Below, piece after piece: positions 1 through 64,000 of a stretch of DNA of 64,000 nt (position 1 is its first letter; the number at the start of each line of letters is the position of its first letter). The stretch comes from Amoeboaphelidium occidentale. Its lineage: Eukaryota. The translations under genes and the position numbers were made by a program. The stretch spans positions 62,001 through 126,000 of the forward strand of contig JALGPX010000005.1 in the NCBI GenBank assembly GCA_023515795.1. Direction: 5' to 3'. Under the pieces are notes generated by a model. That model did not search any database. It saw only the letters and a list, made by a program, of their open reading frames with translations, and was not told the DNA's origin.

Positions 1-16
1 TTGTGTTCATTTTAGG

Positions 17-40
17 AAGAAGAAGAAGAAGAAGAAGAAG
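17..40. repeat. (GAA)n microsatellite
   Basis: Run of about 8 GAA units. Confidence 0.9.
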
Positions 41-124
41 AAAAGCGAGAAAGAAAAATTCTGTTTATCAATCATGATTGGTCAAAGTTTAGTTTCGTAG
101 AACTCAGAATATATTTTTATTATT

Positions 125-144
125 GTAGTAGTAGTAGTAGTAGT
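125..144. repeat. (GTA)n microsatellite
   Basis: Run gtagtagtagtagtagtagt, just 3' of the stop of the minus-strand TRAF-like gene. Confidence 0.85.
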
Positions 145-168
145 AATACTCACTCCTCCGAATCATCC

Positions 169-918
169 TCACTCAACTGAAACATAGACTTGCTCTTTTA
201 GACTCTTGATAGTTTCCTCTTGTTCTTTTACTTTTGCTTGTAAAGATTCAACTAGTTCTTCAAGTGATTTTTGTTTTAGTTCCAGCTGTTTGAATTTTCT
301 CATGACTTCAGCATTTGTAGAGAATTGGCATGATTTCACATGTTGCAATAATTGGTGGCGTTTTACATGGATTTCGCATCCCAAGTCTTCATTGTCGCAT
401 GAAACAGTTTGGTAGGAGCATTCTTTTAAATGAGTCTTTAAAGTAGATCTTGTAATTGATTCTGTGGTACAGCCGTCTTTGAAGTTTGGGCACTTCATTG
501 TCAGCAGCTCGAGTTCGCGTTGTAACAGCAGAGGGGCTTCTTCTGGATTGTTGTTTTCTTTATCAGAACAGGTCTCGCATAGCATGGAATCATTAGAATA
601 GAACATCTTTAGTGGCACTTTTGAGCAGGTGGAACAGGTGAAGATCTTCTTTTGGGTCGCGTCTTTTAGTTGGTAGAGGTTTCCATCAGTACCTTCCGCC
701 TCATACTTTGAAGGTTTTGATGAAGATGGGGCAGATGGAGCAGGAGGTGCAGCAGAAGGAGGAGCGCATGCACTGGAACCAAATGAAAATCCGATCGATT
801 GCGCAGGTGCAGCAGCAGGAGGAGGAGCAGCAGGCATTCCAAATGAGAAGCTGGGAGCCTCATGTCTTGTCTTGGCGGCTATACCAAATGCCGTACTACT
901 TGAAGTGGCACCAAACAT
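169..918 (-). CDS. TRAF-type zinc finger protein with degenerate RING-like region, C-terminal coiled coil and low-complexity FG/Pro-Ala N-terminus
   Basis: FTCSTC...LCETC, then CPNFKDGC...LKTHLKEC...CDNEDLGC...LLQHVKSC (zf-TRAF pattern), then heptad repeats. The start is placed at MFGATSS (918); the ORF is open up to 1047. Confidence 0.7.
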   Translation of the reverse strand: MFGATSSSTAFGIAAKTRHEAPSFSFGMPAAPPPAAAPAQSIGFSFGSSACAPPSAAPPAPSAPSSSKPSKYEAEGTDGNLYQLKDATQKKIFTCSTCSKVPLKMFYSNDSMLCETCSDKENNNPEEAPLLLQRELELLTMKCPNFKDGCTTESITRSTLKTHLKECSYQTVSCDNEDLGCEIHVKRHQLLQHVKSCQFSTNAEVMRKFKQLELKQKSLEELVESLQAKVKEQEETIKSLKEQVYVSVE

Positions 919-1302
919 TTTGTAGATTGGAAAATTCTGTGAGGGATTTTCGTGGTTACAGCAATCTGGTAGCCAATCAGCTTTTTCATGGTACTCGTCG
1001 CTCTGTACTGTTTCATTAACCCCTTGCAGGAATGATAAAAATGTCATCCCAAAGTTCGCTCTGAGCAGGCTGCTTCAGTTCTCAATCCGCGGCTGGCTAA
1101 TGGTCGTTTGAAATCTGACTTGGGAAAGGATCTGAATTATAGATCGATTCGAGTCCAAACAACTGATGTTCATCATACGCATTTCCAACACTTCTATAAC
1201 GAGAGCCTGCCGATATCGATTGAAGATATTGAAAGTTGAAACTTCATCTAGTAGAGATTACAGGATGTTCATGAACTTTGTCTGATTTTCTGTTTTGACA
1301 GG

Positions 1303-2640
1303 ATGATAGATCGAATCGGCAGTTCTTCTCTATTTAGCGCCATGTGGTGCAGTTGGCGTAAATCGTGGATATTTTGGGCGTTTTGCTTTTTGAACTTTTG
1401 CGTTTTGGTATCCTTGGCTTTATTCCGCGGTAGCAATGGCGATTTTGGAGTTAACTACGGAATATCGTTGTTTTCCAGTTGGTTCGAAAGACCCAATGCA
1501 GAATACAACAAGAGAGTACCTTCATTCATTATAAATGCGTGGCCTGAGAGGTTTAGAAAATGTTACTTGAGGGCAGACAATGACGAAGATTTCGTTGATC
1601 GAAAAGCCACGAAGCCTAAAGTGGCCATTGTTCAGTCCATTGACAAGGACAGAGTTAATGATGAATTCATCAATGCAACTGCAATGATGAAATGTTATTG
1701 TAAGAAGCACGGCTGTGTTGCAGTGAAGAATATCATGGAAAAAGATCCAGCTAGCTCAATGCACTTCTATTCAAGGCGCTGGGGATCCATACTTCGAGAT
1801 TACTTTCATACCGCGGAGTATGTATTTGGCGCAGATACAGATTTGGTCCCAGTTGATTTTAAAAGAGACGTTGCAGACTTTGTTAACGCGATAGAGAAAG
1901 AGGATAGTACAAATTCTGTTTTCATTCATGTTCGACGGAATTACGAAATCACCGCATCATTTTTAGGTTTCAAAACTCAAGATAAGTTTGCAAAGTGTTT
2001 TGTAGAGGAACTTCATTTAATGGGCACGACTTATCATGCGAACTATGATAACGGAGATCTATTAGAGCTGGTTCTTTCGTTGGTTGCGCCGGATCTTCAC
2101 AAGGAATGTACTACAAATGATCTGAGGAATGCAAATTATGCTTGGGAAGCCAATTCTTTTGTTGATTGCTTCACAAAGGTTTATGATCGATTTTTGCACT
2201 CGCATCAGCAACCTTTACATCAGCAAACAAGAGACGTCAGTTTTGGCGCCGCAAGCCCTTGGAATATTCCTATTAGGCTATTCTTCCCAATGGAAGGCAT
2301 TTGGAGATCTTATGAAGGTCCAGGTGTCCCGAAAGATAGCGGATATGGAATGATTTTTGATTCTGACTTGTTTGTTCACGGTTTCAAACAAATAGGAAGC
2401 TTTTTCATCAATGAGAATATTACAACATGCGATTCAGAGAGAATGGACAATATTGACATAAGCCATACAGAAATCAGAAAGAACCATACAGAATCTCTGC
2501 AATTCGCGTCTGATTGTTGCTATTGGAGGTATGCAGGGTGTACAGATCCACAGAATGGCATCAATACTTGCCAGAGACAAATACATTGTTTACGTGATTA
2601 CGCCGGAAAGACTGCTGTAGGCATAAAGGAATGCTTATGA
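1303..2640 (+). CDS. Type II membrane GT-A glycosyltransferase-like protein (DUF273/GT34-like)
   Basis: N-terminal TM segment; CYCKKHG, FYSRR, VFGADTD (DxD), NYEITAS and HANYDNGDL match the DUF273 motif series; intronless. Confidence 0.65.
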   Translation: MIDRIGSSSLFSAMWCSWRKSWIFWAFCFLNFCVLVSLALFRGSNGDFGVNYGISLFSSWFERPNAEYNKRVPSFIINAWPERFRKCYLRADNDEDFVDRKATKPKVAIVQSIDKDRVNDEFINATAMMKCYCKKHGCVAVKNIMEKDPASSMHFYSRRWGSILRDYFHTAEYVFGADTDLVPVDFKRDVADFVNAIEKEDSTNSVFIHVRRNYEITASFLGFKTQDKFAKCFVEELHLMGTTYHANYDNGDLLELVLSLVAPDLHKECTTNDLRNANYAWEANSFVDCFTKVYDRFLHSHQQPLHQQTRDVSFGAASPWNIPIRLFFPMEGIWRSYEGPGVPKDSGYGMIFDSDLFVHGFKQIGSFFINENITTCDSERMDNIDISHTEIRKNHTESLQFASDCCYWRYAGCTDPQNGINTCQRQIHCLRDYAGKTAVGIKECL

Positions 2641-2886
2641 TAATAAAGATTCTTGATCAGTTTCATGCTTTTCAGCTGATTGTTTCAAGTTGAGCCGAGC
2701 ATAATATGCGAAGATTTTCAAAGCGATTTTTCAGATTTTTCATTTTGCGAAACAAAATATTTTTCAGGGGCGCAAGAAAAACACGTGCTTTGCTCCTGAT
2801 TTTTGGCCCAATCGGCTCAATTTCGATTTTAAGGGGCAGCCGCGCATAAAAGCGGCCATAATCGCGGAGTATTTTCCTAATCAAAA

Positions 2887-4479
2887 ATGAAATCAATATT
2901 AGCACTAGTTGTTTCAACTTTAGCATTGGCTTCCACCGTCTTTGGTGTTCCTATGCAAAGAGCACAAGGCGGACAAAATGTTGCATCAAGCAGCAATCCA
3001 GTTCCACAGCAGCGCGTTATCGCCGGGGCTGTTGATCCTGCAATGGTTGAACAAGCTTTTCTAGCTGAAGATAAGCAATTAGATGCATTGGGTCGCTCTG
3101 CTGGTCAGTCAGCAGATTTTGAAGTAACGATGAGACCAATTAAGAATTGGAAAGATAAGTTTGAAATTCATCCTTTTGTTTCCAGCATTCTTCACGGCAC
3201 TAAACAATTAATTTGCCAACCGCACGAAGTATTTGTGGTTCATGGGCGTGGCATTGAAGGTTTCTTGGTCACCCGTAATCACGATTTGAGACCTGGTCAA
3301 TCAGCAGTTAAAGTCAATGTTGCTTCAAAACAATTCGGTATGTTGATTTGTGGTCTTTCTAAAGATGATGTTCGTTATTGTCTACCATCTAGTTTCTCTT
3401 TGGGATTGGTTGACGCAAATGATATACTCGATGAAGACAGCATCAGGCGCATTAAGCAATACGTTGTCTACTCCGGAGATTTGAAGGGAAATTATCAAGA
3501 ATTGGAATCTCGCATGGAGCGTGTTTTGAAGGAGGCTGTCAATGATGTTCTATCCAAAATGACTGCAGATCAGATTTACGCAGGTGTTGCAAACATTGAA
3601 GATTCAGTAAAGTTGAAGACAAACGAAGAAATGAAGGATTCTGGATTCAAGGTTTTCTCGTGCCAGTTCAGTCCTGTTCGTGACGATAAGAACTTTGGGG
3701 CCACTTATTTCTTGATGAAGGGAGCTATCGAAAGAAGTCGTCAACAAGCTGAAATCGATAAGTCCCTTATTGAAATTGCCAACAAAGCTGAACTTGACAA
3801 ACTTGAAGAAGCTGCACAAAAAGAAAAGAATATTGCTGAAATCAACAATTCAAAAACCCTTCAAATTTTGAATAAGACCCTTGAAACTGAGCGCAGAGAA
3901 GCAGAATTAAGAGCGAAAAACAACATTAGCTTGGCGGAAACTCAAAAGGATCGTGAAATTAGCGCAGCTAAATTCGAAAAAGAGAGTCAGATTGCAAAGG
4001 ACAACGCCAATAACGACGTAAAAATCAACAATCAAAAACTCCAAGTCGCTTATTGCCAAGCAGAAGCTGAATTGAGACTTGCTGAAGCAGAGAGAGATAG
4101 ATTAGGTGAATTGCGTGTCGAAAAAATCGCAGTAGAAATTCAAAATCAGATAAATCTAACTAAAGCAGAAAATGATGCAAGGATCAAGGTCATTGAAGCG
4201 CGGGCTGAGGCTGAAAAAATCAAAGCAATGGTACAGGCTCTTGGTACACCAGAAAATTACTTGCAGTACTTCTGTATGAGTTCCGGCTATGGATTGAAGA
4301 TCGCCGAGACTAACGCTGCAATGATGAATGGCATGGCACCAAGACTTTCCGTTATCACTAATGGCGCATCTTCTGGTGCCGAATCTGGCGCTTCCGCTGG
4401 TGATGCATTAGTTGAATTCGCAAAGAAAGTCAAGACAATGAACAGTGCTTACGCCCATGCTGGTTTTGGGCAAGAGTAA
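2887..4479 (+). CDS. Flotillin-like SPFH protein with N-terminal signal peptide
   Basis: SPFH core (LSKMTADQIY...GFKVFSCQF), an AE-rich coiled coil, and the C-terminal ALGTPENYLQY...AETNAAMMNGMAPRLSV motif of fungal/plant flotillins. Hydrophobic leader MKSILALVVSTLALASTVFG. Confidence 0.75.
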   Translation: MKSILALVVSTLALASTVFGVPMQRAQGGQNVASSSNPVPQQRVIAGAVDPAMVEQAFLAEDKQLDALGRSAGQSADFEVTMRPIKNWKDKFEIHPFVSSILHGTKQLICQPHEVFVVHGRGIEGFLVTRNHDLRPGQSAVKVNVASKQFGMLICGLSKDDVRYCLPSSFSLGLVDANDILDEDSIRRIKQYVVYSGDLKGNYQELESRMERVLKEAVNDVLSKMTADQIYAGVANIEDSVKLKTNEEMKDSGFKVFSCQFSPVRDDKNFGATYFLMKGAIERSRQQAEIDKSLIEIANKAELDKLEEAAQKEKNIAEINNSKTLQILNKTLETERREAELRAKNNISLAETQKDREISAAKFEKESQIAKDNANNDVKINNQKLQVAYCQAEAELRLAEAERDRLGELRVEKIAVEIQNQINLTKAENDARIKVIEARAEAEKIKAMVQALGTPENYLQYFCMSSGYGLKIAETNAAMMNGMAPRLSVITNGASSGAESGASAGDALVEFAKKVKTMNSAYAHAGFGQE

Positions 4480-4555
4480 ATTCGTTCTAATGCGAACAAT
4501 AAATTTTTTGAATCGAAAGGCGATGCTGCAATTCCTAGCATTTAAATTTAATTAA

Positions 4556-5422
4556 TCAAAGCTTTAGTGTCAACTTAATATCGACATAGTGATGATTAGA
4601 ACCTTTTTCATAGCTTCGTAATTCTGTCGACATGTTTTCGATGGAAGTTTTGGTACTTTGGCAAAAAATTGAAATCAGCACAGGAACGAAATGCTCCTTG
4701 ATAAGTTCATAAAACGCCTTTTCATTTTGCTGTGCTAACATACACACCGGGCTCTGCATAAATACATGGCTGTGTTTCATTAATGCTCCAAGGGATTTTA
4801 AGTTTAAGCTCAGAGATGGAGTTTCATTGTTGAATCTCTGAAACTCACAATGAATTTGACATGATCTTACTGTAATTTTCATCTTCAAACTCACGCTCTT
4901 TTCAGTCTCCTTTTTGAACCTAGCCCATGAAACATCCAGAAAGCTTTGGAGATACAAGTCATTTTTCTGAACCATTCTGCGGCATAGCTGAATGGCCAAA
5001 TCACAAATCTGTAATTCTGCTTCGCGATAAATCACGTCCGCAACATCAGTCACGCAACTAATCTCAGAACCTTCGACAAAACCACAAAAATCCTGCGGCA
5101 AAGGAAAGCCCAAATAATTGAAAGTTAAAGCAAGACTTTTCATCGTGTCAGCAACATTGCATTCGTGCTCCTTCTTTGCAAATAGGTAAATCTCACGCAG
5201 CGGCAATTCGCCTGTCTCAAAATGCGTCAAAACAGCCTCGAGCAACTCTGGATGATCAAGTGTTAGCATATATTGACCAGAACCATTCCTTGTGGACATC
5301 ATCTGATCTTCTTTCAAGAGATTATAAAGGAAGGAGTCTTTCGGGAATCGTTCAAACAAATCTCTTGAGATTTCGATCACTCTACCGTTATTCGCACAAA
5401 TCTGAAAATCGCTAATAGTCAT
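4556..5422 (-). CDS. BTB/POZ (KCTD/T1-type) domain protein
   Basis: N-terminal NNGRVIEISRDLFERFPKDSFL...YMLTLDHPELLEAVLTHFETGEL...FNYLG. Confidence 0.65.
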   Translation of the reverse strand: MTISDFQICANNGRVIEISRDLFERFPKDSFLYNLLKEDQMMSTRNGSGQYMLTLDHPELLEAVLTHFETGELPLREIYLFAKKEHECNVADTMKSLALTFNYLGFPLPQDFCGFVEGSEISCVTDVADVIYREAELQICDLAIQLCRRMVQKNDLYLQSFLDVSWARFKKETEKSVSLKMKITVRSCQIHCEFQRFNNETPSLSLNLKSLGALMKHSHVFMQSPVCMLAQQNEKAFYELIKEHFVPVLISIFCQSTKTSIENMSTELRSYEKGSNHHYVDIKLTLKL

Positions 5423-5493
5423 TTTATTGGAGAAGTATTCAGTTTCTTAAAGATTTCAAAATTGTATTCCGTGATGAGTCACCACGATTCTGA

Positions 5494-6249
5494 TTAGAAC
5501 TTCTTCCCAAGAACATGCAGAATTTCCGTGCGATAACCAATTAATAATCTTATTTCTTTTAATTTATCATCAGTCAGTCCTGGTAAGTTTACATGATTTA
5601 TGCCATGTTGATCAAATGCATCGCTGATAACCTGTATGTATTTATCAGGGTGCCTATTCTCACGCAGAGCTTCGTAGAATTTATCCATACTGTTAAAATT
5701 GACTGACTTAGCATTTGAAACTTCCTGATTCCCAGTATTATATTCTAGAGGAGGATTGACCTGCAGTTTATCACCTTCTGTGAAAAAATAATATTTGTGT
5801 TTGTCGCGTAAACAGGATACCGCGGAAATTATACAATAATGTCCATCTGAATCTCGCGAATACAATTTCCTTGCGGGAGTTTTCAAATCAAGATCTTTCG
5901 ACAAAGTCATTTTTGCCAGGAACGACTCCATCGATAAGCCTGACATCTCTGTGACATCAAATAACACACAGTATCCATTAGTAGCTTCAATTGTAACAAT
6001 ATCCTCTTCCGATAAATCTGAGAAGTGATCTATTAACACAGATTTCAATTCATTTAGTAGTTGGAATATATTCAATTCCACAGACAATGCAACTTTCACA
6101 TTTGTATGATAACGTCTTGATGGTTCATGCAGCCTTTTCTCGACGCGAAACCAAACCTTCTTTGGTGACAGAAACTCTTCGATCGCAGTTTGGAGTCCGC
6201 TGCAATCTTTTGGGATGGTACATTCAAACAAGCGTCCATGCTGACTCAT
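5494..6249 (-). CDS. Hypothetical protein with C-terminal SAM-like domain
   Basis: 251-aa ORF; C-terminal AFDQHGINHVNLPGLTDDKLKEIRLLIGYRTEIL resembles the SAM consensus. Confidence 0.5.
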   Translation of the reverse strand: MSQHGRLFECTIPKDCSGLQTAIEEFLSPKKVWFRVEKRLHEPSRRYHTNVKVALSVELNIFQLLNELKSVLIDHFSDLSEEDIVTIEATNGYCVLFDVTEMSGLSMESFLAKMTLSKDLDLKTPARKLYSRDSDGHYCIISAVSCLRDKHKYYFFTEGDKLQVNPPLEYNTGNQEVSNAKSVNFNSMDKFYEALRENRHPDKYIQVISDAFDQHGINHVNLPGLTDDKLKEIRLLIGYRTEILHVLGKKF

Positions 6250-6491
6250 TCTAGTGAAAATGATTTTCCTTTTTGAAATAAACGTGAAGAAATGCTACTT
6301 ATCCAATCATCATCATGGAGTGAGGTGTTCAAGTAAATAACCAGAAGTCTTCTAGCGATTCTGTGGAGTATGGAATTTATTATTTAAAGATTGCCACGAG
6401 AGCGATATTAACAAATCGAAAGTCTTCATAAAAGGTTCTCTCATTTTACTTTTCTTTTTGAAGAGCGATTGAAATAGCGCAGCGTGAACTA

Positions 6492-8019
6492 ATGGCAATT
6501 TTCCACAAAGATTTGTACACCAGCAAATATAAGTCCCTATTGTGTCTCTCCTTTGCTGTTGCTCTCAACGTTTGCTTATGCATGTATACCCTTCATGTAT
6601 TAAGTTCGTCGAAGAACGAGGGGACATGTATTCCGGCAGAAGGGAGCGACAGGGCAGACATCCACGTCAAACTAAAGGAGTCTTTCATTCTGTATAGCAA
6701 CATGAGCGAGAAACATAATCTTTGTGTCGAACGCTGTGAAGAAGCAATCCAGAATTTGGAGCGAACGATGGATAAACCAAAGCCAAAAATTACCATAGAA
6801 GCAGTTGGATATTTCGCAAGACCTATTCTTGAGCTCGACGATAGTTTTACCGACATTTGGAGTAAGAATCCTTTATCGGAAGATTATGAGCCTTACAGTA
6901 GCTGGACTTCAAATGCTATTCCGCATGTATTGGCGCTTATTGGGACAATTTGTCACGAGTATGTGGAAGTTCATATACGGCAGTTTCTACTTTACAATGA
7001 TATTATGCATGTGTTATCGACTCCAGAGTGTCAGGAGTAAGTTGAAGCTTGGTATGAAATTAACTTTGTTAAGAAAGTACCGTGCTGCTGGAGCAATGGT
7101 ACATAATGTTTACGACTACATGGAAAGCGCTGATCGATTTGACCGCCTTTATCCACGTGTTCTTCCTAATGGTGACGGTACCGGTTCCAGGCGTGCTTTT
7201 GAATTGTCTTGCTTTCAGAGGTGGTATATTATTAAGGATTTTATGCGGAAGAATAAGATTCCCCGCGTGTTTTCTGCTGATGCCGACACTCTGATATTTG
7301 TCAACGTCACGGAGCATATCCTTAAACACTTTGCTGACGATAAGATAATTCTAATGTGGAATTATCCGACTGTTAGTAACAGTTACATATCTTTTGATTA
7401 TGAAGGTATTACAGATATGCTGGCGTTCTTCGATTATTTCTTCACCCATTTGAGCTTATACTTGCCTAATGTAAAAGAGGGAAACTTCTTTTTGTATATG
7501 AATGATATGAACTTATCAAAGATTTACGGCATCAAGGCAATTTGTGGGTCAAATTGGGAGACCTGTCCACTTTTAGCTAACGACTCCGTGCCTAAGAATC
7601 ATGATGCATTTTACAATACTGCTTATGTGTTTCAACCACGACTGGCATTTTTGGTTGAGAAAGTGGCTGCTATCATTCCATCCAGTTGGACAGATTCTTC
7701 CAAAAGTCTCTTATCCTTTGATAACAACATCGCTTCTCCTCTTTCGATTTATGAAACAGTTGAAACTTTAAAGCGTGTTACATTCTATAATGGAGGTACA
7801 TACTTGACACTAAAGAGTGAAGCATGTCCAGCAATTTTGGAAGAATTTCCATGGACTGAAAGCGGAACTAATTGTTCTTTCCAGACTTTAGGCTTACACT
7901 TTTATAGCTACTACAAGAATTTGATGAGCAATTACACTTTAACCGAAAAATTTGTGGGTGATGATAGCTATTGTTCATGTTTAACCGATGGTTGTGACAA
8001 TTGCGCCGGCCTACAGTAA
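6492..8019 (+). CDS. Type II membrane GT-A glycosyltransferase-like protein (2 exons, intron 7037-7073)
   Basis: A GTAAGT...TAAC...AAG intron (37 nt) joins ORF 6492 to ORF 6805 in frame (CQE|KYRAAG). It has a TM anchor, a coiled stem and ELSCFQRWY...VFSADAD (DxD). Confidence 0.65.
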
Positions 8020-8282
8020 CTAAAGCTCAAAGCTTTTGAGACAATAATTTTAATCATAAAATAATTATTATTATTCACTTTACATGTTTAGTTTTAGTTC
8101 AATTAGTCAGTCTAACTAATGATAAAATGAACTTTAAGCGCCCAAATCACATAAAGTGACACCCCTATGGACACAAGACAATCCTGCTAGCAAATCTCTT
8201 TCTTCTCATGTGATATTCTAGCAAAACGATTTTTCAAGTATTCGAAGCTGATGAATTGAACCAATAGCCATTATCTGAATGT

Positions 8283-9116
8283 ATGCGCTGGCATTTTCGA
8301 AAGTTTTTGTTATCTCGTTCCGATATGTCAAAGATATTGAAGGAATTATGCTCTGATGAGAATGAACTAAAAAAGTTTCAAGAATTAGAGAGTTATTTTG
8401 CAGATTTAGATGTTTCAGATATCGATATCCTGTCTGATACTAAAGATCTAATTCAGGACGTTGAACCAGCACACAGACTGAGAATGAGGGTGTTTATAAA
8501 GAAATACCTGGAACCAAGACGGCAGGCAAAATTTGTTGGTTCTAGAAAAGTAGCAGAAGGGTTGCACGAAGAGGGAAGATTTTTGTATGTTCAAGGTGGT
8601 GCTTTAATCTCAAATGCATTTGCTACTGTTGATTCCGAGCGTTTGACTATTGCTCGCTTTCATGAAAGTCTGCTGGAAGATCCTGGTCAAATTAAATATA
8701 TCGACATGTCCATGAACGATCTATTGTCTTCAGATTTGCGTTTGGTTGCGGATATGATCACGGATCTTTCAGAGAAGAATATGATCGGAACGAATGGATT
8801 GATTTTGAATTTGTCTGATAATAGGATTCACGGATGTGGAATTTTAAACTCTGTCAATGATCAAGCCCTTCATACAATTATTAGCATCGTTAAATTTGTG
8901 GATTTACGCGCGAATCCTTTTGTTTCAGTTGATCGCAGAGATTTCTTTGAGAGCTTCACACCCGACTCTGCAGCATGCTCAAAGTTGATATGGGTACACG
9001 AATTTCATTTGAACACTCACGGATGGCGTCGCTTTGTTCCTGAAAATGTAATTGATAAAGTAATTGAAATCCATAGGGAATATTACGCCTGGATGAAAGA
9101 AAATGGGCAGACATGA
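8283..9116 (+). CDS. Hypothetical protein with LRR-like repeats
   Basis: LxxLxLxxN-like units IDMSMNDL, LNLSDNRI and VDLRANPF. The true start may be MSKILKEL. Confidence 0.5.
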   Translation: MRWHFRKFLLSRSDMSKILKELCSDENELKKFQELESYFADLDVSDIDILSDTKDLIQDVEPAHRLRMRVFIKKYLEPRRQAKFVGSRKVAEGLHEEGRFLYVQGGALISNAFATVDSERLTIARFHESLLEDPGQIKYIDMSMNDLLSSDLRLVADMITDLSEKNMIGTNGLILNLSDNRIHGCGILNSVNDQALHTIISIVKFVDLRANPFVSVDRRDFFESFTPDSAACSKLIWVHEFHLNTHGWRRFVPENVIDKVIEIHREYYAWMKENGQT

Positions 9117-9235
9117 TCTAATCACTAACTGAGTAAATTCTAAAAATCGTTTAAACCGGAATTTCACCATCTGAAACAGTCGTTTTAACTTTGATTCCAT
9201 CGCTGTCTTTTCTTAAATACCCAGCGCGAGATTAA

Positions 9236-9577
9236 ATGGCAGCCTCCAAAAACGCATCAATTCAAAGCCCAGAACAAACAGAAGCACATTTACCTGTTGG
9301 TGTCTGCGTTAAAGTTTCCAGCTTGAGACCAAAATATAGCGACCTGAAACAATGGTGCGCAGTGCCTGGACATTTACTTGCTACAAGACATGGTCTTGAT
9401 AAATCTCTGAAGTTGTTTGAAAAGTATCTGAGTGAAAAGCTCTCCGTCGATGCTGCTACAAGAGAAAGATTCATGAAACTGTCTGCCTGTAAAGAACTGG
9501 GATGTTTTTGTAATCCTGCAGAAAAGTGTCATCGCGACATAATAATCAGAAAGCTTTATGAACTAATACAAAGTTAA
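9236..9577 (+). CDS. DUF4326-like protein, internally shortened
   Basis: VKVSSLRPKYSDLKQW at the N-terminus and ELGCFCNPAEKCHRDII (CxC...CH.D) at the C-terminus. Confidence 0.65.
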   Translation: MAASKNASIQSPEQTEAHLPVGVCVKVSSLRPKYSDLKQWCAVPGHLLATRHGLDKSLKLFEKYLSEKLSVDAATRERFMKLSACKELGCFCNPAEKCHRDIIIRKLYELIQS

Positions 9578-9610
9578 TACTATTTCAATAAGCATTAATC
9601 ATTTGTTAAA

Positions 9611-9696
9611 ACGCGTAACTTGAGTGACTCATCATTTCAACGCGAAACACGTGAATTTGACGCGTGAATTTTCTCACCAACAGAATAGTATAAATA
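9611..9696 (+). promoter_or_regulatory. DMC1 upstream region with MCB-like ACGCG motifs, an AP-1-like site and a TATA box
   Basis: ACGCGT 9611-9616, TGACTCA 9625-9631, ACGCGAAA 9640-9647, CACGTG 9648-9653, ACGCGT 9660-9665, TATAAATA 9689-9696; ATG at 9743. Confidence 0.55.
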
Positions 9697-9742
9697 CCGC
9701 CCTCAAATGTACCCCATTTTTCATTCCACTCTGAAATTCTGA

Positions 9743-10877
9743 ATGCAGTCTCAACTGAAACAACAACAGGAAGATGTCAATGCTACACAAGATCAACAGA
9801 ATGACTCATCCTTAAACGACGAAGTAAACAAACCCCAAACAAACAAACACTAACATATAAGGAAACATACTTTCAGGATATTGATGAATTACAGAATGAA
9901 GGAATAGGAATGGCTGATATAACAAAATTGAAACAGGCAGGATTGTGCACTGTTAAAGGAGTCCAAATGACTGTTAAAAGAAATCTACTGAAAATCAAAG
10001 GAATGTCTGAACAGAAAGTTGACAAGATTCTGGAAGCGTGTAGAAAACTGAATAATTGTGGTTTCATCTCTGCAAAAGAATGTGAAGTCAGAAGACAGTC
10101 AATCTACAGAATATCAACAGGATCAAAAGAATTTGACAGATTATTGGGTGGAGGAGGAATACAGTCAATGTCAATAACTGAAGTATTTGGAGAATTCCGC
10201 TGTGGCAAGACGTAAGTTGTTGTTTCAGAAGTTCCCATAGCTAACATTTAAGCCAGTTGTCTCATACTCTTTGTGTTACGTGTCAGTTGCCCGTTAGTGA
10301 AGGTGGCGCATCAGGAAAGGCAGCATACATTGACACTGAAGGAACATTCAGACCAGAAAGATTGAAACAGATTGCAGAACGTTTTAATTTGGATCCTGAT
10401 GAAGTTTGTGATAATGTTATTTATGCTCGTGCTTTTAATTCAGAACATCAAATGGAATTAATAACTCAGATTGCTGCTAAATTTGCAGAAGAAAGGGGTG
10501 TCTATAGGATTCTAATTGTTGATTCCATAATTGCCTTGTTTCGTAGTGATTACTGTGGCAGAGGTGAATTGGCTGAGCGTCAACAGAAGCTGAATCAAAT
10601 GTTGTCTCGTTTAATGAAGATCAGTGAAGAATTCAATGTTGCTGTATTCATTACAAATCAAATGCAATCTGATCCTGGTGCTGGAATGTCATTTGTTCCT
10701 GATCCAAAGAAACCTGTTGGTGGATGTATTCTTGCTCATGCTTCAACAACAAGAATATCTCTAAGAAAAGGAAGAGGAGAAACAAGAATAGCAAAAGTAT
10801 ATGATTCTCCTGATGTGTGTGAGTCAGAAGCTGTGTATGCGATAACAGAAGGAGGGATACAAGATGGCAGTGATTAG
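9743..10877 (+). CDS. DMC1: Meiotic recombinase DMC1 (introns 9824-9861, 10212-10252)
   Basis: The spliced product reads [32 protein letters not shown] and [15 protein letters not shown]. These residues are DMC1-type rather than RAD51-type. Confidence 0.92.
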
Positions 10878-10928
10878 AAGCAGAAGATTCTCTTTTTTTT
10901 CCAAGCAATAAGAAACAACAACGGAGAA

Positions 10929-12881
10929 ATGATTTACAGAACTGAAAGCAGCAATAATTTACTAATTCAACATTATGAATCTACACTGACTCTAATTAAC
11001 ACTTCTACTCCATCATTAAAGAAGAAGAACCTAACTGCTACGACTGCATCCTCACTAATAAACTCAGATTCATCTATCCACCCCTTTCAACAGGGCGTGT
11101 TGGTTCAGAATAAGAACAGCATAGAAGAAATACTCTTTAGTAATGGAAGACACAGACTAATTGAACCATTGGAATTGAAGGCTGATGAGAATCGTTCTAT
11201 TCTGTTGAGTTTCTATGGAAAACAGCAACAACAGTTGTTCTTGAATGTTGTAATGTCTAATGGTGAACTGTTGAGAATTAATACTTTTACTAATAATAAT
11301 TGTGAAAAGATTATGGAAAGAAGGTCTTTTAAAAGCAGTAAAGGGAATCAGAGTACCAACAAGAAGGGATACTTTATAGAAGATTACAATGAAGATGGTG
11401 AAGAGGAAGAAGAAGATATTAGAAAAGTATACTTAAAGAAATCCTCTACTGATAAAGAAGAAGATTCTTACTTATACTTTTTACTGGATAATGACTTGAT
11501 TGTGAAGAAGAGTGCGGAATCTTATGTGACTATTGAAGAGTATAACATTCCTCCTCCTCCTGAAATTGAAGACAACTTCATAGTAAATGACTTTAGTGTT
11601 CATTCATATTCTGATTCTACTACTGCTACTTCTACAAATGATGATGATGATGAATTGAGTCTGGATATTATAATTATACAGAGTTCTTGTTCATCTTCTA
11701 CAACAGCAGCAACAACAAATCTGTCCTTGTATCTTCCTATTGATGATGGTGAATTATTACTCTTGACCAGAATCATTATACCCTTTATCGATGAAGGAAT
11801 ATCATATCAATTACACAATTCATTATTATTTCTTCTTTTACCAACAATTAATAATAATTCTTCAAGACTGATGGTTTATGATTTACATTTGGATTCAATT
11901 ACACAATTCTATACTTCTAATGAATCTCTTGCGTTTACTAAACCTGAGTTGGTTTCTTGTGTGGAATTCAATTGTCCTGTTGAATCATTTGTAGTTTATA
12001 ATGATTTACTAAAGGGATTAGTAATGTATTATGAGAATGCACTGAATAAGAAAGTAGAAGAGTATTCATTAGATTATCTTCTATTGTACAAAGTATTTAT
12101 ACCCACAAAAGATTCTTCTATTTCTAAGCAGCAGCAGCAGCAAGAAGAAGAAGAAGAAGAGATGGAAGAAAATCTACTAAGATTGTCCCCACTTCAACAA
12201 CACTTTTCTGCTTTTGTAAAGAAATTCCAAACATCTTCTGATGGTGTTGAGATTGAATTCAAGAGATTGTTGTTGCAATTAAAGATTAAACAGGAATCTT
12301 CTGCTGGTATTGAAGAAAGTTATCCACACTTTCTCTCAAAGCAAGAAGGAGTCTACAATGATCATTTAATGGAAACAAGAAAGATAATTAAACAAATAAT
12401 GAGTGAATATCTGACTGCATTACAAACAAGAAAGGAATTGATTCAGCAGCAATTGCAATTGAGTAGTGAATTATTATTAGGATTGCCTGATAGTTATGAT
12501 CCGGTTGGGGCTGAAGTGCTGCAAAAGAGACTGGAGAAATTACTTGCAAATTCTGAGAGACTTGACAAGAGATCGACGCTGTTGTTGTCCATTTGTATGG
12601 ATTTAATGTATCCGCTGTTGAGTGATTCAGAACAGAAGTTTAAGGCAGAGATTGTTTCTTTTAAGAAGAGAGTTGATAGAATTAGGAATGATTTGGTGAA
12701 ATACAGAAACATAATTGTAAAGTATGGATTCAGTACTAAAGAGCAAGTAGAACATCCTGAAGTAAATTCTGTTCATAATATTCCTGTAATGATGAGTGGA
12801 TTAGAAAAGAATCAACAGTTTCTAAAAAAGGTTTGTGATAAAGTCAAGGAGATTGAACAAAAGATGGAATTAATAGAATAA
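10929..12881 (+). CDS. Nup82/Nup88-like nucleoporin (divergent)
   Basis: Beta-rich N-terminal half and C-terminal coiled coils with the PLLSDSEQKFKAEI motif; many low-complexity E/D/Q/S runs. Confidence 0.5.
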   Translation: MIYRTESSNNLLIQHYESTLTLINTSTPSLKKKNLTATTASSLINSDSSIHPFQQGVLVQNKNSIEEILFSNGRHRLIEPLELKADENRSILLSFYGKQQQQLFLNVVMSNGELLRINTFTNNNCEKIMERRSFKSSKGNQSTNKKGYFIEDYNEDGEEEEEDIRKVYLKKSSTDKEEDSYLYFLLDNDLIVKKSAESYVTIEEYNIPPPPEIEDNFIVNDFSVHSYSDSTTATSTNDDDDELSLDIIIIQSSCSSSTTAATTNLSLYLPIDDGELLLLTRIIIPFIDEGISYQLHNSLLFLLLPTINNNSSRLMVYDLHLDSITQFYTSNESLAFTKPELVSCVEFNCPVESFVVYNDLLKGLVMYYENALNKKVEEYSLDYLLLYKVFIPTKDSSISKQQQQQEEEEEEMEENLLRLSPLQQHFSAFVKKFQTSSDGVEIEFKRLLLQLKIKQESSAGIEESYPHFLSKQEGVYNDHLMETRKIIKQIMSEYLTALQTRKELIQQQLQLSSELLLGLPDSYDPVGAEVLQKRLEKLLANSERLDKRSTLLLSICMDLMYPLLSDSEQKFKAEIVSFKKRVDRIRNDLVKYRNIIVKYGFSTKEQVEHPEVNSVHNIPVMMSGLEKNQQFLKKVCDKVKEIEQKMELIE

Positions 12882-13366
12882 TTCTGTAAAAAAAATTTAT
12901 TTGGCGCGGTGCGGTGATCCTTCGGGTGTTAATTTCAAGTCACCAGATTCTTCTTGGACTGTGTCTTTGCCCTTCTTTACCAGAAATGATAATTCTAATT
13001 ACAATTAAGTCTGTGTCAGAATCGTTCAAATCTACGATATGCTGCGACGCCTAAAACGAGCATTGCCATTGGTGCCAGTTCAGGGTCGATTTTAATGAAT
13101 TCTCTAATTTTTCTAAGCATTATTTTATGTCCGTTGTAAAATGATTTGAAACTTTGAAAGAGTTTTGCGTGGATTTATCGCGCCAGTGTTTCTGATTGGT
13201 CGGAATGTTTTGATACGCAACAGAATTAGAGTTTCATCTTCTTTGCTCGCTTCTTGTCACTGTTTTGCCATTACTCTGAGTAAATATGTTTTAGAATGTT
13301 TAAGATGAGACTTTAAATGGATGTTTCAGATGGAGAAATTCAATTTCCGTACAGTGATCACTAGAA

Positions 13367-14731
13367 ATGTTACTGCTACTACAATTGCTTCTCGTGTTCT
13401 TGGTACTGGTGCAATACACTCTAGCTCAACAACAGCAATGTTCATCTACAAGAATTAGGTATAATTGGTTTGATCTTCCTGCAGAGTACCAGCAGAGATA
13501 CATTAGAGCAATGAATACACTTCATAGAGAATCAGATAGATACAATGCAATCACCAGAAGGCATGTTCAGAATGTTAATCAGTGGCACGGTCTTTCGGTG
13601 TTTTTACCGGCACACAGGGCAATGTTGTTGGAATTGGAACAAGCATTGAGGACTATTGATCCTGGTTTGGTTATTCCGTATTGGGATTGGAGCATAGACG
13701 CATCAGCTCCACATCAGAGTCGTATTTGGGAAACATATGGTAGATCACAGCCATATCAGTGTGTCACTCAGGGGGCATTTGCAAATTGGCAAGTTCCGCA
13801 ACCGAATCCACATTGTGTTTCAAGAGGTATTGATTTTCAGAGTGGCACCGGAGCATGGTGGAGCTCAGAAGTTTTGGGTTTGCTGGTTAGAAACACGCCT
13901 GATTTCGGTCAATTCGCTTCAACATTGGAAAATTCTCCGCATAATCTTGTGCACTTGGCTATTGGGGGTGGTGGTAGCGGTGGTCAAGCGCCTGGCGATA
14001 TGGCTTACAGAGATATGTCACCTAATGATCCGTTATTCTATATGCATCACGGATTCGTTGATAAACTCTGGTTCGACTGGCAATCTTATCACAATCCACA
14101 GGGGGCTAACCGTTTCAGCGGTAATACGAATACTCAAATTCCTGGTTACTCTTACACAGTGGAAAATATTCTAAATACGAGAGACTTGTGTTACGTTTAC
14201 GCTCCTCCAGGTACTGCCTTTTCTGGTCCTGAAGTTCCTAATGGAGGCGTGCCAACAAGTTCTTCCATCCCAGCACCTATACCGACTTCAACTACTTTTA
14301 TAGCTCCCATGACAACTACAGCTGTTGTTTCTACGCCTGGAGTACAAACTCCAACTATCTCAGTTATCGTGATACCAACAGCATCAGTCACACTACCACC
14401 AGTACAAATATCAAGTACTGTGCCGCCTTCTCCGCCGGATATTTCAGTTACAATTCCTGTTTCTGTGCCAATTTCAACTATCAACATACCAAGCACGCCT
14501 CCTCCAGAAATTATACCAATTTCAACTGTTGCTCCGATAGTTCCAACAGAAACATTAGCCACGCTTCATCCTCCAGAACATCCTCCTACTGATCAGAAAT
14601 GCAATGACACAATTCCTTGTGTTGGAAAGTATTGTGGAAAGAAGGCAATACCTTATCTCGACCAATGCAAGGATCAAAAGATCATTTGCGTGAACCAATA
14701 CCTGGTAGAATTGTTGAATGCACTTAAATAG
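13367..14731 (+). CDS. Secreted tyrosinase (type-3 copper protein) with Pro/Thr-rich linker and Cys-rich tail
   Basis: Signal peptide; CuA RRH...WHG...FLPAHR; PYWDW; CuB PHNLVH...SPNDPLFYMHH. Confidence 0.92.
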   Translation: MLLLLQLLLVFLVLVQYTLAQQQQCSSTRIRYNWFDLPAEYQQRYIRAMNTLHRESDRYNAITRRHVQNVNQWHGLSVFLPAHRAMLLELEQALRTIDPGLVIPYWDWSIDASAPHQSRIWETYGRSQPYQCVTQGAFANWQVPQPNPHCVSRGIDFQSGTGAWWSSEVLGLLVRNTPDFGQFASTLENSPHNLVHLAIGGGGSGGQAPGDMAYRDMSPNDPLFYMHHGFVDKLWFDWQSYHNPQGANRFSGNTNTQIPGYSYTVENILNTRDLCYVYAPPGTAFSGPEVPNGGVPTSSSIPAPIPTSTTFIAPMTTTAVVSTPGVQTPTISVIVIPTASVTLPPVQISSTVPPSPPDISVTIPVSVPISTINIPSTPPPEIIPISTVAPIVPTETLATLHPPEHPPTDQKCNDTIPCVGKYCGKKAIPYLDQCKDQKIICVNQYLVELLNALK

Positions 14732-14739
14732 ATTTAGAT

Positions 14740-15282
14740 TTATTTCTTACCTTTGTAAGATGATATTATTGCATGAACATCCCTATTTGTAACATTTTTG
14801 GAGTATTTGTAATGGCGCATACATTTGTGCTTCTGCTTATTCAAGATCTCTAAATCGATGATAACTTGTTCCATATGCTTTCGTATGCTTTCCTTTAGAG
14901 TATCAAAGTAATTCTCTTTGAAGCGTTTGGTGCCGTACACTTCACGAGCGATCTTTCGTAGTGTTTGCCTTCTGAAAAACATGCCACCTTTGGCAAGGCC
15001 GTACTTCTTCCGCGTAGATGGCGTTTGTTCGTGTTCCATAGTATCAGCGTTGTCGTTTATTTCTATTCTATGCCTTAATGCAAGGGCTTTCGATTCTCTA
15101 AGAGCCTCTTTGTCTTGTAGTAACATATTTTGAGAGAACAAAGTCTTTGTGCCCCGAAGAGAGGAAACTCCATAGCAAGATGTGAATTCCCGCTTCTCAA
15201 GGGCATCATGAAACGCGCAAATTTCCTCTATAGCCCATTGGACGCCGCGATGGTTCATAATATCAAGGATCAAAACGATCAA
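14740..15282 (-). CDS. Basic protein with C-terminal H4/H3-like histone fold (divergent)
   Basis: FRRQTLRKIAREVYGTKRF...TLKESIRKHMEQVIIDL...NVTNRDVHAII parallels H4 AIRRLARRGGVKRI...VFLENVIRDA...TVTAMDVVYAL. Confidence 0.5.
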   Translation of the reverse strand: MIVLILDIMNHRGVQWAIEEICAFHDALEKREFTSCYGVSSLRGTKTLFSQNMLLQDKEALRESKALALRHRIEINDNADTMEHEQTPSTRKKYGLAKGGMFFRRQTLRKIAREVYGTKRFKENYFDTLKESIRKHMEQVIIDLEILNKQKHKCMRHYKYSKNVTNRDVHAIISSYKGKK

Positions 15283-15361
15283 AACTCGTGTTTCATGTCA
15301 CGATTGATGGCTGTTTCAGTTTCAGGACGGAATTCTACGCTGAATTTCTTTTTATCATAGA

Positions 15362-16429
15362 ATGAAAGACTTAATATACGCGCTTGCGGCTTTAGCCCTG
15401 CTCTCTTTAAGGTGCATTGCTACAGATAGATGTTGCACGGTTGATACAAGAAAAGACTGGGCTAATGTGACTCCGGAAGATCACGACGCTTTTATTTCTG
15501 GTCTTAGCTATCTGAAATCACAGGGATTTTATGATGCTTTTATTGGGAGGTATGTGAATGAGTGCGGCACTTGGAACTCTGCAAACGACTATCTACAAGG
15601 AAGCAGACGATATCTTCAGATACTACAAGAAGCATTAAGAGCGATTGATCCAAAAATTGTGCTTTCATACATCAATTTTACTTCTATTGCGAATGCTCAT
15701 GATGGTGCAGCTTCTTCTAAATTTGGCAAATGTGATCAAAACGATTGTGTTGTCTCAGACAAATTTCGCGACTGGCTTCCTTCTGATGGTTGCTTAAAGC
15801 GTAATGTTGCATTCTTGAAGGACTTTCCATACAAAAACTCAATATCTGATGCAACAGATTTTGATCAGTTTGGCTCTTTAATGCGCAAAGCCATTTCGGG
15901 CTTCCTTGGTGGAAATTTTGATAATGCTCGAATGGATCCGATGTTTGTTCCATCACTAGTCTACCAGGACTTCCTATGGGAGGCGTGGATGAGAAAAAAC
16001 AAGAAAGGGCATCATTGCGTCAACTTATGTTATGACTATGACAACTCTGGAAGCTCGTTTATAGATTTTGGGCCAGGAACTGTTACTTCAGGAACCTCTG
16101 GAAGATCATCAGATGTAGAAATATCTGATGGTGGTAATGAGGCTATAAACAAAACTTCTGGGGGCTCAATTACATCACCAATAGGCGTAGACGGAAAGGC
16201 AATTTCACCTACAGGAACCTCATCAGGTATAAATGGACGAGATCTAAATTCTGACAAGAATGGCGGCAATTCTAATAATACAGCAAGGCATCCTGCTAGC
16301 AACACAACGTCAACAATAAGCATTAGTCCAACAGCTTCACCTAGCTTAGTTGTATCGAGCGCATACAGTGTTACTGCGTCAACATTAACTCTGATACCAA
16401 TCTGTTTGATCTTGCTTGTTTCAACGTGA
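15362..16429 (+). CDS. Tyrosinase-fold pseudo-enzyme, secreted and probably GPI-anchored
   Basis: The scaffold is retained (RKDW, QEALRAIDP, CV..C.R, DPMF, LCYDY), but no His remains at the CuA/CuB positions. S/T/G-rich stalk and hydrophobic C-terminus. Confidence 0.75.
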   Translation: MKDLIYALAALALLSLRCIATDRCCTVDTRKDWANVTPEDHDAFISGLSYLKSQGFYDAFIGRYVNECGTWNSANDYLQGSRRYLQILQEALRAIDPKIVLSYINFTSIANAHDGAASSKFGKCDQNDCVVSDKFRDWLPSDGCLKRNVAFLKDFPYKNSISDATDFDQFGSLMRKAISGFLGGNFDNARMDPMFVPSLVYQDFLWEAWMRKNKKGHHCVNLCYDYDNSGSSFIDFGPGTVTSGTSGRSSDVEISDGGNEAINKTSGGSITSPIGVDGKAISPTGTSSGINGRDLNSDKNGGNSNNTARHPASNTTSTISISPTASPSLVVSSAYSVTASTLTLIPICLILLVST

Positions 16430-16513
16430 AACACTCTTGAAACCCTTTAGAAGTCAGATAAATAGACCGATACACTCTACATTTTATTTCTATAATCTAC
16501 ACATCCTTTTACA

Positions 16514-16816
16514 ATGAAGTGTCTTTCACGTGCTTACATGTTCATCGCTGCTGCAGTATTGATGCTCTCAGTCAATGCTTCGCCAATACCTCAAGAATCG
16601 TCCTTATTCGCAGGAACAGAAAAATGCGACTGTGTTGGGTGTGAATTGACTGCTGCAGAACGTGCCGCATGTGACGCACAAGCACATATGCATTTACTGA
16701 CATCTATGGCGAACTCACAGAGTGGCATTCAAGCATCACAATCTGGCCGCTCGATGCCTGTTTCAAATAACTCTGATCCTGCAGCAGGAGATTTTGTCAT
16801 CATGCCACCACAATAA
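16514..16816 (+). CDS. Small secreted protein (100 aa) with CxCxxC and HMH motifs
   Basis: Signal peptide ending VNA-SPIP; CDCVGC...C...HMH. Confidence 0.65.
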   Translation: MKCLSRAYMFIAAAVLMLSVNASPIPQESSLFAGTEKCDCVGCELTAAERAACDAQAHMHLLTSMANSQSGIQASQSGRSMPVSNNSDPAAGDFVIMPPQ

Positions 16817-17143
16817 ATACAATTGATAACTGTGCCAGTCCTAATATTCAGAGCTCAAGCTCAAGCTTCTACACACACTGCGAGCTGGAGTGCGAATGCG
16901 CGCAAGTTGAGGGTTAAAAGCCTTATAACCTGCTACTTAATAGATATTCCAGGTTCGTGGCGTAAGCGTTTCTATGGGAACACAAACTTTTGCTACTTAG
17001 CGCACAAGTCAAATTCTTCACACGAGATTGGCTCATGATTGTGAGTACAACATGTTTCACAACGATTATAATGCCAAGCTTGTTAAACGAGTTCCGTATT
17101 GTCTTCTTATTGTGATATAATTAATTTGTACTGAATACCATTA

Positions 17144-19383
17144 ATGATTTTGTCTAAAGTATCGAGTATTCTGGCGTTGGTTATTCTCGCAGCGTCGCAG
17201 GTTGCTGCACAAGCTTCTCTTCCAAACTGTCGCGGGAGGATTCGTATTAGATATGAATGGCGTGATCTTCCAAGAAATGAACAGCAAAGATATCTCAATG
17301 CGGTTGTGAGATTGCATAGAGAGAGAAATAATTTTGAGCGGTTCACACAACAGCACAGAAGATTCTTTTCACAGTGGCATGGTAGTGGCATGTTTCTTCC
17401 AGCTCACAGAGCTCTTTTGAACGAGTTTGAGGAAGCATTGCGTCAGGTCGATCCTGATGTTGTGGTTCCATATTGGGATGAAGGGTTGGACGCTAGCAAT
17501 GCACTCAATGCTGTAATTTGGCGAGACTTTGGCACTGTTACGAGAGGAACATGTGTTACCGATGGTGCTTTTGCTAATTGGCCATTGAGGATCCCTAACC
17601 CCCATTGTTTGACAAGAAACTCCACAAGTGTCGATGCTACGTTAGACTCAGCTGAACAAGTTAACCGTCTAATCGTAACAGCACCAAACTACGCTGCGTT
17701 CAGAGATGAAATGGAAAATGTCATTCACACGAGATTGCACATCCTGGTGGGAGGTCCTGAGGGAACGGGTGACATGGTTTACGATTTCTCTCCTAATGAT
17801 CCTATTTTCATGCAGCATCATGCATACGTTGATAAAGTATGGAATAATTATCAGCTGTTTGCTCCAAATCGCTTCACTGAGTACAATGGAAATGTGAATG
17901 CTAACATTCCTGGATATAATTACAGAGTTCGTGATGTTTTTGACACCAGAAATTTATGCTTTGTTTACGCAGAACCTGGAACAGCTTACAGAGGTAATTA
18001 TGTTGACGGTCCTAGTTCATCAACAACCATGATTGTAACTTCATCTACCAGAGTTGCAACATCTTCTACCAGAGCAGTTACTTCTTCAACAAGGATTGGA
18101 ACATCGTCTACCAGAGTTGCAACATCAACAACCGGAGTTGCAACATCGTCTATTCGAAGCTCTTCCTTGGGATCAAGCACTCGCGTTACGACATCTTCTT
18201 TGGCTCCAAGCTCCANGGTCCTAGTTCATCAACAACCATGATTGTAACTTCATCTACCAGAGTTGCAACATCTTCTACCAGAGCAGTTACTTCGTCAACA
18301 AGGATTGCAACATCAACAACCGGAGTTGCGACATCTTCAACCAGAGTTGCAACATCGTCTATTCGAAGCTCTTCCTTGGGATCAAGCACTCGCGTTACGA
18401 CATCTTCTTTGGCTCCAAGCTCCACAAGAACTTCAGGTGGCATCTCAACAACCTCGAGCTCAGCCGGAACGTCTACTCTTGCTCCAGGTTCATCAAGTGC
18501 AACTCGAACTTCTGTTGTCCCAACTGCAACTGTTCCGATCACCGGAAACTTGACTTCAACAACCAGAGCAGGTGGATCGACAATGGTTTATTCCGTTATT
18601 ACTAACTACGTTGCAAGCACAAGGACTTATTACACTTCTGTTAATTTCTCCACAAAAATTGGTCCTACTGTGTATTTCAATTACTCGGAATCCTGGGACG
18701 ACAGTATCAGCTACCATCCTCACGTCACAACAAGCTTTTACTACGTTCCAATCCAAACAAGCAGTGCTGAGTATGTAACACCTTCTCCATCGACAAGAGG
18801 TCCGTCATCTACTGCAGCACCAACAGGAACATCCGTCGTCAGTCCTTCTTCTACTGTGTTGCCAACAATTGTCACCTCAGGCACTGTCATCTATCCAACA
18901 CAGTCCTCTGCATTGCCGACAAACGCTCCAAATACGACTGTTGTCTATCCAACACAGTCTTCTCAACTATCAACCAACGCTCCTGCTACCACAGTTATCT
19001 ACCCGACTCAAACTTCCAACATGTCTTCCATCTATCCTAATGCAACTTCAAGCGTGCAAGGAACTAGCACTGGTCTCCCTATTCCAACTTACTTCCCAGA
19101 GGTTTATGATTTCCAGTTCAAGCCAGAAAAGATCTATAAGCCTGTTGTAGTTGGAAGCACCACCAAATATGTTGCGCCAACTGGAGCTCCAACGTTTGCT
19201 CCTGTTCCTGAAAGAAAAGTCGATGTTCATGAAGTCAATTTTGCAAACACAAGCCCAGAACAGCCATTGGTTCAAGTTCACCCAGGAAAAGAATACGAAA
19301 ACACATCTGTTAGTGCCGCAAGCTCGACTGTTGTGTTTTCATCTGCTGCAGTTATTTCCTTTATTATGGCGCTTTTCATGTGA
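17144..19383 (+). CDS. Secreted tyrosinase with long Ser/Thr-rich mucin-like stalk and GPI-like C-terminus (split by N at 18216)
   Basis: CuA QQH...WHG...FLPAHR; CuB IHTRLH...SPNDPIFMQHH. ORFs 17144 and 18238 are joined across a duplicated flank at the ambiguous base. Confidence 0.85.
18008..18425 (+). repeat. About 208-nt near-duplicate on each side of N18216, built of 21-nt (7-aa TSSTRVA) units
   Basis: ggtcctagttcatcaacaaccatg...ggctccaagctcca occurs at 18008-18215 and again at 18217-18425. Confidence 0.9.
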
Positions 19384-19486
19384 AAGCGCGTCAATAAAAT
19401 CTCGTTTGAAATTTCTTGTTTCAGAAATCGCGGTTTCACACAATCAAAACTCTCAATATTGTTTCATCTTTTCTAAACAGCAAGAG

Positions 19487-19750
19487 ATGTTGAAGTTATA
19501 CTCAGTTCTGGCTATTACTTGGTTGTTTTCCTTAAATGCATGCCAGCAATTGCCTCCGTTGCCTGATAGAATAAGCAATGAAACAATTGCCAGCAGAGGA
19601 ATGAACTTCGAACATATTCGTTCAGCAGAGAACTATTTGATAGGGCTTTACGATACTGCCTTAAGACTAAGAGCCTCTGGATCTCCAATTCCTGGTCCTG
19701 GTGAAATTGGCTCCGCTCAAGTCATGCAGCAACTCTTTGGATCGCGTTGA
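19487..19750 (+). CDS. Small secreted protein (87 aa) resembling the tyrosinase C-terminal post-catalytic segment
   Basis: Signal peptide MLKLYSVLAITWLFSLNAC; gapless 49-aa similarity to 20895-21041. Confidence 0.7.
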   Translation: MLKLYSVLAITWLFSLNACQQLPPLPDRISNETIASRGMNFEHIRSAENYLIGLYDTALRLRASGSPIPGPGEIGSAQVMQQLFGSR

Positions 19751-19952
19751 ACCAAGTAAAATAGATAAATCAATTAATCTTTCTATTTCCAAGAAGCACG
19801 ATGTTGCGTTTTAAGATTATTTATCGGAGTTTCGCAGGAATGCCTCTTACAAGCATCCAATGGAGATCACGATCCAAGTGATTGATGTAACATGAGTTGA
19901 ATCCTGCCGTTATTTCAAGTTCGTGCTTTATTATTTTTTATAATTGACAGCT

Positions 19953-21293
19953 ATGAAGATTTTAATCTACATTTTAGAAGTTTGTGTATTAGCTGCATCC
20001 ACGATGGCTTCTTATCGAATTCCAGACAAATGCAATGGAAATGTGGTGATCAACGTGGAATGGCATTCTATGACTGTCGCGCAAAAGATTGCTTATATGG
20101 AAGCTGTTTTGGAGTTAAACAGAAGAGGTTTCGACATTATGATGTCCGATCTTCATGCGAAACATGTACCAGACTGGCATCAAGGCTCATTGTTCTTCAT
20201 TGCACATCGCTACTTTACTCACTTGTACGAACAAGAGTTGCTCAAAATTAATCCTAACTTGGTTCTTCCATACATCGACTGGTCTTTGCTTGGTAACTCT
20301 GGAAACGCTAATGATCTATGGCAGTATTTTGGCGTTCCTGACAAGGACGAGGGCTGCGTGACAGGAAGGTACATAAACCCAGACAGTTACAAGGTTCCTA
20401 ACAGCGAGCTTGCTTTTAAAGGCCAGGCCTGTTTGCGCAGAAAATTGGAAAATCATCAGTATCAAACACCGGAGCTTTTGGGTGAATACATCAGAAAGTC
20501 AACCACTTTTCTTGAATTTGCAAGAAATAATGAACTGTGGCATACAAACATTCACGCGGCAATTGGCGGAGAAATGCTTTATGCTCACTCTCCTGCTGAC
20601 CCACTTTTCTATCCTTTGCATAAGTTTATGGATTTTCTATACTTTGCGTTTCAAAATACTGATCCTCAGAATCGAATGAATAGCTTTGGTGGTACACAGC
20701 CTTATGATAATGGCCGTGCAGTTGATGCTAACACAGAGATACCTGGATTCCCAGGAGTTCGAGTTCGAGACGTTTTCAACACGCTGGATTTATGCTACGT
20801 TTACGTAAATCCTAACACTCGATTCTCAGACTCTAAGATGGTGCTCCAGAACGGATATGTGCCACCTGCCCATTTCGGAAATCAGAACGTCACTATTCCA
20901 AGGCCTTCTCCAGTTACTCATGAAGCAGCAAGTAGATTCGGTTGGTCACAAGATGATGTTAATGAGGCTAACAACGCGTCTCAGCAAAACTATCAGGAAG
21001 TTCAAAGAAAGATTGAAAACAATATTCCCGTGCTTGGGCCTAACGTTGCTCCAGGGTCATCTATCAATGGTTTTGATCCATACCCACCATCACAATTTGC
21101 TATTTCACTTGATAAATCTGGTAGATTAGCAGAACAATTGATCAAGAATATTATACCAACGTATAATTCTTCAAACGGTTACTCTTATGGGGATGGTATT
21201 TCTACGGCACAAGGTAGTTCAGGTAATTCAATAGCTGCTTCCTTTGGAACTTTGTTTGTCGTGATCTTATTGGCAATTATTGGACTACGCTAG
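19953..21293 (+). CDS. Secreted tyrosinase with C-terminal helical extension and GPI-like tail
   Basis: CuA DLH...WHQGSLFFIAHR; CuB WHTNIH...SPADPLFYPLH; LCYVY; hydrophobic C-terminus. Confidence 0.9.
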   Translation: MKILIYILEVCVLAASTMASYRIPDKCNGNVVINVEWHSMTVAQKIAYMEAVLELNRRGFDIMMSDLHAKHVPDWHQGSLFFIAHRYFTHLYEQELLKINPNLVLPYIDWSLLGNSGNANDLWQYFGVPDKDEGCVTGRYINPDSYKVPNSELAFKGQACLRRKLENHQYQTPELLGEYIRKSTTFLEFARNNELWHTNIHAAIGGEMLYAHSPADPLFYPLHKFMDFLYFAFQNTDPQNRMNSFGGTQPYDNGRAVDANTEIPGFPGVRVRDVFNTLDLCYVYVNPNTRFSDSKMVLQNGYVPPAHFGNQNVTIPRPSPVTHEAASRFGWSQDDVNEANNASQQNYQEVQRKIENNIPVLGPNVAPGSSINGFDPYPPSQFAISLDKSGRLAEQLIKNIIPTYNSSNGYSYGDGISTAQGSSGNSIAASFGTLFVVILLAIIGLR

Positions 21294-21339
21294 ATATTGA
21301 GAGTCTAAATTTAGTCAACTATCGGAAGTTGTTTTGTTA

Positions 21340-21745
21340 ATGTCGCAAGTTCAGGAGGTAATTTCTCGCCAAGAACTCAAAATAAATAACTGAAGAAATG
21401 TTCTGTGTGCGATAAGGCGTGTTACGCTATGGAATCAGTGAAAGTGGAAACAATACTATATCACAAAGTGAGTTATTCCTCTTCATCTGACAAACGATGT
21501 AGACCTGCTTAAAATGCGCGCACTGCAATTGCATTGTTAGCTTGGGCAAATTCGCCGCGCTTGAAGGAAAATTCTATTGCAAACCTCATTTCAAACAGCT
21601 GTTCGCTTTGAATGGCAACTATCATACTGGATTTCTGCAAGTTCATAACGATTCGGTTGTTTCAGCTCCTCCATCTAATGCGCCTTCCCGTAAGAACACA
21701 GAACAGGTCCCACTTAGTAGTCTTGATGGACCAGATCAAATCTGA
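21340..21745 (+). CDS. Single-LIM domain protein (LIMD2/EPLIN-type; introns 21358-21395, 21468-21502)
   Basis: Spliced product [13 protein letters not shown]...[11 protein letters not shown]...[11 protein letters not shown]. Confidence 0.8.
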
Positions 21746-21837
21746 CAACATGTTCGATTAAAGCTAAACCGTGATCTCAGCTATTAATAGATGCGTGGTT
21801 TTTGATTCAACGAACGAATTGTCACTTCATTCGAGCA

Positions 21838-22860
<1,023 letters not shown>

Positions 22861-22970
22861 CTCTGAAAAATATACTTGTCTCGATTTTCGTCCAAACAGT
22901 CGCATTTCTAGCGAATCACAAATCGAGGTCTATCGTAAGGCTTCCAATTCCGTTTAGTGTTTTCCGATAA

Positions 22971-24497
22971 ATGAGTTCAGAAATAGAAAATATTGAGACA
23001 ACTACTGCCGAACAGCGGAGTGTTTCTTTTGGATCGTCACAGGAACGCACACTTGTACAATTGACTGCTATCGATCAGGACCTAGATGTTACAAGCACGA
23101 GGAGACAATTATTTAAGCAGTATCTCGCTCTAGTACTGACCTGCATGCTTCCTTTCGGAATCTATTACTCGTACGATATACCGGGTGCCATCAATGTGCA
23201 GCTACAGGAATGGTTCGAGAGTGATTTCGAAGCATGGCAAATTAGGTTAAATGGTCTCTATTCGGCATACTCACTCCCGAATCTCGTAATGCCCGTTGTC
23301 AGCGGAGTATTGGTAGATTTTTTGGGTGCACATCGCATGATGATGGCTTTCGCTGTTCTGATCATTCTTGGGCAAGGTTTAGTCGTTGCTGGCATAGAAT
23401 TTAAGAGCTTTGCATTTCTTCTTGTTGGACGAATTGTATTCGGTATTGGTGGAGAATCTTTGGAAGTTGCTCAAGCACGATTAATTGTCGACTTGTTCGG
23501 TAACAAGCACACTGGTTTCGCTCTTGGATTGAACCTCACATTCGCTAGAATTGCCGGTGCACTTAATGACTGGCTTAGCCCTGCAATTGCAGAGCAATTC
23601 GGAGTTACTGCTGCATCTTGGGGTGGGTTGGTTGCTTGTTTCGTTGGCCTCTCTTGTTTAATTCCTCTAATTTATTTGCATAAGACCACAAAGGATAACA
23701 GCCAGACCGAGGAAGAAGAATGTCTGTTGGAGCCAAGCCCGAAAGGTAGCGGTAACGATGATGATGGTTATTGCAGCGAGCAAGATCAAGTATCGTCGAT
23801 ATCATCTGATAATAGCAAGATTGCACACGATGACGAAGATGCGTTCAACTGGAGGTCTGTATTTAAGCTTTCCAACTCTTTCTATATTCTTTGTATAACA
23901 ATATCCTTACTTTACGGATCAGTCAATCCTTTTATTCACATTCTGTCTGCATTCTTACAAAAAACATATGGTTACAATGAGCGCAAGAGTGGAATGTTGA
24001 TGTCTGTTCCTGATTTGATATCTGCTGTTGGATCACCATTGTTTGGTTTTCTGATGGATAAGCTTGCTTCATCAAAGTTTTTGCGTGGTAAAATTAGAAG
24101 CTATATGCTACCTCTATCTGGTGTACTTCTTATAATTTCACATGTGTGCTTTCTTTTGAATTGTTTTAGCCCTTTAGTAATGTTGGTGTTTATTGGAATC
24201 GCATATTCTTTATTTGGCTCTGTAATGTGGCCCTTGGTTCCAGAGGTGGTGCAAAACAGTGATTTGCTTGGTACTGCTTACGGATTCAGTTCAGTAGCCC
24301 TGAATGTTGCTTTGACCGTGGTTCCTTTGATTGTGGGAGCTATCGTTCCTGTTCACGGTTATTTTGGAGCACTTTCTTTCTTTTTGGGTTTAGCTTCCAG
24401 TGGTACAATGCTTGGTCTCTTTGTACTATTATATACGGCACGAAAGCATTTGAAATATTCCAGACTTCCAAGTCTCGACGTAGACGGGGAACTCTGA
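22971..24497 (+). CDS. MFS transporter, MFSD1-like
   Basis: 12-TM pattern; YYSYDIPGA, LYSAYSLPN, GRIVFGIGGESL. Confidence 0.88.
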   Translation: MSSEIENIETTTAEQRSVSFGSSQERTLVQLTAIDQDLDVTSTRRQLFKQYLALVLTCMLPFGIYYSYDIPGAINVQLQEWFESDFEAWQIRLNGLYSAYSLPNLVMPVVSGVLVDFLGAHRMMMAFAVLIILGQGLVVAGIEFKSFAFLLVGRIVFGIGGESLEVAQARLIVDLFGNKHTGFALGLNLTFARIAGALNDWLSPAIAEQFGVTAASWGGLVACFVGLSCLIPLIYLHKTTKDNSQTEEEECLLEPSPKGSGNDDDGYCSEQDQVSSISSDNSKIAHDDEDAFNWRSVFKLSNSFYILCITISLLYGSVNPFIHILSAFLQKTYGYNERKSGMLMSVPDLISAVGSPLFGFLMDKLASSKFLRGKIRSYMLPLSGVLLIISHVCFLLNCFSPLVMLVFIGIAYSLFGSVMWPLVPEVVQNSDLLGTAYGFSSVALNVALTVVPLIVGAIVPVHGYFGALSFFLGLASSGTMLGLFVLLYTARKHLKYSRLPSLDVDGEL

Positions 24498-24587
24498 AAA
24501 CCTGCGACATTTGATTGAAGGCCTATAAATAGATTCAGTCATAACATCGTGGCACAGCTTCAATCTCTTAATTTTTAAACTGTAAAG

Positions 24588-26882
<2,295 letters not shown>

Positions 26883-26942
26883 GAGAATGCACTTGAATGT
26901 TGAATAGAATGTATTTCGGAAAGTTGCACTTTCTATTGCGCA

Positions 26943-27696
26943 ATGTTGAAGCGATTCGCGAGCAAACTACGACCGCTGAACACAAGGCTATTCAGCACAT
27001 CAAGCCAATTAAAAAGTAATTTCCTTAAAGAAAACTGAATTTAACCCTTCAGGCTCAGCAGCACCACAGGCAACTGGCGTTAATCTTAAGGAATTCGGCG
27101 ACTATTTGTTGAAAGCTTTGCCAAAGTATTTGCAGCAAGTATCGTTATACAAGAATGAATTGACATTGCACGTTGCACCCTCAGCAGTCGTCCCAACATT
27201 GACATTCTTGAGGGACCATACCAATTGCCAGTTTAAGCAGTGCATGGACGTTTGTGGTGTTGATTATCCTCACAGGCTTGACAGATTCGAAGTTGTTTAT
27301 AATCTGCTGTCGCTCACGTACAATTCTCGTATTCGTGTGAAGACATATACCGACGAAGTTAAACCTGTGCCAAGCTCCTGCGAAGTTTACCCTGGAAATA
27401 ATTGGTTCGAAAGGGAGGCTTATGATATGTATGGAATCTACTTCCAGAATCATCCTGATTTGCGTCGTATCTTGACAGACTACGGCTTTGAAGGATATCC
27501 TTTGAGAAAGGACTTTCCATTAACAGGCTACTCAGAAGTTCGTTACGACGAAGAGAAGAAGAGGATTGTTTATGAGCCTTTGGAATTGGCTCAAGCTTTC
27601 CGTTACTTTGACTATCAAAGCCCGTGGGACCAGACTGGTGATGGTAAAGTTGAAACGTTACCTGCTCCAGAAGCAAAGACTGAAAACCAGAAATAG
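26943..27696 (+). CDS. NDUFS3: NADH dehydrogenase (complex I) 30 kDa subunit
   Basis: [12 protein letters not shown]...[26 protein letters not shown]; upstream mitochondrial presequence exon plus a short intron. Confidence 0.93.
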
Positions 27697-27708
27697 AAAA
27701 TTTTCGTC

Positions 27709-29854
27709 ATGACTTGCGATTTTGTGATTATTGGAGAGTTCTCGCAACTCAGTGGCCCTGAGCTTGTCTGGTCATTACCGCGACTCGCTGGTGATCATTC
27801 CCGTGTCAAGTCTCTTATTAATGAGATGGTCAATATGTTTCCACAGTCTGAAGGCGACGATATGTCTGAGGAGATAGATTTCGTACATGAACTGTTTCCG
27901 TGTGCTTCCAGTTGCCACACCAATGCTCTGGTAAATAACGATTTGTTAAATGAAAATTGCTGATATTCAAGGTTAAACTCGTGCCGATGAAAGATATCGA
28001 AGCTAGAGGTCTTGGCAGACGAATTGTTATCGCGTATTGCTCTAATAACGCTTTAAAGTTATCAAAGAATTCCCAGCGCATTTGCAATGGTCTCAGTTAC
28101 GTCTCTTTGATATTGCTCTGTGGGAATAATATTCAGTTCTTGTGTGACGCTGTGCAGTTTCTCGTTAGTGATAATTCTTGTGATGTTGACATGTTGATTG
28201 TGGAATACCAGAGAGCATATCGCTACTTGTCAGAATTCGATTTCAGCCTTGTTTCAGACGAACATAGGAGTGTCTTACAAGGAATAACGGAGGAGATTGT
28301 TAAAGCTCACGAAGATCTGTTCATTATGGTGTCAAAACCGGATGGTTGTGTTTCGAATGAGTTGCGGCACCTATGCCAACAATTATGTAAAGAGGTAATT
28401 GTTATGAACGCTTTTATAAACTTCTATAGGACTCTTACACAAAACGTGTTTTGAAAAATTGCATTGATGAAGATTTGAGGCTTCTTTACGAGATTATTGG
28501 GCCTACAGTGTTCTATTCTGTTTCGAAAAATCATCTGCACAGGCTGCTTGATGAATGCTCAGATCTGAGCCCAGGTAAAGTGCTTGACGATTCCTTTGCT
28601 CCATCTTGTACAATTTTGGCAACGATTTCTAAATTCTCTTTCTCGATGCATGTTATTTTTGCCCTTATGCTTGGTAGGAAACTGGTTATTATTGGCAGCT
28701 CCAAAAATGAAATCCATATTCGCAAGATTGTGGAATTTTATTCTAACTTTATACCAACCCGCACAAAGTCTGTTTTACTTTTTACGAAGAATTTAAACAA
28801 AGACATGCTTCTGAGGTATCAAATAATTGGCGTGGAAAAGGCTCCTAAACTGCCAGAATTTGTCAGGAAAGAAGCCATAGTTGTAGATTATGATTACGAA
28901 ACGTACACTGGACCTATTTATGATCGTGGTATGATTATTAATGTTCTCTTAGAGGATGGAAAACTATGTCCAAACGATTCAAGTTTCATTTTGTACCTTA
29001 ATTCAACCTTTGAAGAACTACGCATGAAAGCAAGACTTTTTAAATTAATTAATCAGCCGATATCTGAGGATAATGTTCCTGTTTTGTACAATGCTGCATT
29101 GTTTGATGTCTTCTCGCATGGCAGTGCGAGGCGCGAACGAAACAATACCTTGACAACTCTTGGCCTTTCGCTAAAGAAAAAGCTTAAAGAAATTTCTCAG
29201 AGAGCCTCATCTGAAAAAGTAGACTCAAACTCAGTTCGTCGCCGCAGCAGCGAATCTCATTCAAGACACTTGGTGGATTTGTTTGCATCTGCTAATCTTG
29301 GAGACAACAGCAGCTCCTTCAACAGGACTAGAGAGTACGATCAGGGGAAATTATCATCTGTGATGGTTACAGAAAGCGAACCTACAACTCCCGCCTCAGG
29401 ATCTGTTGCATCGTCTCCGATAATTAGGAAAGAACGAGACTCAATATCTTTAACCAACTTCACGCTAGATTCATCATCATCTCGACCAATGACTAAATCT
29501 CTCTCAGAGCATATGATGTATCGTGGATCTGATGGTGGATCACTTTTTTCTTCTTCTGCTTTATGTTTGGATAATTCTCAAGTTAGTGGAATACTATCCA
29601 ACTCAGACAAAGCGTTTTTAGTATCTTCACTTCGGAGAAGGAAAAGCAAAAAGATGTTTCGTTTATCAAGTATATTCCAGAAGAAAACAAAAGCGGAAAA
29701 TGTTCCAGAATCTTTCAGAAATGGTGCTCATGATGTATCAAGATCACTGGTTAAATTGGAATTAGAGGATTATCGATCGAAAATTTGGAGCATTCTTAGC
29801 ATAGATAGCAAAGCAGACCAGCTCATCATCACTCACTTATCTGAAACCCTTTAG
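27709..29854 (+). CDS. SMCR8/folliculin-family longin-DENN protein (2 short introns)
   Basis: [23 protein letters not shown] and [16 protein letters not shown] motifs across three adjacent ORFs. Confidence 0.7.
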
Positions 29855-29984
29855 TATATTAGATTTTTGTCTTGAATATCCCTGTTTTGTGCCTCGAACC
29901 AGAAGGCTAAGGTCGCGACGAATGTCGATCACTTTGTTCGGTTCAAAATTTTTTCATTTCCTAGCAGAGAGCCTTAAGAATCAA

Positions 29985-30413
29985 ATGGCACAACGTGTTA
30001 CTTATAGAAGACGTTTATCATACAACACTGCATCCAACAAGGTCCGCAAGGTCAAGACACCAGGTGAGATAATTAATTAACCGAGGCCTAATAAGTGCCT
30101 AGGTGGAAGACTTCTTGTGCAGTACGTAAAGAAGCGCGCTAACGTGCCAAAATGCGGTGATTGTGGAGGAAATCTTAATGGAATCCCAGCATTACGTCCA
30201 AAGGAATACAAGCAGCTTTCAAAGAGAGAGAAGACTGTCCAGAGATCTTACGGAGGATCACGTTGCGGAGGATGTGTCAGATCTCGGTAAGAATGCTTTG
30301 GATGACTTTAACTCATTTTTAGTATTGTGAGAGCTTTCTTGGTTGAAGAGCAGAAGATTGTGAAGAAGGTCTTGAAGGCACAAGCTGCAGCTGCTGCAAA
30401 GACAAAGGCATAA
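29985..30413 (+). CDS. RPL34: 60S ribosomal protein L34 (2 introns)
   Basis: [18 protein letters not shown]...KTPG|GRL...KCGDCG...[12 protein letters not shown]...[16 protein letters not shown]. Confidence 0.95.
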
Positions 30414-30424
30414 TAAACTATGAG

Positions 30425-30619
30425 GAAGTTATACGGGTTGAAATTATTATTTGATTGTAATCGTGTACTTATGAGCAGAATAGCAGCACTATGTGTGTAC
30501 AACCACAACTTCTTTTAATAGTTATTGGTTGAAGGATTAAACGGTGCTATATCAATCCGGCTTTAGGCACAACGCTTCTTTCATTTAGGAATAAGCGCAA
30601 TGCCTTCAGCCATACATTT
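30425..30619 (+). ncRNA. Candidate structured ncRNA (H/ACA-like: two hairpins plus terminal ACA)
   Basis: Stems gaagtt/aacttc with ggttg/caacc (30425-30512) and tggttgaagg/ccttcagcca (30526-30612), then ACA at 30614-30616. The H box is imperfect. Confidence 0.3.
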
Positions 30620-30705
30620 CTTATTATCTTTACAACATTGTCTTAAGCTACCGCGACCTTTGCCGTTAAACATTAACCATCTGATTTTTCTTGCTTGACA
30701 CAATC

Positions 30706-31308
30706 ATGCTACGCGCAACACGTTCATTTGGACTCAGTAAATCAATCGTCGTATTGCCGACTATGAAGCGCTTCAACAGCAGCACAGTCTTAATGAACAA
30801 TGATGAACAGAATTTAGTTACAGAAATATCAGAATACGCACAACAGTCAATCGATAATAAATTGGCACCAAAAGGATATCTACCAAAGTTCGTGAATGTC
30901 CTCATGAAGACGGGCAATGATAAAGCAAAGGTCGAAAAGCACGTGGCTTATGGTCTGCAGATAATTCACAGAGAAACTAATCAGAATCCAGAGCAGCTAT
31001 TTGAGAGGGCCATCGACATGATCTCTCCTGTTTTAATGTGTGGCTCATTCAAAAGAGGTGCGAAACTTATTAAAGTCCCTCTGACGCTGAATGAGCGCAT
31101 GTCAAGACGGTACGCATTCAATTGGCTACGTGATCAAATAAGAGCCAAGAACAAGCCAGCTCTGGAACAGCGATTCGCTAAGGAAGTCTTGAGTATTCTT
31201 GAAGGAGAAAGCGTTATACTTACTAAGAAGGCTCAGGTCCACAAAGATGCTCTATTAAACCGTTCATTCGCCCCAATGCGATGGGCTGTCGGTGGAAGGA
31301 AGGAATGA
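30706..31308 (+). CDS. MRPS7: Mitochondrial ribosomal protein uS7m
   Basis: KFVNVLMKTG.K, AIDMISP, KRGAKLIKVP, KKAQVHKDALLNRSFA; presequence-like N-terminus. Confidence 0.85.
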   Translation: MLRATRSFGLSKSIVVLPTMKRFNSSTVLMNNDEQNLVTEISEYAQQSIDNKLAPKGYLPKFVNVLMKTGNDKAKVEKHVAYGLQIIHRETNQNPEQLFERAIDMISPVLMCGSFKRGAKLIKVPLTLNERMSRRYAFNWLRDQIRAKNKPALEQRFAKEVLSILEGESVILTKKAQVHKDALLNRSFAPMRWAVGGRKE

Positions 31309-31374
31309 TGTGGTTCCTTTAGTGAATAGATTGACGCCGATCTGCCGGATATTTTCTCTCAGAAGTTTCCCACC

Positions 31375-32497
31375 ATGCGATTATTGCTCAGCCTTTTAAC
31401 AGCGCTTTTGCTGTTCTTCTGCTCCTTAAAGTGCGGTAATGTTCATTTAAAAGCGTTTCGTGTTAAATTTCTAGTGGACGCATATTCCGTTCAAAATCGT
31501 TTCCACTCTGAATGCGTTACGAGCAATGTTCAGCCTTTTAAGAAGGACAACGATTCAATCTCTTTGCAACTGACTTATCCTTCAATTAATGGTACTTTTG
31601 GTGTTACGCTCTTCTTTGGTGGTATGTTGGGGTAATGCCTTTTCTGTGTTAGCTTCAATACTTACAAGTAGAACTGTCCCTGTGTCTTTCTACTCTGACA
31701 TGTTCCAGAGATTAAGTGTCTCTTCTCAGCATGTTGTCGTCGCATTTGACTTTCTTGGTGGTATTGCGAAGGATTATGTGGATGCTGGTCAAAGAGTTAA
31801 TCGCGCGATTTCTTGGTTCAACGAGCACCACAGCGAATTGTTTCCTGAAGGTGTAAAGGTGGATATGTCGAATGTTGTTTTTGTTACGCATTCAAGTGGC
31901 ATTCAGTCTATTCTGATGCTGTGGAAGGAGAACTTGTTGAAACAGATCAAAGCCTTGATACTTATTGATCCTGTCGATGCCATTTTCGATCAAGTTACAT
32001 CAGACAAGACTAAAGCTCTTCCTCGTGATACTCATTTAATGGTTATGAGCACGGGTCTATGCGAAACTGCTGCATTAGAAGTTCCAGCTCCTTGGTTCAT
32101 GAACACTACTAAATGGAATCTGCCTCCAATTTTTGATGAAGGTCGTTTATGGCCTTCTTGTTGTCCTAAAGGTTTGAGCTCAGGACGTTTCTTGAATTAC
32201 TTGTCTGATCACTCTGTTCTACACCTGAATTACACGCAATACGGACATTGTGATTTACTGGATGATCGTTGGGTTTGGATTAATAACCTGTTCAGATTCT
32301 GTAAGAGCGCAACAGACCAAAGACTTTCTAGAAGAGAGAGTAATGTTTTTGATCTAAGCGAGTTCCGTCATAATGTCGTTGCTGCTGTTTCATCCTTTAC
32401 GCAGTATGCGCTTACTGGTTCAAGAGATAGAATCGATGAGGCATTGAATACCACATGGGCACAACATAATATTGTTATTAATTGGAATAAAGCGTGA
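31375..32497 (+). CDS. Secreted chlorophyllase-like alpha/beta hydrolase (intron 31632-31671)
   Basis: GTFGVTLFFGG|...FYSDM, THSSG (nucleophile), LILIDPVD (acid), YGHCDLLDD (His); signal peptide. Confidence 0.75.
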
Positions 32498-32583
32498 GTG
32501 AAAGTCCTCGTGTCCGGACATTTGCAAAAAGTTTGCAAATCACAGTAAAACTTCTTTTGTTTGTTTGTTGAAACGGTACAGAA

Positions 32584-33615
32584 ATGGCAAGCGGTAAACC
32601 CTTTGCGTCTTATGCCCAGCACAACTAAAAATTTTCTGTAGGTTACGATCATGGAGGTGGAGGAGGTTTCTATGCAGATGGGATGACAAGCACTCAGTCC
32701 CCAGCGACTAAAAAGGTAAAGAAGCTTGGCTGTTCTCAAACTAACACTTCAAGGCTCGCCAAACTGTTCAGACAATAACGCCGATAACTTTAAAACAGGT
32801 CGCAGCTGCAGTGGAGAAGAGCGACTCAACGTTCGCACTGAATGATTTCGAACTTTCGATTGTGACTTTTGTTGCCTGCATCAGAAGGATGAGCACGAAA
32901 ACAACACAATCCGCTTATCTTATGGAAGACGGAACTGCATCAGTCGACGTCAGACAGTTCCATGCTCAGAAGGTTGATGGTCAGGATAATTCAATGGATG
33001 AAGCTGTTGACTCGAATGGTGAAAATGGCTTAAGGTGTGTGTTTCACATGGTTCTATTTGTTTACATTCTAGCGAGGGCCAATATGTCAGAGTTTATGGG
33101 CAATTGCGCTCATTTGCCAACAAGATTCACATAAATGCAAGTTCTGTAAGGCCAATTGAAGACTTCAATGAGATCACGTTTCATATGTTGGAAGTTATGC
33201 ATGTGACCGTCAAGAGACAAAATGCAAATGTAAGTTTCCAAAAGCGATCGTTCATTAAATGTTGTAGCAATTTGTTAGCTTTGTAGGGAAGCCTCCTCCG
33301 AATGCTGTTATGGCTGGTGGTGCTTACAATAATCAACAGTACGGAAACTCTGCCTATTACAACCAGCAGCAAAACCACAATGGCGGTGGATACATTCAAG
33401 ATGGGTCATCTCATTTTACTCCTGTTCAGCAGAGAGTCATTGATTTGGTACAGAGTCGTGGTGAAGAAACAGATTTGGGTGTTCATATTGATGAGCTTGC
33501 AAGGATCATGTCGCATGATGGTTTCTCAGATTATCAGATAAGACAAGAAGTCAAGTCCCTTATGAACGAGGGTGTTATTTATTCAACGGATGATTTCCAT
33601 TTTAAAGTAGTTTAA
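32584..33615 (+). CDS. RFA2: Replication protein A 32 kDa subunit (several short introns)
   Basis: QTITPITLKQ, MEDGTASVDVR, YVRVYGQLRSF, RPIEDFNEITFH, and C-terminal winged helix LMNEGVIYSTDDFHFK. Confidence 0.9.
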
Positions 33616-33827
33616 TAAAAGCCGAGGTCTTTGTCTTGTAAGATATTATCTCTGAAACAAGGAGTTTTTGGATAGCATGGTCAAGTAAGCGTCAATGATT
33701 TTACCACGACTTTAACCTGCACCAGTTGGTAAGTGCTACCACAGATATCAAGTGATATTATGTTTTCCCCGGAAAGCCGGAATTTCGCTGACGAATTTTG
33801 AATTGTGGCGATCATTTGTGGCAAAGC

Positions 33828-36108
33828 ATGGACGCATTATTTGACGGATACACTCCTGCATTTACCACTGTTTTCTTAGCATTAGCAATTTGGATACTTA
33901 TGAAGCCTAAACAGCAAAAGAGAAAATTTAAAGTTCCGGAATGCCAAACGTACCTAACATCGCGAGCAAGTTAACCATTTAGTATTGCATCTGCAACTAG
34001 GAAGGAGGGCGAGTCTGCTATTTACCGCAACCCAATTACTCCATTTGGTCAGCCGTTGTTGGTATCGCACAAGAAGTATGAGCACATCACGAATATGTAT
34101 GAGGGGTTCTTGAATGGTTTAAAGTTTGGTGAAGCTAGAAGTTGTTTAGGAAAGCGCACTAACAATGGTCCGTACGTTTACGAATCTTACGGAGAAATTC
34201 ATGACCGCATTAAGGCTTTTGGTTCTGGCTTAATTGAATGTGGTCTTGAGCCAAAGAAGCAGCACTACGTTGGTGTGTATGCTAAAAACTGTCCTGAATG
34301 GGTTATTGCTGCTTTAGCTTGTGGGGCTTATAGCTTCATCATTGTTCCATTATATGACACACTTGGCCATAATGCAATCAAGTACATCATTAATCAAACT
34401 GGCATGACTTTGGTTGTTGTTGAGGAAGCAAAGTTGGATGTTCTAATGGGCGTTGCGAAGGAGTGTCCAACGTTCAAGTACGCAGTTAAAATTGGTAATT
34501 TGACCCAAGAAGAGAAGAATAATGCTTTGGAAAATAATTTGACATTGTTCTCTTTCATGGGCTTGCAAAGTTTGGGCAAGGAGAATTTGAAACAGCCCCA
34601 ACCATCGACAATGGATGACTTGATTACCATTTGCTACACTTCTGGTACCACTGGCGATCCAAAGGGAGTCATGCTCACTCACAAAAACTTGATTGCAGAT
34701 GCTAATGCTGTCTTTGCAACAATTCCTGATGAATTCATGTTAAATGAAAATGAAGTGCATTTGTCCTTTTTACCGCTTGCTCATATCTTTGAGCAAATGA
34801 TTATGGTTGCAATTATTTCTGTTGGAGCCCGAATTGCGTTCTATGGAGGCGATGTGTTGAAACTTCTTGATGATGCCGTTGTTGCTAAACCGACCATTTT
34901 TCCTGCTGTGCCTAGATTGTTGAACAGAGTTTACTCTAAAATCTTGTCGACTGTAAAGGAGGCATCTCCTTTGCGCCAATGGATTTTCAATCTCGCGTTT
35001 TCTTCTAAGAAGAATATGACCAAAAAGGGAGTTGTAACAAATGATTCATTCTGGGACCGTCTTGTATTCAAGAAGATCCAAGCCAGATTAGGGGGAAGAG
35101 TTAGATTAATGGTCACTGGAGCAGGTAATCAAAAACTCAAAAATTAATTTTTAGCGCCTATCGCTGCTGATGTATTGGAATTCTTCAGAATTGCATTTGG
35201 ATGTGAAGTCTTGGAAGGTTACGGCCAAACTGAAACATCCGCTGCTTGTACCATTTCGATGATGGGCGATTACAACACAGAGTATGACGGTCATGTTGGT
35301 GCTGTTTTGCCATGTAATATTCCACAATTCTGATTTAAAAACTTTTAGGCAACGAAATCAAGCTGGTTGACATTCCAGACATGGAGTATTTATCCACTGA
35401 TAAACCGAATCCTCGTGGAGAAGTCTGTGTCAGAGGAAACAACGTTTTCCGTGGATACTATAAGATGGAGGAAAAAACAAAAGAGACTTTGGACTCAGAT
35501 GGCTGGTGTCACACTGGAGATGTAAATTTGTAACCATAATCTAACAGACGTATAGGTTGGTATGATCATGCCTAATGGTACTTTGAAAATCATTGACAGA
35601 AAGAAGGATTTGCTGAAACTATCGCAAGGAGAATACGTTGCTTTAACAAAAGTTGAGAATATCTACGTTAAGGCACCATGTATTGCGCAGGTTTACGTAC
35701 ACGGCAACTCGTTAGAGAGGTTTGTTTCCGAAGACTTTATATAATTATTAGCGCTTTGATCGGAATCATTGTACCAGATCCTGAATCATTTGTCAAGTGG
35801 GCAGAGTCCCATAAGTTGCCAACTAATCTTGAAGAATTGTGCAAAAATGAGAAGGCTATCGAATACATCATGAGTGGCTTAATTGCAAAAGGAAAAGAAG
35901 CCAAATTGCATTCGTTTGAACAGGTGAAGGCAATTTACTTGGAGCCAGTTGCATTCTCTGTTGAAAATGAAATGGTAGGCGCCCATTTTCGTAAAAGTAC
36001 TGATCTTTTTAGCTAACCCCATCATTTAAGTTGAAGAGACATGTGATCTCGAAAGCTTACAAGTCTGTCATTGATGGCCTCTACAAAAAAATTAACGCCA
36101 AAAATTAG
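33828..36108 (+). CDS. Long-chain fatty acyl-CoA synthetase (ACSL-like; multiple introns)
   Basis: [52 protein letters not shown]. Confidence 0.92.
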
Positions 36109-36147
36109 TTGGCTCCAATATAATAATGGTGATCTAAAATACTTCTT

Positions 36148-37113
36148 CTATTGAACTTTGGCGCTGAATTGTGCACCAGCCTTCTTGTTTTCAACTATTG
36201 TGCTTGCAACAACGTAATCCAAGTCTATCATGGTCCATTTGATCATATCCTTCAATTTCAAGGATGTTTGAGGCTTAACATCAACATCTAAGTCATTACT
36301 TCTCAGTGTAACTATTATTGGCCTGTTCTTGAATTCATCCTTGTTAACGAGTGAACCATTATGGAAAACATTAAACTTCAAGTCAACCAAAAGTTCTACA
36401 TCAACTTCAATAACCGCAGAGTCCTTCTCTGAGCTTGAATTTTCTACTACGTATTTGATTTCATTGTGTAAAAACCTCATCTTCATTTGCTGCGGCTCTC
36501 CGTTCCGATACGCTGTAACAAATAATCTTGCGTCATTCCAGCGAGTATTGTTTGGGTACACACGCTCAATAGTTGCTTCAACCAGCTGATCATTCTTCCT
36601 CGACTCCCTTAATGACTCATAATAAATTTGCATCAGTCTTCTTCCAAAGAGAGCATCAGGGTTAACATTAGCTTTTGCTGGAGCGTTTGGATCGCCAGTC
36701 GGAATAACAACCGGAACGCTAAAATTGAAATCTGAATCTTCTGACTTGTCAACCTGCAGCCCATTGAGCACTTGAAAGAATGTGCTCAATGATATCGCTG
36801 CACCCAAATTGATGCTCTCCTCTGATAAGTCCGTCTGCAAAGTCAAAGCGTCGGTGTTGAGCTTTAAATTTATCGACTGCTTAATCTGGGCAATGATATC
36901 TTGGAAGATCCCTCTTTTGTTATATTCTACGCCGTCTTTGACGAAAGGCTCCAACCTCCATCGTTCCGGAGCCTTCTGCAGGGGGAATACGTAATAATTA
37001 GTTTTGTTCAATATCATCTTGTTCTCCTCTAGGAACTTCTTCGAAAGTCTTGTAAATGACCTCTTTGTGGAGAACAGCAGTACAGATTTATTTGTCTTCA
37101 GAAGCATTCTCAT
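36148..37113 (-). CDS. Hypothetical protein, probably mitochondrial (possibly Tim44/MAIP1-like fold)
   Basis: 321-aa ORF with a basic presequence-like N-terminus; the fold assignment is tentative. Confidence 0.5.
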   Translation of the reverse strand: MRMLLKTNKSVLLFSTKRSFTRLSKKFLEENKMILNKTNYYVFPLQKAPERWRLEPFVKDGVEYNKRGIFQDIIAQIKQSINLKLNTDALTLQTDLSEESINLGAAISLSTFFQVLNGLQVDKSEDSDFNFSVPVVIPTGDPNAPAKANVNPDALFGRRLMQIYYESLRESRKNDQLVEATIERVYPNNTRWNDARLFVTAYRNGEPQQMKMRFLHNEIKYVVENSSSEKDSAVIEVDVELLVDLKFNVFHNGSLVNKDEFKNRPIIVTLRSNDLDVDVKPQTSLKLKDMIKWTMIDLDYVVASTIVENKKAGAQFSAKVQ

Positions 37114-37115
37114 GT

Positions 37116-37915
37116 TTATCGTCCAACTCGTTGATCAGCGTTTGAGAACGAATACAGCGAAGCACGAACAATTATGGAACTAAGAGAAAGGAACCACGGC
37201 ACGAACCTAAAGGAAAATTAAATTATTCTTTTAAAGTGATATTTACCTTATTTCGCATAGACGCAACTGCCAGAACGGATACTCGCCCAGTTGAAGGCAT
37301 TGGCTTGACCCTGAAACAATTAATAGGTCAGGATCAGGCAATGCTTGCCAGTCTAGAATTTAGCACGGCTCTGATCTCGCGATAACCTGAAATGTTTTGT
37401 ACTGTGAGTTCTTTCCGCTTAGTCGTACTTAACTTCGAATAGCGTTTCAGCGTTTGTTCAATGCCGCAGACGCCATGATGCAGAAGCACAACTTCTAATC
37501 CCTTTCGATCTAAAGTTCCACTAAGTTCCTTTAGATTTGATAAATCTTGGATCTCATAAGATATTGATTTAAGTCTTTCGTTCAAGCTTTCCATGTAAAC
37601 GCAACTGTCTTTGCTTAAATGCCCTAAAACGGTTGAGTCCCTGGAACATTCCGACTTATAAACGCAACATTCTTTAATAAAAATAGAAAGCAACTCCAAT
37701 TTGGGGTTGTAATACACCAAAGTTCTTATGAAATATTCCAACTGATCAAATCCAAGTGGCTGTGCCAAGTACAGGCTTACATGCGCTGGTAACTTCTTTA
37801 AATCCGTTCTATCATAATTCCATGCGTCTTTAATAAGTCGGAATGTCTCAAGGATTGCTGTAAGTATGGAAGTGGTAAGGCTAAGAAACCAGAACAGAAG
37901 TAATAACGATTTCAT
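37116..37915 (-). CDS. NUS1: Dehydrodolichyl diphosphate synthase subunit Nus1/NgBR (introns near the 3' end)
   Basis: KKLPAHV, then after splicing LPDPDLLIV...[11 protein letters not shown] and C-terminal DQRVGR (RxG). Confidence 0.8.
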
Positions 37916-37940
37916 TCAAAAATTGTTTAGCAACAACAAG

Positions 37941-40900
37941 ATGCCTGTCGCAGCACACGGAGGATCATCCCATCAATTCCCGTCACAGTATACTTTGGCA
38001 CAGCGCTTAGACTATTACTACAAGATCATTCAGGCTGTCATCTTAGCGAAGCAACATCCCATCACAGGTAGATTCGGACAAGATCGATATCGAACGCTAA
38101 CTATGGTAGGGCTTCTTCCAGCTTCCGTTGCTGTGAATTCCCATGGGGACTACAGAGATGCTTGGGTTAGAGACAATGTGTACTCTATCCTATGTGTGTA
38201 TGGTATGTTGATCGCTGGTTTAGACTTTGATCGCTGATCTTCAATATATTAGGCTTAGCCATGGCTTATCGCAGAGCAGACGAAGATCAAGGACGGGCTT
38301 ATGAATTGGAGCATGCTGTTGTAAAACTTATGAGGGGCTTATTGAACTCGATGATGAAACAGGCTCACAAGGTCGAGTTATTCAAAAACAAGCAGGCTGT
38401 TGAAAATGCGTTGCATGCAAAGTACTCAACAGCTACCGGTGATACTGTTGTTGGCGATAAAGAATGGGGTCATCTTCAACTTGACGCAACTGGTATATTT
38501 GTTTTATGCCTTGCTGAGATGACGGTAATTCTCTAAACGATTATGTCTGACTTTTCAGGCAAGTGGTATTCAGATTGTATTTTCGTTGGATGAGGTTGAT
38601 TTCATTCAAAACTTGGTGTTCTACATAGAAAGAGCATATCGTACCCCAGATTACGGGATTTGGGAAAGAGGAAACAAGATGAATCATGGCACGCCTGAAC
38701 TTAATTCATCTAGTATTGGCATGGTAGTAGCAGCTTTGCAAGCGATTAATGGTATTAATTTGTTTGGATCAAGAGGAGGTCCATCTTCAGTCATTCACGT
38801 ACTTCCCGATGAAGTCACCCGCAATTACACGACTCTTCATTCAGCCTTACCTCGTGAATCTAATTCTAAAGAGATTGATGCAGCATTGATATCTGTCATC
38901 AGTTATCCTGCGTTTGCAGTTCAAGACGTAAAATTGATTCAAAAAACTAAACATGAGATAATTACGAAGTTACAGGGCAAGTATGGCTGCAAAAGATTTC
39001 TCCGTGATGGACATCAATGTGAACTTGAGGACACTAGGAGACTTCATTATGAGGCTTCTGAATTGAAGGTTTTTGAACATATTGAGTGTGAATGGCCATT
39101 GTTCTTAACTTATTTTATTCTTGATGGCGAATTCAGCGGAGATAAAAAGCAAGTTGAGACTTATCACTCCATTCTGACTCCTATACTTCTGAATTCAAAA
39201 GACGTTGAATCCCACGATTCTCATGCAGCGAAATCGCCGACATCTCCATTGGTCAACAACGGTGATCTATTGGATGCCTCCCATACACCAACTAAGGCGA
39301 ATAACGCCGTGCACTTCCCGAAAACACCTTTGCCGTCAAATACACTGCTTGTACCAGAACTGTATATTCTTCCAAAAGATCTTGTTTACATGGAGAAAAA
39401 AGAACCGAAATCTCAGAAGCGATATCCTAATGAGAATGTGCCGCTGGTTTGGGCACAATCATTGTACATGCTTGGAATGATGATGAAAGAGGAGTTATTG
39501 TTACCATCGGAGATTGATCCTCTTGGAAGGCATTTAATTCCATATTACAGAAGCTCCCATAAAACCGAAGCGACAGTGCAAGTGGTTTTAATCGCAGAGG
39601 ATGCGGGACTACAGCAGAAATTGGCCATGTTTGGCGTTGAGAGTCAAACTCCAGAACAAGCCTCTCCGATAACTATTTCTTTTCCTTCTGCATTGAGAGA
39701 AGCATACAGCGCTTTAGGTGCTAATTCAAAGCTTTCGTTATCGGGAAGACCAAAAAGACCTGTTGGCACTTTGGCAACCTGTAGGATTTACAAGGTTCAA
39801 GGGCGATTGTATGCTTTTACGCCACATTTTATGGACAAAGAAGAGTTCTACATGACCAACGATAACGATTACTTAGGTATCCAACCTTCCATAACGCTTT
39901 AATTTTCTAGTTTCTCTGTTTGAACATGAGTTACTTTTTGTGAAGAACCATTGGAGATATACAGGAAGGCCAACAATGATTGTTTTGTTGACCCATGAGA
40001 TGATGGGGTCCATGAAGAGCAGCGCATCCAACGATAGCATAGCTAGCTTGGAAAAGTCTGCTCCAAATTTGAGACGTGGATTGTTTGTTTCGAATAAGAG
40101 CCGGAAAAGCTTACTCAATTTTATAACTTCCCTTAAAAGCGGCAGTTGCGCCGGAGTTAGAGTAAAGCTTGGTCGGGTCCAGGAGCTAGTATCGACAAGT
40201 TGCATCGAGAGTTTGGATTTCCTCACCAGGAAACTGGAGGAGGGATACGTGATGAAAGATGGTAAGAGATTGTCTTGGCAACAAGTTCTTGGTGGTGTAT
40301 CAGATTCTCAAAAACAGGACACCAAGATGTTTTTGCAATCTTCTATGAATGCTTCCCCTAAAGCAGAGAGTATCGAAAAGTTGACCGAAGTTACAAAACA
40401 ATTTCAAACCTCTATTTCAATCATTGCCAGCCCTAAATGCAAGCCGATTGTAACTAATGGTAATATTTTGCCTTCTCTTGATTTGAGTGGTGTAAACTCG
40501 GCCAAATCTCAACCAAATCTAGGTCGCAATGGAAGTGATTTCAAACTGAGGAGCCATCACAGAGAGTCTTTTCATCGCCCGATGTCTCCACTACAAATAG
40601 TCCGAGATTCTGTTTCCAAGAAAGACGAGACTCATTCTGATTACAATTCTCCAATTACTGGGGTGCAGTCAGAGAAAAGTATTGTCTTCATGTTGGGCGA
40701 TAGATCGTTTTTAAGCCAAGCTATTGATATGCTTTCAAGCTCAGTGAACCTACACGATCAGATCAAAATTTTGCACTACATTCTTTCATGCCACAAAGAT
40801 TCAAGTGTAGTAATACATTTAAAAGATAGTGGAAGCGCCTCGCTGAAGGAACTATTGGAAGAAGTCTACCAAAAAGCTTGTCATCTGAGACTATGGAGCG

Positions 40901-42564
40901 TTGTTCGCTATGCCGCTGCTGTGCTGCGAAAAGTTGTCAACAGTTTAACTATCAATGTTACCGATCTTCTAATTAGACAAAAATACTTAACAATTGGTGT
41001 GGAAGGATCTGAAGTAACAGTATCAGCACCTCTAGGCCCAGATGCTTTAGTTGATATTATCTATAAGCATTGGTATGTTTAATAATTCCTTTTAAATATT
41101 TTTTAGCCAAGACGATGTTAGAATAGCGTCTCTAATTCAAGAAATTCTTATTTATCTTGGAAGCTTTGTGCGGTCTGAGCCGCACTTGTTTGACGGAATT
41201 CTGAGATTAAGAACTCATTTTATCATTCAAATTATGCAAGAGGAAGTACAGCGTCTTAAAAGCTGTGACGGCAAGAAAGCGGTTGAATCTCTTTTAGATG
41301 TAAGCATTTCTTTCTATCATCTGAACTTTAGTTGGCCCCATTTGAAATTAAGGCATTAATAGGTCATATTTTGAGTGCTAAAGATCAGACAAAAGTTTTT
41401 GGCTCTTTCAACTTTTCTGATCCTTCCTGTCTTCCATCTCCTTCGGTATTTGGGACTCCGATAGATTACGGATCCAATGTGGCAAGAATCAAAGTCCAGT
41501 CAGGAGGATATTTCGATGGTAATTTCTCTTTTATAGAGATAAATGGTCATATGTTTCATGAGAATAGTGGAAGGGGATTGAATGTTGTTATTTTGAGTCA
41601 TGAAGATGGTTCTTTGATTGATAGTGAGCATTTTGATACACACATTAATAACGAAGAAGCAGAGGACTTTGCAAAATTAATCGATAATCTTGAGTCAAAA
41701 TCAATTGTTGTAATTTGTGTGAAAGATGACTGTATTGAGCAGATGACAGAGGCAGGTCGTCTTGCTATAGAATCTATTGGTTCAAAAATGATCAGGAGTC
41801 TGTCTTATAGAGATTCCTGGTGTATCATTGGTAGAAAAGACGGCTCGGCGGTAGAGACGATAAGAAAAGCTCGTCATGGCCCAACTGATGTATTAGAGCT
41901 TGAAATCAGCTTTGATAAACTATTTGAAGACCGTGAAGCCACAGGCTTTCCTTTTGCTACAGGAATGAAATCTCTTCCAAGTAAAGGCTATTGGTTAAGA
42001 AGAAGAAAAATTGATGGCTCTTTACAAAGAACCCCGCCAAAGTTTTATGCAAAAGTCCACAGGATTCTTGAAAAATCCTTATCCGGTATCAAGATGAATA
42101 GTGCGCTGTTACCTAGAGATCCTACTGTGAGCGAAAAAACGCCAGAGGAGCTTAATTTTGCTTTGCAAGTTGAAGAATTGATGAATGCTATTGTTGATCC
42201 GGCAGAGAGGCAGATAGCCGTGGAATGTCTTACGGTTGTTGACGATATGGAGAGTAGAAGGCCTGAGATGAGTTTTGGTGGAACTTCCTATCTTGATGTC
42301 ATGATGATTATTAAGGAAGCTTATAAATTATTCTGGGAATCTTGGCTGAACACAGAAGGCATGAAATCAATTGATCCTGCTGGATTGTCGAAAAAGGAAG
42401 AAGTTTTACAGAAGCACAGCTTCTCTCAGTATGAAGCCTTTGCTAAGAAGCTATTTTACGATTTACCAATAGGTGGTAAAGAAGGAACTTTTAGTTTTAT
42501 TGCGCGTGCTGCACTCAAGTCTTTGCCTATTCAAATGGACTTTGGCGAATTTTCATACGAATAA
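37941..42564 (+). CDS. Phosphorylase b kinase regulatory subunit alpha/beta family (GH15-like) with ILEI-like insertion; multiple introns
   Basis: [79 protein letters not shown]. Confidence 0.9.
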
Positions 42565-42701
42565 GAAATCATCGAGTCATTGTGCAACTTTGAAATAGAT
42601 ATTTTGCGTCAGGCTGGTGTATCTCATTTGAAACGGTCGGAGCAGCCCGCGAATCCTTGTCAGTCGCTGAATCTATTTATAGATTTTTTTGGAAAACGAT
42701 A

Positions 42702-44746
42702 ATGAGCGCAACATCTCACTGGGAGGATAACTTTTGGGTACGTAGCAATTCATTTCACGCTTATAGTTTAGGGAGAATCTAACAAGGGCTTCCTTTCATT
42801 GTTCGAACGTCTAGACAAGGCTCAAACAAGCATCAAGGAAGTTGCAGATTTCTTTATCGCAAGGTTTGTACAAAGCCAACCATCTAACTCGTGTTAGATC
42901 TCGAGTTGAAGCAATATATGCGAATGAATTGACAAAAGTTTCAAAGCAGTTGGGACAGAACTCAGATCCTGGGTAACTTTGAGTGATTCGTGAACAAGCT
43001 TATTGATAGGTCCTTACAAAAGGTCCATGAAAAGTTGGCGTATAATTCAGAGATTATTGCCAAGACTCACAACATCTTTGCTAACAGGGTCGTACAGGAG
43101 GTTGAACAGCCTTTGCAACAGTACCTTGAGGTTCAAAAGAGGCTTAGGGCGTCATATGAGCAAGAGTTTGACCGTTTAAACAAGGCAATTGCCAAAGAAC
43201 TTGCCAACATAGAGAAATGTAAAAAGGATTATACTTTAAAAGGAACAGAGTTGACAAAGGCAATCCAGATTGCAGGAAAAGGTCAGACTGACAATATGAC
43301 AAAGAAAGAGTACGAAAAAATCCAGGAGAAAGCCATCAAGTCCAAAAAGGACATGGACGCAGCTGAGCAAGAGTATAAGGCAGCATTGAAGAAATACGAT
43401 GCAGCGCAAGATCAGTATGATGAGAAGCTTAACGAGTTTGCGAGGGAAGTTCAGAAGCTTGAAGCTGAACGCTTGGCAGTGTCGCAAGCATCTTTGAATA
43501 AGATAATGGATTCGCAACTTGAGCTTCTTGGTAACATCACTCAAGGATGCTTCCAAAAAATGAAAGAGAACTTGAATTTGCTAACTCCTGCTGAAGATTT
43601 GACTTTATATTTGGCTCAGCATAAAACAAGCTCTTCTAAGCCTGCGCGCCCAGCATTTCAAAGCTTCTTTGGTAATAATCCAGGTACTGGTAGGCGTCAT
43701 TTAAGTTCTGCAAATCGCAGCAGTAGTAATTTGGCTACGAATTCCAATCCAGGAAGTTCGAATGATTTGGACAAGGGTAGCAGATACAACTCCTCTGATG
43801 CCTTGAAAGATGTCGCAAGAAATAATCTTGTAAGAAGCAAAAGTCAAGTCGATGGCAAAAACATGGCAGATGGAAAATCAAATGAAGCTATTCCTCCGGT
43901 CCCAATGCTGCCAAGATCGCCTTTGTCTTCCAGCTCTATTTCTAATCAAAGATTTAACGGAAATGGTTCGGATGGAGATGTCGCAAAAAGTCCACTTGAT
44001 AATGAAGCATCTCCAAAAACTCCAACCAGCGATGCTAATTCCACGAAAGTAATCAAGAAGGATTCTCTTGGAGATTTGAGCGTCGAAACCAAGAAGGCTC
44101 AAAGAACAGAGGATTCTTATGGTGCAGCACAGTCACATACTGCGCAAGGTAATGCGGTTGCAAAAAGTGATGAAAATCTTGAGAAGGCAACAGTTGCATC
44201 ACCTGATTCTGGCTTCATTTCACCTGGAGTTTCAGAAGCGACTAGGTCAAAAGAGCACTCAGCTAGTAATTTAGCTTCATCTGCTAGTTTCTCTTCATTG
44301 ACTGATCTTGCTCCAGGAACTGTTGAGGCTCTGAAAAAGCGTGTCTTTGCAAGGCGATCCATCAAAATGGAGGGCTGGTTAGAAGTTTGCGAAAATAATA
44401 GCTCTCAATGGGCTAAAAGATGGTGCTCGTTGGAAGGCGGTTATATTTGGTTTTTTGAAAACCAGTCTGACAATGCTAAGGTTCCAGGAGCTGCTAAACC
44501 AAAGTCGATGTTGAGCGTATCCAAAGGTATTGTAAAGAGAGGATTGAATGCATCAGGTTGGTCCGCTCCCACACATGGCTCAGCGAATATTGATAGTTTG
44601 GCCTTCACCTTGACAATCAGTAAGTGTTTTCGTTGTTACCTTGACTAATTTTAGGCGGAAAAAGTGAATGTGTTTTACTGGCACCGAATACAGAAGACTT
44701 GAACTTATGGGTCGAATGTCTTGAAAGTGTAATTCGCAAAAAATAA
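42702..44746 (+). CDS. F-BAR (FCH) domain protein with C-terminal PH domain
   Basis: WEDNFW...GFLSL...FF..R..VEA.YA N-terminus, coiled coils, and PH motifs MEGWL...WAKRWCSL...EDLNLWVECL. Confidence 0.8.
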
Positions 44747-44874
44747 AGCTATTTGCAATGTTTTGTTAGCAAGTCTGCTGAGTGCTCTCGATTGGTGGAT
44801 TGAAGTGTATGTCATGTCATTTTCTACTTCCTCGATATGAAGAACGAAACGTAAGTGGTTTTGTGACAATTCTG

Positions 44875-46137
44875 ATGTCTAGTATAAATATTACACACGA
44901 GGTTTACACCACTGAAGCCGTAGAAGAGGCGTTATTGGCGTTGAAATCAAGAACATTGGTAAATGCTAATGTGAAACGATCAAATTTCAACGGTCCGGTA
45001 CAGAATCAGCAACAAGGCGAAATAGTTCATTCTTCTGTTCTTTCCGGTCCCTTGTCACATCCCGTAAATGCGCTGAGGAGAGTTTCTGGTATTGATAGTT
45101 CAGATCATACATTGAGCAACACTACTCCTGCTGCAAGAGTACCATTATCTCATCATCGTCCTTTTCCTTCGAGTCTATATGAATATCAAGGCGTCAGTGA
45201 TCCTTTGGATACGAGAAACAATATGAAGACTATGGACGCCCTGTTTGACGCTACTTTCTCGGACTTCATACGGAATGAGGAGAATGTTTTGGTGATTGCC
45301 AGACATTTGGCTAGTATTGCCATGCAACATCATGTTCACGTAGTATCAAATGGGCTTAGATGGTTCCTGGAGGGCTGGTCCTTGGAAAGCGTAGCAAAGC
45401 TCTTAAAACTGATGACGCGTGAATGGAGCCCTTTAAAGGCGGGTACATTGATCAATTTGCTGTCTTATGGTTGGTCAGTGAACGAAGCTAACGCCATAAT
45501 ACATGAGAGTAGCTCGATGAAAAACGCTTGCATAGTTTCTTTTAATGCGCTCTCTCCATCGGAATTTCTTAACGTTGCTGCAATGTCTCGTTTGTCAAGG
45601 CATTCTCTGTGGAAGCTAGTTGCAATAATGATGGCAGGAGAGGATCCTATAGTAGCAGCCAAGTTCATAAAAAGTCTTACATGCAGCAGCAATTGGGACT
45701 CAGAGGGCGTGACAGAATTGATAAGTTTTCTTGATGCCGTGCTCGAGTGGGATGAAACATACTTTAAGGGCTTCACTCAAGAGTACATTCGCTGCATTAA
45801 GCAGGAAATATTCTTATGTGGAGACGAAAATATTGATCCTGAAAAGGCTCCTATCGTGTCGAAAATATCGTTTGACTATTTGGCTGCTCTTTACAAGACC
45901 AATCTTGCTTTAGCAAATTACAGATTAGCTCTCGTCGATTTTAGAATGGCTGCATCTAATAGAGCTCCAGGAGAAAAATCAGAGGACGCTCCTGTAAATT
46001 CGCCAAAAGAAGACGAAGAGCAGCAAGGTGTACCTTTGCTGAGCCATGAAGCGAATAGCGAGGATCATGTTGGATTAGTTAAGTCCAACTCGAGTAGTTT
46101 AAGTCTGGATTCTATTGGCCAAGAGAGGGCTCTGTAA
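44875..46137 (+). CDS. Hypothetical protein with helical W-spaced repeats
   Basis: Long ORF with repeated GW[SD]xxxxxxL[IL] units; no family recognised. Confidence 0.6.
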   Translation: MSSINITHEVYTTEAVEEALLALKSRTLVNANVKRSNFNGPVQNQQQGEIVHSSVLSGPLSHPVNALRRVSGIDSSDHTLSNTTPAARVPLSHHRPFPSSLYEYQGVSDPLDTRNNMKTMDALFDATFSDFIRNEENVLVIARHLASIAMQHHVHVVSNGLRWFLEGWSLESVAKLLKLMTREWSPLKAGTLINLLSYGWSVNEANAIIHESSSMKNACIVSFNALSPSEFLNVAAMSRLSRHSLWKLVAIMMAGEDPIVAAKFIKSLTCSSNWDSEGVTELISFLDAVLEWDETYFKGFTQEYIRCIKQEIFLCGDENIDPEKAPIVSKISFDYLAALYKTNLALANYRLALVDFRMAASNRAPGEKSEDAPVNSPKEDEEQQGVPLLSHEANSEDHVGLVKSNSSSLSLDSIGQERAL

Positions 46138-46146
46138 TAAAGGATT

Positions 46147-47894
46147 CTAAAAAGCAACTCCACTGAGATACTTGATGAACGGCTCAAACGCACAGTTTCC
46201 ATCTTTGTTAATTAGCAACGAGTCTTGGAATAATTCCTTCATTTCCTCTTCAGTAAGCTTTTCTCCACATGATGACATGACCTTGCGAAAGTACGCCCCA
46301 TTAATGGAGTTATTAACACTAATCGATGCGAGCTCAGTGAAAGCATCAACAATGAAGCCCTTTGCTGTAACTCTCCCTTCAGCCTTTAAGCAAGTGGGAT
46401 ACAAATTCTTCACTTGATCAAAAGTAACCTTTTCTAAACATAAAACGAGTAAAACTGTAGTCTTACCACCAATGTTCAATTTCTTAAGACAGTCTATGAA
46501 CCCATGATCGGTTATTAAACATCCAAGCGACATTATTAGCATTTTAGCCTCCGCCGCTGTGATACTTCCTGAATTCTTCCAGTCCAAGACTGAGAACATA
46601 GCACTCAGGTCTAAATGTCAGGAGGATATGACTTGGAGAGGAAACCTTTTTCGTTGGCTGGTTTCTTGATTCCATCTAGAAGAGGCACTGGATCTGTGTT
46701 AAGTATAAATCCCTTTGCAAGCATTTCTGATTCTTCTTTTCTAACGTTTTCCTCTGCCACGACACTCACTGAAGCGGCAAGAGGCTCCAGCCTGTTTTGA
46801 AGGGCTTTCGCATGTTTCTCCAGAGTTGTTGCCTCTGCAGACTTTCTTTGACTCGTCATATGGATCGTGCTCTGCCTTCTCGATTTGCTGGACTTCTTGG
46901 CGACCAGTTTCTCTAAGGCTTGTAAATCTTCTTCAGTCGCAACCTTTTGTGGATTTAAAGAGGCAGGGTCCGTTTTGTATTTTTCGAAGAACGGATGTTG
47001 AAGAAGCTCATCAGCAGTAGGGCGCTCAGCCGGATTTTTCTTGAAGCATGCACGGAGTAACGAATTCAATTCGTCGCTTAAACCTTCGGGCATCGGTGGA
47101 TGGTCGTCCTGCACAATTCTGAACAACGCGCTCATTGATTGAAGGTCAGCATATGGAGGAGATCCAGTGACTAATTCAATTATTGTGCAGCCCAAACTCC
47201 AAATATCTGCTGCGGGAGTGATTCCTTTTAACTCTATGACTTCAGGAGCCATCCTACAAATATAAATTATGTCGGAAGGACAATAAGCGTACCAATAAGG
47301 GGTTCCTACCGCATCCTCCGTCAAAGACCCTGATTCTGCCTTACTCAATGTCTTACTTACTCCGAAATCTGTCAGCTTTAATTCGCCTTTCTTCGTTGTT
47401 AGAATATTTGCACATTTAATATCACAATGAGCCACACCCTTGCTATGAAGATAACTAAGGCCTTGCAATGTCTGCTTAATGTATAACGATGCTAGGTTTT
47501 CAGTTAATGATCCGAATTGCTTCACGATGTTCAATAGTGATCCTTGTTCGACGTACTCCAAGATCAGGTTCAAATGAGAGTCCGACTTGATGAAATCAAT
47601 ATATCTGACAATATTCGGATGTGTAAGATCTCTCAGCAATCTTATTTCCGTTGTAAAAGACTCTACTTCATCACCAGAAACTCGATCTAAGTCGAACTGC
47701 TTTATCGCCACAACTTCGCCTGAGATTGAGTTCAAACCTCTATAGACTGTTCCAAAGGCTCCTTTTCCGATACAGTCCCCGAGCTGATACACTCCCACTG
47801 ATACATGCTTTGGAGCACTTTTCTTCTTCTTTGGACCCGCCTTTAAAGTTCCCAACTCATCTGTGGTCAACGAAGCTTTTGACGAAGGCGGCAT
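46147..47894 (-). CDS. Cdc15/Cdc7-like STE kinase fused to a calmodulin/myosin-light-chain-like EF-hand domain (introns 47254-47292, 46611-46645, 46434-46466)
   Basis: YQLGDCIGKGAFG, HCDIKCANIL, GTPYW|MAPEVIE, ALFRIVQDDHPP. A predicted 35-nt intron joins ...ANEK to DLSAMFSVLDWKNSGSIT in frame. Confidence 0.75.
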
Positions 47895-47969
47895 GTTACG
47901 ATCAAAGTTGAAACAAGGTGAAATTGAAATCGATGATACTTAAATCATTTACTACATGATGAGAGAATT

Positions 47970-49058
47970 CTATTCTTCAAGTAGTGCAGCCAGCTCTGCT
48001 TCTTCCTCGGGAGACATGATATCTTCTTTATGTGCAACTTTAGCCGGGACTTGAACACTCACTTTTCCTCCTTTTGTACTAAATAGATTCTTCAAATCCC
48101 ATACACGTAGGGTTCCATCATACGAGCCAGAGAGCATAAACTGATTGTCCACAATGTCCAGGGTAGAAACTTCATCAACATTAGCGTCTATAACTTTTAC
48201 AGGGTTCTTCTGATCTTCTTTTGTCCAGAGTCTAATCTGATGGTCTCTGCAGCCTGTTACAATGAAGGGTCTCGCAACGGCTACGCATTTTATGCAATCT
48301 GGATGTTTCCATGCAAATACGGTCTTATTTTCGTGCCACAACTTCAAATAACAGTCAGCAGAGGTTGAAAAAAGCTCCTCCTCAGATATATCGTAGAATA
48401 TTCCATAAACACTTGTCTCATGCCCATTCATTACATGCAGACAGTTACCGGAAGATTGATCCCAGACCCGTATGCTTCTATCCGAACTGGAGCTAAGCAA
48501 ACGACTTTCTGCGAACTGGACGCCTTCAACAGCGCGGGTATGACCTTCTAACACATTTATACACTCACCAGTAGCATAATCCCAGAGTCGAATCTTCTTA
48601 TCAGCTGAGCCAGATGCTAAAATGACTTTTAAACCATGTGTGTCCATCCCGACAGCAGCACATTTCACAAAATCAGTGTGACCCTCAAATGTCCTTTCTG
48701 CCGCGTTCACTCTATCCAAGTTCCACAATTTGAGGGTCTTATCCCACGAACAACTCACGACAAAGTTGGCGGAAACAATACACAAGGCAGTAATAGGGGC
48801 TTTGTGCGCCTTATAGGCCTTGACTACATTACCAGATGGATAATCAACTACAGAAATACGACCTGCTGACTCTGCGACTGCTATCAAATTATGGCTTAAG
48901 AATCTTGCGCATAGAATTTGGCTGCATGTTGTGAATAAAGCCTTCCCGTATTCCCCTAGGAGTTTCGCTTCTTTGTCTTTTCTTTTAACGCTCTTCTCAA
49001 TAGTTTCGTCCGTTACAAAGTATTTCTCTGCATGGATTTCATCATCCAAGGCAGGCAT
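47970..49058 (-). CDS. WD40-repeat protein
   Basis: Multiple GH...SxSxDxxIxxWD repeats; start placed at MPALDDE. Confidence 0.88.
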   Translation of the reverse strand: MPALDDEIHAEKYFVTDETIEKSVKRKDKEAKLLGEYGKALFTTCSQILCARFLSHNLIAVAESAGRISVVDYPSGNVVKAYKAHKAPITALCIVSANFVVSCSWDKTLKLWNLDRVNAAERTFEGHTDFVKCAAVGMDTHGLKVILASGSADKKIRLWDYATGECINVLEGHTRAVEGVQFAESRLLSSSSDRSIRVWDQSSGNCLHVMNGHETSVYGIFYDISEEELFSTSADCYLKLWHENKTVFAWKHPDCIKCVAVARPFIVTGCRDHQIRLWTKEDQKNPVKVIDANVDEVSTLDIVDNQFMLSGSYDGTLRVWDLKNLFSTKGGKVSVQVPAKVAHKEDIMSPEEEAELAALLEE

Positions 49059-49551
49059 TTGCAGTATTCGAATCAAGCGAGAAAAAGAAATGCAATGCTG
49101 ACAAGACTCAACGGTAATGTCTCCAGTAACTAACCAATGCGGAGGAGCTTGTAAAAATGTTCTACCTGAACAATCAACTCTGTTTCGATGCCGAAAAATC
49201 TGTGTGCATTGTTTGGAGGTTGCGACTCGCAACAGTTTGCTACTAAGCAAGATAATTCTGACAAAAAACAAGCACTTTCGGCAAGGATCGAATTACTACA
49301 TCTAAAGTCTCGTATTCATAACAATCATTCATCTTTAGAACAGCCATGTCTGTTCTTATACCACAATCGAAAAAGATCTTTCTCATATCCATAGCCTCAC
49401 TCGTATGATACAAGAAGCGCGCTAAAGAATCATTACATGCACGATTTACTAATATTTCAGGCGATCTGAATTCATACTGCGGCATATTCCGTTCAGCGCC
49501 ACAGTTTTTCTTCCATTGATTCGCTCCTTAGACACCAACTTATCAAGAAAA

Positions 49552-51236
49552 ATGCAGGCGCCAGTCATTGTAATCAGTAAGTTCTTTGCTTTTGGCATAT
49601 AAATTATCAAGACCAAAATATGGAGAGAGAAACGGGACACAAAGCCCAATTGTCCAACATTACCGCAGCAAAAACGATTAGCGATGTTATTCGTTCTTGC
49701 TTGGGCCCGCGTAGCATGTTGAAGATGATGTTGGACCCCATGGGAGGAATCGTACTCACTAATGACGGTAATGCCATCTTGAGAGAGATTGAGGTCTCGC
49801 ATCCTGCCGCAAAGAGCATGATTGAACTTAGCCGCACGCAAGATGAAGAAGTTGGCGATGGTACTACCTCAGTCATTATTTTAGCCGGTGAAGTCTTGGC
49901 TAACGCGTTGCCGCATTTGGACCAAAAGATTCATCCTGTATTGATTATTTCTGGATTTAGGAGAGCTTTGGATGATGCCATGAAGTTCTTGGAGGAAATC
50001 TCTGTCCCTATTGACGTTAACAACAAGGATTCTATGATGCAGCTAATTCAGTCTACGTTGGGCACAAAGTTTGTCAGTCGTTGGAGCAATCTTATGTGTT
50101 CCATGGCACTCGATGCCGTTAAAAAAGTTGCCGTTGACGCATCTGGAAAGCCTGAAGTTGACATCAAGAGATACGCTAGAGTCGAAAAGATCCCTGGTGG
50201 TGAAATCGAAGATTCTTGCGTTTTGGATGGTGTCATGATCAACAAAGATGTTACCCATCCCAAGATGCGCCGTTACATCAAGAATCCTCGTGTTGTCTTG
50301 CTAGACTGTCCTTTAGAATACAAGAAGGGAGAATCTCAAACAAATATTGAAGTTACAAACGAAGAACACTGGAATCGCTTGCTTCAGATTGAGGAAGAGC
50401 AAATCCAACAGCTTTGTGAAAAGATTGTTGCCTTGAAACCTGATATCGTTTTTACCGAAAAGGGTGTTTCTGACTTGGCTCAGCATTATTTGTTGAAGGC
50501 TAATATCACAGCTATCCGTCGTGTTAGAAAGATGGACAACAATCGTATTGCCCGCGCTACCGGTGCAACAATTGTTAATCGTGTTGATGATTTGAAGGAA
50601 TCTGATATCGGTACTAAGTGTGGTTTGTTCAAAATTGAGAAAATTGGCGATGAATACTTTACATACCTTGTTGAATGCAAAGATCCTAAAGCATGTACAA
50701 TTGTTTTAAGAGGTGCTAGCAAAGATGTTCTCAACGAAGTTGAAAGAAATTTGCAAGATGCTATGAATGTGGCCAGAAACGTTTATTTCCATCCTAGATT
50801 ATGTCCTGGAGGTGGAGCTACTGAAATGGCCGTTTCAGTCAAGTTGATGCAAAATGCTTCGTCTGTTGAGGGCGTAGAACATTGGCCATATCGCTCTGTT
50901 GCTGAATCTTTGGAGGTTATTCCTCGCACTCTTGTTCAAAATTGTGGAGGCAGTGCGATGAGAGTTTTAACTCAACTAAGAGCAAAACACGCATCAGGTG
51001 AAGGAAATTCATGGGGTATTGACGGAACGCAAGGTGTTATCGTTGACATGAAGGAATATGGCGTCTGGGAGCCTTTTGCTGTCAAAGCTCAGACAATGAA
51101 GACTGCAATTGAATCTGCATGTTTGTTGCTGCGTGTAGACGACATTGTTTCAGGTATTTCCAAAAAGAAGCAGACAAGCAGTGCACCTGTTCAAGACGCA
51201 CAAGCCATGGATGCAGATGACATGGCAGAAAGATAA
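49552..51236 (+). CDS. CCT3: T-complex protein 1 subunit gamma (1 intron near the 5' end)
   Basis: MQAPV..., CLGPRSMLKM, QDEEVGDGTTSV, LEYKKGESQT. Confidence 0.96.
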
Positions 51237-51269
51237 GTAAACGAGTATCTAAACGAAACATGATTTTAT

Positions 51270-51623
51270 TCATTTTATATCCGCTAGAGAAGCCAATGCT
51301 TCTTCGTCCAGACCAGATCGAGCCATTTTGCGATTGAACTTGGAGAATTCCTCGCTTGTGGTGTCCCGGTGAAGGAGACTCACACGAGGATTCCATATAG
51401 GATGATTAGTGGTATCTTTGACCATAATGACGCGATTTCGTGGCATAGATGTAGTAAATGTGAAAGTAGATCCGTCAGCGTGTATACATGTTGCGGTAAA
51501 TTGTTGCACTTTAGCAGCAGGCGGATACAGTTTGTCTCTTTCGGCTCGCAGCCTCTTCAAAGTTGCTGGCACGAGCTTAGATAACTCGCTGTGCGTATTA
51601 TTAAATGAAGTCCAACGCGGCAT
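51270..51623 (-). CDS. Mitochondrial ribosomal protein bL31m (yeast MrpL36-like)
   Basis: ADGSTFTFTTSMP...KDTTNHPIWNP...FSKFNRK. Confidence 0.75.
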   Translation of the reverse strand: MPRWTSFNNTHSELSKLVPATLKRLRAERDKLYPPAAKVQQFTATCIHADGSTFTFTTSMPRNRVIMVKDTTNHPIWNPRVSLLHRDTTSEEFSKFNRKMARSGLDEEALASLADIK

Positions 51624-51686
51624 GGTTTTTCTGAAAGAAGAATATTTCTCCCAAAACCTTGACTTTACAAAACTAAGGGATTTTAA

Positions 51687-52879
51687 ATGACCGTAAAGAA
51701 ACTTGTACTTACTGGAGGACCATGTAACCAGTGCCTTTTTCTAAGTTTAACTTTCAGGCGGTGGCAAAAGCACAGTACAAAGTATCATCTCAGACGTGTT
51801 TAGCAATCAAGGCTGGAAAGGTTCGACTTAATGATAAGTCGCACTTATTTGTAGTTTTCAGAGTTTCAGAGACTGCTACCGTATTACTGAGTGGTGGGGT
51901 TACTTTTGCTGATTTATCTGAAGAACAAGCATTCCAGTTCCAGAAGGACCTCTTGTGTGTAATGATGAACATTGAACAAACATACTTCAACCTGGCTAAG
52001 ACAGAGGCTCTTAAAGGAAATAAGTGCCTGGTTATATGTGACCGAGGAACTATGGATGCCAGTGCATATATCAAGAAAAGTGAGTGGGCGAGAATTCTCC
52101 AAGAACTCAACTTGAATGAGATCGAGATACGCGATCATAGATATGATATCGTATGCCATTTAATAACTGCCGCTGATGGCGCTAAAGAGTTCTACAATCT
52201 TGGTACTAATCATGCTAGAAGTGAAGATCTTGAGCATGCCATCCGTTTAGATGATTTGTGCAAGAATGCATGGATCGGACATCCATATTTTGATCTTATT
52301 GATAACTCTACAGATTTTGACACGAAATGTAACAGGGTCGTTGGAGCAGTTCTTAAACGCCTGGGTTTACCAGACAGGAGATTTTCCTCTGAATTTAAAA
52401 AGTTCAAGTTCTTGGTGAAGAAAGATTTTCAACTCAAACAAGATTTTCCTGTGCCTTACCAGGATTTCGAAGTTGAACATATATTTTTACCAGTGAAAGA
52501 CGGAAATCAGTCCCGCGTTCGCAGAAGAACTCAAGCAGGAGTATCACATTACAATATCACCACAACAAAGGTCTCAAAAGCAGATAACATTATTGAGTAC
52601 CGTAGGTCGCTAACTGGAAGAGAGTTTGAAGCCTTAATCCAGCAAGGTGACGAGTCAAGAGTACCAATTATGAAAAAACGTCGATGCTTTATTTATGATA
52701 ACAGAACTTTTCAATTGGACTTTTTCTTGACTCCGGAATCTTCAAAAGGGACAGTTTTATTGGAGGCATATTTACCTCGCAACTGCGACACAAAGAACCT
52801 GCCTGAATTCATTCCAATTGAAAAAGATGTGACTGATGTGAAAGAATACTTCTTGTCAGAGATAGCTTTGAAGAAGTGA
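51687..52879 (+). CDS. TTD14-like protein (P-loop AAA_28/NadR domain plus CYTH-like domain; 2 short 5' introns)
   Basis: KLVLTGGPC|GGKS, VSETATVLLSGG, ICDRGTMDASAY, AWIGHPY, RVRRR, KRRCFIY...FQLD. Confidence 0.82.
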
Positions 52880-52900
52880 CGGAAACAAAATAGACAAAAA

Positions 52901-55696
52901 TTACTGGAATGTGCCATCTCTGTTCTGTCCTTCATTTCGCGATGTTGTTGATGGAAGGGGGAACGGACTTTGGAGAGGATTAACAATCACGGGACTAGGT
53001 AACTGACCCAAATCAGTCTCAAACCGTCTCATATTAATTAATGCAGGTCTGGGCCTGTCTTTTGGCGCTAATCGGGCTCCACTTCCGGTTCTTCTCATTG
53101 GAGACGGACTCGATACAGAAGCGTCCATGGTCATTTCCAAAGTGTCATCTAAAGCGGCATCTCTCCTAGTCTGATTGTTTAATGGCGAAAATTTCGTTCC
53201 CGCCGATGGGACTTCCTGCAAGCTAACAGACCGCTGAAAGTTTGGGACGTTGATTATCCTTTCCAAGCTTTTTCTTTGCTTTTGGTCCAGCCTTGTGAAT
53301 CCTGAGTTCTTTCTTCGTTTGTATAAATTGTACAGAACATACAAGACAATAAAAAGTACAGAAACGCCGAATAAGAGTCCTAATACAACGTAGGGATCAT
53401 ATGTACTTTTTGAGAACTCAGCCTCCCAGTTGCAGGAGTATCGCAATGATGTTGGATCCAAGATCCAGTCTTTCTCTGCGCACGGTATACCATTGAAAGT
53501 TAATTTCCAGCTTTCAAGTGTGCCACCAGCTATTGAATCATCTTTGACTTTAATAGTCCAAGCACCTTCAGAATTTTCTCCCCAATGTCTTACAGACATG
53601 AAAGTCCATGAAAGACCATCTTCAGATTTGTCTAAAGGCCGCGGATGAAGTAGGAGCGATTCTAAGCCGGATGGTGAAACAAGCGTTACTGTTAAGTCTT
53701 TCCGAGATGAGTGGTCAAGCTTAATGTACAGCTGGACATGTTCAATATAAGCCATGCTCTTGGGTAAAGATTTTGACTCAACTGAAAGGCCGTTTTTCGG
53801 ATATTTCCATTGTGCACTTCGACAGCAGAGTATTTGAAGTTCAAGGATTTCTTTGCTTTTAGTTTGGAGTCCAAGGTTCTCATTTGAGCTAATAACCAAC
53901 TGCAGCGAGTCTGGGACCATTTTATGGCTCTTCACTGTTTCGAAGAGCATATTACCTTGAAGCAATCCAAAGCCATAATAATAGTGAACCTGCCGCCCAG
54001 ATCCAGTCTTTGACCAGCCTGGATCATTCATACGAATAGGCGAGGCAGACTTAACGACTATATGCTGAATATCTCTCCAATTAAGATTTCCACTTGATGA
54101 TTAGAGAACAATTCAAAATGACTTACTTTTGTTGCAGGACCAATGAAAGCATTCCTGAGGCAAAAGGCGTAGCAGCAGATGTACCGTGATGATCCAGAGT
54201 GCATCTCTCATTGATCTCTCCCTTTCTAAGGTTTTTTTGAAGAAAATCTGTAGTTGCTATACCGTCCCTCTGAGTTCCTCCAAAAGTCACAGCTAATTGA
54301 GCCGAGCAAACTTCTGAATACTGAGGATAATTTAATTCTTCATCCACAGCCTAAAATAAGTGTATAATAATAAAAGATTTACGCCAATGGATATGGTGAA
54401 AATGCTATTAGCATAACCATCCACAGTACAAATGTCTTGGAAAAAGCCACCGTTTCCACTAGCCATCACATAGATCGATCCTTTCCCGCTTCTCCCATTA
54501 ATGACCCCGTCAAGAATCGCGCCTCGAGTAAGATCTCCTGGACCATCCATACTTTTTCCATCATCTTGCGGGCTATATACATTATATTCAAGCCCACAAA
54601 CTTACCCCCATGATGCGCTGAAAATATGATTTGAGTGATAATTAAACGTTAGAGCCGATGCTTCTTTGGAATCATACGTAAAAGATGAAATTAACCGAAT
54701 GGCTATAATTAATCTTTTGAGTAAAAGATTTTACCAGACATTCTTGCTGCAGGACTTACTCCTATTCCACAAACAGAATTATTATGTTTGGAAAATATTT
54801 GACCCGCGCAGCGTGTGCCATGATTATCTTCTTTGTTGAAAGGCGGAACCAATGGAGTATTGTCTACAAAGTCCCAACTGAATTTTAAATCCTAGAATAA
54901 GATTATGTAGCTAAAAATTACAAATGCATGGGAAAGATCAGGATGCTCAAAATCCACACCTAAACCAAAAATTAAGGAAAATAATCAATATAAGCAAACC
55001 ATCATCGACCAGTGCGATTCGGACGCCTTGTCCATAGTATCCTGCCGCCCAGTACTCGAAAAGGTTAAGTCCAAACTTTTGCGCGCCATCAACCTTTGGA
55101 TTGATCTACAATTAAGTTCATAGAAGTAAGGTTACAATATGCCAGGAGTACTCGAGTAAAGGATCATTCATAGATTCGATCCATGCCGTTTTCATCTGAT
55201 CACTTAAGTCACCCTGCGAGGTAAAATCCCTTCGATGTCTCACACGGGGAGTTTCTTTTTGGTACCACACAATCTCATCCATTAGATCCAATATATCCAT
55301 AAACTTCTGTTCCATTTCATCCATGTGCTCCTTCGATAGCGGTTTGCATGTAACAGTAAAAAAGCCTTCTCTATCGCCGATCATCAGCTTATTGGTGCTA
55401 CAGTTCATGTAGCCGAACACTTCCAAGGCATCAGTGCTTTCGAAATGGGATTTCATATCCCTGTGTAATACCGCAGTGTCCCTATAAGGTGATCTACTAA
55501 TAACTCGATCTAAGATCGGAATACTCAGTTGTGGAGTGTTCATTATCTCAATTTCATTCCCCAAATATCGCTTATCTCTTCTAACAGGCTGTCTTAACAG
55601 CTTATCCACATACTTAACTCCAGTGGGAACAACGTAAGCTTTGATAACGAATTGAACTTCTCTGATGTCACCAGAATTAACAGGAGCGAAGTTCAT
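52901..55696 (-). CDS. Kexin/furin-family proprotein convertase, PC7-like (multiple introns)
   Basis: RVRHRR propeptide site, LVDDG, NHGTRCAG, SWG, GNGG, GTSAATP, P domain (EHVQL...WGENSEG), TM segment and cytosolic tail. The start is uncertain (55696 or 55762). Confidence 0.88.
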
Positions 55697-55709
55697 ATGG
55701 ACCAAACGT

Positions 55710-58322
55710 TTATTGTAGTTGAAACGCAAATAGAATATCGGCAGCTTCATCATTTTTAGCACCGGCTGACATCATGAGATTTAGAACAGCATTTTCTAGA
55801 TACAAAGTCCGCGGAGAAGATAGCGGAGCGATACTTCCGGCCGGAGAAACAGGGTCATCGCTTGTAAAGGATAGAAAGTTGGATGAAGAACTGGATTGAA
55901 TTTCAACACATGGCACTACACCCGAAGCCTCCGAGAGTTCAAAGAATCCATTAGAATGACCACCGTATCCTGAGCTGTTAAGTTTGAAACACTTGATATG
56001 GTCGCTTTCTTCTGCGTCGTAAATTATATCACACATAATTCTGAACCCAAGATACTGAGACCTGGCACAAAGTATCCTCGCTGCGTCAGACGCTCGTGCA
56101 CCACCGTTACTTAGAAATGATAACGGTTTGAATAATCTGCTGATTACGTGAGTTTGGTAATCAGGATCGGTTGTAAACACACATGTTCCATGCCAAGTTA
56201 ATCCGTTCAATAAACTCCGAAGATAATATTTCATATAATCATGTTTTGATATAAAAGTAGCGACATTTGCTCCCCACACATAAGAAGCATGAGATAATGC
56301 AACAAGTGCACATTCTACAAATGTAAAATCGTAAGGTCTCAAACCGTTCGTTTGTGACGACGATGATTGTAAAGATGTTCCAGGCGGTATAAAAGTCATT
56401 AAATACTCAATAACATCATTGCATATATCGCCATTAACGAAACACATAAGCTTTTCAAGAGATGAAGATCCCAACAAGGATTTTATGCAGTTCAGAGAGG
56501 CCCAGCTTGCATCATTCTCAGGTGGTTGAATTAAAGAATGAATACTGAGAGATGCACGAGGGCCAAATAAATCGCAGCTTGATTTTCCCAAGTCAAGACA
56601 AATATTCATAATAAGTGACAAATGTTCCACAGAGGGAAGGTTTATCCAGGGAGCAAGATTGAGAGAGAGATATAGGATATTTTTTCTGGTTTGGCTGAAT
56701 GTCCCATGAAAATCCGACGTCTCAACGGCAGAAACCTCATTCTGATATTTTGTTTGGTTGAAGAAATTGGATCTTGTCGTTATAGGCCCAAATTGAAGCC
56801 ATTTTAGAAAGACAGCTATGAACCGTGAATTTCTACCGAGCATCTCTGCATTAACTTGCGTCATTGAAATATTTTTAAAAATAATCCCTAACATTAGACA
56901 AGTTTCTGCGAGACGTTTCCGCTTCTGCATTTTGTGAGCCTCCTCGTTCGACTTGAGTCTAATTCCATAAAATTGATCGTAATTCTTCTCATCAACAGTC
57001 TTATTCCGGAACAGAGGGACCCATAAAGTATCTATGCAATAGTTTTCTAAAGAAGCAAGCTCATCATATGACCAGAATTCTGTCTCAGTATCCTCTAAAC
57101 GAGGTTTCTGGCACAATTCTTGAAATCCTTGTTCCCATTTCAGTATCAAAACATCAATTATTGGCTGAAAAGGAATCAGTTTGAAGTCGAATGTCGCGTC
57201 AGCTGATAAAATGAGAATGATAGATAAGGCATTTTCAATTAAAGCGTCGTTCGCACACTGCAATGACATGAATAGTTCATAAAGATCGATTTGGCCCAGG
57301 TCTTCCTTCGTGACATGTGGAAATTTAGTCTTAGCCTCTCCGTGACCATAAAAGCTCTTTGCGATGTAGTCAATATCATAATATCCGGTCGAAGGTATGT
57401 AAACGAGGCGCCTGTCGTCATTTTTCTCACTTCCGTTCCGAATTTCCACACTATCAGACTTTTGCAAGTTAATAGACTCGGATTCCACACTTGGCTCATT
57501 CTTAGGACTTATGAATACAATTTGTGAAATGAGCCCCATTTTAAGTAAATTTTCCTGTTTGACTACGTAAAACTGTTCAAACATCATCAAGTACTGTTCA
57601 TAATAAGCTAGTATCTCCTTTGATAAGTCTGAAACTGCAGATAAAGAACGAAGCTGTAACGATTTAACGATGCGACCGGCCGCTTCTGCGCTTTTCCTGA
57701 CCTGTTCGTAACCGTTTTCTTTGAGAAATGCTTCGAACACGTAGACAGGCTCAACACCATGAAATAAAGACGGGGTTGAACCAGAGCTAGCCCTAAGACC
57801 ACTGTTTTGTAGGTAAATTGCGTAAAGATCACCGAAATGTTTAGGATCTGTGAAGAAGACACACTTTCGTTGTTCAACCTCTGAACTTTGCCCCTTGTTC
57901 CTTGAGCGTTGAATAGTTCTTTGCCCTTCAATACGTCTTGAAGGACTGTTTGACTTTGAAGCAGATTTCCTCCCCAGTTGATCATCCGTTAGAAACATGT
58001 CCCAGTCCAAAGCATCTTCAACATCTACTGACGCATTTTGCTCATTTCGAGCAGCCTCTTGACCACCAGAACATTCGCTAACGACGGAGGTATGCGTACT
58101 TGACAAACCGGTCTGACTATTATTGTGCATGCGTTGTAAATGCTGCTTCCGGAGCGCCTCTTGATACTGAAACTGAGCCAATACGGACGGCGAATTAGAA
58201 TTGTCCTCTTCGTGAGGAGCCACGTCTTGCCTCTGCTGTGCTGAACGCTGCTGAATGGAATTATCTCCGGTTTTCTGGCCGCTACCGCTCTTGCCGGAGT
58301 AATCTGTTCGTCTTTCAGCCAT
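55710..58322 (-). CDS. SWI1/ARID1 (BAF250)-like SWI/SNF subunit, divergent
   Basis: Degenerate ARID (DLYAIY...YEQYLMMFE) and BAF250_C motifs LFMSLQC...ALSIILILS and IIFKNISM...NAEML. Confidence 0.6.
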   Translation of the reverse strand: MAERRTDYSGKSGSGQKTGDNSIQQRSAQQRQDVAPHEEDNSNSPSVLAQFQYQEALRKQHLQRMHNNSQTGLSSTHTSVVSECSGGQEAARNEQNASVDVEDALDWDMFLTDDQLGRKSASKSNSPSRRIEGQRTIQRSRNKGQSSEVEQRKCVFFTDPKHFGDLYAIYLQNSGLRASSGSTPSLFHGVEPVYVFEAFLKENGYEQVRKSAEAAGRIVKSLQLRSLSAVSDLSKEILAYYEQYLMMFEQFYVVKQENLLKMGLISQIVFISPKNEPSVESESINLQKSDSVEIRNGSEKNDDRRLVYIPSTGYYDIDYIAKSFYGHGEAKTKFPHVTKEDLGQIDLYELFMSLQCANDALIENALSIILILSADATFDFKLIPFQPIIDVLILKWEQGFQELCQKPRLEDTETEFWSYDELASLENYCIDTLWVPLFRNKTVDEKNYDQFYGIRLKSNEEAHKMQKRKRLAETCLMLGIIFKNISMTQVNAEMLGRNSRFIAVFLKWLQFGPITTRSNFFNQTKYQNEVSAVETSDFHGTFSQTRKNILYLSLNLAPWINLPSVEHLSLIMNICLDLGKSSCDLFGPRASLSIHSLIQPPENDASWASLNCIKSLLGSSSLEKLMCFVNGDICNDVIEYLMTFIPPGTSLQSSSSQTNGLRPYDFTFVECALVALSHASYVWGANVATFISKHDYMKYYLRSLLNGLTWHGTCVFTTDPDYQTHVISRLFKPLSFLSNGGARASDAARILCARSQYLGFRIMCDIIYDAEESDHIKCFKLNSSGYGGHSNGFFELSEASGVVPCVEIQSSSSSNFLSFTSDDPVSPAGSIAPLSSPRTLYLENAVLNLMMSAGAKNDEAADILFAFQLQ

Positions 58323-58351
58323 CGCTCGCTTTTTTGAAGTTCAACAAGAAT

Positions 58352-58996
58352 ATGGGTGGGCGATTATCAAAACTTCCTAGACCAGCTCAAAGCCGTGGAC
58401 CTTTAAAGAATGATACTTCAAAGCATCCATCTGCAATAAATGAAGTAAATGCAGACTGGGCCAGAAAAGCTGCAGCAGAAGAAGCAGAAATTCAAAGTAA
58501 TTTCCATATGACGTCTTCTAATAGCACGAACCTTATAGAACATATCAAAAGCATAGCAGATCAGTTTGTCGTGAACACGCGGTACTTTAAAGTGGACAAG
58601 AACTCTCCTGCTTACGATACTCAGCGCACAAGAGAAAAGCTAACTACTGAAGAAGCTTTAGAGAATCGTTTGGACGTCGACCAATTGACAGAATTTATTG
58701 TAAGAGCACAGGAAGATAAAAGCTATTTCAAAGAAGCTTACAAAGACAAGCTTAGTGAAGAGGCAAAGAAAAATATCATGGAAAATCTTAACCTGTACGA
58801 AATCGTTGGGTCTAAAATGGAAACCTCCAGCGTCGGTCACAATTCAAACCAAACCTCTGAAAAGATCCTGTATGGTTCGTGGCGTGGCTCAACTGCAAAC
58901 ATGCGATCGAGCAAAGATCCTCAAGAGTTGTTGAAAGCTAGAAAACAAATACTTAAAGAGAAGCGAAATACTGTGAAGTCTGACAGAGAGTTTTAA
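58352..58996 (+). CDS. Hypothetical protein with N-myristoylation-like start (possibly NDUFAF4-like)
   Basis: MGGRLSK start and KHPS motif; the family call is weak. Confidence 0.5.
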   Translation: MGGRLSKLPRPAQSRGPLKNDTSKHPSAINEVNADWARKAAAEEAEIQSNFHMTSSNSTNLIEHIKSIADQFVVNTRYFKVDKNSPAYDTQRTREKLTTEEALENRLDVDQLTEFIVRAQEDKSYFKEAYKDKLSEEAKKNIMENLNLYEIVGSKMETSSVGHNSNQTSEKILYGSWRGSTANMRSSKDPQELLKARKQILKEKRNTVKSDREF

Positions 58997-59174
58997 AGGT
59001 TCTGTGAGACGTTGAATGCCACCAGGGCTATTGAATTAGCGCTCCGATGGAAAGTGATAGTCTGCGATTAATGTAGCATACACGCCAATAGAAACTACTT
59101 GTAATTAGAATAATTTCCTTATGAGCCGCATGCAATTTCAAAAGATTCTCATTAATCTAAACTGCAAGCACACT

Positions 59175-60121
59175 CTATTTCTTCTTTGCCTTCTTGTTAT
59201 TAGAGTCTTTCAATTCCGTTGTGTTGGGCCGTTTCAGCTGAGTTTGGGTATTTTGTGTTTGCACGATACTCTCGTTCGATATGCTGCTCTTGTATACACT
59301 CTGTCTTGATTCTGCATGTAATAATACGCTTCTGGTATTAGCTGTTAGGCACTTGTGTGTCTCTGACTGCGACAGACCAAACAACGATCCCAAATGTATG
59401 CACTCTGCCGGTGTCCTTATTTCAGAGGCTAAACTAGCGCCACTGCTGAAAATAAAGTTCCTCTTTCTTCCCGCTCGTAAAAACATTCCCGCGTTCTGCA
59501 TTAGCAACCGCTTGTCGTAAGAAGATTCCTTCAAAAGAGGGTTCCAACAGATTTCGAAATGCACGCCTCTTTGAACAGCTGCATTCATGGTTGAGAACGA
59601 CGGATAAAAGCTCAAACGAGTCGTCATGCTGAGAGATATCACATCTACGGGTGCTTCTGTGCATGCCCATTGAAATACTTTCTCAGAAAGAGGCTCAATA
59701 GCAATTATATCATAAGTATTTAGCATCTTCCGGTAATTGGAAAATTGTTGTATAAAGATGGGATCTTCGACAGCCACAGTAACCCTCTGTAAAACCAACG
59801 GGAAATCTGAGCCTTGCAACTCTTCTGGTTTCGTGAATAGTCGCGCCAAATTCTTGCGGGGCTACACAGCAATGGTTAGTTGATCTTTCTTAAAGGTCTC
59901 ATGCTCAAATGGCTCAGAAAGAATTCTCCTCATAGATTCAGTATTAGCAAGGAATATAATCCGCATCATTGCCATTTGACGCGCGTCGATTTCGGACTTA
60001 CCTCCGTGTTCTCTTTTAAGGGTTTTCCGATATGTTTTCGATCATGCACAATAACTTGGAATCCGGAGTCGCGTAATGCGTTCCTGTGGATTCCGGGGCT
60101 TTGGCTTAAGTCAATGAACAT
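59175..60121 (-). CDS. RPP1: RNase P/MRP subunit Rpp1/RPP30 (spliced)
   Basis: MFIDL..., LQRVTV, YDIIAIEPLSEKVFQWAC, AVQRGVHFEI, FSSGA...EIRTP...LFGL. Confidence 0.85.
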
Positions 60122-60229
60122 TTCTTGAGCACGCGTTTGTCGATCGCAACAGCTCGAGTCGGACTTCACAAAAAGAATGGTTGAAAACCTCAGGGGTGAA
60201 TTGGAGTATCTTTTGAATATTTTTCAGAA

Positions 60230-61726
60230 ATGAGTTCCACAAAAAGCGAATCTTCTGATAAAGTTAAGGAAAGCGCAGAGAAAGGAAACGGTGGTATTGT
60301 TGGCAAGCGTGGTTTGAAGTCTTCGGATGTTGCTCTGATCGCTGTGGCAGTTGCTGGCGCCCTTGTGGCATTTGCTTGGAATCAAAAGACTTACAATGTT
60401 GCTAATGTTAACTTTGATATTCACTTTGAGCCTGTTTATGCTGCTATTGGTTTACTCGTATCTTTCATTTTGCTCTTGGTATCTTGGGTTTTCCGATCTG
60501 CTCCGGTTTACCTTTTGGACTTTGCAATCTGTCAAGGCAAAGATTCTATGAAGGTTCCGTATGATCTCTTCATGGAGAGGTCCAGAGGCTGTGGGAAGTT
60601 TACGGAAGAGAATGTTGAATTTCAAGGCAGAATTCTAGCGCGTTCTGGTGTTGGTCCAAACACGTATTTTCCGGATGGGATTGTTTCGAACCCTCCTGAT
60701 TTGAGCATGGAATCTGCCAGGAAGGAATTTGAGTTTGTTATGACTTCTTGCCTAGATGACCTATTCAGCAGAACAAAGTTGCGTCCTCAAGATATTGATA
60801 TTTTAATTGTCAATTGCAGCTTGTTTAATCCAACTCCTTCTCTGGCTGCGATGGTTATCAACAAGTACAAAATGAAGTCCTCAATTAAGTCCTATAATTT
60901 GGCTGGTATGGGTTGCAGCGCAGGGGTTATTGCTATTGATTTGGCTAAAGATCTTCTTCAAGTTCATCGTAATTCTCGATGCGTCGTAATAAGCACTGAA
61001 AATATTACGCAGAACTGGTATCTTGGAAACGACAGAAGCATGCTTTTGTCAAATTGCTTATTTAGAACAGGAGGAGCTGCAGTATTGCTTAGCAACAAGT
61101 GGACCGATCATTTTTCTGCAAAGTACAAGTTGATGCACACTGTGCGCGTTTGTAAGGCAGCAGATGATGAGGCTTATCGTGCAGTGTTCCAGACAGAAGA
61201 TGATCAGAATATTGTTGGTGTGCGATTGTCCAAGCAGCTAATTAAGTGTGTCGGAGATGCATTGAAAACAAACCTAACTAGACTGGGCCCTTTAGTTTTG
61301 CCGTTCAGCGAGCAGTTAAAGTTTGCCTTGAATAGCCTTTGGAGAACTTGTGAAAAAGTGATTTATGGCAAGGCCTCAAGAAAACCTTACACTCCTGATT
61401 TCAAAAAATCTTTTGAACATATTTGCATTCACTCCGGCGGGCGAGCTGTTATCGACGGTCTTCAAGAAAACCTTGATTTATCTGATACTGCAGTCAAAGC
61501 TAGCAGGGCTGTCTTATGGCGTTATGGAAACACAAGCTCTTCGTCTATATGGTACGAACTTGCTTATCACGAGCAGACAGGGAACATCAAGAGTGGCGAC
61601 CGTGTTTGGCAAATTGCATTTGGTTCTGGTTTGAAATGCAACAGTGCCGTTTGGAAGAGCATGAAGTCAGTGCATGACAAAAAGAGGGGTGACTGGAATT
61701 TAGACGGTTCAGACATAAAAGGTTGA
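60230..61726 (+). CDS. KCS: FAE1-type 3-ketoacyl-CoA synthase (very-long-chain fatty acid elongase)
   Basis: PVYLLDF, VNCSLFNPTPSL, GMGCSAG (Cys), CIHSGG (His), YGNTSSSSIWYELAY (Asn), WQIAFGSG.KCNSAVW; intronless. Confidence 0.95.
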   Translation: MSSTKSESSDKVKESAEKGNGGIVGKRGLKSSDVALIAVAVAGALVAFAWNQKTYNVANVNFDIHFEPVYAAIGLLVSFILLLVSWVFRSAPVYLLDFAICQGKDSMKVPYDLFMERSRGCGKFTEENVEFQGRILARSGVGPNTYFPDGIVSNPPDLSMESARKEFEFVMTSCLDDLFSRTKLRPQDIDILIVNCSLFNPTPSLAAMVINKYKMKSSIKSYNLAGMGCSAGVIAIDLAKDLLQVHRNSRCVVISTENITQNWYLGNDRSMLLSNCLFRTGGAAVLLSNKWTDHFSAKYKLMHTVRVCKAADDEAYRAVFQTEDDQNIVGVRLSKQLIKCVGDALKTNLTRLGPLVLPFSEQLKFALNSLWRTCEKVIYGKASRKPYTPDFKKSFEHICIHSGGRAVIDGLQENLDLSDTAVKASRAVLWRYGNTSSSSIWYELAYHEQTGNIKSGDRVWQIAFGSGLKCNSAVWKSMKSVHDKKRGDWNLDGSDIKG

Positions 61727-61740
61727 ACATAAACCAAATT

Positions 61741-63693
<1,953 letters not shown>

Positions 63694-64000
63694 TAACTTG
63701 ATATACAGAGCCGAAAGATAGCGGGCCCAATGATAAACTTGCGATCAAGTTGAAACAGTTTGCGAAATTCTGTCCAAGTCAGCATGGCAACCATTCGAAC
63801 GATCTGCCATGGGAGAACATCCGAAGCATCAATTATTTTCTATTAATTGCCATTTAGATCAGTGAGCCGTACGACTTATTTTGAGGCTGTTGATACATCG
63901 ACTGGTTCATGTTCTTCGCGCCGCCTTGCCCGAATGACTGATTTTGTACCTGGCCAAAAGGATTAGCGCCAGTTTGTAGCATGTTCTGATTTGAAGCTGG

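Follow-up and report, generated by a model that had tools for sequence, protein, structure and literature searches.

Four tyrosinase-like genes and a small secreted-like tail homolog in the aphelid Amoeboaphelidium occidentale: a possible tyrosinase lid in trans

Gene content of the locus

Amoeboaphelidium occidentale is an aphelid, a fungus-related parasite of algae, and the stretch of its genome analysed here (the window; 64,000 nt, GCA_023515795.1 JALGPX010000005.1:62001-126000) carries a row of four tyrosinase-like genes (Table 1). Three of these encode all six copper histidines (6/6) and one, pseudo-TYR, encodes none (0/6); 'tyrosinase' is used throughout as a family label assigned from sequence, and implies neither monophenolase or diphenolase activity nor a particular substrate. 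A sequence-only reading of the locus had proposed the plus-strand order TYR1, pseudo-TYR, small A, TYR2, small B and TYR3, and all six ORFs were recovered in these places, but the block is not unbroken, as a minus-strand ORF intervenes between TYR1 and pseudo-TYR. The accompanying claim that all six genes are intronless is disputed for small B and TYR3, which an NCBI model links via a 277-nt intron. Signal peptides had likewise been ascribed to all six; we assessed these, as well as GPI signals, from hydropathy rather than with SignalP or a GPI predictor, and found that small B and pseudo-TYR failed a crude filter, with the N-terminus of small B showing the weakest hydropathy of the six (1.95).

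Table 1. Coordinates of the features at the locus, counted from the first nucleotide of the window
Feature	Position	Strand	Description
TYR1	13367-14731	+	ORF, Pfam PF00264, one X4 contig
172-aa basic orphan ORF	14740-15258	-	own X4 contig 14799-15261
Pseudo-TYR	15362-16429	+	intact ORF, core HMM match, partial X4 contigs
Small A	16514-16816	+	100-aa signal-peptide-like orphan ORF, X4 contig
TYR2	17144-19383	+	ORF, Pfam PF00264
Scaffolding artefact, two allelic 208-nt copies	18008-18424	.	N at 18216 between copies
Small B	19487-19750	+	87-aa ORF, homolog P0025
TYR3	19953-21293	+	ORF, Pfam PF00264, homolog P0039
TYR3 tail, residues about 316-363	20898-21041	+	in-cis counterpart of small B

TYR1, TYR2 and TYR3 matched PF00264 with E-values of 1.6e-33, 3.8e-32 and 4.9e-18 (117, 113 and 67 bits, respectively, against a curated cut-off of 22.6), and the one conserved histidine missing in TYR3 is the seventh. 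All three begin with a signal peptide-like N-terminus followed by the core, of the type-3 copper kind in TYR1, and the different C-termini previously described for them were confirmed. TYR1 continues into a Pro/Ser/Thr stalk and a C-terminal end with five Cys, and has neither the family tail described below nor a GPI-like end (C-terminal hydropathy maximum 1.43). TYR2, also without the tail, has a long Ser/Thr stalk with 21-nt repeats and a hydrophobic, GPI-like end (maximum 2.65), and TYR3 carries the tail ahead of a hydrophobic, GPI-like end (maximum 3.41); with the GPI assignments made from hydropathy, a single transmembrane anchor may instead account for such ends. TYR1 is spanned by a single contig of the RNA-like run X4 (13260-14744), which departs from the TYR1 core by 11 synonymous and 4 non-synonymous changes among the differences listed. 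For TYR3 we identified a homolog, P0039, that is 94% identical (26/446 residues differ), with the same start and length.

The assembled TYR2 contains two 208-nt copies that differ at 10 positions. In X1 and X8 contigs the end of the first copy joins directly to the sequence beyond the second, and X1 holds two 110-nt variants at half depth (49.3 and 49.1 vs 108.8). The two copies are alleles that were set in tandem by scaffolding, and with one of them left out TYR2 reads through in frame to give 676 aa.

Pseudo-TYR found no match in Pfam, where it did not reach the PF00264 cut-off, and scored 63 bits on the family core HMM (0/1000 shuffles as high); it is derived from a tyrosinase. It keeps three of the four conserved cysteines, has a Ser/Gly linker, no tail and a hydrophobic, GPI-like C-terminus (maximum 3.01), and is likely a non-catalytic surface protein. 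Neither small A nor the minus-strand ORF is likely to be more than a bystander. Mature small A has four Cys, an HMH motif and no Tyr; we detected no match to the Cys end of TYR1, the tail, Pfam (E up to 10) or ESM Atlas, and 153/1000 shuffles scored as high on the tyrosinase core HMM. Its contig in X4 covers 16527-16925, the indels listed for it all lying beyond the stop; among the X4 contigs listed, small A and TYR2 are on separate contigs, from which transcript ends are not readable. X8 contigs leave small A and pseudo-TYR uncovered, which carries no evidential weight. The minus-strand ORF has no sequence match in Pfam or PDB and is not tyrosinase-derived (598/1000 shuffles as high on the core HMM); a histone fold, guessed by eye, was unsupported by the Pfam and PDB sequence comparison. 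Small signal-peptide-like ORFs are not rare in the window: a crude filter returned four of 79-100 aa outside larger ORFs in the 64 kb, three of them outside the cluster.

The four tyrosinase-like genes form a lineage-specific tandem duplication array, which explains most of the cluster. Tandem duplication is common in this enzyme group, with an average of 48 copies in Entomophthoromycotina (PMC10079182). Further paralogs lie elsewhere (X1 record 4). Among named sequences, the closest homologs come from Syncephalis, Massospora, Entomophthora, Basidiobolus and Dispira. In a tree of 45 rows, the four window genes together with P0039, P0002 and P0125 fall on one side of a 98/87 branch, and the tail-less TYR1 and TYR2 are sisters (94/86) adjoining the tail-bearing P0002/P0125, which makes a single loss of the tail likely. 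When metagenomes were scanned with TYR2 as the query there was no match, and an alignment-based scan returned 80 distant loci, with identities of 20-41% in the best segment and many of the loci on short contigs, but no syntenic cluster.

The C-terminal tail and its predicted position

The tail of TYR3, with helices at residues 323-327 and 333-355, belongs to a wider family. It was present in 12/22 non-self matches of a search with the core only, and in 126/159 proteins of a set enriched through a tail-containing profile. No Pfam family covers it in the 15 proteins scanned, and PF18132, PF12143 and PF14830 were absent from TYR3, small B and the tail-bearing homologs scanned. The family has columns of 87% Arg, 84% Glu and 94% Asn, and the tail of TYR3 is itself weak on the family HMM (120/3000 shuffles as high). 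In the related enzymes P0002 and P0125 the order is core, stalk, tail. Many family members are tail-less, and thus a lid is not required. No core position distinguishes tail-bearing from tail-less homologs, covariation between tail and core over 88 rows gave no coherent signal, and none of the 12 tail matches in the 80 metagenome loci was free-standing.

When a model of TYR3 was compared with abPPO4, 285 residues aligned with the latent form against 248 with the activated form, and for melB the corresponding numbers were 266 with pro-melB and 240 with active melB; the extra aligned range in latent abPPO4 and pro-melB ends in the TYR3 tail. The gatekeeper residues of abPPO4, BtTYR and SlPPO1 (numbered as in the available text of PMC10526336) map to TYR3 323-326, in the short tail helix, assuming gapless alignment ends, whilst the gatekeeper of melB, one of the four enzymes, disagrees with this gapless back-calculation. 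From the ends of the alignment ranges in this 12-sequence model, the tail is predicted to lie where latent tyrosinases have their lid domain.

Small B resembles the tail

Small B consists of a weak signal peptide and, at residues 24-71, a segment that aligns without gaps to TYR3 316-363 with 11/48 residues identical (23%; 0/1000 shuffles), in the same register as given by a PSSM. On an HMM trained without the window proteins, small B scored 6.7 bits (1/3000 shuffles as high) and its 87-aa homolog P0025 11.5 bits (0/3000), and on a PSSM trained in the same way small B ranked first of 647 window segments. The PSSM score of small B was 6.0, compared with 1.3 for the best non-tail segment of 7385 locus segments. 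A lineage profile built from three tails gave 19.3 (0/10000 shuffles; best decoy 10.7); with TYR3 removed from this profile, 18/10000 shuffles and several decoys scored as high as small B. Pairwise BLASTP missed the match (E = 1.7), the HMM E-value for small B against the six frames of the window was 1.1, and the best score in ESM Atlas, 0.81, was at chance level; the 48-residue segment and its anchor were picked after a match made by eye. With weak scores and several concordant tests, small B is probably homologous to the C-terminal two-helix tail of the family.

Small B keeps Arg45 (the 87% Arg column), Glu48 (the 84% Glu column), the Gly turn and the helix periodicity. It departs from the family in having Thr33 for an aromatic residue, Ser36 for Met, Arg37 for Asn/Met and Leu59 for Asn, and because Thr33, Ser36 and Arg37 replace the aromatic, Met and Asn/Met positions it has no obvious hydrophobic plug. 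It contains a single His, and its Tyr50 and Tyr55 are on the long helix, with none on the short helix predicted to lie over the pocket. The model of small B is all-helical, but was made with an alignment to the tail family, and its agreement with the TYR3 helices is therefore not independent evidence; Foldseek with this model found nothing at an E-value of 0.001 or below.

P0025 is 93% identical to small B and shares its stop. An intact ORF that is 23% identical to the TYR3 tail and of the same length in the relative suggests that small B has been kept as a protein. Compared with the relative, 6/87 residues differ in small B, 26/446 in TYR3 and 3-4/538 in CCT3; on these counts the divergence of small B appears close to that of TYR3, and strong purifying selection is unsupported by them.

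Alternative explanations for small B

One alternative follows the NCBI model KAI3662146.1, in which small B serves as exon 1 of TYR3, with an in-frame GT-AG intron placed at 19701-19977, and the enzyme would bear a tail copy at either end; it fits this model that 3 residues within the first nine codons of TYR3 differ in the relative P0039. Such an intron would, however, measure 277 nt against 41 nt for an RNA joint and 34-37 nt for four GT-AG candidates in a LIM gene, and the fusion would hold a partial signal peptide internally. Furthermore, each ORF has an end of its own that recurs in its homolog: an ATG with a hydrophobic N-terminus in TYR3 and P0039, and a stop in small B and P0025. We regard a joint gene as distinctly unlikely. 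Splicing to the upstream gene instead, with small B as an alternative last exon of TYR2 that skips the GPI signal to produce a soluble, tail-bearing isoform, seems very unlikely. The intron would be 238 nt vs 34-41 nt elsewhere, small B comes with an ATG and a hydrophobic N-terminus of its own, and the long form of TYR2 was found in 0 of 661 candidates of 626-2000 aa, a weak argument in that the plain 676-aa form was likewise not found. An in-phase donor at 19309 and an acceptor ending at 19546, just past the signal-peptide-like part, would nevertheless allow it, and the resulting order of core, stalk and tail exists in P0002 and P0125.

If the match were a chance likeness of short amphipathic helices, both small genes would be unrelated orphans; the low bit scores, the BLASTP result, the post-hoc selection of the segment and the small secreted-like ORFs elsewhere in the window are in keeping with this. 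It is made highly improbable by three different profiles that agree on register, by shuffles that scored as high in only 0-1 of 1000-10000 cases, by the first rank among 647 segments and by the higher score of the relative's allele. The MelC1 caddie of Streptomyces is exported via a twin-arginine signal. The sequence-only reading had placed the locus beside melC1-melC2, in which case small A and small B would be copper-delivering caddies of the MelC1 type for the tyrosinase directly downstream of each, an idea for which gene order speaks, together with the HMH motif and four Cys of small A that could bind metal. PF06236 matched neither small protein (Pfam, at E cut-offs of 0.1 and 10), the first 35 residues of both are devoid of a twin arginine, mature small A lacks Tyr and small B has its single His; the downstream order also fails, in that the likely partners of small B are the tail-less enzymes and TYR3 already bears a tail of its own. 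Membership of this system is thus extremely unlikely, and of the proposal that the small proteins are enzyme partners there remains the homology of small B to a tyrosinase tail, with small A linked to the enzymes by nothing. Finally, small B may be a real, tail-derived secreted protein that has ceased to cap these enzymes and has another job, acts on a paralog elsewhere in the genome or is a decaying relic, in which case the cluster would be an ordinary duplication array. The substitutions at the conserved aromatic, Met and Asn positions, a divergence from the relative no less than that of TYR3, the paralogs elsewhere and known large expansions of these enzymes, and the failure of any core position to separate tail-bearing from tail-less homologs are consistent with this; against it stand the retained Arg45, Glu48, Gly turn and helix periodicity, and the tail-less TYR2, behind which small B starts after 103 nt. 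We consider it unlikely, albeit with a realistic chance.

Discussion

The reading that we tentatively prefer, as a possibility somewhat short of even, is that small B is a separately secreted lid acting in trans on the tail-less TYR2 and TYR1, within an array of four paralogs. In TYR3 and other tail-bearing members, the short helix would cover the dicopper pocket, with the long helix running back along the core, and the enzyme would stay latent up to the cleavage or displacement of the tail. Small B would have been derived by partial duplication of a tail-bearing gene, becoming a gene of its own; it would bind a tail-less core during secretion and be released outside, so that the onset of quinone cross-linking or phenol oxidation would be confined to the cell surface, with the cyst or appressorium as the most likely stage. 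On a broader view, which we hold to be doubtful, secreted tyrosinases of early-diverging fungi would carry an unrecognised two-helix lid, which the aphelid split off into a gene whose secreted product covers tail-less enzymes in trans. This would make a eukaryotic split zymogen that arrived at the Streptomyces caddie arrangement independently, starting from another fold, and the copper-less GPI paralog might serve as a lid sink at the surface.

The aphelid genes resemble the type d/e PPOs of zoopagomycetes and chytrids, which are secreted PF00264 enzymes expanded in parasites and, in the available text of PMC11803259, have no characterised member. No C-terminal shielding domain is described for them in that text, whereas a two-helix tail is defined in them here; the aphelid genes form their own branch in the tree made here, and differ in that one of them would encode the tail alone. 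The core of Streptomyces MelC2 is the best structural match to the TYR3 model (1wx2: Z 27.5, rmsd 2.1, 243 aligned). In that system the active-site cover, MelC1, comes from a separate neighbouring gene on the same mRNA as the tyrosinase (available text of PMC11608171), as would be the case with a separate gene for small B, and Tyr98 of the caddie is inserted into the tyrosinase active site (PMC6312201). In contrast to MelC1, small B shows no relation to PF06236 and no twin arginine, is predicted to be all-helical, would be derived from the family's own tail and has no evident copper-carrying residues.

Latent PPOs have C-terminal shielding domains (PF18132 in fungi, PF12143 in plants, PF14830 in hemocyanin, and those of BtTYR and VsTyr); the tail, likewise a C-terminal element after a linker, is predicted to fill the same space over the active site. 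It differs in its size of about 50 residues, its two helices, its lack of a Pfam match and its presence on type-1 enzymes, with latency being predicted. The fungal short PPOs AoCO4 (4J3P) and TtPPO (6Z1S) are secreted type-1 cores without a lid, as are TYR1 and TYR2; 4j3p aligned with the TYR3 model at Z 27.0 and rmsd 2.5 over 260 residues, and the alignments of both end at TYR3 residue 285-286, before the tail. Neither stalk-plus-GPI forms nor a free tail gene is described for them in the available text. More generally, in the available text of two reviews a separately encoded active-site cover is a Streptomyces feature (PMC11608171, PMC10526336). Neither aphelid tyrosinases, nor this tail, nor a free-standing lid gene in a eukaryote was the subject of any paper returned by our literature search, in which subscription journals were poorly covered.

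Should small B be only an exon or a relic, the locus would be an ordinary duplication array, and the tail domain would still be undescribed in the searchable literature. If the preferred reading is true, enzymes that were expanded in parasites would own a small lid domain, which the aphelid supplies in trans. A portable tyrosinase lid of 50 residues would be of interest to enzyme engineers, and the locus would be a candidate for cyst hardening or gluing by this algal-pond parasitoid.

Gene content and transcription of the cluster

An ORF check of the window bore out the six plus-strand ORFs that the sequence-only reading had placed in a tyrosinase cluster (see table), although that reading had overlooked a minus-strand ORF whose stop lies 8 bases from that of TYR1. 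A histone fold, guessed by eye for this ORF, was unsupported in Pfam and PDB sequence searches. TYR1, TYR2 and TYR3 match Pfam PF00264 and each retains six of six copper histidines; pseudo-TYR retains none, yet judged from its sequence clearly derives from the same family. Core identity is 44 % between TYR1 and TYR2, 35 and 30 % from these to TYR3, and 22–24 % to pseudo-TYR. Hydropathy was the sole basis for predicting signal peptides and GPI signals. Small A gave no match to Pfam, the TYR1 Cys end, the tail described below, the core or the ESM Atlas.

Features of the cluster and its surroundings (window positions)
Feature	Position	Strand	Remarks
Low-complexity ORF	10929–12881		650 aa; low GC (32–34 % vs ∼40 %); no Pfam match above cut-off
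Small spliced gene	∼12900–13122	minus	41-nt GT-AG intron, 12995–13035, skipped in X8; divergent from TYR1; NDUFA4/B12D-like by eye
TYR1	13367–14731	plus	
Basic orphan ORF	14740–15258	minus	172 aa; between TYR1 and pseudo-TYR
pseudo-TYR	15362–16429	plus	
Small A	16514–16816	plus	
Element of 45–50 nt	16849–16899		between small A and TYR2
TYR2	17144–19383	plus	
TYR2 stalk	18238–19383	plus	19 tyrosines in 381 residues
Small B	19487–19750	plus	
TYR3	19953–21293	plus	
Multi-LIM-domain gene	21379–22863		short introns; directly downstream of TYR3; apparently unrelated

The window has a GC content of ∼40 %, and 39.93 % is reported for the A. occidentale genome (PMC10608142). The short element upstream of TYR2 is single copy within the 64-kb window and recurs on other contigs of sequencing runs X1 and X4; it is possibly a shared regulatory or repeat element.

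Runs X4 and X8 carry no RNA label but behave like RNA: a GT-AG-ended stretch of 41–46 nt is skipped in a neighbouring gene, and contigs end near gene borders. X4 derives from a related strain (∼95–97 % alike), and among its contigs listed, separate ones lie on TYR1, the minus-strand ORF, pseudo-TYR, small A and TYR2; contig depth is no basis for ranking genes in either run, nor can transcript ends be read from the contigs. TYR1 differs from X4 at at least 33 positions, and among the differences listed those in the core are 11 synonymous and four non-synonymous. At window 15993, within an A run of pseudo-TYR, a single low-depth X4 contig shows an inserted base, which is either an error or a loss of frame in that strain.

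The sole N of the window, at 18216 in TYR2, is flanked by two 208-nt copies with 10 differences. Where the first copy ends, X1 and X8 contigs run straight into the letters after the second, and X1 holds two 110-nt variants, each at half depth. The two copies are alleles that the assembler stacked. Once the duplicate is removed the frame is open over 676 aa, and TYR2 is intact. Its protein was absent from the protein collection by three search routes, probably owing to this N, and the public annotation of the locus looks unreliable. The stalk of TYR2 is richer in tyrosine than the other stalks and could be a built-in cross-linking substrate.

A family tail and its distribution

Homologs of these enzymes carry a C-terminal tail of ∼50 residues, in which a Pro-rich lead-in precedes two helices, one short and then one long, with a Gly/Asn turn between them. 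Of 22 non-self matches to a core-only search 12 have this tail, as do 126 of the 159 proteins in a set enriched by a tail-containing profile; no Pfam family covered it in the tail-bearing homologs scanned. TYR3 bears a diverged version, which aligns at the family tail and is the best TYR3 window by PSSM. Its score against a profile built from the homologs P0002 and P0125 is 25.5 (rank 1 of 437 window segments), whilst the family HMM gives it no score. Profile tests placed no tail in TYR1, TYR2 or pseudo-TYR.

In a tree of 45 rows, hand-picked from 156 cores to span the matches, a 98/87 branch sets apart the four window genes with P0039 (a 94 % identical TYR3 homolog), P0002 and P0125. TYR1 and TYR2 are sisters (94/86), and pseudo-TYR sits on a long branch with uncertain placement. 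As P0002 and P0125 keep the tail and TYR1 and TYR2 are without it, the simplest reading is that it was lost in the TYR1/TYR2 ancestor. Tail-less members of this largely fungal family (locus L006, 10001–10828; proteins P0008 and P0012) nest among fungal rows, and one protein in their cluster is named from a myxobacterium, Hyalangium. The nearest named relatives of the window tyrosinases are zoopagomycete enzymes, a group described as expanded (PMC10079182; PMC11803259), and tandem copies that differ in their C-termini are thus ordinary for this family. The genome holds at least one additional putative paralog elsewhere: a 39,349-base X1 contig (record 4) matches window 17786–17982, and such a paralog also shows up in X4, X8 and X14.

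Small B as a probable free-standing tail

Small B is very probably homologous to the family tail. It scores 6.7 bits on an HMM trained without window proteins (reached by 1 of 3000 shuffles), and P0025, a 93 % identical homolog of 87 aa, scores 11.5 bits on the same HMM (0 of 3000). With a window-free PSSM small B ranks first of 647 window segments and above all non-tail segments among 7385 from fetched loci. Aligned gaplessly with TYR3 316–363, in the PSSM register, it is identical at 11 of 48 positions (0 of 1000 shuffles), and on a three-tail lineage profile it scores 19.3 (0 of 10000 shuffles; best decoy 10.7). Against the homology, pairwise BLASTP gives an E-value of 1.7, gapless comparison with P0002, P0007 and P0016 one by one is not significant, several decoys outscore small B once TYR3 is removed from the lineage profile, and window length was picked after the match had been spotted by eye. 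The conserved Arg and Glu are kept; the conserved aromatic, Met and Asn positions are not.

Small B might instead be an exon. In the NCBI model KAI3662146.1 (A. occidentale) the first 71 residues are shared with small B and the final 438 with TYR3; the model joins the two via a 277-nt intron, and an alternative in-phase route would splice TYR2 to small B over 238 nt. As introns observed in the window span 34–41 nt, and in the relative small B and TYR3 both keep a separate start and stop, we consider a separate gene the likely arrangement. The Logan contigs that carry P0025 and P0039 are each 6336 bases long, a hint that the two genes may be linked in a relative.

A candidate lid in cis and in trans

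In an AlphaFold2 model of TYR3 built on 12 sequences (pTM 0.71), the tail forms helices at 323–327 and 333–355 (pLDDT 71–88), and the best matches to the core are AoCO4 and the tyrosinases of Streptomyces and Priestia. Against latent enzymes the aligned range reaches the tail on the TYR3 side and the lid domain on the other: latent abPPO4 aligns over 285 residues and its activated form over 248, pro-melB over 266 and active melB over 240, and tomato PPO with its C-terminal domain over 242 vs 225 for walnut tyrosinase. A gapless back-count from range ends places three described gatekeeper residues, Phe454, Leu466 and Leu447, at TYR3 324, 326 and 323, whilst a fourth, melB Phe513, misfits (PMC10526336); this placement uses range ends only, at rmsd 3.4–4.1 between differing folds, and is circumstantial. 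On the model, we lean modestly towards the cis tail acting as a lid over the active site.

The sequence-only reading had likened the small genes to Streptomyces melC1-melC2. Its interpretation is partly supported, for small B alone and by another route, tail homology. Small B is not a member of the Streptomyces caddie family; nor did we find any indication of a copper-chaperone role for it. The caddie is described in reviews as a separately expressed C-terminal domain (PMC11608171, PMC6312201), and small B, if a lid in trans, would function like it. Neither the tail nor a eukaryotic free lid gene had a published description that we could find, subscription papers and supplements being outside the scope of the search.

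A. occidentale is described as a Scenedesmus parasitoid, which forms a cyst, uses an appressorium for attachment and penetrates through a tube (PMC7325670). Our best reading of the cluster is a split zymogen, for which binding, release and biological role are inferred: small B would supply in trans the lid lost by TYR1 and TYR2, and may hold these enzymes quiet until secretion.

Follow-up and report, generated by a model that had tools for sequence, protein, structure and literature searches.

A stand-alone gene related by profile to the C-terminal module of early-diverging fungal tyrosinases: a candidate trans-acting cap

Described tyrosinase lids and the tyrosinase array

The caddie MelC1/ORF378 (PF06236) of Streptomyces is a small protein encoded beside a lid-less tyrosinase, MelC2. 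It was described, in the portion of PMC11608171 drawn on here, as a separately expressed lid that covers the active site in trans and aids secretion and copper loading. The shielding domains of type 2 PPOs (PF18132 in fungal long tyrosinases, PF12143 in plants, PF14830 in hemocyanins) are beta-barrels or sandwiches of ~160-180 aa at the C-terminus, behind a flexible and often cleavable linker. That of abPPO4 comprises 182 residues (384-565), with a CXXC motif and the placeholder Phe454 (PMC4157443, in part), and the placeholder of BtTYR is L466 (PMC10526336, in part). In excerpts of PMC11803259, the shielding domain is presented as a type 2 feature, types a-e as lacking a characterised protein, and a spacing of 7-9 between the first and second His as common to types a-f; no C-terminal module is mentioned for the type 1 groups d/e (zoopagomycete, chytrid) in these excerpts of the text, supplements aside. 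The short fungal PPOs AoCO4 and TtPPO (type f) are secreted and end at the core.

The window, that is, the whole 64,000-nt stretch of Amoeboaphelidium occidentale DNA analysed here, is compact eukaryotic DNA in the standard code, with introns in a LIM-type gene and with CCT chaperonin and kinase genes also present. It holds a cluster of fungal-type tyrosinase genes, all on the plus strand, in the order TYR1, a His-less tyrosinase-like ORF, a 100-aa ORF, TYR2, an 87-aa ORF and TYR3 (Table 1). TYR1-3 match PF00264, each with its six copper histidines complete, and their nearest named tyrosinase relatives come from the early-diverging fungi Syncephalis, Massospora, Entomophthora, Tieghemiomyces, Sanchytrium and Sorochytrium. 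They resemble groups d/e in their six histidines and signal peptides, with the nearest named relatives in Zoopagomycota, and their first two copper histidines (H66/H74, H71/H79 and H68/H76) are spaced by 8, as types a-f require. The short fungal PPOs share this spacing and align to the TYR3 model with Z ~25-26. The cores of TYR1 and TYR2 are canonical, each keeping 71/100 consensus positions, whereas that of TYR3 is divergent (51/100). The secreted-type ORF between TYR1 and the 100-aa ORF has lost the copper histidines and is possibly a pseudo-enzyme within the array.

Table 1. Coordinates of the features in and around the tyrosinase array
Feature	Position in window	Strand	Remarks
TYR1	13367..14731	+	454 aa: canonical core, Pro/Thr stalk, Cys-rich end; without module
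Tyrosinase-like paralog without Cu-binding histidines	15362..16429	+	Resemblance by eye; no Pfam match; without module
100-aa ORF	16514..16816	+	Hydrophobic N-terminus, five Cys; no family, no module score
TYR2	17144..19383	+	Tyrosinase core, long Ser/Thr stalk, hydrophobic tail; without module
Duplicated stretch, 209 nt	18009..18217	.	Contains the window's only N (18216)
347-nt contig of run X3, approximate span	19435..19781	+	Spans the 87-aa ORF only
87-aa ORF (P0001)	19487..19750	+	Hydrophobic N-terminus, helical module, short tail
Likely signal peptide, residues ~1-19	19487..19543	+	Hydropathy only (1.2-2.1 in first windows)
Module homology region, residues 21-71	19547..19699	+	Profile match
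TYR3	19953..21293	+	446 aa: signal peptide, 6-Cu-His core, 28-aa linker, module, hydrophobic (GPI-like) tail
TYR3 module, residues 313-363	20889..21041	+	Extended Pro arm, helix 323-327, helix 333-355

TYR2 shows an apparent frameshift because the 209-nt stretch is duplicated in the assembly, so that the frameshift is very likely an artefact; the duplication itself is likely two haplotypes (a bubble) written in tandem. Run X1 has two half-depth 110-nt contigs at this stretch, and an RNA contig of run X13 joins sequence matching 17983-18008 directly to 18217. With the duplicate set aside, TYR2 is a single 676-aa ORF. Its stop codon is kept in runs X1 and X2 (TAA there, TGA in the window; position 19382), with AATAAA behind it.

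Several observations elsewhere may be added. The CuB region 17767-17982 is also matched by other contigs of X1 and X2, which points to more tyrosinase paralogs elsewhere in the genome; these could also be partners of a small protein. A short element at 16849-16901, matched by several other X1/X2 contigs (summed depth ~504 versus 109), is a dispersed repeat, of which an 18-nt piece is single-copy within the window; Rfam gave no match over 12900-22000. At ~8000-14000 the GC content falls to 35-37%, and the ORF at 10929-12881 is rich in low-complexity runs, both unlike the rest of the window. The ORF at 31589-32497 matches Pfam Chlorophyllase (E 5e-17), which would be of interest should the organism feed on algae, and 60230-61726 matches a plant-type FAE1/KCS fatty-acid elongase (E 1e-124), an enzyme unusual for fungi.

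The C-terminal module and its stand-alone relative

In homologs of TYR1 the catalytic domain is followed by a conserved segment, and the corresponding segment of TYR3 falls into register with it when full-length sequences are aligned without supervision. A profile search of 1.84 billion representatives yielded 150 proteins. The module scored at least 12 bits in 125 of 168 non-window homologs, a fraction biased upward since the search profile included segment columns, and three more were found on inspection. Carriers are found in the same genera that were named above as nearest relatives, while many relatives end at the core without it. This segment forms a helical module of ~45 residues at the C-terminus of PPOs from early-diverging fungi, with R25 present in 75/89 members and E28 in 72/89. 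It contains neither a CXXC motif nor a His/Met cluster for copper. In P0093 (positions 349, 775) and P0052 (508, 1025), which are tandem two-core tyrosinases, a module apparently follows each core.

The linkers in front of the module are 12 to 488 residues long, and [KR]R occurs in 81/120 of them versus 45 expected from shuffles. Kex2 cleavage at such dibasic sites is established in fungal secretion. The enrichment fits such cleavage, in which case the module of many members would already exist as a chain of its own, although the linker of TYR3 itself has no dibasic site.

The preliminary description had equated the segment with the C-terminal domains that shield the active site in fungal and plant tyrosinases; that assignment has to be given up, as neither PF18132 nor PF12143 was matched and the segment is a two-helix module of ~45 aa, from a class of PPOs to which no shielding domain is ascribed. 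More broadly, Pfam contained no family for the module at E<=1, whether in the ORF, in TYR3 or in 50 segments (PF18132, PF12143, PF14830 and PF06236 included). A PDB sequence search with the module profile gave four matches at E 0.2-0.9, none relevant, and no caddie at E<=10. In the open-access literature, neither this module nor a separately encoded lid in a eukaryote was found to be described.

The homology of the 87-aa ORF to this module was proposed from an ungapped alignment of ORF positions 19553-19699 with TYR3 positions 20895-21041 at 11/49 identities, and both the alignment and its coordinates were reproduced. Taken by itself, the pairwise match is marginal. Its Smith-Waterman score of 43 was reached by 47/5000 shuffles (12/1000 in a repeat), BLASTP of the ORF versus TYR3 did not report it, and the scores of the ORF against six other close modules were mostly non-significant. 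The match becomes convincing only with the family profile. An ungapped PSSM was built from 125 homologous tyrosinase tail segments, with no window protein included. Among 27,579 six-frame segments of the window, the ORF ranked first at 13.3 bits, in the same register as the pairwise alignment, and the TYR3 segment ranked second at 6.1 bits. The score of the ORF was reached by 0/20,000 shuffles and by 1/80,556 windows in real proteins, that one being P0152, itself a missed module. An earlier 12-segment profile agrees (z 5.2, 0/1500). Both copies lie far below the member median of 54.5 bits. A six-segment clade profile was chosen after the sequences had been seen and is partly circular.

A HMMER local search with the same 125-segment alignment placed the ORF first of 1071 at 4.8 bits, which is non-significant (E=1.6), and left the TYR3 segment undetected. 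An HMM from 13 segments missed both at E<=10 (3.0 bits for the ORF, -1.1 bits for TYR3); three clade-like members likewise scored just 1-6 bits when left out of it. The 87-aa ORF is shown by profile to be a homolog of the module, though weakly by HMMER. The module is absent from TYR1 and TYR2 as well as from the His-less and the 100-aa ORF. The absence of the module from TYR2 and also TYR1 bears out the earlier view, but the stretch LPIPTYFPE, which had been proposed as a remnant in TYR2, is unsupported; the best module score in TYR2 is -9.7 and lies elsewhere in the protein.

The ORF keeps the profile columns P6, I14, G18, I24, R25 and E28 (P6, R25 and E28 being its P26, R45 and E48). It lacks W13, M16 and N39, where T33, S36 and L59 are found instead, and it is therefore filed as a divergent homolog; the TYR3 module lacks these three and also R25 and E28. 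Since the ORF keeps the R25/E28 that TYR3 has lost, it is unlikely to be a decayed copy of the TYR3 segment. At columns 13, 16 and 17 the ORF has Thr, Ser and Arg, whereas the family mostly has W/F/Y, M and N/M; these family residues are the likeliest to form a plug.

A word-limited short-protein search with the segment profile gave one match among 179 candidates, the strain A ortholog P0173, so that one stand-alone relative and one ortholog group were found. A metagenome contig scan with the ORF gave 598 pattern matches, none confirmed. The ESM Atlas gave no lead: the highest score was 0.89 for the ORF, against unnamed clusters, and 0.78 for a typical module once tyrosinase clusters had been excluded.

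Constraint on the small gene and predicted position of the module

The 87-aa ORF is a real gene under constraint. Three of the four sequencing runs examined over 19440-19800 cover it; run X9 gave no aligned sequence. In strain A (X2, X3 and X5 record 3), the reading frame is open without indels over the aligned parts, and the ortholog P0173 has 87 aa with 93% identity (6/87 residues differ), a divergence similar to that of strain A TYR3 (94% identical). In strain B (X5 record 4), the alignment begins at 19550 and the frame is open without indels over the aligned codons ~22-87, with 25 differences, 19 of them listed; the signal-peptide region is replaced, 75 letters for 77, and the start codon lies outside the alignment. 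Third codon positions account for 16/24 of the listed differences (p=0.0009), and pN/pS is 0.19-0.25 over codons 34-73 (Fisher p=0.001). Leu59 (window position 19662) is Ser in the other covering runs. The view that a separate gene homologous to a tyrosinase C-terminal segment exists here is upheld by the conserved frame and the first rank in the PSSM.

From its hydrophobic N-terminus, the product is likely secreted. A Kex2-processed repeat protein or dikaritin precursor, as outlined in part of PMC7329392, was considered and rejected, because the ORF has neither tandem repeats nor dibasic sites. As to transcription, the 347-nt contig of run X3 ends in AA where the DNA runs read TC, the kind of that run not being on record, which gives a weak hint of a separate polyadenylated mRNA. 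The RNA-labelled runs X13 and X14 cover parts of TYR1 and TYR2 at a depth of just 2-9 and leave the 87-aa ORF uncovered.

In an AlphaFold2 model of TYR3 (91 sequences, pTM 0.78), residues 311-360 have pLDDT 87-96 and the linker 290-305 falls below 50 and is disordered; with 14 sequences the module has pLDDT 72-90. A confident extended arm beyond a floppy linker suggests packing on the core. All 10 lidded chains among the matches listed, namely latent abPPO4 twice, BtTYR twice and six mollusc hemocyanins, align out to TYR3-model residues 344-359. The latent abPPO4 alignments end at chain residues 480 and 490, within its shielding domain (273 and 276 residues, Z 22, rmsd 3.4-3.5), compared with 256 residues aligned for active PPO3, and those of BtTYR end at 486 and 496; the end points in the hemocyanins fall in what we take to be the beta-sandwich. 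The alignments of Bacillus tyrosinase and short fungal PPOs stop at model residues 284-289, those of AoCO4 and TtPPO at 285-286. Another structural comparison gave similar end points. The C-termini of several chains without a lid extend to model residues 364-369 as well, which makes end points imperfect evidence, and the overlap with lids was read from alignment ranges rather than from model coordinates or contacts. A position of the module on the active-site face is thus a prediction. If one counts back from where the alignments end, with gaps unknown, the placeholder residues would, on weak grounds, fall near model residues 323-328, in the short helix.

Mutual information between core and module reached a maximum z of 5.6, versus 6.2-7.2 in permuted controls, and targeted rim positions gave a top z of 4.1-4.7 among 287 tests (mean 0.6, sd 1.2) with kinship uncorrected, which is a hint only. 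The gatekeeper-equivalent position is Met in 95/123 members and acidic in 1, and is Asp in TYR1 (D216) and TYR2 (D214); column 17 is Arg in the free module (Arg37) and basic in 0/123 members. It may be speculated that Arg37 of the peptide and the Asp gatekeeper D216/D214 are co-adapted through a putative contact.

A possible trans-acting cap and competing explanations

A quick tree built from 57 cores places TYR1-3 in one clade together with P0005 and P0106 (SH-aLRT 96), TYR3 being on a long branch. P0005, P0106 and TYR3 share the order of core, linker (stalk), module and hydrophobic tail. Since both P0005 and P0106 carry the module, TYR1 and TYR2 likely lost it. The preliminary description had proposed a split pro-tyrosinase, but a simple split of TYR2 is unlikely: TYR2 keeps its tail, stop codon and AATAAA, and the small gene has its own signal peptide. 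Fission would not leave a tail and stop in front of the module, so that a tandem duplicate with its core deleted is the more economical origin.

A mechanism can be proposed from these data. In the family, the module is predicted to dock on the core and to act as a detachable lid, and a Kex2-type site often precedes it. The 87-aa gene is likely a tandem tyrosinase duplicate minus its core, the deletion of which would have brought signal peptide and module together. Its product would bind TYR1/TYR2 in the secretory pathway, keep them latent or stable, and be released outside, acting like the Streptomyces caddie though unrelated to it. Canonical cores without a module in TYR1 and TYR2, together with a free module more canonical than the attached one, make up the complement expected of a trans partner. 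A function in trans is plausible, and a cap with putative binding to the module-less TYR2 and/or TYR1 is the preferred reading, held tentatively and at somewhat less than even confidence. Against it stand the weak HMMER result, the missing plug candidates and N39, the imperfect end points, covariation below the controls, the single stand-alone relative found and a TYR3 linker devoid of dibasic sites. Furthermore, short fungal PPOs are active without a lid (PMC11803259, in part) and many relatives are module-less, so that TYR1 and TYR2 may not need one.

The 87-aa protein might instead be derived from the module but have a secreted role of its own, in the wall, as an adhesive, facing the host or as a tyrosinase substrate via Y50/Y55, with no regulation of tyrosinase. 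The distance from the member median, the lost plug candidates, the restriction to one lineage and the second small secreted-type ORF in the same cluster (the 100-aa ORF) fit this explanation. It is nevertheless rather unlikely, given that R25/E28 are kept although lost from the attached module of TYR3, that the gene stays beside module-less paralogs, and that it lacks the repeats or dibasic sites of Kex2-processed RiPP precursors (PMC7329392, in part). A binder of the core acting in trans as a folding, secretion or stability subunit rather than as an inhibitor, with the module as a clamp beside the active site, would fit the retention of the Pro arm and of R25/E28, the best-conserved charged pair, with the hydrophobic columns 13 and 16 not kept; folding and copper-loading roles are reported for other PPO C-terminal domains and for the caddie in parts of PMC11608171 and PMC4157443. 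The alignment ranges, however, overlap lid domains near the placeholder residues, and the module offers no CXXC or His/Met cluster for copper, which leaves such a subunit unlikely.

Chance resemblance, the ORF being a secreted peptide of other descent whose start is Pro-rich and whose helix is amphipathic, would be compatible with non-significant BLASTP and HMMER results and with the scores against the six other close modules. It is very improbable in view of the first rank among window segments, the shuffles, and the lack of any true false positive in the real-protein windows; the register was always identical, and the ORF lies inside a tyrosinase array. The least probable explanation takes the ORF for a fragment in decay or for an alternative last exon of TYR2; it draws on 112 open codons in frame ahead of the ATG, which overlap the end of TYR2, and on a pyrimidine tract with CAG before the ATG. 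Long ORFs in other frames likewise overlap TYR1 and TYR3, and the X3 contig runs colinearly through the presumed acceptor site; these findings, the signal-like N-terminus, the TYR2 stop kept in X1 and X2 with AATAAA behind it, and purifying selection on the ORF all argue against it.

The preferred cap would lie outside the caddie and type 2 lid families. The 87-aa protein is eukaryotic and helical, has its own signal-like peptide and no PF06236 match, and is homologous, by profile, to a module that a paralog in this cluster still carries attached to its core, all unlike the caddie; it may still work like one. Like type 2 shielding domains, the module is C-terminal behind a linker and its predicted position overlaps theirs, but it differs in size and fold and has no CXXC.

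The firmest new result is the conserved helical module together with a selected stand-alone gene for it. The full proposal is possible but rather doubtful: an undescribed 45-residue helical latency lid, independent of beta-barrel lids, is present here as a separate secreted gene that caps paralogs in trans, a eukaryotic caddie beside a fused paralog. In the present classification, shielding of the active site belongs to type 2 PPOs and to the Streptomyces caddie. If the proposal is true, a third, independent route to tyrosinase latency would exist in type d/e-like enzymes, a group that has expanded strongly in early-diverging fungi with a parasitic life. Because the gene stands alone, the latency idea is testable with a synthetic peptide of ~55 residues and a module-less neighbour. 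In conclusion, the 87-aa protein would, if so, be a genetically encoded eukaryotic tyrosinase inhibitor or escort, a pro-domain turned trans regulator.

Follow-up and report, generated by a model that had tools for sequence, protein, structure and literature searches.

Two open reading frames (ORFs) lie 11 nt apart on the minus strand of a contig from Amoeboaphelidium occidentale: one of 427 amino acids at 47894-46611, which encodes a protein kinase, and one of 150 amino acids at 46599-46147, with similarity to calmodulin. Are these neighboring genes, or is the stop codon of the kinase only apparent and the calmodulin-like sequence part of the same protein? Coordinates are those of the window, the 64,000-nt stretch of DNA that was analyzed. 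A first-pass annotation, made from the DNA sequence, had proposed that a 35-nt intron at 46645-46611 joins the two ORFs. This segment begins with GTTTCC, carries CTGAC at -11 and ends in TTTAG, and its terminal TAG is the stop codon of the kinase ORF; once it is removed, the frames of the two ORFs are joined.

Six public runs (X1 to X6) are listed for the region. The X1 contig spans only 46690-46928, with the junction of the proposed intron outside it; transcript assemblies of all five covering runs (X2, X3, X4, X5 and X6) skip exactly these 35 nt, and the proposed join was thus found as predicted. The spliced contigs come from two studies, and X2-X6 deviate from the window at a few positions per 100, which indicates closely related strains and not the same strain. 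Since these contigs skip GT..AG introns across 18 kb, they are derived from RNA. Fourteen of the 15 splice joints listed for the region (7 further joints lie beyond the list) are canonical, with lengths of 32-50 nt, and the 35-nt intron is therefore typical in size.

A kinase gene followed by a separate gene whose small EF-hand product starts at 46599 would account for the ATG that each ORF has of its own. The genes of the window also stand close together, and contigs that are unstranded can run neighbors into one, as in record 8 of X3. However, the splice itself deletes the stop codon and sets the frame in 5/5 runs, which argues for one gene over merged neighbors; in addition, the first helix of the first EF-hand (EF1) starts upstream of the second ATG, and the homologs described below are single proteins. 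We consider the two-gene reading refuted: the kinase and the calmodulin-like domain are fused in one spliced gene.

Two further introns, which the first-pass annotation had missed, are spliced as well. Intron 1 (47254..47292, minus strand, as are all features of the gene; 39 nt) lies in kinase subdomain VIII and is spliced in X2, X3, X4, X5 and X6, and intron 3 (46434..46466, 33 nt) lies in EF2 and is spliced in X2, X3, X4 and X5; in X6 it is also skipped, with one letter differing at its edge. Both are GT..AG introns that keep the frame and contain no stop codon, and the ORFs therefore continue across them. One contig, X2 record 3 (1776 nt), runs from 48000 to 46120 with all three introns absent. 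The spliced product of 546 amino acids is encoded by four exons and consists of an STE kinase, a linker and a four-EF calmodulin-like domain; both peptides quoted in the first-pass annotation are present in it. The coding part of exon 1 (47293..47894) holds the start codon, a lysine-rich N-terminus and kinase subdomains I-VIII, and exon 2 (46646..47253) the kinase C-lobe and the linker. Intron 2 (46611..46645, phase 1, with the GTTTCC donor and a branch-like CTGAC) separates exon 2 from exon 3 (46467..46610), which encodes EF1 and the initial part of EF2, and exon 4 (46147..46433) encodes the remainder of the calmodulin-like domain and the stop codon.

The fusion proved not to be hidden, as it had been called. 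The deposited model KAI3662194.1 (MP638_002180, "hypothetical protein", Amoeboaphelidium occidentale, 510 amino acids) equals the spliced product over amino acids 1-498 and uses the intron 2 splice, and hence already joins the two ORFs. It has an additional fourth intron, which we place at approximately 46294-46248 and which destroys EF4. Contigs of X2, X3, X5 and X6 show no gap there, i.e. the segment is unspliced, and EF4 is kept in the homologs. KAI3662194.1 thus cuts EF4 wrongly, and the correct length of the protein is 546 amino acids, not 510. Two database entries of 427 amino acids, P0003 and P0263, retain intron 1 too, and are for this reason unspliced gene calls.

Does this layout occur elsewhere, as the first-pass annotation had suggested checking? 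The homologs listed for the kinase domain are Cdc15/Cdc7-like, and among the best 120 of 4912 a kinase with a C-terminal EF region was found in three other proteins, P0005, P0010 and P0004. The EF region of P0005 (ENA, 563 amino acids) matches the EF domain of the window with an E value of 2e-15 among 122 proteins, and that of P0010 (JGI, 421 amino acids) with 7e-4; the latter also matches Pfam EF-hand_7 (E 8e-12). P0004 (Paraphelidium tribonemae, 538 amino acids) gives a direct E value of only 0.5 and was accepted on its length and on common core residues. One of 80 metagenome loci, L043, matches the EF profile with an E value of 1e-16; it is related to P0010 (80% in the kinase) and has introns of its own. 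P0008 is a kinase fragment, 81% identical. The architecture therefore recurs in Paraphelidium and in three environmental sequences (P0005, P0010 and L043), with no others among the matches listed. An HMM search of 1.84 billion representatives returned P0005 as the only protein with an EF region in the best 150, and a profile search returned no further EF-bearing member in the best 120 of 2141; kinase-only proteins crowd both search lists, and the known range is for that reason a lower bound. No fusion from Amoeboaphelidium protococcarum is among the matches listed, and a word-seeded search of longer proteins that used the EF ORF as query, insensitive enough to miss P0005 also, found nothing.

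The first-pass annotation had further suggested that retention of intron 2 would yield a kinase-only isoform. If retention were regulated, intron 2 would act as a switch and an unrestrained kinase of 414 amino acids would be made in some life stage. The acceptor TAG is an in-frame stop codon, and the GTTTCC donor is unique among the 14 introns. L043 likewise has a linker intron (647-703 of that locus) whose terminal TAG is an in-frame stop codon, but it is located approximately 15 codons farther away from EF1 than intron 2 is and differs from it in phase. Moreover, TAG ends most introns and would fall in frame by chance in one third of cases, and no retained contig is listed in the five runs, assembled contigs being prone to drop rare forms. 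We consider regulated retention improbable.

The kinase domain (46986..47789, amino acids 36-290) is of the STE group and the Cdc15/Cdc7 family; Pfam PF00069 matches with an E value of 4e-77 on P0262. Its glycine-rich loop, VAIK lysine, catalytic aspartate, DFG and APE are all present in the spliced product. The best PDB matches are STE20/STE11 kinases, both by sequence, with P0010 as the query, and by fold, with the P0005 model. A CDPK-like layout on a kinase outside the CAMK group, as had been claimed, is thus supported by these matches and by the Cdc15-like homologs. The catalytic loop of the window kinase (H156-C157-D158, 47421..47429) is non-RD by sequence, and each of the six members of the EF-fused kinase group has this HCD loop.

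A tree of 33 chosen kinase sequences, with no CDPK among them, places the window kinase in a clade with P0004, P0005 and P0008 (support 100/100) and P0010 with L043 in a separate clade (100/99). Both join a fungal clade (100/99) inside a group with support of 93/93, not starred, which stands apart from SepH, MAP3K-epsilon and ciliate CDC15. Support for the fusion having arisen once is weak (81/19), the alternative not being rejected (p-AU 0.40). The first-pass annotation had assigned the kinase to the STE, Cdc15/Cdc7 family, which these results uphold, and more narrowly to the SIN/MEN kinases, which they do not. Orthology with the SIN/MEN kinase was rejected in a constraint test that forced the window kinase, P0004, P0005 and P0008, a group named after the first tree had been seen, into a clade with fungal and aphelid SepH/Cdc7 (p-AU 0.003). 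In addition, a separate ARM-repeat SepH with an HRD loop, P0288, occurs in an aphelid. Judged by its sequence, then, the kinase is a member of the Cdc15/Cdc7 family in the broad sense and not the SIN/MEN kinase. Its catalytic domain is approximately 45-55% identical to those of Cdc15, Cdc7, SepH and MAP3K-epsilon, from which it differs in having HCDIK in place of HRDIK, aspartate or glutamate in place of serine or threonine in the activation loop, and an EF domain in place of ARM repeats.

The fungal sister clade consists of non-RD (HCDLK) Cdc15-like kinases from chytrids, zygomycetes and basidiomycetes, including P0012, P0017, P0064, P0081, P0270, P0281 and others. Many of its members have N-terminal CH and/or C-terminal C1 domains. 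This clade (e.g. P0064, P0081, P0270) is the nearest to the EF-fused kinases in the tree and shares the HCD loop with them, but none of the fetched members has an EF domain. It is distinct from SepH/Cdc7, yet NCBI often names its proteins "Protein kinase of the Mitotic Exit Network". The window kinase also marks a family of non-RD Cdc15 paralogs, present in early-diverging fungi and carried in databases under the label of the mitotic-exit kinase.

A second feature of the kinase lies in its activation loop. Residue D194 (47313..47315) is acidic and stands four places ahead of the activation-segment threonine, a site that we take to be the usual phosphosite (of PAK-type kinases) and that is mostly serine or threonine in the SepH/Cdc7 group. 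Aspartate or glutamate occupies this site in 6/6 kinases of the EF-fused group; these are related and do not represent six independent events, and acidic residues are common in the sister clade too. With 25 of 314 proteins left unparsed, the site is serine or threonine in 102/153 SepH-type kinases and aspartate or glutamate in 35/116 HCDL-type kinases. Acidic activation-loop residues let CDPKs (calcium-dependent protein kinases) act without phosphorylation of the loop, according to PMC5528832 and PMC5742180.

The calmodulin-like domain (46150..46646, amino acids 404-546) comprises four EF-hand units with degenerate loops, as the first-pass annotation had described. Pfam EF scores for the EF ORF of the window fall under the cut-off. 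As a single sequence the domain matches calmodulin with an E value of 4e-9, and a profile of five members does so with approximately 1e-23 over profile positions 7-142 of 144. Calmodulin and its variants fill the best 60 PDB sequence matches, with light chains and EFCAB2/DRC8 not among them, while the top Atlas matches are myosin light chain and EFCAB2/DRC8 clusters (0.93-0.94). A PROSITE EF-hand pattern matches no loop in any of the five members. EF2 loops are shortened, and in 4/4 alignable members position 12 of both EF3 and EF4 is not acidic. The EF1 loop (46549..46584, amino acids 413-424) is the only candidate metal site: in the window protein it retains D1, S5, G6, T9 and E12, with lysine at position 3, and so keeps four of five side-chain ligands. 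Across the members, position 1 is aspartate in 4/5 and position 12 is aspartate or glutamate in 5/5, and metal binding at EF1 may be possible for this reason; the loop is broken differently in each homolog, and D1 is lost in P0004. Residues common to at least four of five members are mainly core or structural (F409, L411, G433, F483, I495, R501, E515, I526), together with D413 and P391/L393.

For structure prediction P0005 served as a stand-in. Its AlphaFold model, built on a 21-row alignment (pTM 0.52), is confident for the kinase and for the EF N-lobe (pLDDT 70-95 in the latter) and poor for the C-lobe (pLDDT 35-54); the linker is disordered, with a moderate helix at 290-314 after the kinase. 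The model is uninformative on contacts between the domains, and fold searches with all 563 amino acids covered the kinase alone. The C-lobe is also the most eroded part of P0004 (14% identity). In light chains it is the C-lobe that does most of the IQ binding.

The linker (46647..46985, amino acids 291-403) had been described as basic. This holds mildly for amino acids 290-345 (11 K+R vs 7 D+E), which include a basic patch with RRQS (326-329), but not for amino acids 346-400 (8 vs 9). A weakly conserved middle part is followed by a P-x-L motif (391-393) approximately 12 residues ahead of EF1. Linker length varies among the members from approximately 25 amino acids in P0010 to approximately 150, and most of the sequence is unconserved, P-x-L alone being in common. 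Neither an IQ motif nor a basic calmodulin-target motif was found in the linker of the window protein.

The order of a kinase, a linker and a C-terminal four-EF calmodulin-like domain in one chain is that of the CDPK/CPK proteins of plants, apicomplexans, ciliates and oomycetes, and the Atlas features place P0010 beside CDPK clusters. An acidic activation-loop residue is a further trait in common (PMC5528832, PMC5742180). The window kinase differs in being of the STE group and non-RD, without consensus EF loops and without an evident conserved junction; CDPKs arose by fusion of a CAMK kinase with calmodulin (PMC3019232). Another independent kinase-EF fusion, confirmed by RT-PCR and also with weak loops, is Phytophthora infestans PITG_08008, but its EF-hands are N-terminal, it has a PH domain and its kinase is of the CAMK group (PMC3019232). 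Myosin light chains and EFCAB2/DRC8 likewise have a calmodulin fold with degenerate loops; those proteins are free subunits. The plant CDPK-related kinases (CRKs), which are derived from CDPKs and belong to the CAMK group, also combine a kinase with a degenerate, Ca2+-insensitive calmodulin-like domain. The window protein resembles them in this respect but is a separate fusion on an STE kinase. We conclude from these comparisons that its layout is like that of a CDPK or CRK, yet it is not a member of either family, the kinase group and the Ca2+ loops both failing to agree.

What might the EF domain do? We lean, if only slightly, towards a largely Ca2+-independent, calmodulin-like clamp that docks or regulates a kinase primed without phosphorylation, since the consensus Ca2+ ligands are lost while fold-forming residues are kept. 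The kinase domain would be intrinsically primed, so that control would come from outside the activation loop. The EF domain would then behave like a light chain that is built into the protein and holds a hydrophobic segment, which might be part of its own linker (the P-x-L ahead of EF1, or the helix that follows the kinase domain) or a helix belonging to a partner. The kinase may thereby be placed on the actin or myosin cytoskeleton, a role that would fall to the CH domain in the sister clade of fungi; this is the weakest step. Counting against a clamp are the mostly unconserved linker, the lack of a calmodulin-target or IQ motif in it, the poorly modeled C-lobe, and the best 60 PDB sequence matches, which put the domain nearer to calmodulin than light chains.

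The protein could instead be a true Ca2+-switched kinase that evolved apart from the CDPKs. Low-affinity Ca2+ binding at EF1 would cause the domain to take up an autoinhibitory linker with its RRQS basic patch and so free the active site. The CDPK-like domain order, the acidic activation loop, the ligands kept at EF1 and calmodulin as the best sequence match all fit such a switch, as does the helix that the P0005 model shows behind the kinase. For pfCDPK3, a single N-lobe Ca2+ with a Kd of approximately 38 uM has been proposed as the switch (PMC5528832), but pfCDPK3 keeps three intact sites. The weak-loop fusion PITG_08008 bound no 45Ca (PMC3019232). Also against a switch are the lysine at position 3 of EF1, its shortened partner EF2, the different lesions of EF1 in each homolog with P0004 lacking D1, and the lack of an evident conserved junction domain. 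We regard a Ca2+ switch as unlikely. A broader form of it, in which aphelids and a related lineage keep a separately invented STE/Cdc15-calmodulin kinase with a CDPK-like acidic loop, switched by Ca2+ at EF1, seems to us equally doubtful. If it were true, the opisthokont side would possess an equivalent of the CDPKs built from a different kinase group, and the fungi would have lost a Ca2+-switched kinase or swapped its EF module for CH/C1 domains.

Erosion of the domain might also mean that an ancestral Ca2+ sensor is decaying or has become a merely stabilizing appendage of a kinase that works alone. The lobes are only 14-37% identical between members, and in P0004 the domain is barely detectable; among the 40 of 57 strain differences that are listed, 2/5 in the EF region change a residue, compared with 1/10 in the kinase. 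However, the full two-lobe length and the core residues are retained across deep branches, and the contigs of the related strains (X runs) have no stop codons or frameshifts. We consider a decaying appendage quite improbable, a little less so than the regulated intron retention considered above.

Aphelids are parasitoids of algae and the sister group of the Fungi (PMC10608142). Kinase-calmodulin fusions have been described as CAMK-derived and as absent from fungi (PMC3019232, PMC8559351); the latter study, a search by annotation name that makes no mention of aphelids in the text cited, detected no kinase with EF-hands when it examined 521 fungal proteins bearing the name calcium/calmodulin-dependent kinase. 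The literature searched, a body without subscription papers (those on aphelid genomes included) or supplements, yielded no account of the gene or of any STE kinase that carries a calmodulin-like domain, and a kinase-EF fusion on an STE/Cdc15-family kinase is apparently undescribed. An STE-kinase fusion that is expressed, spliced and recurrent in a lineage sister to the fungi shows that the layout arose again, here with the acidic activation loop as a second trait in common with CDPKs. The fusion offers a direct test of how such kinases start out, as Ca2+ switches or as modules for docking.

The neighbors of the gene at 47970-54031 are housekeeping-like, namely a WD40 protein, a CCT chaperonin subunit, a bL31-like protein, an AAA_28 protein and a proprotein convertase; a functional tie to the kinase is not evident. 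On its other side lie, on the plus strand, a spliced gene at approximately 38000-42564 whose product resembles the regulatory subunit of phosphorylase kinase (KPBB_C, weak Glyco_hydro_15) and has an ILEI domain ahead of its C-terminal domain, and a spliced gene at 42700-44760 encoding a coiled-coil region at the N-terminus and a PH-like domain at the C-terminus. These are followed by a transcript-covered ORF of 442 amino acids (44809-46137, plus strand), without a Pfam match, which is convergent with the kinase gene. Approximately 10 nt separate the two stop codons, and together with the overlap of the contigs this suggests that the two genes have overlapping 3' ends.
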